Shown here in pieces: positions 1 to 64,000 of a stretch of 64,000 nt of DNA (the stretch's first letter is position 1; each line of letters opens with the position of its first letter). The stretch comes from a virus (taxonomy: Duplodnaviria; Caudoviricetes): the IMG/VR virus record IMGVR_UViG_3300005077_000001, positions 160,001 through 224,000 of that record. The stretch is one strand, 5' to 3'. Both the position numbers and the translations under genes were made by a program. The notes beneath the pieces were generated by a model. It had not been told where the DNA came from and did not search any database. It saw only the letters and a list, made by a program, of their open reading frames with translations.

Positions 1-2
1 AT

Positions 3-3000
3 TCTTGCATAGATAGCATAGAAACACAGGTTAATGAATATATGTTTAATCCAGAGATTGATATAAGTGGCTATGTATTGGTAATAAGCTTTAGGAAAGA
101 AACCAATTTAATAGAATATTCTATTATTACTGCTGAAACTTATTATTCCATAATAAAATGTTTCAGTGGATTTATGGGAAAAGCTGCAAATTGTTGGAGT
201 TGTGATTATTTCCTTTATTGCGGATGCGATGTTAAAGGCTCTATTAATATTATGAGTTTCAAAAAAGATGCAGTTACAATGAGGGAATACTTACTTGACT
301 ATTTATCGTTTTTAATTACAGATTATAATGTAAATTCTCATTACGCATGTGATTCATATAGGCTTTCTAGAATTGATTATAATTCTCCTTACATAAGTGA
401 TATGTCCCCTCCCGGTAATTCTATTCTTAATGATAGATTTCTTAATAACGTATCAGATGAAGGAAAAATTATATTTAATCTGAGAGATGCTAGTACTAGT
501 GTATCAGGTTTGAATACTAATATATGGATTAAACGACAAGATTATTTTACTTCCTCTACTGATGTTTATGACAACTTTAGTTTTTATACAAATGATTATA
601 AAACCACAACCAGTGGGTATGGATGGAATACTTTTAACGCAACTAAAGCTTATAAATTTATTACGAATGAAAATTATATAAATCTACAATCCTATCTTGA
701 TAGAATATACCATAGAACTGATTCTATATGCAATATTAGTGGTACCAATGCATTAGAAATTACTACTAGTGGAAACACTGCATTAACATCCTCTCCTATG
801 CTATATTGGACTATTCCGTCTGGATATACTACTTGGAGTATGGATACTAAATTACAAGTCTATCGGGATACCCTAAATGAGAACCAATGGGCCGGAATTG
901 GAATTAGTACTTCTCCAACTGTTACTTCAGGTAATTATATATATTTAATGGCTAGCACAACTAGTGGAGGTCGTCACATAATTATTAATAGTAGCACACC
1001 ATCTTACACTACATCAGGAGTCAGACCCTATCCAGACCCATACGAATACTATTTAAGAATGGACAGAACCGGAAATTCTTTAAGTTGTAAATGGTCAATA
1101 GACAAAACCAATTGGACTACTTTAAAAACAGTGACATTAACAGAATACAGTTCTGATTTATATGTGGGCCCATTGGTTATAAACACTAATACCAACAATT
1201 CTAAAACAACTGCTTACTTTGATTATATACATATTAATTGTTCTGGAGTTAATAATTTTATTTCTAGTACAGATTCATGGGAATTACTTACATTCCAAGG
1301 ATCACAACTAAATAATACAAGTAATACTGGAACGACTATTTTTTCAAAAATGAATAATTTATTATACAATTTTTCATATGAACTAGAAGAGAGTCTACCA
1401 TTAGAACCTAATGAGCAAGTGTATATTAGAATAGAAACATCAGATAAAAAAGACTTGCAATTACAATACACACCAGAGGATAGCCTGTTATTTATTTCTT
1501 CAGATATACCTATGTTATCACCATTATCTACCCGTGTTAGCGGTAATATAATAGATATATCTCCTTACAACCATACTATAAATTGTAATAATGGCGTTGT
1601 TGGTACGTATCGGCCTTTTCCTACTTACACTCAAGGTTGCCAAGATATGTATATTTCTGATGCAACATTATCGGGAATTTATCAAGGAACTTCCAGTATA
1701 GATTTTCATAGTAATGGGGAATCTTATTTATCTACTGATTATACTACGAACTTATGTTTAGGAGATGAATGGACAATACATTGTTTTTCCTATTTTATTT
1801 CTTTTTCATCTACTCAGCTTATTAATATATCTACTAGCACACAACGTCAGGTTTCATTAGGGGTGAATTCTACAGGTTACCTAATATGCTATGTTCTTAA
1901 CACAGCTTATGTCTTGAGTAATTACGCATTACAAAAAAACAGATGGTATCACTTAGCATTAATAAGAAAAAATGAATGGTTATATGGGTTTATAGATGGA
2001 GAAAGACAACCTAATGGGGTATACTATCCTACTTCTTTTAGCACTAGTCCTTGTGCAGCTTTGATAGGTACTTCGTTTGATGGGTATATGGACTTAGTTG
2101 TAGTAGAATCCAAAGCTAATTGGAAAGAAAATTTTAATTGTAGTAATAAGTTAGATTGTATTTACGGATTTAAAATACTAAATGAGTCTATTCTTAATGT
2201 TGAATTTAATATAGTAGAAGATGCTAATAGCCCTAAATTAATTGATGTTTCTCCACTTAGGAATACACTAGATTTTTGTCCTGACCAGTCTATAATTTTT
2301 GATGTACTTGATGATTATACTGGAATAAATTGGTCTAGATTGAATGTAGAAATTGATGGTGACTTATTAATACAGAATGGACAAGATATATCTAGTCGAG
2401 TTGGTAGGGGGTTATTAAGTTGGGAATCTAGGGGCACTTTAGACGGGGAATGGGTGTCGTATGGTCCTTGCACAGTAGAAGAATTGAGTGAGCCAGTAGA
2501 AGAGGATGATAAATTATTCGTTAATATAAATGCTTTAGCTCCCACTTATTGTGAGCCCATGGTTTCTGGGATAAATAGAACTTTATACCCTCCTGGAACA
2601 GTCTACCCTAATAGTGGTGCATGGGGCTATAGATTCACCTACTCATTTAATCCCAACGAGTTACCTTATAATCATAATATAGTAGTCAAAGTCTGGGGAG
2701 AGGATAATTATTTAGAACCTAATTTAATAAGTGATCAATATTCTATTTATACAATTACAAATGAGAATATCCAATCAGATAATTTTTTTGTTCCGGTAGG
2801 GGAGAGCACTACTATCTATGATTTTTCAGAATTAACGTGTGATTTCTATGATGTAGATTATCCTATTACTGATCTTATAACTGCAAGTTCCTATTTGATA
2901 AGATCCGATGGATTAAGAACTGAAACTTGTAGTGGTATATATTGGACTACTAGAAGTGGAATAAGCTATCCTATCTACACATTACATTATAAACCAGAAG

Positions 3001-3467
3001 ATTATTTTAGGTGGGATACGGAAAGAAAAACAACCTATGAGGTTACAATTGTAAATAATAATTCTTATTGTTATGTAGAAAGAAAGTTTGAATTTATCAT
3101 CAAACCTGGATGGAGAATTTATTGGGATCACAAAAATTATAGATACCCTCTTACTGATAGAACGTATAATCCGTTTGCTTATGATTCAAATATATCTATC
3201 TTTGTACTTATTAAAAATAATACATTTATGCCTAATAAGCTATTGGAATCTTGTACATTTCACATAGTAAAACCTTCTCATAAGGATTTATATGTAACGT
3301 TAGACCCAAAAATTACACATAAAGATTTAACTGTGAATTTAAAACCACATACCCCATACTTAGAGTATGGGGAATTGGTTGAATGTATTATTGAATGCGA
3401 AGATATGGCTGGAAACAGTATGTCTTACACCTGGTATTTTAGAACAGAAGATAATCCAAATAATTAA
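3..3467 (+). CDS. Large probable virion structural protein with ConA/LamG-like lectin domains; 5'-partial
   Basis: Frame is open from position 3 to the ATG at 42 (no stop), so the gene probably starts upstream of the window. S/T/N/Y-rich. LamG-like segment (WTIHCFSYF...RWYHLALIRKNEWLYGFIDG...FDGYMD), ConA-like segment (YYLRMDRTGNSLSCKWSIDKTNWTTL), C-terminal KDLxVxL repeats. Confidence 0.65.
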   Translation, partial: SCIDSIETQVNEYMFNPEIDISGYVLVISFRKETNLIEYSIITAETYYSIIKCFSGFMGKAANCWSCDYFLYCGCDVKGSINIMSFKKDAVTMREYLLDYLSFLITDYNVNSHYACDSYRLSRIDYNSPYISDMSPPGNSILNDRFLNNVSDEGKIIFNLRDASTSVSGLNTNIWIKRQDYFTSSTDVYDNFSFYTNDYKTTTSGYGWNTFNATKAYKFITNENYINLQSYLDRIYHRTDSICNISGTNALEITTSGNTALTSSPMLYWTIPSGYTTWSMDTKLQVYRDTLNENQWAGIGISTSPTVTSGNYIYLMASTTSGGRHIIINSSTPSYTTSGVRPYPDPYEYYLRMDRTGNSLSCKWSIDKTNWTTLKTVTLTEYSSDLYVGPLVINTNTNNSKTTAYFDYIHINCSGVNNFISSTDSWELLTFQGSQLNNTSNTGTTIFSKMNNLLYNFSYELEESLPLEPNEQVYIRIETSDKKDLQLQYTPEDSLLFISSDIPMLSPLSTRVSGNIIDISPYNHTINCNNGVVGTYRPFPTYTQGCQDMYISDATLSGIYQGTSSIDFHSNGESYLSTDYTTNLCLGDEWTIHCFSYFISFSSTQLINISTSTQRQVSLGVNSTGYLICYVLNTAYVLSNYALQKNRWYHLALIRKNEWLYGFIDGERQPNGVYYPTSFSTSPCAALIGTSFDGYMDLVVVESKANWKENFNCSNKLDCIYGFKILNESILNVEFNIVEDANSPKLIDVSPLRNTLDFCPDQSIIFDVLDDYTGINWSRLNVEIDGDLLIQNGQDISSRVGRGLLSWESRGTLDGEWVSYGPCTVEELSEPVEEDDKLFVNINALAPTYCEPMVSGINRTLYPPGTVYPNSGAWGYRFTYSFNPNELPYNHNIVVKVWGEDNYLEPNLISDQYSIYTITNENIQSDNFFVPVGESTTIYDFSELTCDFYDVDYPITDLITASSYLIRSDGLRTETCSGIYWTTRSGISYPIYTLHYKPEDYFRWDTERKTTYEVTIVNNNSYCYVERKFEFIIKPGWRIYWDHKNYRYPLTDRTYNPFAYDSNISIFVLIKNNTFMPNKLLESCTFHIVKPSHKDLYVTLDPKITHKDLTVNLKPHTPYLEYGELVECIIECEDMAGNSMSYTWYFRTEDNPNN

Positions 3468-3515
3468 GTATCTTTAAACATTAAGTAGTAATATAAAAAC
3501 TATAAAGGTGTATAT

Positions 3516-4451
3516 ATGGCTAAAAAATGGACTGAGGAAGAAGTGAATATACTTAGAGAGAATTATGGGAAGATGAGTAATAGGGAGTTGGGGAATATAT
3601 TAAAAAGAACAACTTGTGCTGTTCAATCTAGGGCAGTTAATATGGGTATTTCTATAAAAAAAGAAACGATACCAGATAAGTGGTCAGAAGAAGAAATACA
3701 GATTTTAAAATGTAATTATAAAGAACAAGATCATAAATTTTTAAGTAAAAAATTAAATAGAAGTATTTCTGCTATTAGGCATATGGGTAGGAAATATAAT
3801 TTAACATCCCTTTATAATAATTACTCTTTAAATGAGGATTATTTTTCAGAGATAAATGAAAATACATTATATTGGGCCGGTTTCATTGCTGCTGATGGTT
3901 CAATTTCCGTAACAAAAAAAGGATATTCGTTAAATATAGGATTGAGTATTAAAGATAAAGTTATATTAGACCGTTTTAAAAAAGAACTAAAATACGACGG
4001 ACCAGTAAAAATTAAAACATCAGAAAAGATATGCTATTTATATGTTTATTCTAAGAAAATTATAGAAGATTTAAATAATAATTTTAATATCGCACCTAGA
4101 AAAACTTTTATTTATGTACCTCCACCATTACCTGATAATTTAAAAAGTTCTTTTGCTATTGGTTTAATAGACGGAGATGGTCATATAGGAATAAGTAAAG
4201 AAGGATATTTACATATTTCTTTATATGGAAGTTTTAACACAGTTCTTTGGTTCAAAAAATTTGTTAATCAGATTGTTGATGCACCTAATAAAATAAAACA
4301 ACAAAAAAATAGTTATGCTTTTGTGATTAAGGGTAAAAAAGCATTGAAATTAGGAGAATATTTAAATTCAATAAACGTTCCTTTTAGATTAGAAAGAAAA
4401 TGGAATAAAATAGAAGAATGCAAGAAATTAAATAATATAGGAGAACTATAA
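3516..4451 (+). mobile_element. Free-standing LAGLIDADG homing endonuclease with two N-terminal Myb/SANT-like repeats
   Basis: Two LAGLIDADG helices (WAGFIAADGS, FAIGLIDGDGH). N-terminal repeats KWTEEEVNILRENY and KWSEEEIQILKCNY. No intein splicing motifs. Confidence 0.85.
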
Positions 4452-6082
4452 TGGCGGTCCAAACTTATTGGGATGAAATAGACGTTACCACATCAGGTGT
4501 TTATGCATCAACTGAACTTAATATGGCTCATACACAAAGTCAACTCTATGGTCAAGGCACATCTTCTGTATTAATAGGCTCTGTACCTCCTTCAGTTCCT
4601 TTTAATATAACAAGTGCAAATTGCGATTTGAACGTGTGGATGAAGTCTTCAGGTTCTTCAACTTCTAGAATTATAACACTCCCTTCTGGTACTAATTTAG
4701 ATTGTCGTAGTGTGGCACGTTATTTAACTGAAAAACTTCATATGAGTATACCGGCGGGGAATCCAGAATGTTGGACTACTTCCTCTGTTGATTGGGTTAA
4801 CGATCATTTTGAAATTAAAAATGGGTGTGCGGGAGCAAATAGCCAGATAAAAGTACAAAGTACTTCAAATAGTGCTGCAACTACGTTAGGGTTTACTGAA
4901 GATGTTGTATATGATGGTACTGACCAAGGACGTAATTACTACGGGTATTATAGCTCTCAAGGTAGATTAACAAACGTATATTCTGGGAGCTGTGCCGTAG
5001 ATGGGACGTGTACATTAGGTGGTTATGATGAGTATACTATAACGGCTGTGGAAAGTGCTTTAGGTGGCGGAGGTGCTACTTTAATTGCTCATCCATCAGG
5101 CACATTTTCTGGAGATGTAACAATTGGAGGAATCTATAATTACCATAAAGATGCATATTTATATATGCACGTAACGGCGTCTGGTGGTAGTGCTTACGCC
5201 AATGGAATATCAACTACTTGTCCTCAATTATCTTGGTATATGATAACTCCTACAGCCTCTGGTGGTATAGATCCTTATCTCACTTCTATGTCAGGCACGA
5301 TACCTCTATTATTTCCAGATAGACCAGTGTTTGTTGGGGATAGGGGGCTGTGGGTTAAGTTCACTAATAACCCATTTGATACTCAAGAAGCTTGGACTAT
5401 TGAATGTTCTGGTATACAAAAAGGAGCAAATTATACTGCTGGTCAATCTGAACGTAAAATAATATGGAGTTCTTTAACTGGGGACATCGAATGGGAACCT
5501 CAAGATACTGCTACACCAGGTAGTTTTATAGACATAGGTAAATATGGGCTAACTATGTCCTTTGACGAAGCTTACCCTATTGAATCAGGTGATACATTTA
5601 GAATTAAAGTCCCAGGCCCTTCAGTATACTCTCATGATGTTACCTCTGTAAATTTGGGTAATATTACAGTATCAACAACATCTCGTGTATTTTGTACAAG
5701 ATTTGGTATTTTAAGTGGTGCAGTTTCTTTGGATAATGTTAAATTTGGCTTACTATCAGACGGCGGCATGTCTCAAAGAAATGGGGTAGACACTTATTTT
5801 AGTTATGGAACAGTAGGAGCTGGTCAAGAGGCCGTGGATGGTGATTTACATTGGCAATTCAGAAATGGAGTTGATAAAACTGATTTAACAGGTACACCTG
5901 TTTACTTATATGCAACTGATCCTGATTTACAAGAAGTTGCTAGTGCAGATGATTCTAAAACTATAGGTGTATCTTCGTACGAAGGACTCCAATCAGATTT
6001 TATTTGGAATGCAATTAGATTAGGAGCGGATGAGGCAGGCGCTAAGACGATTGCATATCGTATATATTTCGATTATTCGTAA
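4451..6082 (+). CDS. Probable virion structural protein (543 aa, G/S/T-rich)
   Basis: Long ORF coupled to the upstream gene (TAATG), beta-rich composition, located in the structural block; no family recognised. Confidence 0.5.
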   Translation: MAVQTYWDEIDVTTSGVYASTELNMAHTQSQLYGQGTSSVLIGSVPPSVPFNITSANCDLNVWMKSSGSSTSRIITLPSGTNLDCRSVARYLTEKLHMSIPAGNPECWTTSSVDWVNDHFEIKNGCAGANSQIKVQSTSNSAATTLGFTEDVVYDGTDQGRNYYGYYSSQGRLTNVYSGSCAVDGTCTLGGYDEYTITAVESALGGGGATLIAHPSGTFSGDVTIGGIYNYHKDAYLYMHVTASGGSAYANGISTTCPQLSWYMITPTASGGIDPYLTSMSGTIPLLFPDRPVFVGDRGLWVKFTNNPFDTQEAWTIECSGIQKGANYTAGQSERKIIWSSLTGDIEWEPQDTATPGSFIDIGKYGLTMSFDEAYPIESGDTFRIKVPGPSVYSHDVTSVNLGNITVSTTSRVFCTRFGILSGAVSLDNVKFGLLSDGGMSQRNGVDTYFSYGTVGAGQEAVDGDLHWQFRNGVDKTDLTGTPVYLYATDPDLQEVASADDSKTIGVSSYEGLQSDFIWNAIRLGADEAGAKTIAYRIYFDYS

Positions 6083-6117
6083 GAATTAACAATAACTTAT
6101 AAAAAAAGGAGCATCAA

Positions 6118-6378
6118 ATGAGATATAGCTATTCAGTTGAAGCAATACAATTAAAGGATGCAGTTTACGATAAGGATGGGAAAAAGTTAGCTGATAAAGG
6201 AGACTTTTTAGTTATAGATAATCATGAACAATACTATACGTCTAAAGAAGAATTTCAAAGGAAATTTTATGCGTCATCTTGTAATATTTCGGTACCTACG
6301 TATAGTTGGACTCCTATACGGTATAATAATGAAAACCTTATGTTCAATAGGTTCAATAGTATAAGCCATATGGTGTAA
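6118..6378 (+). CDS. Hypothetical protein
   Basis: AAGGAG SD upstream; ORF track. Confidence 0.6.
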   Translation: MRYSYSVEAIQLKDAVYDKDGKKLADKGDFLVIDNHEQYYTSKEEFQRKFYASSCNISVPTYSWTPIRYNNENLMFNRFNSISHMV

Positions 6379-6381
6379 AGA

Positions 6382-7050
6382 ATGGAAAGAACATATCCTA
6401 GAGAAATAGAATTAACTGATGATCAATATGCTTTGATAGATAGAGTAAGGGATCGTATTGGTGATTCTATTATGTTTAAACATGAGTATATGGATGCTTC
6501 ACAATCTGCTGTGAATGCTAAACTAGTTGCTGGTGGCATGTCTTACTATGACCCTGTTAATTTTTATTGGCCTTATAATATAGTGGTAAACGGGACAACT
6601 TATTCAGGGGTAACAAACCCTTCAGTTTCCCGATATCAATACTTAGAATTTACTACTGTTAGTGGTGGGGGGACTTTAAAGGGAAAAGTTATTGATTTTG
6701 GACTAGAAACATTTAAGTTGTCAGATAAAACAATTTGGAATACCTATCAAAATGTAGACTTAACTGGATTAGTAACAGTTCCTGAATACATAACTGACTA
6801 CATGATATTTTTAAAATGTTGCTTAGATTTATGTAAAATATTAAGAACACGACTAGTAGGAAGTAACTATTCATATACTGAAATAGTAGATGCTGATACT
6901 AGATTTACAAAAGATGCTTCACGTAGTGGAGCAGACCCTTATAAGGATTTGTATAGTAATATTGAACAAGAATTAAATGCAATAATAGATTCTTGTAATA
7001 GGCAGCCTTATACTGGAGGGATAAGAATTGAAGGTGGAGGTTTTATGTAA
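6382..7050 (+). CDS. Possible head-tail adaptor/neck protein
   Basis: N-terminal LIDRVRDRIGD resembles the (V)RxxIGD motif of phage adaptor proteins; structural context. Confidence 0.35.
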   Translation: MERTYPREIELTDDQYALIDRVRDRIGDSIMFKHEYMDASQSAVNAKLVAGGMSYYDPVNFYWPYNIVVNGTTYSGVTNPSVSRYQYLEFTTVSGGGTLKGKVIDFGLETFKLSDKTIWNTYQNVDLTGLVTVPEYITDYMIFLKCCLDLCKILRTRLVGSNYSYTEIVDADTRFTKDASRSGADPYKDLYSNIEQELNAIIDSCNRQPYTGGIRIEGGGFM

Positions 7051-7409
7051 TGTATAATTTAATACAAGGAAAACTAGAAAATGTAGCTTATAAGATAAAA
7101 GGGACAATATTTATTCTCAAACGAAATATAAAGATTACATACCAATTTTATAAGACTCTAAAGAAATATGGATATCACGAAGCAAAGCATATTATTGAGG
7201 ATTACACTACAACAAAAGAATGTATTCCAAAATACAGGGATATGTGTAAGTTTTTATTTGATAAAAAAACTAATAATAAAAGTGATATTGAATTAGTAAA
7301 GCTATCAAAATTATCTGATACAATGGACGCTGATAGTCTAGATTTTCATAATGAAATGAAAAGGAGATTTAAAGAACGTCTTAATACCCCGGCTTATAGA
7401 AAGGCATAG
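7050..7409 (+). CDS. Hypothetical protein
   Basis: GGAGG SD, TAATG overlap with the upstream gene. Confidence 0.6.
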   Translation: MYNLIQGKLENVAYKIKGTIFILKRNIKITYQFYKTLKKYGYHEAKHIIEDYTTTKECIPKYRDMCKFLFDKKTNNKSDIELVKLSKLSDTMDADSLDFHNEMKRRFKERLNTPAYRKA

Positions 7410-7410
7410 T

Positions 7411-7734
7411 ATGATGAGAGGATGGGTAGTTAAATACATTGATGGTGAAATAATATCTGAGTGGGAGTTTAATCAACCATTCAGATTCCTTCCCCGTCAA
7501 CATGAAATACAATCGGTGGCTTTATTCTGGAATCCTAAAAAGTATTGGGTATTCTCAGATAAGAAGCATTATTTTGAATCAAAGAAAGGTATGTTCTTAA
7601 TGGGAGTTCCTAGCCCGGAAGGTGGTTTTATTGTATCTAGGTCCATAGGTTATTATGAAGGAAATAAGAAAGTTACATGGACTGTAGATGAATCAACAGG
7701 AGTATTAAATGAACCAGAAATCCAGGAGTTCTAA
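7411..7734 (+). CDS. Hypothetical protein
   Basis: ORF tightly packed between neighbours. Confidence 0.6.
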   Translation: MMRGWVVKYIDGEIISEWEFNQPFRFLPRQHEIQSVALFWNPKKYWVFSDKKHYFESKKGMFLMGVPSPEGGFIVSRSIGYYEGNKKVTWTVDESTGVLNEPEIQEF

Positions 7735-10700
7735 TGCCATCTCATTTAAAGTTTCGTATAAAACATCCAACGGAGACAACACACTGTAATCTAAACGACT
7801 ATCCACCAGACCTAAAAAAGTCATTAGAAGATAATAAAGTAATAAGTCCTAACGATTATAATATAACAAACAGTACTTGTGCTTTCTTAATGAAGTTTGG
7901 CTTTGAAGGAACAGTTCCTACAGATAAAGTCTTTTATGGTGATTCAGCCGGTAGTCAAGCTAAGTCTATCTATTTATGCGGGATTAGATTTTCTACTAAA
8001 AACGTTCTTTTAAAACCTTCCGAAACTAATAATCCAATCGTAGAAGAGGATAAGTATTTTGTTAGTGGAGCAAAAAAGGTAGAAGATTCTGATGAATTAA
8101 CTAATATAAAAAACTACTCCTATTATAAAGATATTTTTATTTGCAAATATATTGATAAATGGACAGCGAAATCAGAAATAGGTCCGAATAATTTAGTTAA
8201 AGCATGCATGTGTAATTGTTATTGCCCTCGTGGTGGATTGGGGGCTGGATTTAATACACAGAATTATGATGGTGCTCTTAAAGATATAGGGGCATTCAAC
8301 ATGGATTCCAATAATGTTTTGTATGACCAGCTAAAAGACGGGGATGCACGACTAGTTAGAAGAGCATATTCAGGCCCTATATTAAAGAATCTCCCAAAAG
8401 ATAAAAAATTATTAAATGAACCTAGAACACTAAGTTATTTGTATATGATGCTAAATGCCAGAGCTTCAGTTATGAGTTGTTGTTATTGGAATAATTCCCA
8501 GGTTCTAATTTATCAACCTAACTGGTTTAGAACAATAGATTTGGCATACGCTAAACTAAATGCCCGAGTAAATGATAAGATAACTAAACAAATGGTTGGT
8601 ACTGACCTCATAGAAAACTATACATACATCACTAGCGATTATTATCCACAAACTGACGAAGACTATGAGGTTAAAAATAGGCTATTAAATAGAAATTATG
8701 ATTTTACTTTACCTAATACACCTACAGGGAATAATGCTAGAATTCTTATTTCTTTAAAAGAAGAGATTACAGGTGGATTAGTAAAAAACGATAATAAATC
8801 AGAGCATTGTGCTAAATACAACAATTGGCATTATCATAACGAAGGCTTTTTTTGCCCAGAAAACTGTGCTCATCCTAACTATGAGGTTAGGTATAAGTGG
8901 GGTTGTGTTTGCAATGGAGGAGGAGCATTTTCTTTAGATGACCAGATAGCTTGTCCTTATTACCACAGCCCTATAGCTGGAGATAAAGATGCTGAATTAA
9001 ATTCTGCTCTCACTAAACTTTACCCCGGTGATTATGTATCTGCTGCTGCTATTCTTGAATTAATGTGGTTGTCTAAAGGAGGATTTCCTTGGACACAAAA
9101 AGAATGGGAAGCAAGATGGAAGATTCCTTACATATGGGTTACCCTTCCATATTCCCCTATAGATATAAATGAATGGGGTCAGAGAAAACCAACTACGCAA
9201 TCTATTTATACTGAGGATGGAATACCTAAAGATGTATTCTATTATAATGATGCAAATCAAAGATATAAACAAGCGATGTACGTTCCTAGAATTATTTCTA
9301 AAAAAGTAAGTGTGGATTATCAGACAGGTGTAATAAAGAGAAGTGCTGCATACGCGTTACCAGGAGGAAGTTTAACAGCATTCAAAGTAAGTAATGATGG
9401 GGCAGTAGTTGATGATGCAAAAAAACCAGATTTCCCTACTTTTATAAATTCTTTAGTTTTAGATTCTTTAAGTAGTGTTTCCATATATTTTCCAAGAACA
9501 GATTTTACTATAGGTCTTGTAACTCCTGATGATATAGAGGGGATGAAAGCTTATGTTAATTTAAGACAAAAGGCACATAATGTTCCATATAATAAATTAA
9601 TTTGGAGTGAAAATGGGGCATACACATTAGTATTAGGTACAGCAAGAGGAAGGTTTGAAAAAGTATATTGTTTAAATACCGCTTTCTTATTAGGTGATTG
9701 GCTAACTACTTCAAAATTAGATTTGATTTTAACTGGTAGTACATCTTATCTAACACGAGAGAATCAAGATGTAATAAGAAAACTATTTGATGACTTAATT
9801 AAAAATGATTTGAATACTGATAGGATGTGTTTAGGGAGAACTGATGCATTTAAAGTATATGAGATGTCTGATACAGATTCTACTTTTATTTTTAGGGATG
9901 TGCCCCTAAATTTACTTGTGGATAAAAATATAATTTTAATATTAGCACAAGACCAATACGCTAAATGGATTGTTGATTGGGTATATGTTAGACCTCAATT
10001 TAGACACGCTTGGACTTACCAAAAGGAGACTACCTTATTAAGTGATTGGAAAAATTGGAATGGAAGACCTAGGTATGTAACAAACAACGATAAGGTACAA
10101 GTAGGTAAAGCAACAGATAACGATAAAAAATATTTAAAAATACCAGAAAAATCTGGAATTACCAAATGGCAATATTTTGATATTTCAGTTCCTAATTTAA
10201 CAGATTATGCTGATGATTCACCAGAAGCTAAAGCAAAACAATCTACTAATTCTCCATACTCTTATGGGGATTTAGAACCTTATATGACGTACCAGCCTAT
10301 TTATGCGAACCAAGCAACAATTTATGATAGCAGGGAAGACTCAAGCTTACAATCTACTCTTGGTGCTAAACTAGGGGGTATAGGTGTTACTGTTGCTTCG
10401 GGTAATGAGAACGGAGCTATTCTACCCTCAGATTTAGAATCTTATTTACAAAATGTAAAACCTGGGAATGGGGGAGAAGTTGGCAACACCACTTGGTATT
10501 CTTTGTCTGCTTGTTCTCCTTATGTAGTTATTGTTGCTGACCCCACTATATTTAGTATACAAAATGAACCTATGGTTTTTAGTATGACAGCCTCAATAAA
10601 AGATGAGAAGGGAAATGTAACAAGTAATGTTCCCTTGATACCAGTTGCTTATACACAAGTTAATCGAAAGTTACCTGCATATGCCGAAAAGAAATCAAAT

Positions 10701-13700
10701 TCGGATACTTCTTGGAAAACTCCCTCTAATTTATATTTTTGGGATTATGGAATATGTGATGACCCAGAAATAAATGCTCCAGTTAAAACAATTAAAAGTA
10801 ATGGGGACGTACAAATAGACAATCCGTTGATTAATCTACTAATTGAAGAAACAGATACCCATAATTGGATAATCATTGCAAAAGCTATAAGTCTGGATAC
10901 ATCAGAAGTACCTACTTGGTTAGATTATCTGATTGATAAGCCTAGTAAAGTTGTTAATGCAGATTCTGTTATACTGATGAGGTCAAATACAGATTTATAT
11001 ATGCAATATGCTTATATTAAAAATAAAAAGTATACGGATTATGGAGCATCAGTTGAATGGGATGATGATAGTTGTGAAACTGCTATAACTCCTAATGCCC
11101 GTGGTAATATATACCGTACTTTATTTAAATATAAACCTTGGAATAATGATTTTAAAGTAGATAGTCTAGAGGAAGTTATTTGTGGAGCTAAAACATCCCA
11201 TGCATTATGGCCTTACCATCGTATAGGGTGCAGGGACGTAGAAATTAATTATAGTTGGGCAAACTATGTGTATACATACCAATGTCTTCCTTATCATCTA
11301 TATTGTGTTGGTCCACGTACAATATACGGGCCTATTCAACCTTTTGTTGGTAACCAAATTTCTGGAGATCCAAGAAATGCCAATTTAGTAGGTAAATACT
11401 TGGTTATGTATAACAGCTGCTGTGGAGATCATGATTTTTCTCAATCTTGTCATTCATTTCATGGTTCTTTATACTATCCCTATACAACAGGTTGTGATGT
11501 AATTCCAATGTACGATGTAATAAGTGATTGTTTATGGGATTTCAGTTATGCGCTGCCCTATGAATTAATACAAGAAATTAAAGCTGGAAAAGAACTTGCT
11601 CATGGGTTAGAGCGTTTACGTGGGCCAAGACAATATACCCCTACTTGTACAAGAGATCCAATTGTAGAGACTGGGTTTGCGATAAGCTATCCTTGTGTAG
11701 CTCAAAATATATATTTAAACACAATGCGTAGTGTGAAGCCTAACGCTTTTAACGGATTTGTTAGAACTAGGGGCCCAGTATATCAAGATGAAATGAAATC
11801 TATGTCCCCAGCTGGGAATGTAGGAATGATGCCAGGTTTTGGGAATGTAGGTAGAGAAATAAACGTGGTTTCATTAGATTATATGGTAGAAAAAGTTTTT
11901 ACTGCTAATGAAACTTCAAAGTATAGATATGAGCTTTTTGAATCTCCTCCTACTGAAGGAAAAAGGAGCGTACCGGTTCTGACTCATAAAGCAATTAATC
12001 CTTATTTCTATTATGTTATGTCTGATCCAGTATTTGGAGAAACTTTTAATCCAGATTCTACAACTAGTTTTACTACTAAGGCTGACAAGTTATTAAAAGA
12101 AGGGTATGAAAAAACTATAGCTTATAATAACCCAGATCTCTTTATTGACGATGTAGTTCATTGGGCATGGCCTGAAAATGAACGAGATAAGCTTAGAAGA
12201 GGAGTTAATCACGCAATAAAATATGAGGGGAATACCACTTCTAAGCCCGGTCTACAAATTAATTCTATTATGGATGTATCTATACCTCCTTATATAACTA
12301 ATAACTATAATGGAGATATATCTTTAGGTCCTACTATAAGTAAAGATGACACCAAAACTTATTGTCATTACTTACTGTATGCTAAATCTGAATATTATGA
12401 CCCCAAAACAAATACTTATCATAAGCCAATAATTGGTTCAAAAGAACTAGGAGTGTCTCCTAATATTTCTCAGTTAGATGAAAAAAGTATTGATATAGAT
12501 TTAAAATATGAAGTATTAGATACAGGAGAATTGGATAATTCAGAAATTGAAGGCAGCCAGCATCTAAATAATACTCTATCAAATGCGGCTAACTTTATTA
12601 CTAGTAAAGAGCAAAGTTATGTTTATACTAGTGATACTGTTCCAATTTTAACAATTAATGGATCTGAATTAGCTACTAAAAAACCGACTGTTACAAAAAA
12701 AACTAATAGAAATTATTTAATTGAATATGAATTAACAAATATAAATTTAGGAAAAGATATCTTAAGATCTATTAATTTAACATTTAATAGTAAAGTTTTA
12801 ATGTGGTCTTCTAATGATACAGGAACAGTTGCTTTAAAAGTTACTACAAAAAGTCATAGTGGAGGAGATGAGATTACAAAAAATGTCGGGTTTGTAACTA
12901 ATGCGGAAGGTATTTCAGTATTATTAAATTATAAAGATATATTTACAGAAGGGAAGGCAGATATAAAACTTTCTTTTGATGTAAAAGAATGGTATGGTAT
13001 ATACAGTAGAACTGATACTGCCTCTTTCTCTTATAGCCCAGAAACTCCTTCTAGTGGGTATGCAACCAACACTACTCAATCATTTTATGATTCTCAAGCA
13101 CCAACTATAGAGTCTTCCTTTTGGACTAAGGGAGATATGGAAGACGCGATTTCAGAGATAAAAATATATGCTTATAAAAAAGAAGGTTTTTATCCTGGTT
13201 TAAATATCAGGAATGTAAACTCAAACCATCTAGCTAAATATCCAGTATCTACTCCTGTTAGTAGTAATAAATTAAATACATCTTTTAAAATACAACAAGG
13301 TTATAAGTTAATTTCATTAGAAAGTACTAATGCAGAATTGAATATACATGGGTCTGTTTATAAGGTGGATTATGAATTGAAATCTGATTTTATAAAAAAT
13401 GAAAAAATGTCAATGATTGTAGATTTTACTGGGGCTACAGTTAAGGATTTAGTCACTACTAGCGTGGTAAATATTTCTTCTGATTCTACCGAACTAGTTA
13501 CTAAAACGGTAAAAATAGATTTTCCACTAGATACTACTTCTTTATCTTATATACTAGATTTTGATATGATAGTTGATATTAACTATAAGACAAAAATAAA
13601 TTGTATTATAGAATCAGCAACTCAAGGTTTTTCTCCCACAACGGATATACTTAAAACAAATGATAAAATAATAAAATTTAAAGACTTAAATAAATTGAAG

Positions 13701-14957
13701 TTAAGTGATGTTGTAACATCAATGAAGTTTACTATACTTAAACCTGGAGAAGAAGGAGAAGTAATTCGTGTTGATAAAACAGGCTTTTGGTATTCATTAG
13801 GAAATAAATGTAAAAGAGGAAATAATGAATTTAATTTTTATTCTGAAAGTAAGAATGAAGATTACCAAATTAAATGGGCTACCAGTATGATAGGAAATTC
13901 TTCTTATGGTAGTAATATTAACATGCCTATTATGATTGATTCTTCTACTGATGTATCTACTGGGTTATTGGTTGAAGGACTTAGCCCAGGTACTGAAATT
14001 GGTTCTATCTATCCTAAAGAATTTGCTCCACCTTATCCTAAAGGTGAACTGATATTAAAAGGTAATTCTTATATCTTTGATGTACAATATAAAGATGGAT
14101 GGGATGTTACGAAGGAAAAAGCAGAGAATAATGAGTACACTTTTAATGTTATCGGAGGAGATGCTAAAGATGTTACTGGCAAATATGAATTATATCAAAA
14201 AGAATTATGGGAAAAAGCAAATAAATTAAGAGAAGAAACCCAAACACAATTTCTAATAGAGGCTTTAATTCCAATGCAAGACTGGTATCCTATATGGGTA
14301 TTAACTGGTGGAAAGTACATAGAAGAACGAAGTATTGATTTAGACCAGATTGCTTTTAGAACCAATAAACGTAAGCCTTTGTATTATGACCAATTAAAAG
14401 AATATAGAGAAACTAATTGTGAATTTAATTGGTATAGGTGGAAATGGGAAGAAGTTTTGGATTGGTCATTTAATAGTGAAGAACGTAGAAGATATGGTCC
14501 AAAACCAGACGGGGCTGTGGGTGAATATGCAGGAGGTAAACCAGAGTGGAGTCCTCCTGGGCATGCTATAGGGTATACCCCCTCGTCTCCTATCACAATA
14601 AATTATTTTGGTGTTTCGGAAACTATTGAATGGACAGTTCTATATTTTAGTCTTCATAAAACAATGTCTGCTTGGAATGACTTATTTCAGGTTCCTTGGG
14701 CATATGACCAGATGTCTCAAGAATTTAAAGAAGCAATGGAAGGCTATGGGGACTTATCAGAGGCTAACGCTTTAAACGCAAGATACCAGGAATACTTAAA
14801 TAAAGAATATTTTTGGATGTTTAGAAACAGAGACTATATCATTAGGGGGCATGGTTCGCCAAATAATTATTATAATGTTTGGATGTCTAGAACGTCTATG
14901 GAAATGACTGGAGTTCCATTTATGTCATTCGCCAGATTAGATGAAGTATTATTTTAA
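7734..14957 (+). CDS. Giant (2407 aa) probable virion/tail-associated protein with Cys-rich segments
   Basis: Uninterrupted 7.2-kb ORF; Cys clusters (CMCNCYCP, CPENCAHP, GCVCNGG); located among structural-type genes. Confidence 0.55.
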   Translation: MPSHLKFRIKHPTETTHCNLNDYPPDLKKSLEDNKVISPNDYNITNSTCAFLMKFGFEGTVPTDKVFYGDSAGSQAKSIYLCGIRFSTKNVLLKPSETNNPIVEEDKYFVSGAKKVEDSDELTNIKNYSYYKDIFICKYIDKWTAKSEIGPNNLVKACMCNCYCPRGGLGAGFNTQNYDGALKDIGAFNMDSNNVLYDQLKDGDARLVRRAYSGPILKNLPKDKKLLNEPRTLSYLYMMLNARASVMSCCYWNNSQVLIYQPNWFRTIDLAYAKLNARVNDKITKQMVGTDLIENYTYITSDYYPQTDEDYEVKNRLLNRNYDFTLPNTPTGNNARILISLKEEITGGLVKNDNKSEHCAKYNNWHYHNEGFFCPENCAHPNYEVRYKWGCVCNGGGAFSLDDQIACPYYHSPIAGDKDAELNSALTKLYPGDYVSAAAILELMWLSKGGFPWTQKEWEARWKIPYIWVTLPYSPIDINEWGQRKPTTQSIYTEDGIPKDVFYYNDANQRYKQAMYVPRIISKKVSVDYQTGVIKRSAAYALPGGSLTAFKVSNDGAVVDDAKKPDFPTFINSLVLDSLSSVSIYFPRTDFTIGLVTPDDIEGMKAYVNLRQKAHNVPYNKLIWSENGAYTLVLGTARGRFEKVYCLNTAFLLGDWLTTSKLDLILTGSTSYLTRENQDVIRKLFDDLIKNDLNTDRMCLGRTDAFKVYEMSDTDSTFIFRDVPLNLLVDKNIILILAQDQYAKWIVDWVYVRPQFRHAWTYQKETTLLSDWKNWNGRPRYVTNNDKVQVGKATDNDKKYLKIPEKSGITKWQYFDISVPNLTDYADDSPEAKAKQSTNSPYSYGDLEPYMTYQPIYANQATIYDSREDSSLQSTLGAKLGGIGVTVASGNENGAILPSDLESYLQNVKPGNGGEVGNTTWYSLSACSPYVVIVADPTIFSIQNEPMVFSMTASIKDEKGNVTSNVPLIPVAYTQVNRKLPAYAEKKSNSDTSWKTPSNLYFWDYGICDDPEINAPVKTIKSNGDVQIDNPLINLLIEETDTHNWIIIAKAISLDTSEVPTWLDYLIDKPSKVVNADSVILMRSNTDLYMQYAYIKNKKYTDYGASVEWDDDSCETAITPNARGNIYRTLFKYKPWNNDFKVDSLEEVICGAKTSHALWPYHRIGCRDVEINYSWANYVYTYQCLPYHLYCVGPRTIYGPIQPFVGNQISGDPRNANLVGKYLVMYNSCCGDHDFSQSCHSFHGSLYYPYTTGCDVIPMYDVISDCLWDFSYALPYELIQEIKAGKELAHGLERLRGPRQYTPTCTRDPIVETGFAISYPCVAQNIYLNTMRSVKPNAFNGFVRTRGPVYQDEMKSMSPAGNVGMMPGFGNVGREINVVSLDYMVEKVFTANETSKYRYELFESPPTEGKRSVPVLTHKAINPYFYYVMSDPVFGETFNPDSTTSFTTKADKLLKEGYEKTIAYNNPDLFIDDVVHWAWPENERDKLRRGVNHAIKYEGNTTSKPGLQINSIMDVSIPPYITNNYNGDISLGPTISKDDTKTYCHYLLYAKSEYYDPKTNTYHKPIIGSKELGVSPNISQLDEKSIDIDLKYEVLDTGELDNSEIEGSQHLNNTLSNAANFITSKEQSYVYTSDTVPILTINGSELATKKPTVTKKTNRNYLIEYELTNINLGKDILRSINLTFNSKVLMWSSNDTGTVALKVTTKSHSGGDEITKNVGFVTNAEGISVLLNYKDIFTEGKADIKLSFDVKEWYGIYSRTDTASFSYSPETPSSGYATNTTQSFYDSQAPTIESSFWTKGDMEDAISEIKIYAYKKEGFYPGLNIRNVNSNHLAKYPVSTPVSSNKLNTSFKIQQGYKLISLESTNAELNIHGSVYKVDYELKSDFIKNEKMSMIVDFTGATVKDLVTTSVVNISSDSTELVTKTVKIDFPLDTTSLSYILDFDMIVDINYKTKINCIIESATQGFSPTTDILKTNDKIIKFKDLNKLKLSDVVTSMKFTILKPGEEGEVIRVDKTGFWYSLGNKCKRGNNEFNFYSESKNEDYQIKWATSMIGNSSYGSNINMPIMIDSSTDVSTGLLVEGLSPGTEIGSIYPKEFAPPYPKGELILKGNSYIFDVQYKDGWDVTKEKAENNEYTFNVIGGDAKDVTGKYELYQKELWEKANKLREETQTQFLIEALIPMQDWYPIWVLTGGKYIEERSIDLDQIAFRTNKRKPLYYDQLKEYRETNCEFNWYRWKWEEVLDWSFNSEERRRYGPKPDGAVGEYAGGKPEWSPPGHAIGYTPSSPITINYFGVSETIEWTVLYFSLHKTMSAWNDLFQVPWAYDQMSQEFKEAMEGYGDLSEANALNARYQEYLNKEYFWMFRNRDYIIRGHGSPNNYYNVWMSRTSMEMTGVPFMSFARLDEVLF

Positions 14958-14965
14958 GGTGCTAA

Positions 14966-17900
14966 ATGTCTGATAAATCATCATATAATCTACTAAACGA
15001 ATATAAATACATTAGAAATAAAAATCTATGTCTGTACGATTCTAATTATGGCTACATTGCTAGATTTAATAATACGGATTTAGATGGTTGGGATACTTTC
15101 ATAAATATAGAAGGAGCTGGTAATGTGGGAAGCTTCTTTTTTGGTATATCTTCTGGGCAGAACCCCTACATGAGTAGGCAGTATTCCATACCGACTCCCT
15201 TTGAAGCAGAGTTTTTTTGGCAACTAGAAATAGACATGATGCTAGAACCTGATTGGGAGGTTTTGAATAAAGCTGGAATAACGGAAATAAACGATTTAAA
15301 AGCGCGCTTGGAATGGAAAACGCAAAGTGATTCTGATTGGAATGAAGATAGCTACATAGAATTTAATGTTAGCGCAGACAAGGTTTGGCATCGATATGTG
15401 GATACTACAGTGAGGCAAAAGCCCACATGGATTAGTAATATTGTTAATTTTAAATTTTATCCTATCATTGGAAATTATCCTGGTATTAGAATATTCATAA
15501 AAAAGATAGCTTTCATTTCTCCTAATTATTATAAATGCAGACAACCAGCATGTTCTTATTATAATAGTTATTCACATCCATGTAAAGGGACTGGTGAAGC
15601 TGGGTATGCCGTCAGTAATATACCAAAGACAAGTTTTGAGTTAGATGACTCCAGTAAACAATTAGGCGTTTCAATAGATGGGCATGATATAGTTTATATT
15701 AATTTAGATTTATCTAATTCACTTAATGGGTATTCAATTGCCGCTGATATCTCAAGAAAGCTATCTTCCTTTATTGAAGCAGGATACTTATTAGCAGAGT
15801 GTATGTTTGATGATAGCACTAATACATTTACTATAAAATCTGGTTCACGTGGAGCAGATACCTGCGTGTATGTATTTCCTGGGTTAGTGAACGATTGTTC
15901 TTCTAAACTTGGTTTTTATTCTGAAACAAAAATAGCAGAATATAGGTCTTATAAAGGAGAAGATTCAGCTACTCTATTTAGAGAAAAGTACAGAAGGCTT
16001 CCTGCAACTACTTTGTATAGCCTATTGGATTCTGAAATTCCAGTAATTTCTTATAGAGCTGGTTCTCCTGCTGTTGAGATAGGTAAACGAGAATCTTTAG
16101 TTATTTCTAATAGTGTACAATATTTTGAAGGATTAGGTAAAGGAACTCTTTTGATTGATTATCTAGGAAAGGCTAATTACTACGGTAATTTATCCTATGT
16201 ATTTTTCAGTGGAGGTATTATAGAAGAAGAAAGTAGGTTTTTATTATTACGACCTGTGGGGAGTAATTATACTGTAATAGGAGAAGGTGTGTCTTCTGTT
16301 ACTACTTCCGTGGATGCGACACAAGTAAAATCCTTAACAGTGGATAAGTTTGCGGCTAAAGTTGATTGGTATGTTAGACCAGGAGATGTTATTGGGTTAT
16401 GGAGATGTGCTCCTGCTGTTGGAAAATCTACTTTAGGAGGCACTAAAGCTTTTTATGAAGAAGAATATAGGTCGTCTTGGATAGAAATATACTTGACACA
16501 AAAACCAGAAATAGGAGATTCTTTAGCTTATACTACTAACGACTTTAAATTATATGGAGGGGACTCTCTACCTGTATATTCACAATCATCTGAAACAATT
16601 AATGATATTGGGGTTGAAATAGAATTAAAATCAGAGTTTGGAATTGAATCTATAATTGTAACCGGGGTTGAAGAATATAGTGTTATAAATTATAATATGG
16701 CATTAATGAAAGGAACTGAAATTAATGCGTATAGTGGGGCTAACTACTCTATCTGGGTAGATGCTCCCCGCCAGAATTTTTCTAAAGCTAGGCAAGTAAG
16801 TAGAATAGCCACTCCTAGGAATACTTACGCTCTCAATGATAACATTACTGTAGCTTTAGGTGGCTCTTCTACCTATAATCAGACTGAGACGGACGGAACT
16901 GGTACTTACTTCTATGTAGATAGTGATTTAGAATGGTACCCACCGGTTGCTGATTATTTAGGAAAAAGCTACTCTGATACAGATATAGATATGCCAGACA
17001 GATTTGATGGTAGAGGTGTAGATTGGGGAGAACGTAGAGCATATACTGCTTTTGATGATGGGGTTTTTTCGGATGATTGGTGGATAGATGGAGAACAAAG
17101 AGAGCGAATTCCTTTTTGGATTGAAATTTGGTTTTCTAAAACACCTAATATAAAATTTGATATTGGGCAAATCATTTCCTATTTTGTGGAAGAGTATAAT
17201 CTCATTGATTTTTGTTTAGAGTATTATATAGAGCCAGAAGAATGGGATAATCATAATTGGTCTTCATTTTATGCATGGCCAATTAAGATGATAGGAGAAG
17301 GGACTTCTGTCGGATGGAAACTATTTGAAGACCCCGTATTAGTATTACTAGATGGTAAGTATGATGTAACCTCATCTAAATATTTTACTAAGTCCTATGT
17401 TACAAGTTGGATGAGTGATAATTGGCCAGGGCTAGATTATGATTATAGAGTTGCTAGAAAAGAAGAGTCATATGGGTTATTCTGGACTTCTTTGTCTCAG
17501 ACATTTAATCCTGTTAAAACACGAGCAATAAGGCTGTACTCATGGAGACATTACAGCACAAAAATCACAGAAATAAGAGTTATGTCTAGTTTAATTGACT
17601 TAAATGCTATTACTAATTCTGTAAGTATACGGGTTGGGAATAGCACTCCGGTTTTTAATAGTAACACTTATGAATTAACTACAGTTTCTGGGGAACAATA
17701 CTCTTCTTCTAGATTAACTTTTGTCGAAAACATGGAGGATTGGAGTTATCCTTCTTTATCAAATTCAACTATAACATCAGGAGTAGCTATTGCTCCAGTT
17801 GGTAGAACAATAAGCAAATTTGATATAGAGATTAGTGATGTGGATATTGATATATGTAGCTTATGGGTTAATGGGCAAGAACGTAATATTAGAATAGAAA

Positions 17901-20900
17901 ATAATTTAAATCAACCTACAAATGAAATTGATAATTTATCAAGTCAATTATCTTTAGATACATCAGAACTTATAAATCCAACAAAAGAATATACTCTGTT
18001 TAATGACAACGGGATAATTGCTGATTTACATCTTGATTTAGCTACTAAATCTAGTAATTCAAGTTTATTATATAGTAGTAGTTTGAGTAATGCTGCTGCT
18101 ATCACTAATCCTACCACGGGCCCAGCAGGTTCAGTTATTAAAGACTCCGACTTTGAATTTACTAATATGAACTCTGCTATTCATAATTCTAAAGTATACT
18201 ATTTAAACTGGAAGGATAATTCTAAGTTTGATTGGTATAAAAAGACAACCAATCAATGGATTAAATCTAAAGTAGGTAATCCATTTTCTATGTATACTAA
18301 TTGGAATGAACTAGAAAACTCCAATAGACCAAATTGGTATTTCTATAATATTTGTTATGCCAATAGATGTAGCATTAATTATGATTCTGCTATGAATCTA
18401 TATTTTAATATCCCTAATGTAACAGATTTTGATAAATGGAATTTTCCTACTTACTATACTTCAACAACATTAAAAAGTAACTGCACTTTACGTATGAGAC
18501 TGGATGATGCATTGGAATATATTCCAGACAGTATAGTTGGATGTGGATTAGTTATTTTTGATAATAATAACAAATCAAATTATATTACAATTTCTCGTAA
18601 TTCTCGTGATGATTTTATTTTTCCAGCTACGGATTGGGTAATAACAAATAATAGTTATACTGCTTATACTGAAGATTGGGTGTATTTATATTTAATAAAA
18701 GACAGTCAGAATATTACACTAGGTTATAGAAATAGATGGGATTCTCTAGTTATATTAGAAAAAACATCTATAACTGGATGGAGTGATGATTTAAGAATTG
18801 GAATATACGCAAGTCTAGTATCTGATTCCTCTGCTAGTACTGAGGTTGCTATTCCTTGGATGGATTTTGAATCTGCTGCTAATTATATTGTAGATAACTT
18901 TGTTGAATACTCTTATAACCCAATGGTAAGCGGTGTTACTTATGGAGATTGGAATTTAAATTATCCTTATGAATCCTTAAATTTCTATTCTACTCATTAT
19001 GATAACTTATATGTTAAGATAAAAGAATATACTAATTTTATTACAGGTTCTGGAACCTCTTTTTCTGTTTCTATAGGAGATAAAGATTCACAATTCAAAT
19101 TTTCATCTGTTATATCAGATATAAATTTTGTTTCCACTAGTGGTCAAGATTTCATAGGAATAAATTTAACTTTATCGGGGTATAAATCTTATTTGGAAAT
19201 TCTTCCTTCTGGTGTTGTAAAGCATACAACTCAAGGAACTACTGAACAAGTAACTTTTACTTCTAATAATTTATGGATAGATTTAGAATTAAATAATGAT
19301 AATACAATTACTTCTTACTACTCAGAGGATGGTGTAACTTATGAAGTATTGGCAGAGCATTCAATATCTAGTTGGCCAAACGGTAATCTAACTTTTTCTA
19401 TAGGCGGTGGCGCTGGTGATATTCCTTCTTCTGCTACTATGAGTGGTATGTATATTGAAATTGAGAAGCCTACATCCATTGGTTATTCTTTAGATACTCA
19501 TACAGAAATAGCCGTTAGATTTGATAGCTTAATCCCAATATTAGATATTTTTGGTAGAGGATTTTTTGATATTACTGGATGGTCTCATCAGGATACTGAA
19601 GAGGTGAATTCTGTGAGCTGGAGTTCTAGTAGGTTTGACTATGTTCAGTGGATAAAACTATGTCAAGCATCTCAAGGTTCTGATTCTTATGTTGCAGAGA
19701 CTAATTTACTAGAGACTTTAAAAGTTATAAGTGACCCTTATAAGGATTTTATAGATGGTAATCCAATTGATATAAGAGAAGTTAGTGATTATAAATCTAG
19801 AATTTATAGCTATTGTAAAGGTCTTAATTCTGAGTATACTCCTTACTACGACACAGATTACCCTGTAATAATTATAGATTTTGGACAAACTCTTTGTTTA
19901 AGTAGAGCCAAATTTACTAACTCTAATTTATATGGTAGGTTTTCTAATACTGAGACTAGTAATCCCTCTTTAGTTGAATGGGAATCTTCTTCTTATCCTA
20001 ATTCTGGTTTCAACAGAAAGTGTGTTTATAGTAATGACTATAATTGTAATGCCCCGTTTACTTGGGGCAAACCTAGATTTGAGTACGGTAGATATCCAAC
20101 ATACGGTTATAAATCTAATGCTATACTTCCTACTTTACCTGATATGTACTATGCTTTTATTTACGGATGCAATGGGTTAACTTTTTCAGTTGGAGATTCA
20201 ACTATTATTACCTACCAAATGTGCCCTGTATTTTATTTAGGAAATTATAGATGGATGTTGCAATACTCTACTAATGCTATATATAAATTTAATTCTTCTG
20301 ACGGACTTGCTTGGCAGATAGACCCAATTCAGTTGCATCCTTCTGCTCCAATTAAGTTAGTTGATAGAGTTGAATGGTGGGATACTAGTTCGGGAGCTTT
20401 ATCCATAGAAAATGGTTCTTTGTGCTATAGGTATGATACCGTTAATCAGGATGCTTCCTTTTCCATAAATAGAGACGGGTGCGATTATTTCAGATTTTCT
20501 TTAGACGATAAATGGACCGTGGAAGATTCTTTCCAGTTCGATTTAAAGCTTAGTAATCCTGAGGTAGTAGATTATATAGGTGTCGCTATAGGGAAGAGCC
20601 CTAAAGTATGTTGGTATTTTGAATTTGATTCATTTTATAACGGTTGGAATACATATGCCATGAAATATTCTGAAGCGGATATTCTATATGATAGTTCTAG
20701 TAATGAAACTTATGATGACCCTACAGAAGTATTTTTTACTTCTGGAGAGAAGGAATATTATAACGCTATTTCTTTACCTAAGATTCCAATGATGTTCTTG
20801 AATTTTGGTTATATAGAAATATTTGTTCGAGCATCAGAAAAAATAGATTTACAAATTAAAAATTTAAAAAATATAAGAACAACTCATGAAAATTCACAAT

Positions 20901-21694
20901 TGTTTTTAGGTAATAATTCTTTTTTACAAGTGAATAGTTTGCCCTTATCTACAACTGCTGGTACTGTAGAATTTGATTTTTTACCTTCTCATTTTTATTT
21001 AAGTCAAATGAGTGACCCACGCCAATTTGATTTTTCTATTTTATCTATAATTTCTAATTTAGGACGTAATACTTACTTATACTACAAGTCAGGGTTTGGA
21101 TGGAATATTATTCTGACTACTTCCGTGTTAACTGAATCTTTTGGGTCTACTAATTATTTAGTAATGTCTACTGACGAAAGTATAACTAAAACTACTATTT
21201 CTCCTAATAACCCTGACCCAATGCATATAGTATTAAGTTGGGATTCTAATGGGTTATCTGGATTAAATTATAATATAGCTTTATGGGTAAATGGGCATCT
21301 TGTTATAGGTTATGATAGTGGTTTACTTAATCAAGAGGTTTCTTTTTCTTCAGGTATTGTACTTGGCGGTAGTGTACCCCTTTCTTTAAGACAAGATGGT
21401 CTACCAATAAAATCATACGGATTTTTTTCTAACATCAAAGTATATAGCTTTTCTACTAACAATGGTATAATCTCTACTAGCAATTCTGTTATTCCTGAAA
21501 AGTATATAGACTTATCTAAAGATGGTGTCAGCTGGAAAGGAATAAGTAGTGGAGAATTACCTTTAATATATGAGGATATCCCTGATGGAGGGAGTGCTAA
21601 ATTTTATATTAGAAACAGAATGCCGAATAAAGTTACAATGAAAACTTTAGATAGGCTTACTTCTTATATTATTGCTGAATGGGTAATTAGGTAA
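14966..21694 (+). CDS. Giant (2242 aa) probable virion/baseplate/receptor-binding protein with ConA/LamG- and discoidin-like segments
   Basis: C-terminal LamG-like pattern (AGTVEFDF...HIVLSWD...ALWVNG...GIVLGG...FSNIKVY). Internal ConA-like segments (ITSYYSEDGVTYEVL). F5/8-like PVKTRAIRLY...ITEIRV. Confidence 0.55.
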   Translation: MSDKSSYNLLNEYKYIRNKNLCLYDSNYGYIARFNNTDLDGWDTFINIEGAGNVGSFFFGISSGQNPYMSRQYSIPTPFEAEFFWQLEIDMMLEPDWEVLNKAGITEINDLKARLEWKTQSDSDWNEDSYIEFNVSADKVWHRYVDTTVRQKPTWISNIVNFKFYPIIGNYPGIRIFIKKIAFISPNYYKCRQPACSYYNSYSHPCKGTGEAGYAVSNIPKTSFELDDSSKQLGVSIDGHDIVYINLDLSNSLNGYSIAADISRKLSSFIEAGYLLAECMFDDSTNTFTIKSGSRGADTCVYVFPGLVNDCSSKLGFYSETKIAEYRSYKGEDSATLFREKYRRLPATTLYSLLDSEIPVISYRAGSPAVEIGKRESLVISNSVQYFEGLGKGTLLIDYLGKANYYGNLSYVFFSGGIIEEESRFLLLRPVGSNYTVIGEGVSSVTTSVDATQVKSLTVDKFAAKVDWYVRPGDVIGLWRCAPAVGKSTLGGTKAFYEEEYRSSWIEIYLTQKPEIGDSLAYTTNDFKLYGGDSLPVYSQSSETINDIGVEIELKSEFGIESIIVTGVEEYSVINYNMALMKGTEINAYSGANYSIWVDAPRQNFSKARQVSRIATPRNTYALNDNITVALGGSSTYNQTETDGTGTYFYVDSDLEWYPPVADYLGKSYSDTDIDMPDRFDGRGVDWGERRAYTAFDDGVFSDDWWIDGEQRERIPFWIEIWFSKTPNIKFDIGQIISYFVEEYNLIDFCLEYYIEPEEWDNHNWSSFYAWPIKMIGEGTSVGWKLFEDPVLVLLDGKYDVTSSKYFTKSYVTSWMSDNWPGLDYDYRVARKEESYGLFWTSLSQTFNPVKTRAIRLYSWRHYSTKITEIRVMSSLIDLNAITNSVSIRVGNSTPVFNSNTYELTTVSGEQYSSSRLTFVENMEDWSYPSLSNSTITSGVAIAPVGRTISKFDIEISDVDIDICSLWVNGQERNIRIENNLNQPTNEIDNLSSQLSLDTSELINPTKEYTLFNDNGIIADLHLDLATKSSNSSLLYSSSLSNAAAITNPTTGPAGSVIKDSDFEFTNMNSAIHNSKVYYLNWKDNSKFDWYKKTTNQWIKSKVGNPFSMYTNWNELENSNRPNWYFYNICYANRCSINYDSAMNLYFNIPNVTDFDKWNFPTYYTSTTLKSNCTLRMRLDDALEYIPDSIVGCGLVIFDNNNKSNYITISRNSRDDFIFPATDWVITNNSYTAYTEDWVYLYLIKDSQNITLGYRNRWDSLVILEKTSITGWSDDLRIGIYASLVSDSSASTEVAIPWMDFESAANYIVDNFVEYSYNPMVSGVTYGDWNLNYPYESLNFYSTHYDNLYVKIKEYTNFITGSGTSFSVSIGDKDSQFKFSSVISDINFVSTSGQDFIGINLTLSGYKSYLEILPSGVVKHTTQGTTEQVTFTSNNLWIDLELNNDNTITSYYSEDGVTYEVLAEHSISSWPNGNLTFSIGGGAGDIPSSATMSGMYIEIEKPTSIGYSLDTHTEIAVRFDSLIPILDIFGRGFFDITGWSHQDTEEVNSVSWSSSRFDYVQWIKLCQASQGSDSYVAETNLLETLKVISDPYKDFIDGNPIDIREVSDYKSRIYSYCKGLNSEYTPYYDTDYPVIIIDFGQTLCLSRAKFTNSNLYGRFSNTETSNPSLVEWESSSYPNSGFNRKCVYSNDYNCNAPFTWGKPRFEYGRYPTYGYKSNAILPTLPDMYYAFIYGCNGLTFSVGDSTIITYQMCPVFYLGNYRWMLQYSTNAIYKFNSSDGLAWQIDPIQLHPSAPIKLVDRVEWWDTSSGALSIENGSLCYRYDTVNQDASFSINRDGCDYFRFSLDDKWTVEDSFQFDLKLSNPEVVDYIGVAIGKSPKVCWYFEFDSFYNGWNTYAMKYSEADILYDSSSNETYDDPTEVFFTSGEKEYYNAISLPKIPMMFLNFGYIEIFVRASEKIDLQIKNLKNIRTTHENSQLFLGNNSFLQVNSLPLSTTAGTVEFDFLPSHFYLSQMSDPRQFDFSILSIISNLGRNTYLYYKSGFGWNIILTTSVLTESFGSTNYLVMSTDESITKTTISPNNPDPMHIVLSWDSNGLSGLNYNIALWVNGHLVIGYDSGLLNQEVSFSSGIVLGGSVPLSLRQDGLPIKSYGFFSNIKVYSFSTNNGIISTSNSVIPEKYIDLSKDGVSWKGISSGELPLIYEDIPDGGSAKFYIRNRMPNKVTMKTLDRLTSYIIAEWVIR

Positions 21695-23247
21695 TGAGTA
21701 GTATAATTAAAGTAACTGAAGATGGTATACAAATAAATTCTATCACTTTAAGAAGTGTAAGTGACATACGAGCTTATATAGCAACCATATACCAAACCAG
21801 TGACTTATCTACTCAATTAGGTATTCATAAACCAGAGCATATCTATGCTCATTTCAGAATAATCCAAACAAGTTATAGTGATTTGTTTACAACAATAGGA
21901 GGGCATTACTCTGATTATGCTTTGTTAAATGCATCTCTGTATGGTTTTAGATTTAAGGACATATATGCCTCTATAGGAGGTCACCAACCTGCTTACTTAT
22001 TTTCTCATTTTCAAATATGGCATGAGTCTTATTTACAAGCACAGATTGATATGCACTCTCCTGAAAATTTACTAGCAAATATTTATGGAGACCCTTATGG
22101 TGGTATAAATCTTCTTAGTTCATTTAGAATATTACAATCAAAAACCTTACAAGTCAATTTAAATGCTTGGACTAAATTTAAAGATTTATTTATATCTTGT
22201 ATGGGATGGAGAAAATTAGATTTAATTACTGAATTAGAAGCTAGCGGTGGGTATAAAAATTTAAATGTAAATCTACCATTACAATCCCAGTGGGTTAATT
22301 TATATGCTACTTTTCGTATTAATTTAAGAAGAATTTCTACAATTATAAAAGTGCATATGCTAGAGCATAAAGAACTCTATGCTATAATTAATAACTCATT
22401 CCCCTGTTACTTTGGAAGTTCTTATAAAAACCTATATGTAGAATTTTCATCTAGACCAGATTATCTTCTTCTAGCCTATCTACGTGGTATAAGAGGAACT
22501 GGTACAAAGGATTTAAGAATTTATATAAACCATGATGATTCTTTTTCTTACTATTTAGACACTAAAAAGTTGAATATCATTATTCCATTACGAAAAGAAT
22601 ATGTTGTAGATTTTAAAAGATTGAAGTATAATAATTTAATGTCGTCTGTTTATTTGGATTATAAAACAATTTCTTTTATTTATCCAAGACGACAAATCAC
22701 TGGTGGATATAGCACATTATATGTAGGGTTATCACCTTATGAGAATAAAACTCGTGATTTATATGTCGAATTATTCCCACTATACCAACTACCTCCTATT
22801 TTAAAAAACGTAAGTCAAGTAGAGCTTTGGTCTAATGACCCTCCTGAGCTTTATCGGATAATAGATATATTATTTGAACAGCAAGTACATGAATATATTT
22901 GGTCTGGATATGAACAAGTCGCTTATTCAAGAGCTTTGTGGGAGAAATGGTGTTTAATGTCTCGTGGGTATCTTCCAAGCACATTGAATGGAGGCCAAAT
23001 TGATTATGTTACAATGCAAAGTTTATGCGACATTAGGCAGTTTGCTAATACAGATGAAGCAATAAGGTATTTGATTGAAAAAACTGTCATCACTGGTACT
23101 TCAGATTTATATGCTTACATTTCCATGTTGACCGGCTGTAAAAATTTACAAATAAATTTTTCAATTATTTCAAATTTACAAGATTTAGTAATTACTTTAG
23201 AACCCGTACACACTAAAGACCTAAGTGTAAATTTGGTTGGAATTTAG
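21694..23247 (+). CDS. Repeat-containing probable structural protein (517 aa)
   Basis: Many imperfect 12-14 aa repeats of [SK][DN]Lx[AV]x[IL] type; TAATG coupling to the upstream gene. Confidence 0.55.
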   Translation: MSSIIKVTEDGIQINSITLRSVSDIRAYIATIYQTSDLSTQLGIHKPEHIYAHFRIIQTSYSDLFTTIGGHYSDYALLNASLYGFRFKDIYASIGGHQPAYLFSHFQIWHESYLQAQIDMHSPENLLANIYGDPYGGINLLSSFRILQSKTLQVNLNAWTKFKDLFISCMGWRKLDLITELEASGGYKNLNVNLPLQSQWVNLYATFRINLRRISTIIKVHMLEHKELYAIINNSFPCYFGSSYKNLYVEFSSRPDYLLLAYLRGIRGTGTKDLRIYINHDDSFSYYLDTKKLNIIIPLRKEYVVDFKRLKYNNLMSSVYLDYKTISFIYPRRQITGGYSTLYVGLSPYENKTRDLYVELFPLYQLPPILKNVSQVELWSNDPPELYRIIDILFEQQVHEYIWSGYEQVAYSRALWEKWCLMSRGYLPSTLNGGQIDYVTMQSLCDIRQFANTDEAIRYLIEKTVITGTSDLYAYISMLTGCKNLQINFSIISNLQDLVITLEPVHTKDLSVNLVGI

Positions 23248-23254
23248 TCCTTCC

Positions 23255-23281
23255 AAAAAATATTTCCTTAGTACTTATATA
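23255..23281 (+). promoter_or_regulatory. 27-bp direct repeat, copy 1 (AAAAAATATTTCCTTAGTACTTATATA); candidate phage promoter/operator
   Basis: Exact match to 23866-23892; both copies are intergenic and upstream of + strand genes. Confidence 0.6.
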
Positions 23282-23367
23282 TTATAGGACCTAGCAAGGG
23301 ACTTGCTTGCTGAATACATAAAAACTTTTGCTGTCGGGGGATAATTAACTATCCTATAGCTAAGTAC

Positions 23368-23460
23368 AGGAACCTCTTTTTAATTATTATGATGATGATT
23401 TATATTTGATTAACAATTTATGTAACACTTCGTTTAACACTAGCCTATAAAGAGGTTCCT
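23368..23460. repeat. 12-bp perfect inverted repeat (AGGAACCTCTTT / AAAGAGGTTCCT) enclosing 69 nt, followed by a T-run
   Basis: Arms at 23368-23379 and 23449-23460; ATTTTTTT follows the right arm. Confidence 0.75.
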
Positions 23461-23523
23461 ATTTTTTTATCAATTATCCAACTTTTTTATAGTAGTATAT
23501 TTTATTTTTTATTGAGGTGATTA

Positions 23524-23715
23524 ATGGCAGAGCGCACTGTAGTTACAATTTGCCCTAAATGTAGTAACAAACCTCATAGCCAAGATTTAATTTATAAAGA
23601 AGGATTACGTGTCCATAATCGTAAACCTAATTCTCAATTGGCTTGTACAGTTTGTGGAAATGTTAAAGGGGAAATTAAAATTGTAGCTGAAACTAACAAA
23701 AAGAGCAAAAAATAA
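23524..23715 (+). CDS. Small Zn-ribbon protein
   Basis: CPKC...CTVC; GAGGTG SD upstream. Confidence 0.7.
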   Translation: MAERTVVTICPKCSNKPHSQDLIYKEGLRVHNRKPNSQLACTVCGNVKGEIKIVAETNKKSKK

Positions 23716-23867
23716 TGGAATTAGAATCAGATTATTTTTGTCCTAAATGTGGTTCAAAAGAATATTTAATTTTGAACTGTGGATTAGTTTGGTGTTCTAA
23801 GTGTAAAAGATACGCCATTCATGAGGAAACCTACTGTGAATGGGAAGATGACGGGTACGCAGACTAA
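23715..23867 (+). CDS. Small Zn-ribbon protein (50 aa, not in ORF track)
   Basis: Translated by hand: MELESDYFCPKCGSKEYLILNCGLVWCSKCKRYAIHEETYCEWEDDGYAD; TAATG overlap with the upstream gene. Confidence 0.7.
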   Translation: MELESDYFCPKCGSKEYLILNCGLVWCSKCKRYAIHEETYCEWEDDGYAD

Positions 23868-23892
23868 AAAATATTTCCTTAGTACTTATATA
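23866..23892 (+). promoter_or_regulatory. 27-bp direct repeat, copy 2; candidate phage promoter/operator
   Basis: Exact copy of 23255-23281, followed by AGTAAGGAGG. Confidence 0.6.
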
Positions 23893-23936
23893 AGTAAGGA
23901 GGAAAATTTTGTATACTAAAAAGGGGCAGTTCGGAA

Positions 23937-24149
23937 ATGATAACCACTGTAATAATACATAGGCATACGTGTAGTTGTTGTGGGTATACGTGGGAGACTT
24001 ACGGATGCGAATGTAATCCAACCATATGCCCAGTGTGCTGTAAAAGTCAATGGGAACCGTGGAATCCTAGAAGACCATGGGAACGTGACCCATGGACAGG
24101 TGAAAAACCATTTGATGCTGTTTTTTCTAAGAAAGTGATATCAATTTAA
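23937..24149 (+). CDS. Small Cys-rich Zn-finger protein
   Basis: CSCCG...CPVCC motifs. Confidence 0.6.
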   Translation: MITTVIIHRHTCSCCGYTWETYGCECNPTICPVCCKSQWEPWNPRRPWERDPWTGEKPFDAVFSKKVISI

Positions 24150-24427
24150 TGGAACTATGCGTTATATGCCAAACTGATGAAGCTACAGAACGGCACCACG
24201 TTTGTCCTAGAAGTAAAGGGGGTAAAGAATGGATAATGTGTTGTCATGATTGTGGTGATAAAGTTCATTCTGCATTTAATAACATTGAATTGTCAATTAT
24301 GACATTAGGAGAATTATTAAGTACTAAAGAAATGCAAGAGTGGCTTCTATGGAAAAAGAAACATCCAGGTGACCATTCTACGAAGATGTCTAATAAAGTT
24401 AAGGAATGGAAAAAGTATCATAGATAA
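24149..24427 (+). CDS. HNH endonuclease (small, Zn-binding)
   Basis: CVIC...RHHVCPRSKGG...CHDCGDKVH, a typical HNH/McrA-like pattern. Confidence 0.8.
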   Translation: MELCVICQTDEATERHHVCPRSKGGKEWIMCCHDCGDKVHSAFNNIELSIMTLGELLSTKEMQEWLLWKKKHPGDHSTKMSNKVKEWKKYHR

Positions 24428-24627
24428 TGGGTGATATTATATTTATTAAAGATTACCTTGATAGAAAAGCATCAGAAAAAGAGTATCAAGATTTTTCTTC
24501 TGAACTCTATAGGTTATATCCTATAGAGGCTGTTCGTGTTCCAACCAGATATTATCTTGCCTTAGAAAGACAACAAAATCCTGATTATTATTTAAATATT
24601 TATTTTCATCCAGATTTTGATTGGTAA
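24427..24627 (+). CDS. Hypothetical protein
   Basis: Coupled ORF in the + strand operon. Confidence 0.55.
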   Translation: MGDIIFIKDYLDRKASEKEYQDFSSELYRLYPIEAVRVPTRYYLALERQQNPDYYLNIYFHPDFDW

Positions 24628-24652
24628 TAAAAAATAAAATAAAGGAGTATAA

Positions 24653-25828
24653 ATGCACGTAAAAGTAAATCCAATTTTGCTTAGAGATGCAGTATTAAAA
24701 CTTAGACACCTTAATAAAGTTTCTTCTCTAGATATTAAATATATGGTTTATTGTTTAAATGCTAAAGAAGATAATACTCTTGACATTATTGCTAGTGATT
24801 TAGATTCCGTTTCTATCAAAGTTACAATCCCTGTGAATGTTATCAAGAGCGGCTGTATCAATATCAATGGAAATAATTTCCAAAAAGTAATTAATAAAAT
24901 TCAAAGTAAAAATGAAGTTAAAACAGACATAGTTGATTTAAAATTAAAAGATAATAATCTTATGTTTAATACAAAAACAATTTACAATGATGTTGAAATT
25001 GATAATAGCAGATTGTTTACTTTAGTAGAATTTGATTTTAGTAATGAAGGTGATTCATTAAAAGGACAGAAACTTTCTTGGATGGATGCTGTCTTACTAA
25101 AAGATATGCTAAATATATGTGCCAGTATAACTGATAATAAAAATGTAGATTATATTGAATTATCTGGTATTGCTTTTAAATTAAGTAAAGACGGTCACCT
25201 AGTTTTAGCTGGTTGTGACGGACCAAAATTGGTGGAATGCTCAACAATGTTGAGCGGAGAATATCCAGAAGTAAATGCTGTCCTTCCTAAAATTATATTT
25301 ACTATTTTAAACGGAAGTGTAGCTCCAGAGGAGCAAATTGGCTTTGTATTTTCTGATAGAGAAGCAAGATTTGAATTGCACAAAGATAAGGAAAATATGC
25401 ATGTTGTTATTACTTGTTCTTTAGTATATGGAAACTATCCCAATTTCAATGATTTTTTTAATGTGGATGCTCAATCCTTGATTCTAAATAACCAATTACT
25501 ATTAGACAATATTTTGAATATCTCCGATATTCTTAGTGATGATTCATTTAAAGTAGAGTTAAAGGCAAAAGGAACCAAACTAGATTTAAAAGGAGCAAGT
25601 TCTTTAACTAAAGAAATCAGAAATGAGGGTTTAAAGTTAAATAAAGCCGTGGATAATGAGGTATCAATTGTAATCAATGCAAACGATATTAAAAGCATAT
25701 TGTCTTTTATAAAGGATAGAGACGTGGAATTAAGAATTGGTACGATGGAACAACCTATCACTATACTACCTATCACCGATAATCCTTCCATTGCTTTAAG
25801 AGGGCTAATATCACCAATAGTAGTATGA
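24653..25828 (+). CDS. dnaN: DNA polymerase III beta sliding clamp-like protein
   Basis: 391 aa; IIASDLD...IKVTIP...SGCINI, LVLAGCDGPKL, GNYPNFNDFF, INANDIKSIL...ELRIGTMEQPITI match the three-domain beta-clamp pattern. Confidence 0.8.
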   Translation: MHVKVNPILLRDAVLKLRHLNKVSSLDIKYMVYCLNAKEDNTLDIIASDLDSVSIKVTIPVNVIKSGCININGNNFQKVINKIQSKNEVKTDIVDLKLKDNNLMFNTKTIYNDVEIDNSRLFTLVEFDFSNEGDSLKGQKLSWMDAVLLKDMLNICASITDNKNVDYIELSGIAFKLSKDGHLVLAGCDGPKLVECSTMLSGEYPEVNAVLPKIIFTILNGSVAPEEQIGFVFSDREARFELHKDKENMHVVITCSLVYGNYPNFNDFFNVDAQSLILNNQLLLDNILNISDILSDDSFKVELKAKGTKLDLKGASSLTKEIRNEGLKLNKAVDNEVSIVINANDIKSILSFIKDRDVELRIGTMEQPITILPITDNPSIALRGLISPIVV

Positions 25829-25838
25829 GGATACATAC

Positions 25839-26690
25839 ATGAAACGTAAAAGTTCGTTGTTATTTAATCAAAGTAAAAAGGATAAGATTCAATATTGTAT
25901 TGAGTGTTTGCATCAAAATGGCTATGGTGTATTCAAACTTGATGATACTGATGATATAAAGATAGAAGAAATGATTTTACAATTACAATCTTTGGGCCAT
26001 AAAATTACTAGATTGGAAGAAGATTTGGTTAAAGTTGATGTTAGTAAAATACGTAATAGTGAAGATATTGTAATGTATTTTTATGAAATGTTAAAACGTA
26101 ATAAGCTTAATCATGACCCCACAAAAATTCCTAAAAACAGAGATGAAAGAAAAACTGATATAAGTATAGTTAATTCCTATATTCAGCATCGCGTTTTAAA
26201 TAATAATATGAGTTCTAAAATTGCCTTGGAAGAACTTTTCAAATTAATAGAAATTCTTTTTGAAGTATATGAAGATTGGGGTATAAATTTAGAGAGCATG
26301 GGAGTTCTAAGTGTTAACTCTAGTAAGGGGTTAGTAAATTCTTTGTTACAAGAATTAAAAAGCAGAGAAGATTCCGAATTAGAATTTGTAATAAGTGAAT
26401 TAATATACGAAAGGAACTCTAATGACTATGAAGTAGTTATAGAAGAAAGTATTAATGAACTAGATAAAATACAATTAGAGCCAGAAGTTGAACCTAAAGA
26501 AATAAAATTTAGAGAAGAACCTACAGAAGAGCCAATCGTAATAAAACGAAAAAGAGGAAGACCCAAAGGCTCAAAAAATAAGCCAAAAGAAGTAGAAGTT
26601 GTTGAAGTACAAAAGGTTGAGGAAGAGTTACCTATAAAAAAACGTCTTGGTAGACCCAAAGGCTCAAAAAATAAACCAAAGGAGAAATAA
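25839..26690 (+). CDS. Putative DNA-binding protein with two C-terminal AT-hook motifs
   Basis: KRKRGRPKGSKNKPK and KKRLGRPKGSKNKPK, encoded by an exact 23-bp repeat (26559-26581, 26652-26674), preceded by an acidic linker. Confidence 0.6.
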   Translation: MKRKSSLLFNQSKKDKIQYCIECLHQNGYGVFKLDDTDDIKIEEMILQLQSLGHKITRLEEDLVKVDVSKIRNSEDIVMYFYEMLKRNKLNHDPTKIPKNRDERKTDISIVNSYIQHRVLNNNMSSKIALEELFKLIEILFEVYEDWGINLESMGVLSVNSSKGLVNSLLQELKSREDSELEFVISELIYERNSNDYEVVIEESINELDKIQLEPEVEPKEIKFREEPTEEPIVIKRKRGRPKGSKNKPKEVEVVEVQKVEEELPIKKRLGRPKGSKNKPKEK

Positions 26691-27823
26691 TGGCTAGAAA
26701 AAAAGAGAAAAAAACTGAAATTGAAACAGTAATAGTAGACCCTGCTCTTCAACGAGAAATGGATGATAAACTATTTGAAGCTCTTAAAAAAGAACTTACT
26801 GGTAAATATAAAGGAAGTGTAATAGAATGGTTATCTAGTCCTAAATTGGAAGATAAATATTTTATTTCTTCTGGTTCAATTGCTTTAGACATTGCTTTAG
26901 GTGGAAAAGGATTTCCAGTAAAGAAATTAGTTGAAATATATGGTCCTCCTAGTGGGGGAAAGACAAGCTTATGTATCGAAATAATTAGAAACGCCCAGAA
27001 AGCATTTCCTAATAAAAAACAATTTATTGCTGATGCTGAAGATAAATTATCCACAACTATGGCATTAGATTGGGGACTCGTAGGTGATTCTGTTGCAGTA
27101 TTAAAGGCTGTTGGGGGAGAAGATATTGTTGATGAGGGAGAACAGATGCTCAATAGCGGCTTATTTAATATAGGAGTTCTAGATAGTGTAGCAAGTATAA
27201 GACCTATGAAGGAAATAGAGAATGCTACTGAGAAAGATTTAATGGGAGGTAATTCCAAATTAGTAACAAAAGCTGTTTACAAATGGTCAGCTGCTGCAAT
27301 TGCAACCGAATGCCTACTGCTATTTATCAATCAAGTTAGAGCAAACTTTAAAAGCCCTATGGGTGGAGTGATTACTCCAGGTGGGTATGCATTAGAGCAT
27401 ATTGCTTCTGTTAAACTGAAAGTCTTTACTAAAGGTAAGCAGAGCTTATTGAAGGAAAAAGATGGAAGATTATTTGGTCATAAGTGTTATGTTCAGATTG
27501 AAAAAAACCACCTATCCATTCCAGTTGGATATGAAATTGAATTATACTTAGAATATGGTAAAAGAATTAATCCATATATGGAAGTTTTAAAATTAGGAAC
27601 CGAAACAGGATTAATTGGAAAAGGCGGTGGTGGTTGGTACGAATTTAAAGACGATAAGATTCAAGGAGAAACAGAAGCTGGTAGATATTTGGAAGAAAAT
27701 ACTGAACTATATGAATCTCTACGAGCAGAGCTATATGAGCTTGGTTCTAAAAACCCCGCCGTTGTAGCTAAAGAATTAGAATTAGATAATACAAAAGAAA
27801 ATAAAGAGCAGATTTTTGAGTGA
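26690..27823 (+). CDS. recA: RecA recombinase
   Basis: ISSGSIALDIALGGKG, Walker A GPPSGGKTS, VLDSVA, FINQVR, TPGGYALEH. Confidence 0.95.
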   Translation: MARKKEKKTEIETVIVDPALQREMDDKLFEALKKELTGKYKGSVIEWLSSPKLEDKYFISSGSIALDIALGGKGFPVKKLVEIYGPPSGGKTSLCIEIIRNAQKAFPNKKQFIADAEDKLSTTMALDWGLVGDSVAVLKAVGGEDIVDEGEQMLNSGLFNIGVLDSVASIRPMKEIENATEKDLMGGNSKLVTKAVYKWSAAAIATECLLLFINQVRANFKSPMGGVITPGGYALEHIASVKLKVFTKGKQSLLKEKDGRLFGHKCYVQIEKNHLSIPVGYEIELYLEYGKRINPYMEVLKLGTETGLIGKGGGGWYEFKDDKIQGETEAGRYLEENTELYESLRAELYELGSKNPAVVAKELELDNTKENKEQIFE

Positions 27824-28166
27824 CATAGAAGAGCGGATGTATAGTTTATTACAAGAAACTTTTCCTCATTATAAAATAGAAAGACAATTCTATATTATAA
27901 TAAATAATCAAAAATTATTTTTTGATTTTAAAGTAGAGGTTTTAAAATTACTCATTGAGATACAAGGTGAACAACATTATAATTTTAATAAATTCTATCA
28001 CAATGATACTCGGTCATTTAATCAATATAAAATGAGAGATAAAATGAAAGTGCATTGGGCAGAAGAAAATAGCTATACCCTTTTATCTTTTTCGCAAGAA
28101 GAAATTCCTAAAGATAAATTTGAATTAATTAATCTAATACATACTAGTAAGGTGATAGATGGATAA
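27816..28166 (+). CDS. DUF559/Vsr-like PD-(D/E)XK endonuclease
   Basis: FFDF...LLIEIQGEQHY...RDKMK pattern. Confidence 0.7.
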   Translation: MSDIEERMYSLLQETFPHYKIERQFYIIINNQKLFFDFKVEVLKLLIEIQGEQHYNFNKFYHNDTRSFNQYKMRDKMKVHWAEENSYTLLSFSQEEIPKDKFELINLIHTSKVIDG

Positions 28167-28644
28167 CGGAACAAAAGAATTTGATATAACTTCTGAGTAT
28201 GCTAAAAAATATAGATTTCATTTGTTAAATTTCAATGAATCCATTATAGACACTATCTTCTCTGATTCTTTACCTGACATGATCAACGTACTGCCTTCTG
28301 AAGACTTAACTAAGTATCTAGTAGCTTTATCTCAATATATGCTATATGTAAATTATCAACATAACTTAGATAATATATATTTTATGGAACATAAGAGGAT
28401 ATTTGATTCTAAACGAATGGAGATTATCATACTAAACGATTTAAAGGGGAGATCGAATGATGAGCTACTAGCTAAAGCGTTAGATAAGGACCCATCTTTG
28501 AAAATACTAGAGGATAAGGCTAAGGAAGCAGAAAAGATAGCTAGAATAGCAGAAAAAATAATGGATAGTGTAAAAGAACTTATAAATGCTATAAAGAAAG
28601 AATTAGAACGGAGAAATTATGAAAGACAAACTGGAAAGATCTGA
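28159..28644 (+). CDS. Coiled-coil protein, possible UvsY-like recombination mediator
   Basis: Helical coiled-coil of UvsY-like size between recA and dnaB; no specific motif recognised. Confidence 0.35.
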   Translation: MDNGTKEFDITSEYAKKYRFHLLNFNESIIDTIFSDSLPDMINVLPSEDLTKYLVALSQYMLYVNYQHNLDNIYFMEHKRIFDSKRMEIIILNDLKGRSNDELLAKALDKDPSLKILEDKAKEAEKIARIAEKIMDSVKELINAIKKELERRNYERQTGKI

Positions 28645-30046
28645 TGTTGAACGTGCAGTCATATCCCTCCTTTTAAGAAATAATAATTTAATACTTGAAG
28701 TTGATGGGAAGTTAGCTCCTAATGATTTTCAAAACGCTATTAATAAGCATTTATTTAGAGAGATAATAGGATTATATAATACAGGCTTTTCTACTTTTTC
28801 AAAAGAAGAATTTGTTAATGTTATAGTTCGTGCTAGTGCATTTGATTCCAAAGCTTTAGAAGAATATGTTGATGCTCTTTATGATGTAGATATAAAAGCA
28901 GATAATATATTGAATTATATAGACATATTGCTTGATTTAAGATTAAAGCGTGATATGCTTTTTAATTTGAAGGATTGCTTGGATTATGTAGATCTCAATA
29001 TTGAAAAATATAAAGGACAAGAGTTATTAGGGAAAGTACAGGAACAAATATTTAAGGTAAGTACTAGTGCTATTAAAAAAGGACCCGTTGATGTTTCAGA
29101 ATTAGTGACTAAGATATTACCAGAAAAATTAGCTAATAAAGAACATAATTTAGGAGTCCCCAGCCCTTTTCCAGAATTAGATAAGTATACTTTAGGTTTT
29201 AAACGTAAACGATTATATGTGGTTAGTGCTCGACCAAATGAAGGTAAATCTTCCTTTGCTCTAAATTGTGCATTATACGCAGCTTACTTTGCTAAAATGA
29301 ATAGAGCAAGAGTCTTGTATTTAGATACAGAAATGGCTGAAGAAGAGTGGTTTGATAGGGCTACTTCAAATTTATCTGGTGTAGATGGGCAAGTAATTGA
29401 AGCTGGGTTATGGGAAAGAAATGAAAAGGAGAATGAGGCTGTTAAGAAAGCTCACGATATTCTATTACAGCCGAATCATATCTTCTTTGAGCATATTCCA
29501 GACTTTTCCCTTGAAAGTTTAACTTCCTTGATTAGGCAATATGTATACATGTATAATATTGGATTTATAATTTATGACTATATTAAATTACCAGAGTCTT
29601 ACGATTTTTCTAGAGATGAGTGGGAAATTATTTATGGTTTAGCTAGAAAATTAAAATACTTAGCTAAGATATTGGATGTACCTATCCTGGCGCTTTTACA
29701 GCAGAATAGAGAAGGAGATAGCAAATCTAGAGTTGGAGGAACAGTTCTAGCTGGAGGAGATGGGGTTTTAAAAGAAGCAGATGGCGTATTCTTCCTTAAT
29801 CAGAAATCTTATAAAGAAATAGAGCAAGAAGGATTAGACTATGGAACTCATATTTTTCAAGTATATAAGTTACGAAACGGACCAAAATCTTTTAAGGGAT
29901 TCAATTTAGATTTTAAAAATTATTGTTACAGATTTTACTCAGCTAGAAAACAAAGTATAGAAATAATTCCAGCAACAGCTTTACCAAAACCAAATGGAGA
30001 AGCTAATATTAAAATGTTAAATACCTTAGGTAGAAATGCAAAATAA
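28619..30046 (+). CDS. dnaB: Replicative DNA helicase
   Basis: N-terminal ERAVISLLL; SPFPELDKYTLG; Walker A ARPNEGKSS; YLDTEM; IIYDYIKL; LLQQNRE. Confidence 0.93.
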   Translation: MKDKLERSDVERAVISLLLRNNNLILEVDGKLAPNDFQNAINKHLFREIIGLYNTGFSTFSKEEFVNVIVRASAFDSKALEEYVDALYDVDIKADNILNYIDILLDLRLKRDMLFNLKDCLDYVDLNIEKYKGQELLGKVQEQIFKVSTSAIKKGPVDVSELVTKILPEKLANKEHNLGVPSPFPELDKYTLGFKRKRLYVVSARPNEGKSSFALNCALYAAYFAKMNRARVLYLDTEMAEEEWFDRATSNLSGVDGQVIEAGLWERNEKENEAVKKAHDILLQPNHIFFEHIPDFSLESLTSLIRQYVYMYNIGFIIYDYIKLPESYDFSRDEWEIIYGLARKLKYLAKILDVPILALLQQNREGDSKSRVGGTVLAGGDGVLKEADGVFFLNQKSYKEIEQEGLDYGTHIFQVYKLRNGPKSFKGFNLDFKNYCYRFYSARKQSIEIIPATALPKPNGEANIKMLNTLGRNAK

Positions 30047-31130
30047 AGAAATAATTAAATTGATTAAAGATACTGTTAATCCTATGTATGTATTTAGTTC
30101 TTTAGGATTAAAAGCTACTCATGAAACTTCTACAGAAATAAGAACAAAATGTCCTTTTCACAAAGGGAAAAATCCAACCTCTTTTAGATTTAATAAAACT
30201 ACTGGATCATGGGTATGCTTTTCAAACCACTGTCATGAAAATTATAGTGATATCTTTGGATTAGTTATGAAGGTGCTAGGAGTAGATTTTAAGCAAGCAT
30301 TAAATTATGTTGCTGATTTGGCGGGTATTGATATTAATGGGGGGTTAGCTAATCCAGATACAGAGAAGCTATTGACTGAAGCAAGTATTTTAAATTTTAT
30401 ATCTTCTAGAAGAGTTAAATCTACCAATTCAAGTCGTAAAGTATATGACGAATCAATATTACAAGAAATAAAGCAGATAGATAGTTCTTACTTTTTTATG
30501 CGAGATGGGTTTTCTGAAGAGACTTTGCGCTATTTTGAACTTGGAGGTTCTTATATAGATACGTTTGGTGTTACTAGATCGGCCATACCTATTAGAGATG
30601 AGAATAATAATTTAGTTATGATAACGGGAAGAAGAATAGACAATGATGATGACCCTAGATATTTACCATTGGAAAAGGGGTGGTATAAAGGTAGTGTATT
30701 GTATAACTACAATAATGCAAAAAATTGGATTAATGTATATGAAGGCCGATTAATAATTGTAGAAGGTTTTAAAGGTTGTTGGAAGATGGTACAAGATGGG
30801 TTTTTTAATACGGTCGCGTGTATGGGATCTAAAGTAACTTCTGAACAATCAAAATTGCTATTTAAGAATATGCATATAAGAGAAGTTATAATCATGTTGG
30901 ATGGGGATAAAGCTGGTAGAAAAGGAAGTGTTTCATCATTAAATAATATTAGAATTGGATGTAAGGTTACGAATATTATATTACCTGATAAAACTGATCC
31001 CAGTACTTTAAATAAAGAAGATATGTTTGATTTATTATCTTCAAAGAATAGTTATTTTACTAAGTTAATAAACAAACTAAAAAAGGAGCAAAGTGAAAAT
31101 GGAGAATCGACCATTCGGAGCAACTCGTAA
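30036..31130 (+). CDS. dnaG: DNA primase (CHC2 Zn finger + TOPRIM)
   Basis: CPFH...CFSNHC; IPIRDENNNLVMITGR; IIVEGFKG; MLDGDKAG; LPDKTDP. Confidence 0.92.
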   Translation: MQNKEIIKLIKDTVNPMYVFSSLGLKATHETSTEIRTKCPFHKGKNPTSFRFNKTTGSWVCFSNHCHENYSDIFGLVMKVLGVDFKQALNYVADLAGIDINGGLANPDTEKLLTEASILNFISSRRVKSTNSSRKVYDESILQEIKQIDSSYFFMRDGFSEETLRYFELGGSYIDTFGVTRSAIPIRDENNNLVMITGRRIDNDDDPRYLPLEKGWYKGSVLYNYNNAKNWINVYEGRLIIVEGFKGCWKMVQDGFFNTVACMGSKVTSEQSKLLFKNMHIREVIIMLDGDKAGRKGSVSSLNNIRIGCKVTNIILPDKTDPSTLNKEDMFDLLSSKNSYFTKLINKLKKEQSENGESTIRSNS

Positions 31131-31569
31131 AGTCGTGCCCGGTCAGAGAAGAAGTTCTGGAAGTAATCAAAAGAACGGTAATTTTTTTAATAATGATCGC
31201 AATAGGCAAGGTAATACTAACTCCAAAGCAGAAAGATATGTTTTAGAAGAAAAACCCATGGAAAATGGGGAGCTTGTTGAGGGATCTAATCGAGTTCAAC
31301 TTATTGGGTACATTGGATACCAACAATTGGCTGATACACCACAGGGTCACGTTAAATTGACAGCTTTATTCTTTATTCCATTTACTGATAAGAATGGGGA
31401 TCGTAAGCGTATAGGTTATAAAATTACAGCATGGGATGACACGGCTGAACAGCTCAACGATATTGAAGCTGGAACTCCTCTCCAGATTCATGGTAGTTTG
31501 AATAAATATACCCCTAAGGATGCCCCAGAGCGTTATGATGTAAAAGTAGAAGAATTCTGGATTCTATAA
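31093..31569 (+). CDS. ssb: Single-stranded DNA-binding protein (OB fold) with N-terminal extension
   Basis: NRVQLIGYIG...ITAWDDTAEQL...GTPLQIHGSL matches the SSB OB fold. Confidence 0.75.
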   Translation: MKMENRPFGATRKVVPGQRRSSGSNQKNGNFFNNDRNRQGNTNSKAERYVLEEKPMENGELVEGSNRVQLIGYIGYQQLADTPQGHVKLTALFFIPFTDKNGDRKRIGYKITAWDDTAEQLNDIEAGTPLQIHGSLNKYTPKDAPERYDVKVEEFWIL

Positions 31570-31581
31570 TCAGGTGTAATA

Positions 31582-32367
31582 ATGAATCCTTATGAAATAT
31601 TAGGTGTTGGGAGAGATGCAGATGAAGAAACGATAAAAAAAGCTTATCGTAAAAAGGCGATGGAGTATCATCCCGATAGGAATCCAGATAACCCTCAAGC
31701 AGAGGAAAAATTTAAAGAAGTTGCAGAAGCTTATGAGAGATTAACTAACCCAGAAGCTCCCAACATTGGTCCTGGTTTTAATCCTTTTGAGTTTTTTAAT
31801 AACTTTTCAAGACAAGCAGGTTTTGGTAATTTTAATTTTAACCAGGGCCCAGCAAAAGTGGGGGATAATATAGTAATATATGTGGAAGCTTCTATTGCAG
31901 ATATTATATTAGGTTCTACTTTATATGCAGAATATGAACGTCATGGTCAATGCAGTGAATGCGGAGGAAAAGGAGGAGAGGGTGTTATAAAATGCCCAGA
32001 TTGTAAAGGAACTGGATGGATAACCTCTAGTTATCAAGCTTCTCCTTTTCAATTTGTTCAATCACGACAGATGTGCCAAAGATGTAATGGGAAAGGAGAT
32101 ACAATAGAAGTTGCATGCCATAAATGTAAGACTCATGGATTACAAGTAGAGCCAATGGTAGTTCCGATTAACTTACCTCCTTATAATAATAGGCTAGTGA
32201 ATCCATTAGAAAGGTTGTCTAATATGGTAATGCGAGGAAAAGGAAATTTCGCTGTTCGAGGATTACCTGGCGATTTAATTATTAGAATCATACCTAAATT
32301 TCCTACAGTTGACGACCTCACCGAAGACGATAAAAAATTATTACAGAGATTTAAAATAGGCGAGTAG
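31582..32367 (+). CDS. dnaJ: DnaJ chaperone (J domain, G/F region, Zn finger, short C-terminal domain)
   Basis: NPYEILGV...YHPDRNP; [32 protein letters not shown]. Confidence 0.92.
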
Positions 32368-32373
32368 TATTCT

Positions 32374-32550
32374 ATGAAAAAAGGTAGACCAAAATTAATT
32401 TTAAGGGAAGACTTGGTTGAGTATTTTAATTCTGAAGAAGGAAAAAAAGAAGCAGAGAGCATACAAAAAAATGCTGAGGAGATAACAAAAGCATTTAAAA
32501 AAGCTAGAAAGATTAGATGGGAATTACTTGTAAAACCTTTTAATAGATAG
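32374..32550 (+). CDS. Hypothetical 58-aa basic protein (not in ORF track)
   Basis: Translated by hand: MKKGRPKLILREDLVEYFNSEEGKKEAESIQKNAEEITKAFKKARKIRWELLVKPFNR; fills the dnaJ-ruvC gap. Confidence 0.55.
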   Translation: MKKGRPKLILREDLVEYFNSEEGKKEAESIQKNAEEITKAFKKARKIRWELLVKPFNR

Positions 32551-32558
32551 GAGAGGTA

Positions 32559-33089
32559 ATGAAAATTTTAGGAATAGATTTAGCATACAACCATGCTGGG
32601 TGGGCTTTCATGGAAGAACCAAAAAATAAAACTAGAAAATTGAAATTAATAGAAAAGGATATCATTTCTGTTGATGATAAACTTAAATTGAATATGGCAC
32701 AAAAACTTGTTTTTATGTCTAAAGAATTATTTAAAGTCATTCGTAAGTATAAACCAGATATAGTTGTTTTGGAAGATACTTTCACTGGAGCCAATGCCGA
32801 AGTTACTGCTAAATTAAATAATGCTAAAGGAATGGCATTGGTTCTCATATATAATTTGATGAAATCTGAGCCTATATGCGCTACTGCTGCCACAGTAAGA
32901 AGCTGCATTGGTATCAAAAGTAAAGAAGATGTGTTCTACTATTATCAGAAACTATATAAATTACCAAAAGATTTTAAAAAGTATAATGATTTGTCAGATG
33001 CAATTGCTTTAGCTCATTATTATTACTATACAAAAAACAATATGTGTGCCGAAAAGAAAAGTAAATCAAAAAAAAGTAAAAAGAAATGA
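32559..33089 (+). CDS. ruvC: RuvC-like Holliday junction resolvase
   Basis: MKILGIDLA, VVLEDTF, DLSDAIALA catalytic acidic motifs. Confidence 0.88.
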   Translation: MKILGIDLAYNHAGWAFMEEPKNKTRKLKLIEKDIISVDDKLKLNMAQKLVFMSKELFKVIRKYKPDIVVLEDTFTGANAEVTAKLNNAKGMALVLIYNLMKSEPICATAATVRSCIGIKSKEDVFYYYQKLYKLPKDFKKYNDLSDAIALAHYYYYTKNNMCAEKKSKSKKSKKK

Positions 33090-33331
33090 TATTAGATCCT
33101 ACTTATAAGATAGATAAAGAGAACAGAAAAGTACGCCCTGAGAAAAAAGGATATGTAGTTTTTATTGAATTGAAAACTGGAGATAGAATTATAGGTAGGA
33201 TAGTGAAGTCAGATTCTACAACTCTATATGTAGAAACTTTAAATGAACCTAAAATTATAAAAGATGTGCATCGTGTATTTATAAAAAGGAGATTTGTAAT
33301 ATTGGAAGGAGGCAAAGGTGACAGAAAATAA
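33086..33331 (+). CDS. Small Sm/LSm/Hfq-like fold protein
   Basis: VFIELKTGDRIIGRIVKSDSTTLYV (Sm1-like) and VFIKRRFVI (Sm2-like). Confidence 0.45.
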   Translation: MILDPTYKIDKENRKVRPEKKGYVVFIELKTGDRIIGRIVKSDSTTLYVETLNEPKIIKDVHRVFIKRRFVILEGGKGDRK

Positions 33332-34706
33332 TAACATGCCAATGGAAGAGATTATTCAATCTCTTATTAAACAAGGGTATCAGATTACTAAACCCGAAGA
33401 TAGAAAGAAGAAAATAAAATTAATTTTTTATGGTGATTCCCCTACTGTAGCTACTGGCTTTGGAACTGTAAGTAGGAATATTTTGTTAGGGCTATTTAGT
33501 ACAGGAATGTATGACATTCAAGTATTTGGTGTCAACTATATGGGACAACCACATAATTTTCCATTCCATATTTATCCTATGATCTTAAATAATGAAAAAG
33601 ACCCATACGGAAGAAAGTATTTTGAGAATTTATTACCTCAATTAGATTTTGATATTCTATTGATGAATCAAGATAGTTTTATAATTAAAGATTTCTTAAG
33701 AGGAGCTATTAATGAAAGTAGAAATAGAGGAAAAAGATTTAAAACAGTAGTATATTTTCCAGTAGATGGGAAGCCTAAGCGAGATTGGATAGAGTCTATG
33801 AGTTTATGCGATCAGCCTATAACTTATACTAAATGGGCCCAGAAACAATGTATTTCTGTATTTCCAGACATTAATGATAAATTAGATTATGCATATCATG
33901 GTGTAAATATGGAAAATTTCTTTCCATATCCAGACGATGTGAGAAAACAACTAAGGCAACGATATTTTAATAAACATGCAGATAAGTTTATTATCCTTAA
34001 CTTAAATAGAAATCAGCCTAGAAAAGATATTCCCAGGAGTGTTGCTGCTTTTAAGGAATTTAAAAAAGATTATCCTAATAGTGTTTTGTACTTGCATATG
34101 GCTGTAGTAGATTTTGGTTGGAATATGGCAGAAGTATGTAACCAATTTGACTTAGTTGTTGGAGAAGATGTACTGTTTCCTAATCCAGAAACATTTACTA
34201 CACAATCTGGGTTTCCTATACATGTAGTTAATGAGCTTTATAATTGTGCTGATGTTTGTATTTCTACTACTTTAGGTGAAGGGGTAGGTCTTTCATTACT
34301 TGAAGCAATGGCATCTAAAACTCCGTTCATTGGTCCTAACAACACTGCTTTATCTGAATTATTAGATGAAGGAAGAGGCTATTTAGCAGAATGCTTTAAT
34401 AATAAATCTATGTTTGTTGTTCTTTCTCATGATAACGATGTTGTAAGACCACTCACAGACGTTTACTCTATGGTAAAACAATTAAAGAAGGTATATGATA
34501 ATCCTGATAAGGCAAAGATAACAGCTGAGCGTGCTTATAAATGGGTTAAAGATAATTTATCTTGGGAAAAAAACATAGTTCCTATTTTTCATAATCATAT
34601 TTTAAAATTATATGATGACTTACAATCAGCTGGAGTTATACTGCCCACTATTGAAGGACCAGCTATATTACAAAAGCCTGACTGGAAGAAAGGAGAGGTT
34701 GTTTAA
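33318..34706 (+). CDS. Glycosyltransferase family 4 (GT-B)
   Basis: GDSPTVATGFGTV; NLNRNQPRKDIP; TTLGEGVGLSLLEAMA. Confidence 0.9.
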   Translation: MTENNNMPMEEIIQSLIKQGYQITKPEDRKKKIKLIFYGDSPTVATGFGTVSRNILLGLFSTGMYDIQVFGVNYMGQPHNFPFHIYPMILNNEKDPYGRKYFENLLPQLDFDILLMNQDSFIIKDFLRGAINESRNRGKRFKTVVYFPVDGKPKRDWIESMSLCDQPITYTKWAQKQCISVFPDINDKLDYAYHGVNMENFFPYPDDVRKQLRQRYFNKHADKFIILNLNRNQPRKDIPRSVAAFKEFKKDYPNSVLYLHMAVVDFGWNMAEVCNQFDLVVGEDVLFPNPETFTTQSGFPIHVVNELYNCADVCISTTLGEGVGLSLLEAMASKTPFIGPNNTALSELLDEGRGYLAECFNNKSMFVVLSHDNDVVRPLTDVYSMVKQLKKVYDNPDKAKITAERAYKWVKDNLSWEKNIVPIFHNHILKLYDDLQSAGVILPTIEGPAILQKPDWKKGEVV

Positions 34707-35851
34707 TGTCAGATACTACAACAAAAGGAATTAAATTTCATAGCTCATTTTTGGATGGTTCAGGCTATGGGAAATTTGGTAGAGATTTTTTAAAATTACT
34801 AATTAAAAAAAACATCCCTGTTTCAACAGGTATTGTTACTTTTGAGAAGGAAAATCAAAGACCAAATTTAGGGGATTATGGAAAACAAATTGAAGCATTA
34901 TCGGAAGTTAATATACAGTCTGATATTATATTGAGTGCTTTAACCCCAGATATAGCTATTAGGTTTATTGACCCGTCAAAGGTAAATATTAATTGGTTTT
35001 TTTGGGAATGTCAAGAAGGGATTCACCCTCTATGGGCCGATTGCTTGCAGAAGTTTGATGCTATAATAACTAGTTGTGAATCAGCTAAGCAATGCCTAAT
35101 TTCTTCTGGTATTCAAACTCCTATTTATGTTGTTCCGGTTAATATGGAGTTTAATAAATACATCCCAAAAGAAAAGCCCAATTTGGATGATACATATAAT
35201 TTTTATTCAATTTTTCAATGGCAAGAAAGAAAAAACCCATTTGGGTTACTTAAAGCTTACTTTAGAGCTTTTAGTGATAAAGATAACGTTATGCTTGTTC
35301 TGAAAACTTATTTAACTAGAATGCAGAATGATTTAAATCAACAGGATATGATAAAGAACTATCTTAATGGGTTAAAACAAACTATGCAATTTAATAAGGG
35401 ATTTCCTAAAGTCTATTTAATTACAGATGTATTGTCTGACGAAGAAATAGAAAATATGCATAATGAACTAGATTGTTATGTGTCTATGGATAGAGGAGAG
35501 GGGTGGTCTCTTCCTTGTGAAAATGCTATGCTTGCTGGCAATCCTGTTATAATTCCTAAGCATACTTCTTATTTAGACTATACAAATGAAGATTTAGTCT
35601 ATTACATAGAAGGTCAATTGGAACCAACATTTGGACTTACTCCATTTTACCCTGGTGATATTTGTACTTTTTTCAATCCTAGCATTCTTGAGGGCGCTGA
35701 AAGAATGAGGTATGTGTTTGAAAATCGTGAAGAAGCTTTCGAAAAAGGAGCTAAATCAAGAGAGTATATAATGCAGAATTTTAATGAGGATAAAGTGTTC
35801 AACACTTTTGTTAAGTCTATTATTGATATAGTTAAATCTAAAAGGAGGTAA
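34706..35851 (+). CDS. Glycosyltransferase family 4 (GT-B)
   Basis: SGYGKFGR; FQWQERKNP; DRGEGWSLPCENAMLAGNPVI. Confidence 0.88.
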   Translation: MSDTTTKGIKFHSSFLDGSGYGKFGRDFLKLLIKKNIPVSTGIVTFEKENQRPNLGDYGKQIEALSEVNIQSDIILSALTPDIAIRFIDPSKVNINWFFWECQEGIHPLWADCLQKFDAIITSCESAKQCLISSGIQTPIYVVPVNMEFNKYIPKEKPNLDDTYNFYSIFQWQERKNPFGLLKAYFRAFSDKDNVMLVLKTYLTRMQNDLNQQDMIKNYLNGLKQTMQFNKGFPKVYLITDVLSDEEIENMHNELDCYVSMDRGEGWSLPCENAMLAGNPVIIPKHTSYLDYTNEDLVYYIEGQLEPTFGLTPFYPGDICTFFNPSILEGAERMRYVFENREEAFEKGAKSREYIMQNFNEDKVFNTFVKSIIDIVKSKRR

Positions 35852-35853
35852 TT

Positions 35854-36303
35854 ATGTTTATATCTAAAAACAAAGAGTTCTCAAAAGAAGAGATAACTGC
35901 TCTATCAGATAAAGAAATAACAGAATTATTTTGTGATAGGTTAAATTCTTGGCTCTTAGAGCCTGCCAAAGCTCTATTAAATTCGGATGCTGATGCGGGG
36001 TGGGTAGCGGTCGCCTCTGCTGAAAAAGTACTTTCTGCTCTTGATAAAATAGGTTTAGATGATGTGGCTCAATTGGTGGCCTTAGTTGAAAATAATTTGT
36101 TTGATGCTTATTCTTTCTTGTCATCTGAGTATCCTAATTCTGTTGAGGTTACTGAGTCTTCAGTTAAAATCAACCCTTACTTATTGTTTGATTTGTGTGA
36201 TAATATATTAGAAGATATTAAGGAAACTCCAGAAGCGATAGAAGTTATTGGCTTTAATTTTAGGGAATTTTTAATTACTAAATTTGACAATACGGAGGAA
36301 TAA
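35854..36303 (+). CDS. Hypothetical acidic helical protein
   Basis: AGGAGG SD; ORF track. Confidence 0.6.
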   Translation: MFISKNKEFSKEEITALSDKEITELFCDRLNSWLLEPAKALLNSDADAGWVAVASAEKVLSALDKIGLDDVAQLVALVENNLFDAYSFLSSEYPNSVEVTESSVKINPYLLFDLCDNILEDIKETPEAIEVIGFNFREFLITKFDNTEE

Positions 36304-38307
36304 ATGCCTACGGCATTAATAACTGGGGTTACAGGGCAGGACGGGTCTTATTTAGCTGAATTATTGTTAGAAAAAGGGTATGAGGTTTATGGAGTTGTAA
36401 GGCGTGTTGCTATAGATGATGACAAGAGGTTTTGGCGTATAAATAATATTAAAGATAAAATTAATATTGTTGGTGCTACTATGGAAAACTACGCAAGCCT
36501 TATCAAAATAATTGCTGAAACAAATCCAGATGAAGTATACCACTTAGCTGCTCAAAGTTTTGTTGCACATTCATTTGAAGATGAATTTTCTACTATGCAG
36601 ATAAATATAAACGGAACACATTATTTGCTATCTGCTATTGAAAGGTTATGCTTAAAGACTAAGTTCTATTTTGCTGCTACCAGTGAGATGTTTGGTAATT
36701 CTCCTGCTCCTCAAGATGAAGGAACTCCTTTTATGCCAAGAAGTATTTACGGAATATCCAAGCTTACCTCATTCCAACTTACTAAAAATTATCGTGAAGC
36801 TTATGGTATTTTTGGATGTTCTGGTATACTTTTTAACCATGAATCTATTTTAAAAAATAGCCCTATAATACTAAAGAATGTAGTGGGGGAAGTAGATATA
36901 CTACCTATTGAAGATCTTTTTAGAACTGAAAATCATAAATATGAAGGCATCTTAGACAAATATAAGACATGTGAAGTATGGGATGGGGATAATTGGACTA
37001 GAATTATTAAAGGATCTTGTTATAAAGATATGAAGAAAGAAATTAATTTGATACAAACGGTATCATCTTGTTGTGAAACAACCCTTGAGCATTCTTTCTT
37101 TGATAACAACGGCGATGAAATAGAAAATAAAGCTTTGAAGATCTCAGATACTCTATATAATGCTTTCTATCCTTCTGATGAAGGTTTTCTTAATCCTGAT
37201 TTAAATTTATGTAAATTTTTAGGATTTGTTGTTGGGGATGGTTACATTCCAGAGGATGGGTGTTCTATTAGGCTTACTGGAATAGATAAACAACAATTGA
37301 TAGAGTATGCTAATTTATTATGTGGTATATTTGGATTTACTTATAAATGTAGTACTTGGGGTCCGGGGCAGTTTGATGGGTGTACAAAAGATATTTGGCA
37401 ATTGGAGATAAATGTAAACTCTTATTTTGGCAAATGGTTGCGAGGAGAAATTTATACATTAAGGAGTTCAGAAAAAAAAGTTCCTAAATTTATATTAAAT
37501 GGTTCTACTGAATCTAAAAAGCAGTTCTTCGATGGCTATTATGACGCTGATGGAAGAAAATCTGGGAATGAAAGATATCTATATAAAGGGTTTACTACAA
37601 AATCTGCTACCTTATGCTTAGGTTTACTTTATATTATGAAGTCCTTTTCTATTCAAGAACCTAAATGTAAATGTGAATATAGAAATGGAAAAAGATATTA
37701 CAGAGTTCAATTCAGATGTGACTATGAAACATCTAGAGGAAACTCTGTAATGAAAAATCTAAATGAAATAATTAGTATATATCCTACAGAATCAGAAGAC
37801 GGATGGTTTTATGACATACAAACAGAAAGCCAATCTTTTGCTACTGGTCCTAATTTAATTAAAATACATAATTCTCCGAGACGTGGACTTGAGTTTGTAA
37901 CAAGAAAAATCACAGATGGTGTTGCTAGAATAATGTACGGGTTGCAAGATCACATAGAGTTAGGTAATCTAGATGCAAAACGTGATTGGGGTTATGCTAA
38001 AGATTATGTGGAGGGTATGTGGTTAATGCTGCAACAAGATGAACCGGATGATTATGTGCTAGCTACCGGAGAAACTCACTCAATTAGGGAATTTTGTGAA
38101 GAGGCATTTGGTTATTTAGATATGGATTACAATGATTACGTAGTAGTAAATCCTAAATTTTATAGACCAGCTGAAGTCCATCAGTTGTGTGGAAATGCTT
38201 CTAAAGCTCAAAGCATGTTAGGGTGGGAACATACAGTAGGGTTTAAAGAACTCGTTATAAGAATGGTAGAATCAGACTTGAAACGATATAAGGAGGAAAC
38301 GATATGA
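36304..38307 (+). CDS. gmd: GDP-mannose 4,6-dehydratase interrupted by an intein
   Basis: GVTGQDGSYLAELL, HLAAQSFV, YGISK, GILFNHE|intein|SPRRG, GNLDAKRDWG, FYRPAEV. Confidence 0.95.
   Translation: MPTALITGVTGQDGSYLAELLLEKGYEVYGVVRRVAIDDDKRFWRINNIKDKINIVGATMENYASLIKIIAETNPDEVYHLAAQSFVAHSFEDEFSTMQININGTHYLLSAIERLCLKTKFYFAATSEMFGNSPAPQDEGTPFMPRSIYGISKLTSFQLTKNYREAYGIFGCSGILFNHESILKNSPIILKNVVGEVDILPIEDLFRTENHKYEGILDKYKTCEVWDGDNWTRIIKGSCYKDMKKEINLIQTVSSCCETTLEHSFFDNNGDEIENKALKISDTLYNAFYPSDEGFLNPDLNLCKFLGFVVGDGYIPEDGCSIRLTGIDKQQLIEYANLLCGIFGFTYKCSTWGPGQFDGCTKDIWQLEINVNSYFGKWLRGEIYTLRSSEKKVPKFILNGSTESKKQFFDGYYDADGRKSGNERYLYKGFTTKSATLCLGLLYIMKSFSIQEPKCKCEYRNGKRYYRVQFRCDYETSRGNSVMKNLNEIISIYPTESEDGWFYDIQTESQSFATGPNLIKIHNSPRRGLEFVTRKITDGVARIMYGLQDHIELGNLDAKRDWGYAKDYVEGMWLMLQQDEPDDYVLATGETHSIREFCEEAFGYLDMDYNDYVVVNPKFYRPAEVHQLCGNASKAQSMLGWEHTVGFKELVIRMVESDLKRYKEETI
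36844..37872 (+). mobile_element. Intein (343 aa) with LAGLIDADG endonuclease domain
   Basis: In-frame insertion splitting the conserved FNHE-SPRRG. Starts with Ser, ends IKIHN, +1 residue is Ser. Endonuclease motifs FLGFVVGDG and FFDGYYDADG. Confidence 0.93.
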
Positions 38308-38573
38308 ACGAATTACAACCTATAGATTTTTATGGAATACCAGACAAAATAAATGAAATACTAAATATATGTGAAAAAGAAAATATTATATTTTATTTTT
38401 ATGCTAAGCCATTAGATGGGCCAGCTTCCGTTTATTCTTGTGTATGCTATGGGTCTTCTACTCATGATTCTTTAGCTAAAGATGACGAAAATCAATTATA
38501 CCAATTTAATGATGTAGCTCGTTGTAGGGGAAATAAAAATAAATTAATGGAAAGATTAGGGAACTATGATTGA
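38304..38573 (+). CDS. Hypothetical protein
   Basis: ATGA overlap, GGAGG SD. Confidence 0.55.
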   Translation: MNELQPIDFYGIPDKINEILNICEKENIIFYFYAKPLDGPASVYSCVCYGSSTHDSLAKDDENQLYQFNDVARCRGNKNKLMERLGNYD

Positions 38574-38754
38574 ACAAAGAGTATATAAACAACTAGAAGA
38601 AATATGTAAAAAGTGTGGTTATGGATTTAGATGTTTTCAATGTGATTTCAATAAATCTTGGTTATTTATAAAAGATCCAGAAAATTCATTAGAAGCTAAA
38701 CAGAAAGTAGCAAGGGAGGTTTTTTCTACTAATGAGAGTAAAATTCGCTTATAA
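38566..38754 (+). CDS. Small Cys-containing hypothetical protein
   Basis: CKKCG...CFQC. Confidence 0.55.
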   Translation: MIEQRVYKQLEEICKKCGYGFRCFQCDFNKSWLFIKDPENSLEAKQKVAREVFSTNESKIRL

Positions 38755-39022
38755 AATTACTTTTACACATCCTGACACTGGTGAGCAAGCACAAGGATGG
38801 ACAACGCAAACTATAGATTCAAATGAAACACCTGTTTATTTAGAATTTACTGAAGAAGAAAAACGTAAACTTATTAGTAATATTGTTTCTCAAATAACTA
38901 AATTTGATGATCTATTTATTGTACCAAATGGAATTGAACAATCAGCAATTAATTTATTTTTACCTACTAAACAAGAGACCACAGAAGAGATTAAACCTCA
39001 AGAACCGCCTATGGAGGAGTAA
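38732..39022 (+). CDS. Hypothetical protein
   Basis: Coupled ORF. Confidence 0.55.
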   Translation: MRVKFAYKITFTHPDTGEQAQGWTTQTIDSNETPVYLEFTEEEKRKLISNIVSQITKFDDLFIVPNGIEQSAINLFLPTKQETTEEIKPQEPPMEE

Positions 39023-39891
39023 TGATTAGCATTATAACGACATTAAAAAATCGTGCTAATTTATTACGATATGGATTGGAAGGAATTCTTAGACAAGATT
39101 ATTGGGGTAAGAGCGGAGATACTATTGAATTAAATATAGGGGATGGTGGTAGTGATGATGGATTAGATGATTTATTATTAGATATGAGTAGGCATCCGTC
39201 CATCTCCATAATAAAAAAGTATACTATTGATAGAACAAAAAGTGTTTATAATCATACACAAAATTGTCCAGCAGAAGAATTAAATATGCTTGTTAAACTT
39301 AGTAATAATCCTACGGTTATTAAATTAGATCCCGAAGCTGTTTTAGTTGATAATACTTTCATTAGTGAATCTATGGAAATATTACAAAAGTATCCTGAAT
39401 CTATAATTATGCCTTTTCCTCTACATTGCTATAAGTTTAACTATGATAATTTTGATGATATCCTATTACAATGGGGGAAGTATTCTTTTAAAACACATAT
39501 ACAAGAAGATAATGCTAGAGATACTAATGTATACTACCTAGCTGTATTCAATAAAGACCCGTTCATAAAACTAGGTGGCATTGATGAGCAGTTTATTCAA
39601 TTTCGTGGGTCAGAAGATAATCACTTCCTTAATCAATGGCAACAACACTATGGGTATGATTCAAGAATTACTTTATTAAATAGAATAGTGCTACATTTAT
39701 ACCATGATGAATTAGGGAATGGTCATATCCCTACTAATTTGATGATGCCTATACACCAAGGACAAGAATTAGCGCAAAGATTGAAAAACACTCCTCCAAA
39801 TTTCGGTAGAGATTGGGGTAGGTTTAATAGTATAACAAAAAAAGAACATTTTTATAAAGGAAGGAAAGTTTATGAAAGTAAACCGTTCTAA
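39022..39891 (+). CDS. Glycosyltransferase family 2-like (GT-A)
   Basis: ISIITTLKNRANLL, DGGSDDG, KLDPE, LGGIDEQF...EDNHF, LHLYH. Confidence 0.85.
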   Translation: MISIITTLKNRANLLRYGLEGILRQDYWGKSGDTIELNIGDGGSDDGLDDLLLDMSRHPSISIIKKYTIDRTKSVYNHTQNCPAEELNMLVKLSNNPTVIKLDPEAVLVDNTFISESMEILQKYPESIIMPFPLHCYKFNYDNFDDILLQWGKYSFKTHIQEDNARDTNVYYLAVFNKDPFIKLGGIDEQFIQFRGSEDNHFLNQWQQHYGYDSRITLLNRIVLHLYHDELGNGHIPTNLMMPIHQGQELAQRLKNTPPNFGRDWGRFNSITKKEHFYKGRKVYESKPF

Positions 39892-39943
39892 ATAAGTAAC
39901 CTTCTTTCTATTGTACATATATCGTAATAAGGAGAATACTTCT

Positions 39944-40930
39944 ATGGATAAATGGACACAAGAGGAAGATAGAATACTACAACAGTTTTACCACAACCAC
40001 ACTAAAGAATTGTTGTTAATAAAATTAGAAAAACGAACTTGGAATGCCATTTGTAATCGTGCACGATTACTAAATTTAAAAAGACAATGTACAAATCTAC
40101 AAGGTAATCTATGTGGTAATCAGGTAAGGAAAGACAGGAAATTTAATTCGTTGAATGTTGATTTTACTAATATAACTGATGAAAAACATTCCTATATTTT
40201 AGGATATTTAGCGGCAGATGGTAATATTTATAGAAATAAATTAGGGATGGTTGTTGCTGAACAAGATTATGATTTTATTTTATTATTGAAACAATGGTTT
40301 AATGAATCTTCTGATTTAAAATATTCAAAAATATCAGCTGGGAAATATCAGGGGATTAGATATTATGGTCAGTATGCTCTTAATGTTCATAGTAAAATTT
40401 TAGTAGACCAGTTATCAGAAAAAGGAATTGTTCCTAATAAAACTAAAATATTAAAACCACCAAGAGGTATTCCTTCTAAATTAAGACGACATTGGGTAAG
40501 GGGGTATTTTGATGGTGACGGGAGTTTTTATTTGTCTAAACAAGGGTACATCTGCTTTAATATACTAGGCACCGAAGATATTTTGGAATACATATTAAAG
40601 AATTTTAATGAAATATGTGAGGCAGATTTTAAAATTGGATGGGACAGGTCTACTAGACAATTTGGAACTTGTGGAAATAAAGCATTATCTTTTCTAGATT
40701 GGATTTACACTGATTGTAAGTATTATTTACCAAGGAAATATGATAAATATACAAGATTACGTTCAAAAGTTGCTTTTACTAAAAGCAATAGATGGTCCAA
40801 CGAAGAGATAGACACCTTAATTCAAAATTATAAAAATATGACGAAGGGTGGATTAATTAAACTGCTACCACAAAGGTCCTGGTGTGCTATATGCACAAAA
40901 GCTCTAAAACTAGGATTAAAAAGAAAATAG
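39944..40930 (+). mobile_element. Free-standing LAGLIDADG endonuclease with N- and C-terminal Myb-like repeats
   Basis: Start moved to the ATG at 39944 after AAGGAG. ILGYLAADGN, WVRGYFDGDGS; repeats KWTQEEDRIL and RWSNEEIDTL. Confidence 0.85.
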
Positions 40931-40938
40931 GAGATTTC

Positions 40939-41865
40939 ATGAATATTCTTATACACGGTGCTAATTACTATGAGTACTGTCAAGCTACTTTTGTGAATGG
41001 AGCAAAGACTTTATCCCATGATTGTTTTAATTTTAATCCGAATTATAATAACTATACAAAACCTTATCGAGGACAGGATATTTCTTTTTATATAGACTTC
41101 TATCCTGGTCATATGTCTCCACCAGATATAGATGTTCCTAAGATTTTAGTATGGACATATGATGCTGACGATGGTCCACAGCCATTTAATCCAAATAAAT
41201 TTCCACAATTTGATTTATATTTTATTAGAGAATTAAAAAGTAATTTTGGAGATAAAGTATACCCAATGAATTATGGAATTGAAGATAGGTATTATTGTAT
41301 CACCGAAAAAGAAGATAAGCCATTTTCTGAACGGTCTGTTAATTGCTCTTTTTACGGTAGTTTTGGTGGAGCAAATACGCTAATGGGTAAGAGAGAACAA
41401 AAACTAGACTTCATTGAACATAACTTAACTAAGTGGAAACCTGTTATTGGTAGGCAGTGGGCTTATAAATCAGATCCAGACCCTTATTGGTCTGAGTGGG
41501 TTAATGGGAGATTTTCTCATGATACTTCTTACTTTAAAGCTTTAGCCGATTCGAAAATTATATTGAGTCCATCTGGGGGTGGTTCTGAAGGGGGTAGGCA
41601 TTACGAAGCAATTGCTGCTCATAGTTTACCATTAATTGAAAAGAGTCATAACATAAACATATATCCTCATTGGGAAGATATGTTTCCAGAAATTGTATGG
41701 GATAAAGTAGAAGAATGTGTAAGTAAAGTAGATTATTATCTTTCTAATTTGGAAGAAGCTCAGGTTTTAGCAGATAAGATATTTGAGTTTGGAAAAAAGA
41801 ATTTAAGAAGTATTAATCGGGCGCAGTATATTTTAGATAGGATGAAGGAGCATAGCTTATTATAA
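40939..41865 (+). CDS. Glycosyltransferase-like protein (CgeB/exostosin-type C-terminal motif)
   Basis: Start moved to the ATG at 40939 after AGGAG. YFKALADSKIILSPSGGG...GRHYEAIA. Confidence 0.65.
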   Translation: MNILIHGANYYEYCQATFVNGAKTLSHDCFNFNPNYNNYTKPYRGQDISFYIDFYPGHMSPPDIDVPKILVWTYDADDGPQPFNPNKFPQFDLYFIRELKSNFGDKVYPMNYGIEDRYYCITEKEDKPFSERSVNCSFYGSFGGANTLMGKREQKLDFIEHNLTKWKPVIGRQWAYKSDPDPYWSEWVNGRFSHDTSYFKALADSKIILSPSGGGSEGGRHYEAIAAHSLPLIEKSHNINIYPHWEDMFPEIVWDKVEECVSKVDYYLSNLEEAQVLADKIFEFGKKNLRSINRAQYILDRMKEHSLL

Positions 41866-42875
41866 TGGCAAAAAATCCTAATTGGACGGAAAAAGAATTA
41901 GATATCCTTATTAAGAATTATAATCATTTAAGGATGAAAGACTTATGCAAACTATTTTTTAATAGGACTCCAGAATCTATAAAGATAAAAGCAAATAGAA
42001 TAGGTTTATCCAGAGATTTTTATAATTATTGGTCCGAGGAAGAAGATAGTCTTTTATTAGAATTTTATAATAAAGCCAGTATAGAGGAAATTAGTAATAA
42101 GCTACATAGAAGTAAACAATCTATAAAATCTAGGGCAACCTTTTTAAAAATTACTAATCCAAAAACAAAAGAAGATGTCTTAGATTTTACTATTATAGAT
42201 ACAGAAGAAAAAGCCTATTGTTTAGGATTTATAGCAGCAGATGGCTGTTTAAGCAGATATAAAGAAGAAAACAATTATAATTTACGAATAAAATTATCTA
42301 TTAAAGATGAATCTCATCTTATAAACTTATGTAATATTATAAGTCCTAAATCTAAAATACGATATTTGGAACAGAAAGGATTAAAATACATAGAATTTTA
42401 TATTACCCATCCTAACTTAAAATTTTTATGTTTGCACAATATATATCCTAGAAAAACATGGAATCCTAAACCCCCTTCTGCTTTAAAATATCATTTAATT
42501 CCTCATTATATTAGAGGTTATTTTGACGGTGATGGGCATATTGGAGTCATAAATAACAATTACAAAAAACTAAACTGTACTATAATAACTAAGCATAATC
42601 CTGGAATTAATATAAATCCTATTTTAATGTTTATTAAGGATGTTTTTATAGAATTATTTTATAATTGCAGTGTGAGTCTTACAACAAATAATAAGGTAGA
42701 TAGATTAGTTATTTCTGGAAGAAATGCTTTCTATTTTGTTAATTGGATTTATAAAAATTCTAACTTATATCTATTTAGAAAGTATGATATAGCAAAAAAT
42801 TATTTTATGGAAGTATCAGACATTGAAAATTATTTTAATAATAGGAGGAGATATGATAATAAAACAAATTGTTGA
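41865..42875 (+). mobile_element. Free-standing LAGLIDADG endonuclease with two N-terminal Myb-like repeats
   Basis: CLGFIAADGC, YIRGYFDGDGH; repeats NWTEKELDIL and YWSEEEDSLL. Confidence 0.85.
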
Positions 42876-43542
42876 AAATAATATAGGTATAACTGATGTG
42901 GTAAATGATGGATCTTTAACCTATAAAGGATATGTTCACCACAGTGGTTTTGATTTTGTTCCTGAATTATTAGGTAATTTTTGTAAGTTTATTAATGAGT
43001 TTTGTAATAGATTTGGTATTACAGATAATTCAAAAATAATAGAATTCGGATGTGGTTCTGGAGTTTTAGTAAATTGTTTTCCTAATGACTGCCTTTATGT
43101 TGGATTGGATGGTAATTTAGAGGGAGGAAAATTTATTAAGGAAAAAAATAATAAAAATAAAAATTTTATTTCTGTAGATTTAACTAAGGATTTTTGTTTA
43201 GAACCTTATTTGAAATATGATGCTTTGTTTTCTTTTGATTTTATGGAACACTTGGATTTAGAAAACATCTCTATTGTATTAAATCATATGGATAACTTAT
43301 TGAATAAAAATGGAATTATGTTATCATTAATAGATACTATTGAATTAGAAGCCCATCGAAGTAATCATCCTTTACCTTGGTGGATTGATAAAATAAATTC
43401 ACTAACTAATTGGCAATTAGTAGATGCTTGTTGGAGACATCAAAATAGAGAAAGCTATTGGTGGCAACTTTTTGAAAAAACAATTCCTCCTTTTTGGCAA
43501 CCAAATATAAACAATCAAATGATTGTTATTTATAGGAAATAG
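42853..43542 (+). CDS. Class I SAM-dependent methyltransferase
   Basis: Start moved to the ATG at 42853 after AGGAGG. IIEFGCGSG, YVGLD, FDFMEHL, LLNKNG. Confidence 0.85.
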   Translation: MIIKQIVENNIGITDVVNDGSLTYKGYVHHSGFDFVPELLGNFCKFINEFCNRFGITDNSKIIEFGCGSGVLVNCFPNDCLYVGLDGNLEGGKFIKEKNNKNKNFISVDLTKDFCLEPYLKYDALFSFDFMEHLDLENISIVLNHMDNLLNKNGIMLSLIDTIELEAHRSNHPLPWWIDKINSLTNWQLVDACWRHQNRESYWWQLFEKTIPPFWQPNINNQMIVIYRK

Positions 43543-43551
43543 GAGATAAAG

Positions 43552-44262
43552 ATGGATTACAAAAATAAAATAAATAGTTTGTTAGGTGAAGATCTGCTTA
43601 TATTCAAAGGGGATAAGGAGTCAGAAGAATTCATAGATAAATATAATGCTATAGATACTACAGAGTTTGATAATAAGATAGCTGCATTTCATGAAGATTC
43701 TAATAATATACTCTATATGAAAGCAATTTATAAATTTGCTAAATGTGCAGAAGTAACATCGGTAGTAGAGTTGGGTACTAGAGGATGCTATTCTTCTCTT
43801 GCTTTTTTGGAAGCTATGGGAGCAGAAGGAGAATTGTATAGTTTTGACCCAGTAATAGGTGGTAACTCTTTACTAAAAGCAGATGAAGTAAATCCTAGAT
43901 GGAATAGATATGAAAAATTTGATTATGATGGTTATGCAGAATTATCTGATAGCATAAAAAATTTTGATATGCTTTATATTGATACTGACCCCCATTCCTA
44001 TGATCAGCTATTTCAGCAACTTAGAAATTGGTGGATTAATAATTTAAAGTCTGGTGGCTATCTGCTGTTGGATGACCATTCCCCATTGCACCAAGTAGAG
44101 ACTTTTGGTAATAGACCTGCTGGATTATTTAATGTTAATGCTCAGTTTGGAACATTACGTGCAACCCTAGAGTTTATTGAAGAGAGATATGATGATATAC
44201 ATTGGGCTTTTAGTGTTGAAAATAATTATTCTAATGGGATTGCTATAATAAAGTTTAAATAA
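43552..44262 (+). CDS. Class I SAM-dependent methyltransferase (Methyltransf_24-like)
   Basis: VVELGTRGCYS, LYSFDP, DMLYIDTDPHSY, LKSGGYLLLDDH. Confidence 0.8.
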   Translation: MDYKNKINSLLGEDLLIFKGDKESEEFIDKYNAIDTTEFDNKIAAFHEDSNNILYMKAIYKFAKCAEVTSVVELGTRGCYSSLAFLEAMGAEGELYSFDPVIGGNSLLKADEVNPRWNRYEKFDYDGYAELSDSIKNFDMLYIDTDPHSYDQLFQQLRNWWINNLKSGGYLLLDDHSPLHQVETFGNRPAGLFNVNAQFGTLRATLEFIEERYDDIHWAFSVENNYSNGIAIIKFK

Positions 44263-45132
44263 ATGTCTTTCTTAATGAATAATGTTAAATGTGAATACGT
44301 ACACTACAATCCAAATCCTAATGCCAAATACGGGATTGCGTTATCTTTCGGTAAGCGTAACTGGGTAGATACTATCTTTCAAGGACAATTAGTTAATAAC
44401 ACTTTCTATAATAAAGAGTTAATTGAATTATCTTGTTGTAGTTATATTAAATTTCCAGATGAATGGATGGAAGAAGCTAAAAAATTATTTAATTATATAA
44501 TATACGTAGATACTGATTTAGGTAAAGAAAATGGTACAACTTTACAATCAAATTCAGCTATTTATCCATTAATGCAAAATGAAAATATAAAAGCTGTTTG
44601 GCACGGAGATGGTGATACAGTAATTATAAGAGATGTATATTTGTATGCTTTTTCAAATATGCTTTTAGATACTAATAAAGTAATTTTAACGACTAATGTT
44701 TCTTACCAATACAACCATCAACAAGGAACTAGATACGAATTTGCTTTATTGGGAAGTAATACCCACGTTGTAAGACAATTTGGTGGGATGTTTGTACTAA
44801 ATAGAAAACGTGCTTTAGAAACTGGATATTTTCCAAGACCTTGTATGGGTCATTTTGAATTTGATGGGTATACCCATTTTATTAATTGCGGACTAACCTT
44901 GGAAAAAGATGCTATAATTGTACCTCGTTTGCCATTTGACCAACGAGGAGAAGAGTGGTTATTGTATAGTATTGATTTTCATTCTGGTGTACTACATTGT
45001 AGTAATGCTTATAATCCTAATGTTGAAACTACAAAAGAAGATAGGAAACTTAGACTTTTGAGAGCGACGGGGTTTAATAAATGGGAGAATATAGCAACAG
45101 GAATTTTAATGGGGGTGGATTATGGACTTTAA
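44263..45132 (+). CDS. Uncharacterised protein, probable GT-A-like glycosyltransferase (paralog A)
   Basis: VWHGDGD (DxD) motif; colinear similarity to 45122-46048; glycan gene context. Confidence 0.45.
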   Translation: MSFLMNNVKCEYVHYNPNPNAKYGIALSFGKRNWVDTIFQGQLVNNTFYNKELIELSCCSYIKFPDEWMEEAKKLFNYIIYVDTDLGKENGTTLQSNSAIYPLMQNENIKAVWHGDGDTVIIRDVYLYAFSNMLLDTNKVILTTNVSYQYNHQQGTRYEFALLGSNTHVVRQFGGMFVLNRKRALETGYFPRPCMGHFEFDGYTHFINCGLTLEKDAIIVPRLPFDQRGEEWLLYSIDFHSGVLHCSNAYNPNVETTKEDRKLRLLRATGFNKWENIATGILMGVDYGL

Positions 45133-46048
45133 TCTATTAGATGTTTCCTATTCGTATTTACATTTTAATCCAAATTCTAAGGCCAAGTACGGATTAGGAA
45201 TTGGTATACATACTACAAACTTTTTAGATGGTGTATTTTTTCTTAACTATATAAATAAATATTGGTATAATCGTGAATTCATAGATATTGGAATTTGTAC
45301 TTCTTTACCGATTCCTGAAAATTATTTAGAAGATATGAAATTGAATGCGAATTACATTGTAAAGTGTGAGCAAGATAGAGGGAAAGAATTAGGTACCATG
45401 GATAATTTAAATGGAGCCTTCTTTCCTTCCTACCAAAATGAATCTGTGAAAACAATTACTCATGTTGATGGAGATGAAATTATTCTAAATGCACAGTACT
45501 TTTTTGGTAATGCAATTATGCTTTTAGATTCTAATAAAGCAATTCTTAACACTCAGGAAACGTTTTATTATGACCAAGAAACAATGACCGAACGGCCGGC
45601 TGAGTATAATGAAGCGTGGAAAACTAAATTTAATCATTTGTTAATTATTAATAAGGAACGTGTACCATTTGAAACTTACTATCCTATAAAGTGTTATGGG
45701 GATTTTCATAGTGATTTATATCGTCATTTTATTGATTCAGGATATACTATGGATGATGTGCTGCTACTAAAACGAAAAGTCTTCAATTGTGATATGCCTA
45801 CTAATTTTCTACACGGGTTTAATTTCCAATTGGGGATGGTGCATGCCACTAATCAAATACAGTATCCTGAAACTGAGGATAGAAAGATACGTATACTTAG
45901 ACTACACTCTGACTCTATTTGGGAAGATAACTCAGTTGGGGCACATCGTTGGTGGGATGAAGAAAAAGGATTAAAACCACCTTATAAAGGATATAATCCA
46001 AAATTATATAGCGTAAAACCAAAAAAGGATACATATGATAACAGATAG
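45122..46048 (+). CDS. Uncharacterised protein, probable GT-A-like glycosyltransferase (paralog B)
   Basis: ITHVDGD (DxD) motif; paralog of 44263-45132. Confidence 0.45.
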   Translation: MDFNLLDVSYSYLHFNPNSKAKYGLGIGIHTTNFLDGVFFLNYINKYWYNREFIDIGICTSLPIPENYLEDMKLNANYIVKCEQDRGKELGTMDNLNGAFFPSYQNESVKTITHVDGDEIILNAQYFFGNAIMLLDSNKAILNTQETFYYDQETMTERPAEYNEAWKTKFNHLLIINKERVPFETYYPIKCYGDFHSDLYRHFIDSGYTMDDVLLLKRKVFNCDMPTNFLHGFNFQLGMVHATNQIQYPETEDRKIRILRLHSDSIWEDNSVGAHRWWDEEKGLKPPYKGYNPKLYSVKPKKDTYDNR

Positions 46049-46069
46049 CATAGGAGAAAAGGTTAAACC

Positions 46070-46786
46070 ATGGTAAATATTATTATTTCTATTCCAAAAA
46101 GTGGAACCCATTTTTTAAATGAAGTTTTAATCCACGCATTGGATAATAATTGCGATTATTCTTTTAGTAAGCAAACATTTGGTGGGAATCTACAAGAGGT
46201 TAGAGATGGATTAAATAAAGTTTTAGATAATAATAAGAAATCTAATCTCAATTACTTAGCTCATTGGGCTTATTCTGAAGAATTGGCAGATTGGCTAATT
46301 GATACAGATTACAATGTGTTTTTTATTTATAGGCACCCTTTAGATGTTGCAGTTTCTTTTATAGAAGGTGCTCTATTGAAGCTCTTTGATGACCCTATTG
46401 CAAATAAGATAAGAAGAATAAACAATAAGGATTTAAATTATATCTGGTTATTGGAAGGCTATCGTAATATAAAACACCCAAATGCTGTTGGATTGAGGAA
46501 AATAATAGAAGAGAGATTAAAGTGGGCCGAGATATTTTTTAATGTTAAGTATAGGCATTTGTATGATATAAATCATTGTAATAAACTACAATTATGTATG
46601 TCTAATTTAATTGGATGTGATACTAGCCACCTTTGTAATGCTGTAAATGAGGCTAAAAATACTATTACCAAAACTTTTAGAAATCCTGGTGTTGATAATT
46701 GGAAAAATGAAATGCCTGAACATATACAAAATAAGTATATATCTTCTTTAAATGACTTAATTGTGGATATGGGATTCCAATGTTAA
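46070..46786 (+). CDS. PAPS-dependent sulfotransferase
   Basis: 5'-PSB SIPKSGTHF, 3'-PB IYRHPLDVAVS, C-terminal FRNPGVDNWK. Confidence 0.85.
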   Translation: MVNIIISIPKSGTHFLNEVLIHALDNNCDYSFSKQTFGGNLQEVRDGLNKVLDNNKKSNLNYLAHWAYSEELADWLIDTDYNVFFIYRHPLDVAVSFIEGALLKLFDDPIANKIRRINNKDLNYIWLLEGYRNIKHPNAVGLRKIIEERLKWAEIFFNVKYRHLYDINHCNKLQLCMSNLIGCDTSHLCNAVNEAKNTITKTFRNPGVDNWKNEMPEHIQNKYISSLNDLIVDMGFQC

Positions 46787-47289
46787 AACAGGTAATATGG
46801 CTATTTGGAAAATCTGGAACTGGAAAAACTACATTAGCTACTGCTTTATCAAATAAGATAAACGTTCCTTTACTAGATGCAGATAAGATTAGATTAGTGT
46901 TGGGAATTGAACCAGATTTTTCTCTTCAAGGTAGATTAAAATTTCAAAAAGAATTTAGAAAGTATATAAAAAACTATGATGCTCAGACTGTTGTGGTAGC
47001 ATCAATAACACCACTACAAGAAATGAGAAATAAAAACAGAAAAGAATTTAAAAATTATTATGAAATATATCTTCATTGTAGTATGGATAAACTAATAGCA
47101 CGAGATCCAAAAAGATTATATGCAAAGGCGCTCAGAGGAGATATTACTAATTTTACAGGGTTATCTTCAGTGTTTGAAAAACCTTATAGTAATTATCCAG
47201 ATTTATACATAGATACGGGGAACATGAGTATTGATTCATCTTTGAAAATTGTATATGATTCCTTAATAAAAAAATACGGAAAGGATTAA
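46780..47289 (+). CDS. cysC: Adenylyl-sulfate (APS) kinase
   Basis: WLFGKSGTGKTT, LDADKIR, ASITP, RDPKRLYAKALRGDITNFTGLSSVFEKP. Confidence 0.92.
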   Translation: MLKQVIWLFGKSGTGKTTLATALSNKINVPLLDADKIRLVLGIEPDFSLQGRLKFQKEFRKYIKNYDAQTVVVASITPLQEMRNKNRKEFKNYYEIYLHCSMDKLIARDPKRLYAKALRGDITNFTGLSSVFEKPYSNYPDLYIDTGNMSIDSSLKIVYDSLIKKYGKD

Positions 47290-47291
47290 CT

Positions 47292-48275
47292 ATGAAAATA
47301 CTTGTTACAGGAGGCTCCGGTTACATAGGCTCAGTGCTGATTAAATATTTATTTAATTATGGCAAAGAACTAGGTGATTTAAAACCAATTGAAAAAGTTA
47401 CAGTTGTTGATTCCTTATTATTCAATCAAAATACTCTAGGACAATATGCAGATAATCCAAAGTTTGAATTTATTTGTGGGGATGTTTCTGATACTAGTCT
47501 GATGTGGCCTCTGTACGAAGAAGCAGATGTAATAATTCCTCTTGCGGGACTAGTTGGATTTCCTATTTGTGCTAAGCATCCTGACTTAGCTTGGAAATTA
47601 AATTGTGATGTAATAGCGGATATGGTTGAGTTCCTATTTGTCCATGATTGGTTAAAGAATAAGAAGATAATCTATCCCTGCACTAATAGCGGTTATGGAA
47701 GTTATCCTGATGGAAGAATGGTTACTGAAGAAGATAAATTGAATCCTATTTCTGTGTACGGTCAAAGTAAGGTAGAAGCAGAGAGTATTTTGTTAGCAGC
47801 AGGAGCAGTTTCTCTTCGTCTTGCGACAGTTATGGGGTACAGTCCTTTTATGAGAGTAGGGCTTTTAGTTAATACCTTTTGTTGGAACGCGTCTAAACAA
47901 AGGAATATAGTACTGTATGAAAAAACCGCTAGACGTAATTATATACACGTGGAAGATGTATGCCAAGCATTCATATTAGCTTTACATAATTATGATTGGG
48001 TAAAAGGAGAAGCATTTAATGTAGGCTTATCCACTGCTAATTTAAATAAAGAAGAATTAGCTAAGAAAATAGCAGAGCATACGGAATTACATATTGTTGA
48101 AGCTCCTTTTATGACTGACCCAGACCAACGTGACTACTTGGTATCTAATGAAAAAATAGAAACAAGGTTGGGATTTAAACCAAAATGGGATTTAGATAGA
48201 ACTATAAATCAATTACTAAAATTTTATAAAGGGGTATCTGAGCATTCATCTAATGTTTATTTTGGAACAACTTAA
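47292..48275 (+). CDS. NAD-dependent epimerase/dehydratase (extended SDR)
   Basis: TGGSGYIGS, IIPLAGLVG, YGQSK. Confidence 0.9.
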   Translation: MKILVTGGSGYIGSVLIKYLFNYGKELGDLKPIEKVTVVDSLLFNQNTLGQYADNPKFEFICGDVSDTSLMWPLYEEADVIIPLAGLVGFPICAKHPDLAWKLNCDVIADMVEFLFVHDWLKNKKIIYPCTNSGYGSYPDGRMVTEEDKLNPISVYGQSKVEAESILLAAGAVSLRLATVMGYSPFMRVGLLVNTFCWNASKQRNIVLYEKTARRNYIHVEDVCQAFILALHNYDWVKGEAFNVGLSTANLNKEELAKKIAEHTELHIVEAPFMTDPDQRDYLVSNEKIETRLGFKPKWDLDRTINQLLKFYKGVSEHSSNVYFGTT

Positions 48276-48367
48276 GTGTTAAAACAAATATACAAAAATC
48301 TATTTTACTATTTATTCATTATTGGATTAGCAGAAGACTACACAGAATTTGAAAAGGAGAATAAAAA

Positions 48368-48598
48368 ATGGGATTTGTATCAAGAGAAATTGAAAAGATT
48401 AGAAAAGAAATAGTCAAGGAATTGGAAAAAAACGATACAGAAGGAAGAACAACAAGCAGTCTATATGAAAAATTAGCAATTGCTAACCAAGCTTTGGGTT
48501 GGGCATTAGAACCTAACGGGGTAATGTCACCTTATACTTATATTATGAATGTTAATTCTCATGGAGAAGATTATAAAGAACCAGAAAAAGAAGAATAG
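48368..48598 (+). CDS. Hypothetical protein
   Basis: AAGGAG SD. Confidence 0.6.
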   Translation: MGFVSREIEKIRKEIVKELEKNDTEGRTTSSLYEKLAIANQALGWALEPNGVMSPYTYIMNVNSHGEDYKEPEKEE

Positions 48599-48604
48599 GA
48601 AAAA

Positions 48605-48799
48605 ATGAAATTAAGTAAATTTAAACAATTACGTAGAGATACCCATTGGTCTGAAGATGCTGTGTATTGTTGCAGTGACGAATTATGTGGTTGGGTTGGA
48701 ACAGGCCCTGATTTAGTAAGCGATTCTGGCTTTGATTCTTGGTGGATGCAGCCTACTTGCCCTTTGTGTGGTGAAGATGCTTATGAGGAAGGTATATGA
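48605..48799 (+). CDS. Small Zn-ribbon protein
   Basis: CCSDELCGW...CPLCG. Confidence 0.6.
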   Translation: MKLSKFKQLRRDTHWSEDAVYCCSDELCGWVGTGPDLVSDSGFDSWWMQPTCPLCGEDAYEEGI

Positions 48800-49200
48800 C
48801 TAAAACCTGTCCTTTAAATAATAATAAATGTGTAGAATCTTGTATGTGGTTTGACACAGGTTTTATGAATTGTAAAATTATTTATTATATGGGGGAATTA
48901 TCTAAAGATATTGCAGACATTAACAGTTTATTATTTGAGATAAATAAGAAAACAGAAGAAAATAATAAAAAGCTTGTTGCTGTTGCATCTACAATAAAAC
49001 CAGGCCGCCCACCAAAATCAAGTAATAAGAAGACCAAGGGTAAATATGTTTCTAATTGGAATGAAGAGCAGGCACAGTTACTAAAAGATAATTGGAACAA
49101 AGTATCTAAAGAAGAATTAGAACAAATAGTTGGAAAGAAATGGAGACAGATATTAGGAAAAGTTGCTAGATTGAATCTAGGAAAATGGAAAGGAGAGTAG
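48796..49200 (+). CDS. Putative DNA-binding protein (Cys-rich N-terminus, AT-hook-like GRPPK, C-terminal Myb-like repeat)
   Basis: CPLNNNKCVESC; KPGRPPKS; WNEEQAQLLKDNW...ILGKVARLNL. Confidence 0.55.
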   Translation: MTKTCPLNNNKCVESCMWFDTGFMNCKIIYYMGELSKDIADINSLLFEINKKTEENNKKLVAVASTIKPGRPPKSSNKKTKGKYVSNWNEEQAQLLKDNWNKVSKEELEQIVGKKWRQILGKVARLNLGKWKGE

Positions 49201-49213
49201 ATGGAAGATACAT

Positions 49214-50008
49214 ATGGTAGAAGTAATTATGAATAGAAAAATAATCTCTGCTTCTCGTAGAACAGATTTACCAGCATTTCATTCGGAATGGTTTTTAGAT
49301 GGAGTAAATAAAGGGTATGTGGATGTAGTAAACCCTTACTCAAAAGAAAACCAGATAATATCTTTATTACCAGAAAATGTTAATTTTATTGCGTTTTAGA
49401 CTAAAAACTTTATTCCTCTTATGAAAGATTCTTTATTATTACAAAAACAATATAACTTTTATATTAATTATACTATTAATAACTACGAAAAAGATATAGA
49501 ACCAAATGTACCTAATTTAGATTTAACAATAGGCGCTGTTCGCATCTTAAATGAAAATAAAATACCAATTAGATGGCGATATGATACTATACTTTTGACA
49601 GATTATTATACCAAAGATTGGCATTTAAGTAATTTTAAACAATTATGTAAAAGTTTGGAATGTTCAGTATCATCCTGTACTTTTAGTTTTTGTAATTGGT
49701 ATCCTAAAGTAGAAAAACATTTACAAAAAATTGGAATTGATTATTATAAACCAACTGATGAAGAAAAAAAAGAAATGGCTTCAAAGATGTTAGAGATTGC
49801 TTGTGCTTATGATATTTCGTTATTATCTTGTTCAGATTCTTCGGTTTTAATTCCTGGTATTGGGCAGGCTCATTGCATTGATCCTAGTTTTTCACAAATT
49901 AATGTTGGGAAAGGAAATAATCGTAAAGAATGTGGTTGTGCTAAAGCAGTCGATATTGGAACATATGGAACTTGTAATCATGAATGCATTTATTGCTATG
50001 CAACTTAA
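49214..50008 (+). pseudogene. DUF1848-family gene interrupted by an in-frame TAG (49397-49399)
   Basis: IISASRRTDLPAF...IAF*TKNFIPL...CGCAKAVDIGTYGTCNHECIYCYA. The two ORF-track pieces are in the same frame and the stop falls where the family has FWTKN. Confidence 0.8.
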
Positions 50009-50023
50009 AAAAAGGAGACTGAA

Positions 50024-50404
50024 ATGACTGAAACATTAAGAGGGCTATCGTCGGTAAGAGTTACAAAAGAGTTTTTATTAGAGAAGTTACAAGCAAATCG
50101 TGAAGAGCATTCTGTAGTTTATGAAGAGGCAATGCTCGGATGGAATACAAAAGTACTAGAATTCCTAGAGTCATCAATTGAGAGAGTAAAATCTGATTTA
50201 AACTTTAATCCATTCATTAATATCAATCTTCCTAAACCAGACAATCACTTGCTGGATTATGATAGAGCGATTGATTTATTGAAAGCTAGCTTAGATACTG
50301 AGTTTGTTTTAACTTCTAAAGAATTCGCTCAGTACGTAAGAGACGAATGGGATTGGAAAGATTACTTTAATGCTACTATCTCTGGGTGTGGGTATATAAG
50401 GTAA
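50024..50404 (+). CDS. Hypothetical phage protein
   Basis: AAGGAG SD; ORF track. Confidence 0.65.
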   Translation: MTETLRGLSSVRVTKEFLLEKLQANREEHSVVYEEAMLGWNTKVLEFLESSIERVKSDLNFNPFININLPKPDNHLLDYDRAIDLLKASLDTEFVLTSKEFAQYVRDEWDWKDYFNATISGCGYIR

Positions 50405-50408
50405 TAAG

Positions 50409-51452
50409 ATGGAAAAGGACTATATAGGGGAACACCCCGCTAAGCAGGTACCTAAAGTTGGATTTAAAAGAGGAATAAGATATCAACCTCGAATTTTAGT
50501 CTTAGGCGGTAATGGTTTCTTCGGTAAAAACTTACGCCCATATTTAGAATCATATTGGCCAAATGCTGATATCATAGATGTTCAAGGTAGACGCTTTTTT
50601 GATTTGACCATTCAAAATGAATGTAGGATTTGCTTTGAGCGTGCTGCAAGCCAAGGACCAATTAATATAGTAATTAATCTTGCTGCTTATAGCGGTGGTA
50701 TGTTTGAAAACATGAATCATCATGCTAGATTCTATTATCAGAATTCTATGATTAATTTGAATGTGATGGATGAGTGTGCTAGATATAAAGTAAACAAATT
50801 ACTTGTGCCTATTGGAGGTTGTAGTTATCCAGATACTAACGAGTACAACGGTGGCACATATACTGAAGATGAGATATGGAATGGGTTTGCAAATAAGAAT
50901 AGCTATGGATATTCGATGGCAAAACGTAATGCAATAGTAGGAGCATTGGCTTATAGTTCAGAATTCAATTTGAATACCACTGTTGTAATTCCTACGAATC
51001 CAATTGGACCGTGGGATAATGTAGATGAAAAAAATGCACATCTTCCGATGGCATTAATAGGTAGGTTTTTAGAAGCAATTGCTGAGGGCTATTCGACAGT
51101 AACTGTTTATGGAAGTGGTAGACCAGAAAGAGACTTTTTATACATAGGAGATATAGTGAGCTTATATCCTGCAATTATTGATCACTATGGGGAGATAGGC
51201 CCTTTAAACATTAGTTCTGGTAAAGGAACAACTATTGCAGAGATGGCAGAGCTTATAGCAAAAACTACAGGGTTCACCGGTAAAATTCATTTTGATAGAA
51301 GTAAACCAGACGGCCAGATGAAAAAGGTCCTTGATAACAGTAAGCTCTTAGAATTTGTGAATGAGTATAGCATCAAGTGGGAACCTATGGGGTTAGAAGA
51401 AAGTATTGAAACGACTGTAGAATGGTATCGTAAAAGAATTCTAGGAGAATAA
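50409..51452 (+). CDS. fcl: GDP-L-fucose synthase-like epimerase/reductase
   Basis: GGNGFFG, NLAAYSGG, CSYP, YSMAKR, PTNPIGPWDN, HLPMAL, GSGRPERDF, FDRSKPDG. Confidence 0.85.
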   Translation: MEKDYIGEHPAKQVPKVGFKRGIRYQPRILVLGGNGFFGKNLRPYLESYWPNADIIDVQGRRFFDLTIQNECRICFERAASQGPINIVINLAAYSGGMFENMNHHARFYYQNSMINLNVMDECARYKVNKLLVPIGGCSYPDTNEYNGGTYTEDEIWNGFANKNSYGYSMAKRNAIVGALAYSSEFNLNTTVVIPTNPIGPWDNVDEKNAHLPMALIGRFLEAIAEGYSTVTVYGSGRPERDFLYIGDIVSLYPAIIDHYGEIGPLNISSGKGTTIAEMAELIAKTTGFTGKIHFDRSKPDGQMKKVLDNSKLLEFVNEYSIKWEPMGLEESIETTVEWYRKRILGE

Positions 51453-51453
51453 A

Positions 51454-52320
51454 ATGACTACTATAGACTTGGAATATGTTATTACAAATCCACAATCTTA
51501 TATAATTGTTATAGGTTGTGATGGGTTTATTGGTAGTGCTTTTGTAAGATTTTCCAAATCTAATCCCGATTTTGAATATAAATTTATTTTTATTAATAGA
51601 AAAAATTATAAAGAGTGGAAAGAGTATATAGAAAAATACCAATTAGAATTTAAATCTACTATTTGGGCAGCGGGATTGTCGTCTAAAATATATTGTGAAT
51701 CTAATTTTGAATGGTGCTGGGAACAGAATGTGGATAATTTAATATTGGCAATTGATGATTTTCCTGCTGATTTGTTTGTTTATATTTCTTCATATGATGT
51801 ATATCCTAGTTTTTGGATGCCGGAAAAAAAGGAAGAGAATGCAGAAATAGATATTAATTTGCTATCTAACTACGGGAAAACAAAACTTGAAGGAGAAAAT
51901 ATTGTTAAGAGATGGGCATATAATAGTTATTTAATATTAAGACCAAATGCTTTTGTGGGGGATGGACTAAGAAAAAATATAATTTATGATTTATTGCAAG
52001 AAGAAAAAAATATTTATGTAACTTTAGATTCTATTTTTCAATTTATAAATACAGATGTTTTTGTGGAAATACTTTTAACTTTTTTAATTAATAATTATAG
52101 AGATACTATATTTAATATATCTGGTTCTAAATCAATAAGTGTAAGTTCTATTTTATCTATTATGGGAGTGAATACAGATGAGGTCATATTTAATAATTCT
52201 TCAAAAATAATAGCCGAAATGAACATATTAAAATTACAAAAAAGTATTGTAGATAATTATAACTTGCTTACAAGCGAAGATTACATATCTAATTGGAGAA
52301 GAAATGAGATGGTCAAATGA
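51454..52320 (+). CDS. NAD(P)-dependent sugar reductase/epimerase (RmlD-like SDR)
   Basis: GCDGFIGS, YISSYDVY, NYGKTKLEGE, ILRP. Confidence 0.8.
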   Translation: MTTIDLEYVITNPQSYIIVIGCDGFIGSAFVRFSKSNPDFEYKFIFINRKNYKEWKEYIEKYQLEFKSTIWAAGLSSKIYCESNFEWCWEQNVDNLILAIDDFPADLFVYISSYDVYPSFWMPEKKEENAEIDINLLSNYGKTKLEGENIVKRWAYNSYLILRPNAFVGDGLRKNIIYDLLQEEKNIYVTLDSIFQFINTDVFVEILLTFLINNYRDTIFNISGSKSISVSSILSIMGVNTDEVIFNNSSKIIAEMNILKLQKSIVDNYNLLTSEDYISNWRRNEMVK

Positions 52321-53377
52321 AGAAATAGATTATTTAATTCAAAATTATTCTAAGGAACCTATAGATAATTTATGTTTTAATTTAAATCGTAGTTGGAGTG
52401 CTGTTAGATGGAAAGCTTTTGATTTGAGATTGTTTAGACCAAGCCATATAAAGAGAATAGACACTTCTTACTTTGAAAAAATAAATAGCGAAGATAGATC
52501 TTACTTTTTAGGTTTACTATATGCAGATGGGAATGTTTGTCAAAACAAACTCGATCTTCGTTTAGTAGAGTCAGGTGGTTATATTCTTGAAAGACTTGCT
52601 AAACATATTTATTTGTATGACTTTACTATATATGATGTTCCTTCAAAGGTAATGGAAGGTGGTTATATAACAAAACCTCAAAAAAGGTTAAATATTTATA
52701 GTAAAAAAATATGTGATGATTTGATAAAATTAGGATGCACTCCTAATAAATCTCATTCTATTATTTTTCCCACTTTCATTTCTGATGAGTTAATGCCTCA
52801 TTTTATTCGTGGTTATTTTGATGGAGATGGATGTATATCCTTTTCTATTACTAAAGATAATAATCTGTCTACGAGCTTTACTATATCTTCTGTCTCACAT
52901 GGTTTTTGCAATTCCTTTAAAAATTATTTAGAAAAAATATTAAATATAACTTTATACTTATCTAAAAATAAAACTGCATTTGTTGTTAGAACAAGCAAAT
53001 TAGAAGATATAATTAAAATAAATAATTATTTATATGAGAATATGACCACAGACCTATTTTTTGAAAATAAGTATAAGAAATTTGTCCTATTAGAACAGAT
53101 GTTTTTAGATAAAAATTTTAAATTTGATTTTGTAGGAAAAGATCCTGATTCTAGAAAGGCACGGAATAAAAAAATATCTGAAGGAGTAAGAAAACTAACT
53201 TCAGAAGATGAAAAAGATATTTGTAATATGTACATTAATGGGAAAACGATGAATGAGATAGCATCATTATTTAATGTTTATCAATCTACTATAAGAAGGT
53301 ATTTGTTAAAAAACGATGTTATCATAAGAAGTAATTGGGAAAGCAGGAGATTTAATAAGAGTAATAACGAGGAATAA
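52304..53377 (+). mobile_element. Free-standing LAGLIDADG endonuclease with N-terminal Myb-like repeat and C-terminal HTH
   Basis: FLGLLYADGN, FIRGYFDGDGC; RWSNEEIDYL repeat; GKTMNEIASLFNVYQSTIRRYL HTH. Confidence 0.85.
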
Positions 53378-53379
53378 TT

Positions 53380-53610
53380 ATGACATATGACTGCATTATT
53401 TGTGGCTACACATGGGTTACTGATAATGAGCCTTCAGAAATTACTTCGAGTGGGCTATGCAAACCCTGCCTAAAGAAAAGATTAGAACCGATAGCTCATA
53501 AAGAACAAATAAAATACAGTGGTATTCCTTGCTATGCTACGGCTAAAGGGTATTGCGACCAATATGCTTGTAAGTATTATAAAATCTGCGTAGAGGTAGC
53601 AGATATATAA
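53380..53610 (+). CDS. Small Cys-rich Zn-binding protein
   Basis: CIICG...CKPC...C...C...C...C. Confidence 0.6.
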   Translation: MTYDCIICGYTWVTDNEPSEITSSGLCKPCLKKRLEPIAHKEQIKYSGIPCYATAKGYCDQYACKYYKICVEVADI

Positions 53611-53619
53611 GGAAAAAGG

Positions 53620-54294
53620 ATGACACGTAAGGCTAAGCCTAAACCAAAGCCTGATTTTAGGCATGAACTTAAACTGCGTAAAGAAGGGAATCACAATATT
53701 TTAGGAATAGATGAGGCTGGAATGAGTCCTCTAGCCGGTCCTGTTACAGCTGCTGGTGTAATCTTCTTAGAAAACCCCTACATAAAAGGATTAAATGATT
53801 CTAAATTACTAAGCCCAGAAAAGCGTGAAGATTTATATGAACAGATAATAAATAAAGCTTATAAATACCAAGTTATTTCAATTGGAGTAAATGACATTAA
53901 TAACTTGAATATATTTAATGCTTCCCAAAAAGCAATGCGTACGATTATATATACCTTATACGGCTATTATAATGCTATTTTAGTAGACGGCAATAAAAAA
54001 ATAAAGCATTTAATGCCACCATACGATTTAATTCCTCAATTTCCATTAGTAAAAGGAGATCAGCGTTCAATATCCATTGCAGCGGCTAGCATATTAGCTA
54101 AAGTAACTAGGGATAGGTATATGTGTAAATTAGCAGAGAAATATCCCTGGTACGGATGGCAACAAAATAAAGGATACCCAACTGCTATGCATAAAGAGGC
54201 AATAAGAAAGTATGGAACTACAGAGCATCACAGGGTTGGGTTTAAAGGAGTTAGAGAATACATTGGCAAATTATACAAAACTTCACGAAGATAA
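53620..54294 (+). CDS. rnhB: Ribonuclease HII
   Basis: GIDEAG.SPLAGPV, LNDSK, VDGN, KGDQRSISIAAASILAKVTRD, KGYPT. Confidence 0.95.
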   Translation: MTRKAKPKPKPDFRHELKLRKEGNHNILGIDEAGMSPLAGPVTAAGVIFLENPYIKGLNDSKLLSPEKREDLYEQIINKAYKYQVISIGVNDINNLNIFNASQKAMRTIIYTLYGYYNAILVDGNKKIKHLMPPYDLIPQFPLVKGDQRSISIAAASILAKVTRDRYMCKLAEKYPWYGWQQNKGYPTAMHKEAIRKYGTTEHHRVGFKGVREYIGKLYKTSRR

Positions 54295-54448
54295 AGATTG
54301 GATTATCAGCATAGAAGATAATCCCAAAGATAATAAACAAGTTATTGTGACTTACAAAATGATAGATGGGACTACTGCAAAAGCATACATTAGTAAATCA
54401 CCCATTAAAACTAAGAAGAAAAAAAATAATGAATTCAAAATTAAATGA
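54212..54448 (+). CDS. Hypothetical protein (true start possibly TTG 54263)
   Basis: Overlaps the rnhB 3' end; AAGGAG at 54245-54250. Confidence 0.4.
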   Translation: MELQSITGLGLKELENTLANYTKLHEDKDWIISIEDNPKDNKQVIVTYKMIDGTTAKAYISKSPIKTKKKKNNEFKIK

Positions 54449-55286
54449 ACATATAGTTACAGTTTCAGAAGTTGTACTTAACCAAACTTTAGCACATCAT
54501 CAAAAAGAAATATTAGGAGGAGTAACTAGCAATAAAAACTCTATTATAATTATGAATAGAGGCGGAAGTAAAACTTTTATGATAGCGTATTTGGCACTTA
54601 TAAATGCTTGGACTCATCCTGGTATAAGAATAGGGTGCTTTGCTAGTAGTTTTAGACAATCTAAACTTATATATGAACAAATAAAGAAAATAATAGAAGC
54701 ATCACCAATCCTACAATCAAATATTTATGAAAAATTTTCTTCTTTAGATAATTGGAGTATAACTTTTAATAAAGGATTGAATAGCAAGTCTTCTATAATT
54801 CAATCATTTCCATTAAACGATGGATGCAAATTAAAAGGTAAAAGATACGACCAAGTGTATATAGATGAAGGTTATACTTTACCTGAAGATGTATTCGATA
54901 TGGTAATAAGACCGATGGTTATGACTTCCCAAGATCCTTTTCAGTTTATGAAGCATACTGAGTTAAAAGAATATATTAATAATTGTGCTTTAACAAGAGC
55001 AAACAAGGATAAATGCCTTGCTGTTGCTGAACAAGATTATAATGAGTATTTAACTAAATTTCCTCCTAAAAAAATAGTTATATTTTCTACTGCTTATTAT
55101 GATAATTGGCTGTATACTCTATATAATTCTTACTATAAAAAAGATGATTGTTTTACTGTTACTTATAGTTATTTGAATATGCCTAAAGGTTGGTTCGATG
55201 ATGAATATTTAAAAAATCAAAGATCTAAAGACGAGGAACTTTTTCGTATGGAATATGGAAGTGTTTGGCTAGCGAGGACTATTTGA
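54429..55286 (+). CDS. Terminase large subunit-like ATPase domain (no nuclease domain)
   Basis: Start moved to the ATG at 54429. HQKE, NRGGSKTF (Walker A-like), YIDEG (Walker B), FSTA, ends at FRMEYGSVW. Confidence 0.7.
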   Translation: MNSKLNEHIVTVSEVVLNQTLAHHQKEILGGVTSNKNSIIIMNRGGSKTFMIAYLALINAWTHPGIRIGCFASSFRQSKLIYEQIKKIIEASPILQSNIYEKFSSLDNWSITFNKGLNSKSSIIQSFPLNDGCKLKGKRYDQVYIDEGYTLPEDVFDMVIRPMVMTSQDPFQFMKHTELKEYINNCALTRANKDKCLAVAEQDYNEYLTKFPPKKIVIFSTAYYDNWLYTLYNSYYKKDDCFTVTYSYLNMPKGWFDDEYLKNQRSKDEELFRMEYGSVWLARTI

Positions 55287-55486
55287 TGGGCGAATGGGTG
55301 GAAGCATACATAGAAAGTAAAAATAATGAACCTAACCATTTAGGAGATATGAAGCCTACACTACGAAAGTGTTGGGGAGTAATGGATAGGAAAGGAAAAT
55401 GTGAAAATACTTTTGTATCCGCAATACGTGTATATTGTGATGACTGTATAAGGTATTATAACAGTGGAGCATGGAAAAATAAATGA
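55265..55486 (+). CDS. Small Cys-containing hypothetical protein
   Basis: ORF track; ATGA coupling to the next gene. Confidence 0.5.
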   Translation: MASEDYLMGEWVEAYIESKNNEPNHLGDMKPTLRKCWGVMDRKGKCENTFVSAIRVYCDDCIRYYNSGAWKNK

Positions 55487-55701
55487 AGTATAAATGTCCT
55501 TGGTGTGGGTTTGTATCTGACCAAGTAAATTGTAACTATTCTTATGGCATAGATGAATACGTGGAATTTATTTCTTGTAGTAAATGTGGAAGCCAAATGG
55601 GTTATACGAACTATTATTTTGATGATAGACGTGATTGTGAAGAGAACGGAGTCTTTAATTATCTAGATACTAATAGTAGTAAGAACAAAGGAGGTGTTTG
55701 A
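55483..55701 (+). CDS. Small Zn-ribbon protein
   Basis: CPWCG...CSKCG. Confidence 0.65.
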   Translation: MKYKCPWCGFVSDQVNCNYSYGIDEYVEFISCSKCGSQMGYTNYYFDDRRDCEENGVFNYLDTNSSKNKGGV

Positions 55702-55703
55702 AC

Positions 55704-55817
55704 ATGGACATTATAATTAGTTTTGTTGCGGGGCTATTAGTTGGATGGTGGGCATTAAAACAACCTCAATGGGTGGCCGACTTAAAGGATCGTATTTTCA
55801 ATAATCAGAATAATTAA
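55704..55817 (+). CDS. 37-aa putative membrane peptide (not in ORF track)
   Basis: Translated by hand: MDIIISFVAGLLVGWWALKQPQWVADLKDRIFNNQNN; AAGGAGG SD upstream. Confidence 0.55.
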   Translation: MDIIISFVAGLLVGWWALKQPQWVADLKDRIFNNQNN

Positions 55818-55828
55818 GAAGGGGTTTT

Positions 55829-56815
55829 TTGATGATTATATCTAGTTCTCCTACTCGTTTGAGCTTAGGCTCAATGGATCATTCGCCGTTCGCTGAACGA
55901 TTTGGTGGAAATGCTTTAAACATAGCTATTAATAAGAGAATTTATATTCTCATACGAAAACGTAATAATATTGAAGATTTTAAATACCGAATTTCATACT
56001 CTAAAACAGAGTTATGTAATGACATAGATGAGATAGAGCATCCTTTAGTGAGAGAGTCAATAAGATATGTAAATGTAAAAGATCCTATCGAAGTCGTTTA
56101 TTCTTCTGATGTTCCAACTCAATTAGGTATGGGAACTAGTTCTTCTATGACAGTTGCTTTACTCAAAGCTCTGTACTATTTTAATAATACAGCCATATCG
56201 TCTGAATTACTATTTGATAGGGCTTACCTTATCGAACGAGAATTAGTAAAAGAACAAGGCGGTTTTCAAGATTTTAGCTGTACTTGGGGAGGATTAAATT
56301 ACTTAGAAGGAAGTCCTTATAAGATTAATCGCATACCTGTAGTTTTATCTATGGATAAATTAGAAGAATTGAAGCAACATATACTCCTACTATACACAGG
56401 AAAAAGGGAAAATTCCAATGATGTATTGAAAGAACAATTAAAAAAAATGAAGAAAGGTCAAACTCTAGAAGAGTCCTTGAGAATCAAATCTTTAGTATCG
56501 GAAATGTATTCTTTATTCTTACAGCCTGATTTTCATCCAATGCACTTATGCCCTGCTATTAAGGAAGGATGGGAATTAAAAAAGAAGTTATCATCCACAA
56601 TGACTTCTGAATTAATAAATAATGTCGAGCATGTAATTTATGGTATTGATTCTTATGCAGGGGTAAGATTAGTAGGTAGTGGCGGCGGTAGAGGATTAAT
56701 CATGGTTATTACTAAACCGAGAAATCATGATGAGATTATAAGAAAAACTAAATTAAAATCACTAGATTTTGATTGGGATTTTGACGGATGTAGAGTCAGA
56801 AAGGTAGAGGGATAA
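55829..56815 (+). CDS. hddA: GHMP kinase, D-glycero-D-manno-heptose-7-phosphate kinase (HddA/WcbL)-like
   Basis: SSPTRLSL, SDVPTQLGMGTSSS (GHMP ATP loop), GGFQD, LLLYTG..RE, VGSGGGRG. Confidence 0.75.
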   Translation: MMIISSSPTRLSLGSMDHSPFAERFGGNALNIAINKRIYILIRKRNNIEDFKYRISYSKTELCNDIDEIEHPLVRESIRYVNVKDPIEVVYSSDVPTQLGMGTSSSMTVALLKALYYFNNTAISSELLFDRAYLIERELVKEQGGFQDFSCTWGGLNYLEGSPYKINRIPVVLSMDKLEELKQHILLLYTGKRENSNDVLKEQLKKMKKGQTLEESLRIKSLVSEMYSLFLQPDFHPMHLCPAIKEGWELKKKLSSTMTSELINNVEHVIYGIDSYAGVRLVGSGGGRGLIMVITKPRNHDEIIRKTKLKSLDFDWDFDGCRVRKVEG

Positions 56816-57733
56816 ATGGAAGGTGTGTCAATATGCTTGACTCTTAAAAACAGAGCACACTTACTAAAATATTGCTTGGAGTCTATTTCTAGACAAGATA
56901 CCAAATTAGATATCGAGATATGCGTTATAGATGGATTTTCTACAGATGGGTTAATCCCACTATTGGATAGATACAGCGACTTGTTTACAATTAAATATGC
57001 ATGTGCTGATAGAACAAAATCAGATATTCCTATTTTAACAAATAATCCTGCCAAAGAACATAATTTAAATGTGCGTTGGATGGCGTCTTATGATACTGTT
57101 ATTAAGATAGACCCAGAGATTGTAATAAAAGACCCTTGGACCATACAAGAAATTTACGATTTAGTATGTGCAGATTATAATAAGCATTATAATGCGAGAG
57201 CTTGGTTCACAAACGGGGATTCTTGGTATTCTAATTATGAAGATATAATTGATAACTTTTATATGCACCCAATGGTTGAGAGTAATGAGTTTTTTAGTAG
57301 GAGCCAGTTTTATTTTTGTAGTGGATTTTCTCGTACAAGTTTTATAAAAATGGGTGGAATAGAAGAACTGATGGTAAGTGGGGACGGGTTTGATGATACT
57401 ACATGGTTATCAAATTGGCAAAATCATTATAATAATGGAGGGCTTATAGAGGTAAGTGGGCAATGTATTCATTTGTGGCATTCTGCAACTCCAAACCACA
57501 GTAGTAGTTTATTTGAATTAAATAGAAGGAAATATGAATTATTTAAAAATAGGAAGCAAGCTAATAGCATTTGCTTAGAAGAAAAATCAAATGGGGAACT
57601 ATCTATAATTGAGTGTACTCGTAATTGGGCAAACCCAGAGATGCTTAGTACTGTCTACACTATTAAGGATGGCAAAGTAATTAATGAAGAAAAGATTACA
57701 GAAGATGCTATAAGTTTGGATTTATCTATATAA
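56816..57733 (+). CDS. Glycosyltransferase family 2-like; paralog of 39022-39891
   Basis: VSICLTLKNRAHLL, DGFSTDG, KIDPE, MGGIEE...DDT, IHLWH. Confidence 0.85.
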   Translation: MEGVSICLTLKNRAHLLKYCLESISRQDTKLDIEICVIDGFSTDGLIPLLDRYSDLFTIKYACADRTKSDIPILTNNPAKEHNLNVRWMASYDTVIKIDPEIVIKDPWTIQEIYDLVCADYNKHYNARAWFTNGDSWYSNYEDIIDNFYMHPMVESNEFFSRSQFYFCSGFSRTSFIKMGGIEELMVSGDGFDDTTWLSNWQNHYNNGGLIEVSGQCIHLWHSATPNHSSSLFELNRRKYELFKNRKQANSICLEEKSNGELSIIECTRNWANPEMLSTVYTIKDGKVINEEKITEDAISLDLSI

Positions 57734-57749
57734 GGAAAGGAAAATTATT

Positions 57750-58817
57750 GTGGATAAAATAAAGGAATTGGAATTACTAAAATACCATGCTAATAAGATA
57801 GGGCATACTGGAATATCAGATCGGATAGACTCTATTGTAAATTTATTTAATGAGTATGATATCACTGACGAGTCAGAGAGGTCTTACAACCCTTTGTATA
57901 TTGTATGGTCAATCGCTCACACTGATATAAAATCATTAAAGTATAAATTAGGACAATTCGTTCAAAACGCACAGACTATTGCTCCAGATTTTATTCACTT
58001 TGTTTGTGATAAGAGTATCAAGAGAGACGTTTATAGTATTGTTGATAGTCTAGTTGAAGAATATGGAGTTAAGTTTACATGGTATCTTACAGGTGTTGAT
58101 AGAAAGTTTAAGGGAAATTCTAATATACTAAATTGGGAAATTGGTCTTTATTCTGATTTAGTAAATGAAGATAGGGTGTTGTTTTTAAATGATAGTATAT
58201 TATTTTTTGATGTGAATGCTCTATTGAATTATGCAAGGATAGCAAATCTAAATTATATTACAAATTTTTCTACTATTATGGGTCAGCATCTAGCATATAA
58301 AATTCTTGATTGGTCTTGGGGAGTGCACTCAAAATGGGCACCTACTCCAGTTCTTAATGCCTGGGTTTCTAGTAGAGCAAAATTAAAAGAAATTGGTGGA
58401 TTTGATATTAGATTTAGATTAGGGTCTGGGTATATGGGAGAATTAGATTTACTTTTACGATGGGTATTGAATAAAGACTATATATCTTATAAAATTGAAG
58501 ATAGCGTATCTGTTTTAAGAACACCTCAATTAATTACTACATTAGAACAAAAGCAAATAGTAGACTTACAAGTAAGCCAATTATTTCCTATTTTTAGAGA
58601 TAAGTATGGAGAAATCAATCCGTTTATGCAGGTACCTTTTCGATTAGATACTCCTTTAATTAGAGTAACTGAAGCCATGACAGACCATCCGTTCTCAGTG
58701 ATAGAATGGGAATCAAAGTTTATTGAAAACATACAAAAATTAGGTAATCAGTTGATAGATAATAAAAGATATATTTATGATTTTCATAAGCCTAATTTAA
58801 ATCTATTTATGGAGTAG
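57750..58817 (+). CDS. Probable GT-A glycosyltransferase
   Basis: VLFLNDS; LKEIGGFDIRF...GELDLLLR motif of GT2-like enzymes. Confidence 0.55.
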   Translation: MDKIKELELLKYHANKIGHTGISDRIDSIVNLFNEYDITDESERSYNPLYIVWSIAHTDIKSLKYKLGQFVQNAQTIAPDFIHFVCDKSIKRDVYSIVDSLVEEYGVKFTWYLTGVDRKFKGNSNILNWEIGLYSDLVNEDRVLFLNDSILFFDVNALLNYARIANLNYITNFSTIMGQHLAYKILDWSWGVHSKWAPTPVLNAWVSSRAKLKEIGGFDIRFRLGSGYMGELDLLLRWVLNKDYISYKIEDSVSVLRTPQLITTLEQKQIVDLQVSQLFPIFRDKYGEINPFMQVPFRLDTPLIRVTEAMTDHPFSVIEWESKFIENIQKLGNQLIDNKRYIYDFHKPNLNLFME

Positions 58818-58822
58818 CGGCA

Positions 58823-59044
58823 GTGAGAATAGATTTATCATACATGTATGTGTGTGAATACTGTGGAGCAGGTTCTTATATGGAAGATGATGGTGATGGA
58901 TGGATGTTGCATTTTGAATGTAGTTGTTGGGGAAGATGCTGGTGTCTAGGTCATCCTGAAGATTGGATAAGGTGGAAAGATAAGAATTTAATTCCTTATA
59001 TTCCATATATTGAGAGTAATGCTATAAAGGAAAGGGGAGAATAA
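58823..59044 (+). CDS. Small Cys-rich protein
   Basis: CEYCG...CSCWGRCWC. Confidence 0.5.
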   Translation: MRIDLSYMYVCEYCGAGSYMEDDGDGWMLHFECSCWGRCWCLGHPEDWIRWKDKNLIPYIPYIESNAIKERGE

Positions 59045-59955
59045 TGGGAAGTCTTACTGCATACGGAGTGGTATTTGAAGGAATAACTGGAAAAGTACCA
59101 GTAGAAGAAAGTATTGAATCCATTATTGATGAAGTTGATTCTTTTATTATAGTAGATGCATCAAAGTATGATAGGTGGAATGGGTGGCATAAATATAGTA
59201 AAGTTAAGTATATAAAGACAGAGTTTCCTATACACGATAACCCATTTGGAGCATTGTGGACTTTGGGATTAAAAAATGTGAACACAGAGTATGCTTGGTT
59301 CGTAGATTTAGATGAAATCCTTGAGCTACCTTCTGGTAAATCTATTAAAGAAATCATGGCAAACTATGATTTAAATCAATACGCTATCTCGTTTAGATTA
59401 ATACACTACTATTGTTCGAGGAATTTTGCATTTAAACCAGAGGTGGTTCCTACGAAAGGAGCTTCTATTTTTAAAACATCGCCTGATTTGATTCATGATT
59501 TCATTCCTATATACACAGAAACTGATGGATTTAAAAGGTATAGTAAAGATATCAATCTACAGGATGGTGTAAGGATAGTCAATACTAGAACCAATGGTAC
59601 ACTTGAGCATTATCCTACTGTTGATATGAATGACGCCTTTTTACATCATTTATCTCATTTGGATTATTATGGAAAGATAGTGAAATCATTTAACCAGATG
59701 GGGCATGTACTAAGTATTGATTCTAAATACTATTACCCAAATGATATTCGTTTGACTCCAGAAATTGCTGCAAAAATTTATGAAGCTGGAGAAGAACAAA
59801 TAGAAGAAAACAATGTTGAATTCTTCCAACAGGAAGCAGTACCTTACGACTATATTTCTAATGTATATGTTGATAGGTATATAGAAAAATACAATATTAA
59901 AGAGTTTAATCCATATGAACAAAAAGGATATAAGGAAAAGTATGGAGATAGATAA
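59044..59955 (+). CDS. Glycosyltransferase family 2-like
   Basis: SIESIIDEVDSFIIVD, ALWTLGLKNVNTEYAWFVDLDE (DxD), LHHLSH. Confidence 0.75.
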   Translation: MGSLTAYGVVFEGITGKVPVEESIESIIDEVDSFIIVDASKYDRWNGWHKYSKVKYIKTEFPIHDNPFGALWTLGLKNVNTEYAWFVDLDEILELPSGKSIKEIMANYDLNQYAISFRLIHYYCSRNFAFKPEVVPTKGASIFKTSPDLIHDFIPIYTETDGFKRYSKDINLQDGVRIVNTRTNGTLEHYPTVDMNDAFLHHLSHLDYYGKIVKSFNQMGHVLSIDSKYYYPNDIRLTPEIAAKIYEAGEEQIEENNVEFFQQEAVPYDYISNVYVDRYIEKYNIKEFNPYEQKGYKEKYGDR

Positions 59956-60160
59956 AAAAGTTTACCTACATATAACAGACTGGATTAAAAGTCTAGAAAA
60001 AGAATTAAAATATTTTGAGATGTTTGACAAAGTTGGATATGATGCACGTAATTTAAGGCATAAAATATCTATTTTAAGAAGAACGCTGTCGTGGTATTCA
60101 ATTGGTAACTATTATGTACCACATATGTTTTTGGAAGAAAAAGAGGAAATAAATGAGTAA
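59915..60160 (+). CDS. Hypothetical protein
   Basis: ORF track; overlaps neighbours. Confidence 0.45.
   Translation: MNKKDIRKSMEIDKKVYLHITDWIKSLEKELKYFEMFDKVGYDARNLRHKISILRRTLSWYSIGNYYVPHMFLEEKEEINE

Positions 60161-64000: not shown

What the first reader, a model, noticed from the sequence alone, without database searches (positions are those of the whole stretch)
46070..47289. Coupled sulfotransferase + APS kinase embedded among glycosyltransferases
Seen: the two genes overlap (46780-46786), have intact PAPS-binding and P-loop motifs, and sit between two putative GTs and a sugar epimerase. No ATP sulfurylase is in the window. Established: CysC turns APS into PAPS. Inference: the phage diverts host APS from assimilation or dissimilatory reduction into PAPS for its own sulfation reaction. 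This points to a biosynthetic tailoring role rather than a generic sulfur auxiliary-metabolic role, and hints at a host that makes APS but little PAPS.
Basis: partly seen in the sequence, partly recalled or inferred. Interest (0 to 1): 0.7.

Follow-up and report, generated by a model that had tools for sequence, protein, structure and literature searches.

The report
Jumbo-phage sugar sulfation gene pair
An uncultured 256-kb phage carries a sulfate-transferring enzyme and the kinase that makes its sulfate donor inside a large sugar-building gene cluster that related giant phages also carry, so it probably makes a sulfated, methylated sugar chain; no activity, target or host has been shown.

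Summary
Observation confirmed. 46070-46786 is a SULT-fold sulfotransferase (Z 15.9) and 46780-47289 an APS kinase (TM about 0.9), overlapping by 7 bp. The 97%-complete genome has no sat, cysD or cysH match. Both upstream genes look like GT-A enzymes; the downstream 'epimerase' is a Cj1427-type GDP-heptose dehydrogenase homologue. The pair is adjacent in 7 of 10 relatives, always in a sugar cluster where context is visible, and the kinase forms its own clade of about 42 proteins. Of 13 other viral APS-kinase contigs, 11 have a sulfotransferase match, 1 has Sat and none has CysH/CysD, favouring PAPS supply for sulfation over the published 'assimilatory AMG' reading. Caveats: this copy has motif deviations (RKG to RNP; KGLY to KRLY; clade-wide loss of the ENI Asn); a second sulfotransferase elsewhere in the genome has lost catalytic residues; two megaphage relatives have the kinase with no sulfotransferase within 10 kb; the closest solved folds sulfate non-sugars. 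The host is unknown, and 'host lacks cysC' is unsupported (28 of 29 candidate-group genomes have the domain). The scan noted this theme in at least 8 other phages.

The parts
46070..46786 (+). Sulfotransferase ST1, 238 aa, soluble, cytosolic-SULT-like fold; member of a small subfamily of about 13 proteins
   Evidence: PF00685; model and fold search; subfamily
46780..47289 (+). APS kinase (CysC-like), 169 aa, short archaeal-like type, in a distinct clade of about 42 proteins
   Evidence: PF01583; PDB hits 8a8h and 7yq0; model and fold; tree SH-aLRT 98
44263..45132 (+). Putative GT-A-fold glycosyltransferase (DGD motif), paralogue of the next gene
   Evidence: ESM Atlas; BLASTP 33%; no Pfam hit
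45122..46048 (+). Putative GT-A-fold glycosyltransferase (DGD motif)
   Evidence: ESM Atlas; homologues in five related loci
47292..48275 (+). SDR enzyme closest to PDB 6VO6/6VO8 (C. jejuni Cj1427 GDP-heptose dehydrogenase, by my own knowledge of the entry)
   Evidence: E 1.4e-71 versus 4e-19 for the next hit
42823..43542 (+). SAM methyltransferase (Methyltransf_23)
43552..44262 (+). SAM methyltransferase (Methyltransf_24)
   Evidence: present in all 9 related loci
40882..41865 (+). Glycosyltransferase-like protein (PF13524)
39022..39891 (+). GT2-like glycosyltransferase
   Evidence: just under the cut-off; homologues
33318..34706 (+). GT4 glycosyltransferase
34706..35851 (+). GT4-like glycosyltransferase
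   Evidence: weak
36304..38307 (+). GDP-mannose 4,6-dehydratase-like enzyme interrupted by a LAGLIDADG-containing insertion (intein-like)
50409..51452 (+). GDP-fucose-synthase-like epimerase/reductase
51454..52320 (+). RmlD-like SDR
55829..56815 (+). HddA/WcbL-like GHMP sugar kinase
   Evidence: orthologue in G001 at 49%
56816..57733 (+). GT2 glycosyltransferase
61462..62409 (+). NAD-dependent sugar epimerase/dehydratase

Best explanation
The kinase phosphorylates host-made APS to PAPS, and the sulfotransferase uses PAPS to sulfate a product of the surrounding phage sugar cluster. That cluster (about 8 glycosyltransferase-like genes, 2 methyltransferases, and GMD-, GFS-, Cj1427- and HddA-like enzymes) would build an O-methylated glycan from GDP-deoxyhexose and/or GDP-heptose. 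All enzymes are soluble, so the acceptor is cytoplasmic, most plausibly a virion protein (about 0.35 overall for that last step). Shown: gene identity, folds, motifs, synteny, absence of sat/cysD/cysH matches. Inferred: activity, APS coming from the host, glycan as acceptor, virion as carrier.
For: The 3'-phosphate-binding R88 and S96 are invariant in ST1, so its donor should carry a 3'-phosphate such as the kinase adds. ST1 is directly upstream of the kinase in 7 of 10 relatives and 3.5 kb away in one more; a second sulfotransferase (PF03567) follows the kinase closely in 6 of them. All 7 long ST1 loci with DNA hold glycosyltransferase and methyltransferase homologues of this cluster. The kinase keeps the SITP and FTG motifs of APS kinases, and its nearest solved relative by single-sequence search, MtAPSK, is active with His in place of the canonical Asn (PMC10322725). 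No Sat, CysD or CysH match in the genome; no Sat in relative G001. Among 13 other viral APS-kinase contigs, 11 have a sulfotransferase match, 1 Sat, 0 PF01507. No clear transmembrane segment in any cluster protein (highest 19-residue hydropathy 1.77). Nine proteins of the structural region are 18-26% Ser+Thr against a median of 12%.
Against: No activity data. The nearest solved folds are steroid/phenol and tyrosylprotein sulfotransferases (Z 14-16); heparan sulfotransferases score 11-12. This copy of ST1 has RNP for RKG and the kinase has KRLY for KGLY. The genome's second sulfotransferase (genome 42224-43036) has lost the PSB Lys and the catalytic His. Two megaphage contigs carry the clade kinase in the same sugar cluster with no sulfotransferase within 10 kb, and one ST1 locus (L008) has no kinase in 16 kb. 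The synteny is partly shared ancestry (capsid 59% identical in G001). The enrichment over a rough control is not significant (10/13 vs 8/18, Fisher p 0.14).
Confidence: 0.58

Rival explanations
1. The kinase supplies PAPS, but ST1 sulfates a non-sugar acceptor (protein tyrosine or a small phenolic or alcohol), and glycan sulfation, if any, was the job of the second sulfotransferase ST2.
For: Top structural matches are cytosolic SULTs and tyrosylprotein sulfotransferases. Relatives carry two unrelated sulfotransferase families side by side.
Against: Fold rank at 15% identity does not predict the acceptor. ST1 is found only among sugar genes, once between a DegT aminotransferase and a GT17-like gene.
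Confidence: 0.13
2. The sulfated sugar is attached to phage DNA bases (hypermodification against restriction).
For: The cluster lies between primase/helicase and DNA polymerase, the GT4 hits 'GT4-conflict', and a dCMP deaminase is present. Earlier scan notes propose this for phiRSL1-like phages (unchecked).
Against: No thymidylate-synthase/hydroxymethylase (PF00303) and no TET/JBP match in the genome, so there is no obvious base handle. Four-base palindromes are strongly depleted (GATC 0.52, CATG 0.62, TCGA 0.63, GCGC 0.70 of expected), as expected of DNA still exposed to restriction. About 8 glycosyltransferases suggest a multi-residue glycan.
Confidence: 0.09
3. The module is decaying in this particular phage: the genes are inherited from a functional ancestor but one or both enzymes are impaired.
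For: Copy-specific substitutions G to P (ST1) and G to R (kinase); long branch for this kinase (1.29); ST2 displaced and lacking Lys/His; a split DUF1848 gene nearby.
Against: Both frames are full length; nearly all invariant columns of both families are kept; models are confident. Other clade members also vary at G112.
Confidence: 0.09
4. The kinase is not an APS kinase but 3'-phosphorylates another activated donor (as C. jejuni Cj1415 does for CDP-phosphoramidate), and the sulfotransferase fold transfers a non-sulfate group.
For: Best NCBIfam model is PRK05541 (112.5 bits), ahead of apsK (104.3), both under the cut-off. The clade replaces the ExN Asn by Tyr/Phe/His and has a private invariant Arg60. 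The neighbours resemble the Campylobacter capsule heptose locus (PMC11800397). The kinase persists without a nearby sulfotransferase in two megaphages.
Against: Ordinary cellular APS-kinase domains score 80-127 bits on PRK05541, so the hit is not diagnostic. The one clear member examined (L095, 170 bits) has SIFP and VVGID and a nucleotidyltransferase neighbour; the phage clade has SITP and FTG and does not group with it (L095 is a long branch). No PF00391 (Cj1418-type kinase) match in the genome.
Confidence: 0.07
5. The kinase is a generic auxiliary metabolic gene that boosts host assimilatory sulfate reduction, and its position is incidental.
For: This is the published reading of viral cysC (bioRxiv 10.1101/2021.01.05.425418; PMC9529941).
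Against: No cysH, cysD or sat match in this genome and no PF01507 in 14 viral APS-kinase records; the gene is held within a sugar cluster in every relative with visible context.
Confidence: 0.04

Closest known systems
Viral cysC 'auxiliary metabolic genes' (Kieft et al., bioRxiv 10.1101/2021.01.05.425418; PMC9529941)
   Same: A phage-encoded APS kinase that clusters apart from cellular homologues.
   Different: Those papers file cysC under assimilatory sulfate reduction; the word sulfotransferase does not occur in the Kieft text. Here it is tied to sulfotransferases and a sugar cluster, with no cysH.
Campylobacter jejuni HS:2 capsule locus (Cj1415-Cj1430; PMC11800397)
   Same: HddA-like kinase, Cj1427-like dehydrogenase, GFS-like reductase, methyltransferases, glycosyltransferases and a CysC-fold 3'-kinase together.
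   Different: No Cj1418-type kinase or GmhA match, no export machinery seen; carries true sulfotransferase folds; the kinase has APS-type motifs; it is phage-borne.
Mycobacteriophage virion glycosylation (Freeman et al. 2023, cited through PMC12619734; full text not held)
   Same: Soluble phage glycosyltransferases proposed to decorate capsid and tail proteins.
   Different: Far larger cluster with its own nucleotide-sugar enzymes and a sulfation arm; the target here is not shown.
Bacterial sulfation cassettes with dedicated PAPS supply, e.g. rhizobial nodH + nodPQ (own knowledge; NodQ appears among plasmid hits)
   Same: A sulfotransferase encoded with its own PAPS-making enzyme to tailor a glycan.
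   Different: NodPQ includes ATP sulfurylase; this phage has only the kinase and must take APS from the host.
Archaeal-type APS kinases (A. fulgidus 7YQ0/7YQ1; M. thermolithotrophicus 8A8H) and cytosolic SULTs (SULT1B1, SULT7A1)
   Same: Best sequence and fold matches; catalytic core conserved.
   Different: About 33% and 15% identity; aromatic residue at the Asn/His position of the kinase; ST1 is about 45-55 residues shorter and has a private HP(W/N)AxG motif.

Membership tests
APS kinase (CysC, EC 2.7.1.25) | APS-kinase fold and Pfam PF01583 over cut-off | tested here: met
   89.6 bits vs 21.1; TM 0.88-0.91
APS kinase (CysC, EC 2.7.1.25) | P-loop GxSGxGK[ST]T and DxD..R motif | tested here: met
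   G10, S12, G15, K16, D33, D35, R38
APS kinase (CysC, EC 2.7.1.25) | APS-site Phe/Arg, SxP and lid RD.KGLY...FTG | tested here: met
   F47, R52, SITP, RDPK, FTG kept; G112 is Arg in this copy
APS kinase (CysC, EC 2.7.1.25) | Asn of the RxExN helix (sulfate contact, own knowledge) | tested here: inconclusive
   Phe here; Tyr 27, Phe 10, His 6 in the clade; His in active MtAPSK (PMC10322725)
APS kinase (CysC, EC 2.7.1.25) | NCBIfam apsK equivalog cut-off | tested here: not met
   104.3 vs 138.7 bits: a divergent homologue, not an automatic member
APS kinase (CysC, EC 2.7.1.25) | APS + ATP gives PAPS in vitro | not testable with these tools
   needs assay
PAPS-dependent sulfotransferase (SULT fold) | Fold | tested here: met
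   Z 15.9, 214 residues aligned, rmsd 3.7
PAPS-dependent sulfotransferase (SULT fold) | 5'-PSB loop Lys, catalytic His, 3'-PB Arg and Ser | tested here: met
   PKSGT K10, H65, R88, S96
PAPS-dependent sulfotransferase (SULT fold) | C-terminal RKGxxGxW motif | tested here: inconclusive
   R204 and W211 kept, KG replaced by NP in this copy only
PAPS-dependent sulfotransferase (SULT fold) | Sulfuryl transfer and acceptor class | not testable with these tools
   needs assay
Cj1415-type CDP-phosphoramidate kinase system | Partner glutamine kinase (PEP-utilizer domain) in the genome | tested here: not met
   no PF00391 match
Cj1415-type CDP-phosphoramidate kinase system | PRK05541 cut-off and SIF/VVG motifs | tested here: not met
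   112.5 vs 127 bits; SITP/FTG versus SIFP/VVGID in L095. Cj1415 itself could not be retrieved; that PRK05541 is its model is my own recollection
Phage DNA glycosyl-hypermodification | Hydroxymethylase or TET/JBP to make a base handle | tested here: not met
   no PF00303 or PF12851 match; a very divergent enzyme could be missed
Phage virion glycosylation | Soluble phage glycosyltransferases without membrane export machinery | tested here: met
Phage virion glycosylation | Glycan detected on virion proteins | not testable with these tools
   uncultured phage
Assimilatory sulfate-reduction AMG set | cysC together with cysH or cysDN/sat | tested here: not met

The most novel reading that the evidence does not exclude
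A lineage of jumbo and megaphages (contigs up to 647 kb) coats its virions with a sulfated, O-methylated heptose-containing glycan made by its own pathway, drawing on host APS through a lineage-specific kinase; more generally, most viral cysC genes would be PAPS suppliers for sulfation and not sulfur-assimilation AMGs.
Probability: 0.3. Interest if true: 0.78.

Novelty: new variant of a known kind. Interest (0 to 1): 0.5.

Why it matters
I found no paper describing a sulfated glycan made by a phage (four full-text searches combining phage or virus with sulfotransferase gave nothing relevant). If the reading holds, phage particles or infected cells carry a new type of surface chemistry, and viral cysC, widely counted as evidence that viruses drive sulfur assimilation, would be reassigned to biosynthetic tailoring. 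That second point can be tested at scale now by co-occurrence counts. The two small soluble enzymes are easy to express. The two-gene pair alone is ordinary biochemistry, and this scan has noted the same theme in at least 8 other phage genomes.

Tried and rejected
Single-sequence scans of viral contigs with ST1, the kinase and the Cj1427-like gene found nothing; alignments were needed. No ST1 match among GenBank phage records and only distant kinase matches, so no cultured relative was found. Host prediction failed: the PHP-GT4 fusion gave about 38% hits spread over Nitrospirota, Hydrogenedentota, Desulfobacterota and Omnitrophota; methylglyoxal synthase gave 62-69% hits over several phyla; a small zinc-ribbon protein was uninformative. 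No GmhA (PF13580) or CysQ-type PAP phosphatase (PF00459) match in the genome. No sequencing run was listed for the region. The 545- and 647-kb contigs could not be searched whole for a distant sulfotransferase. The papers on Cj1415, the 2013 DNA-modification prediction and mycobacteriophage glycosylation were not held. The 7-bp overlap was rejected as special evidence of coupling. The control set for co-occurrence (other P-loop kinases) is small and not clean; p 0.14. The kinase tree is the quick version, SH-aLRT only. No complex prediction was run, since no binding is claimed.

Full report
Setting. The window is bases 160001-224000 of a 256,335-bp virus record, estimated 97% complete, with a major head protein and replication genes (RecA, DnaB, primase). 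From 33318 to 62409 a tightly packed + strand cluster encodes two GT4-like, two GT2-like and one PF13524 glycosyltransferase, two methyltransferases, a GMD-like dehydratase, a GDP-fucose-synthase-like enzyme, two further SDRs and an HddA-like kinase, interspersed with homing endonucleases and RNase HII.

Observation. Overlaps are the norm here (18 of 39 junctions). The 238-aa protein passes PF00685; its model (pLDDT 93) matches sulfotransferases over its whole length, best SULT1B1 and SULT7A1 at Z 15.9. In the 14-member alignment H65, R88, S96 and W211 are invariant and K10 and R204 nearly so; they align with the PKSGT, KTH, RNxKDVAVS and RKG motifs of estrogen sulfotransferase. This copy alone has Pro in the RKG motif. 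The 169-aa protein passes PF01583 at 89.6 bits, folds as an APS kinase (TM 0.88-0.91) and is closest to archaeal APS kinases. It falls under the NCBIfam apsK cut-off. The two upstream genes are 33% identical paralogues with no Pfam hit but GT-A-like neighbours by features and structure, so 'putative GT' is fair. The downstream gene is more specific than 'epimerase': it matches PDB 6VO6/6VO8 at E 1e-71, which I know as C. jejuni Cj1427, one of the enzymes making GDP-heptose (PMC11800397). Neither Sat (PF01747) nor CysD/CysH (PF01507) is detected anywhere in the genome.

Relatives. ST1 belongs to a tight group of about 13 proteins separated by a score gap from some 1,700 general sulfotransferases. 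Ten contexts were read. In seven the kinase follows immediately (L006, L007, L009, L010, L011, L012 after a tandem ST1 pair, and the contig); in L014 it lies 3.5 kb on; L008 has none in 16 kb; L013 is too short, and its next gene weakly resembles the GT-A family. All seven long loci with DNA carry homologues of this cluster's glycosyltransferases and methyltransferase. Six also have a second sulfotransferase family (PF03567) just after the kinase. In this genome that second family sits far away (genome 42224-43036) and has lost the PSB Lys and the catalytic His. The kinase defines a clade of 42-43 proteins, none from NCBI genomes, one side of a branch with SH-aLRT 98. Two members on 545- and 647-kb contigs lie in the same sugar cluster without a sulfotransferase within 10 kb. 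L007 and L014 are IMG/VR viral records, and L007's phage shares the capsid protein at 59%, so the synteny reflects one lineage and not many independent pairings.

Independent comparison. Thirteen IMG/VR contigs with APS kinases of other clades were scanned: 11 have a sulfotransferase match at E<=0.001 (two of them under the family cut-off), 1 has Sat, none has PF01507. A rough control of 18 viral contigs with other P-loop kinases had 8; on the same two families 10/13 against 8/18 gives p 0.14, so this is a trend. In reverse, 20 of 27 viral contigs with a PF03567-like gene have no PF01583 match, and most of the other 7 are partial: many viruses sulfate without their own kinase, though most of these records are incomplete. 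Published work treats viral cysC as assimilatory.

Mechanism. The most likely reading (0.58) is that the kinase turns host APS into PAPS and ST1 sulfates a product of the sugar cluster. Shown: identities, folds, motifs, synteny and missing sat/cysH. Inferred: activity, acceptor and carrier. No cluster protein has a clear transmembrane segment and I saw no flippase or polymerase, so the acceptor is probably cytoplasmic. DNA is disfavoured because no hydroxymethylase or TET/JBP is detected and four-base palindromes are depleted. Virion proteins are the leading guess; nine structural-region proteins are 18-26% Ser+Thr against a 12% median, which is suggestive only. The sugar could be GDP-fucose-like or a heptose; GmhA is not detected, so early heptose steps would come from the host.

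Rivals. A non-sugar acceptor (0.13) cannot be excluded because the best folds are steroid, phenol and tyrosylprotein sulfotransferases. Decay in this copy (0.09) rests on the private substitutions and the degenerate ST2. A Cj1415-like non-sulfate donor (0.07) was taken seriously because PRK05541 is the top NCBIfam model and the neighbourhood resembles the Campylobacter capsule locus; but ordinary APS-kinase domains score similarly on that model, the one clear member examined has different motifs and neighbours, and no PF00391 partner is present. DNA modification 0.09; generic AMG 0.04.

Host. Not identified. Anaerobic ribonucleotide-reductase-like genes (read by eye, not tested) and weak best hits fit an anaerobe of sediment-type phyla, which may include sulfate reducers. 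But 28 of 29 genomes from those groups have an APS-kinase domain, many as fusions whose kinase activity is unknown.

Verdict. A real, conserved sulfation arm in a phage glycan cluster: a new variant of a known kind. Each part is familiar chemistry; the phage setting is undescribed in the papers I could search, but the scan has noted the same theme in at least 8 other genomes (unchecked notes, not counted as evidence). Interest 0.5.

Noticed in passing
genome G000:42224-43036 (L001:16225-17037): Second sulfotransferase (PF03567), homologous to the ST2 that follows the kinase in relatives, but displaced from the cluster and with the PSB Lys changed to Asn and the catalytic His to Asn; likely inactive or repurposed.
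   Followed up: yes
window 36304-38307: GMD-like dehydratase with an in-frame LAGLIDADG-containing insertion (intein-like), unusual for a sugar-nucleotide enzyme.
   Followed up: partly
window 49214-49399 and 49421-50008: DUF1848 gene split into two ORFs covering profile positions 1-53 and 68-262; pseudogene, frameshift or assembly error.
   Followed up: partly
window 54366-55286: Stand-alone terminase-ATPase-like (Terminase_6N, 306 aa) gene inside the sugar cluster, apart from the packaging region.
   Followed up: no
genome G000:28765-31035 (L001:2766-5036, minus): 756-aa PHP + GT4 fusion, 61% identical to a copy on L008 and about 38% to cellular homologues from Nitrospirota, Desulfobacterota and Hydrogenedentota.
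   Followed up: partly
genome G000:232094-232537 (L003:8094-8537): Methylglyoxal synthase, up to 68% identical to cellular enzymes, upstream of what looks like an anaerobic ribonucleotide reductase pair.
   Followed up: partly
genome G000:240506-241651 (L003:16506-17651): Weak NTP-transferase/ManC-like gene outside the cluster; could supply GDP-sugars.
   Followed up: partly
L242 and L243 (545- and 647-kb contigs): Megaphage-sized contigs share the sugar cluster and the clade kinase but have a different 190-aa Cys-rich protein after the kinase and no sulfotransferase within 10 kb.
   Followed up: partly
window 39911-40930, 41865-42875, 52304-53377: Several free-standing LAGLIDADG genes with repeated short Myb-like 'W..EE..LL' segments, a family repeated many times across this genome and its relatives.
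   Followed up: no
whole genome: Strong depletion of GATC, CATG, TCGA and GCGC although the genome encodes a Dam-type (D12) methyltransferase at genome 230312-231112; four tRNA genes.
   Followed up: partly
genome G000:102050-138997: One 12,315-aa ORF; covered by other reports of this scan.
   Followed up: no
L287 (G001:209813-210796): The HddA-like orthologue in relative G001 has one in-frame TGA.
   Followed up: no
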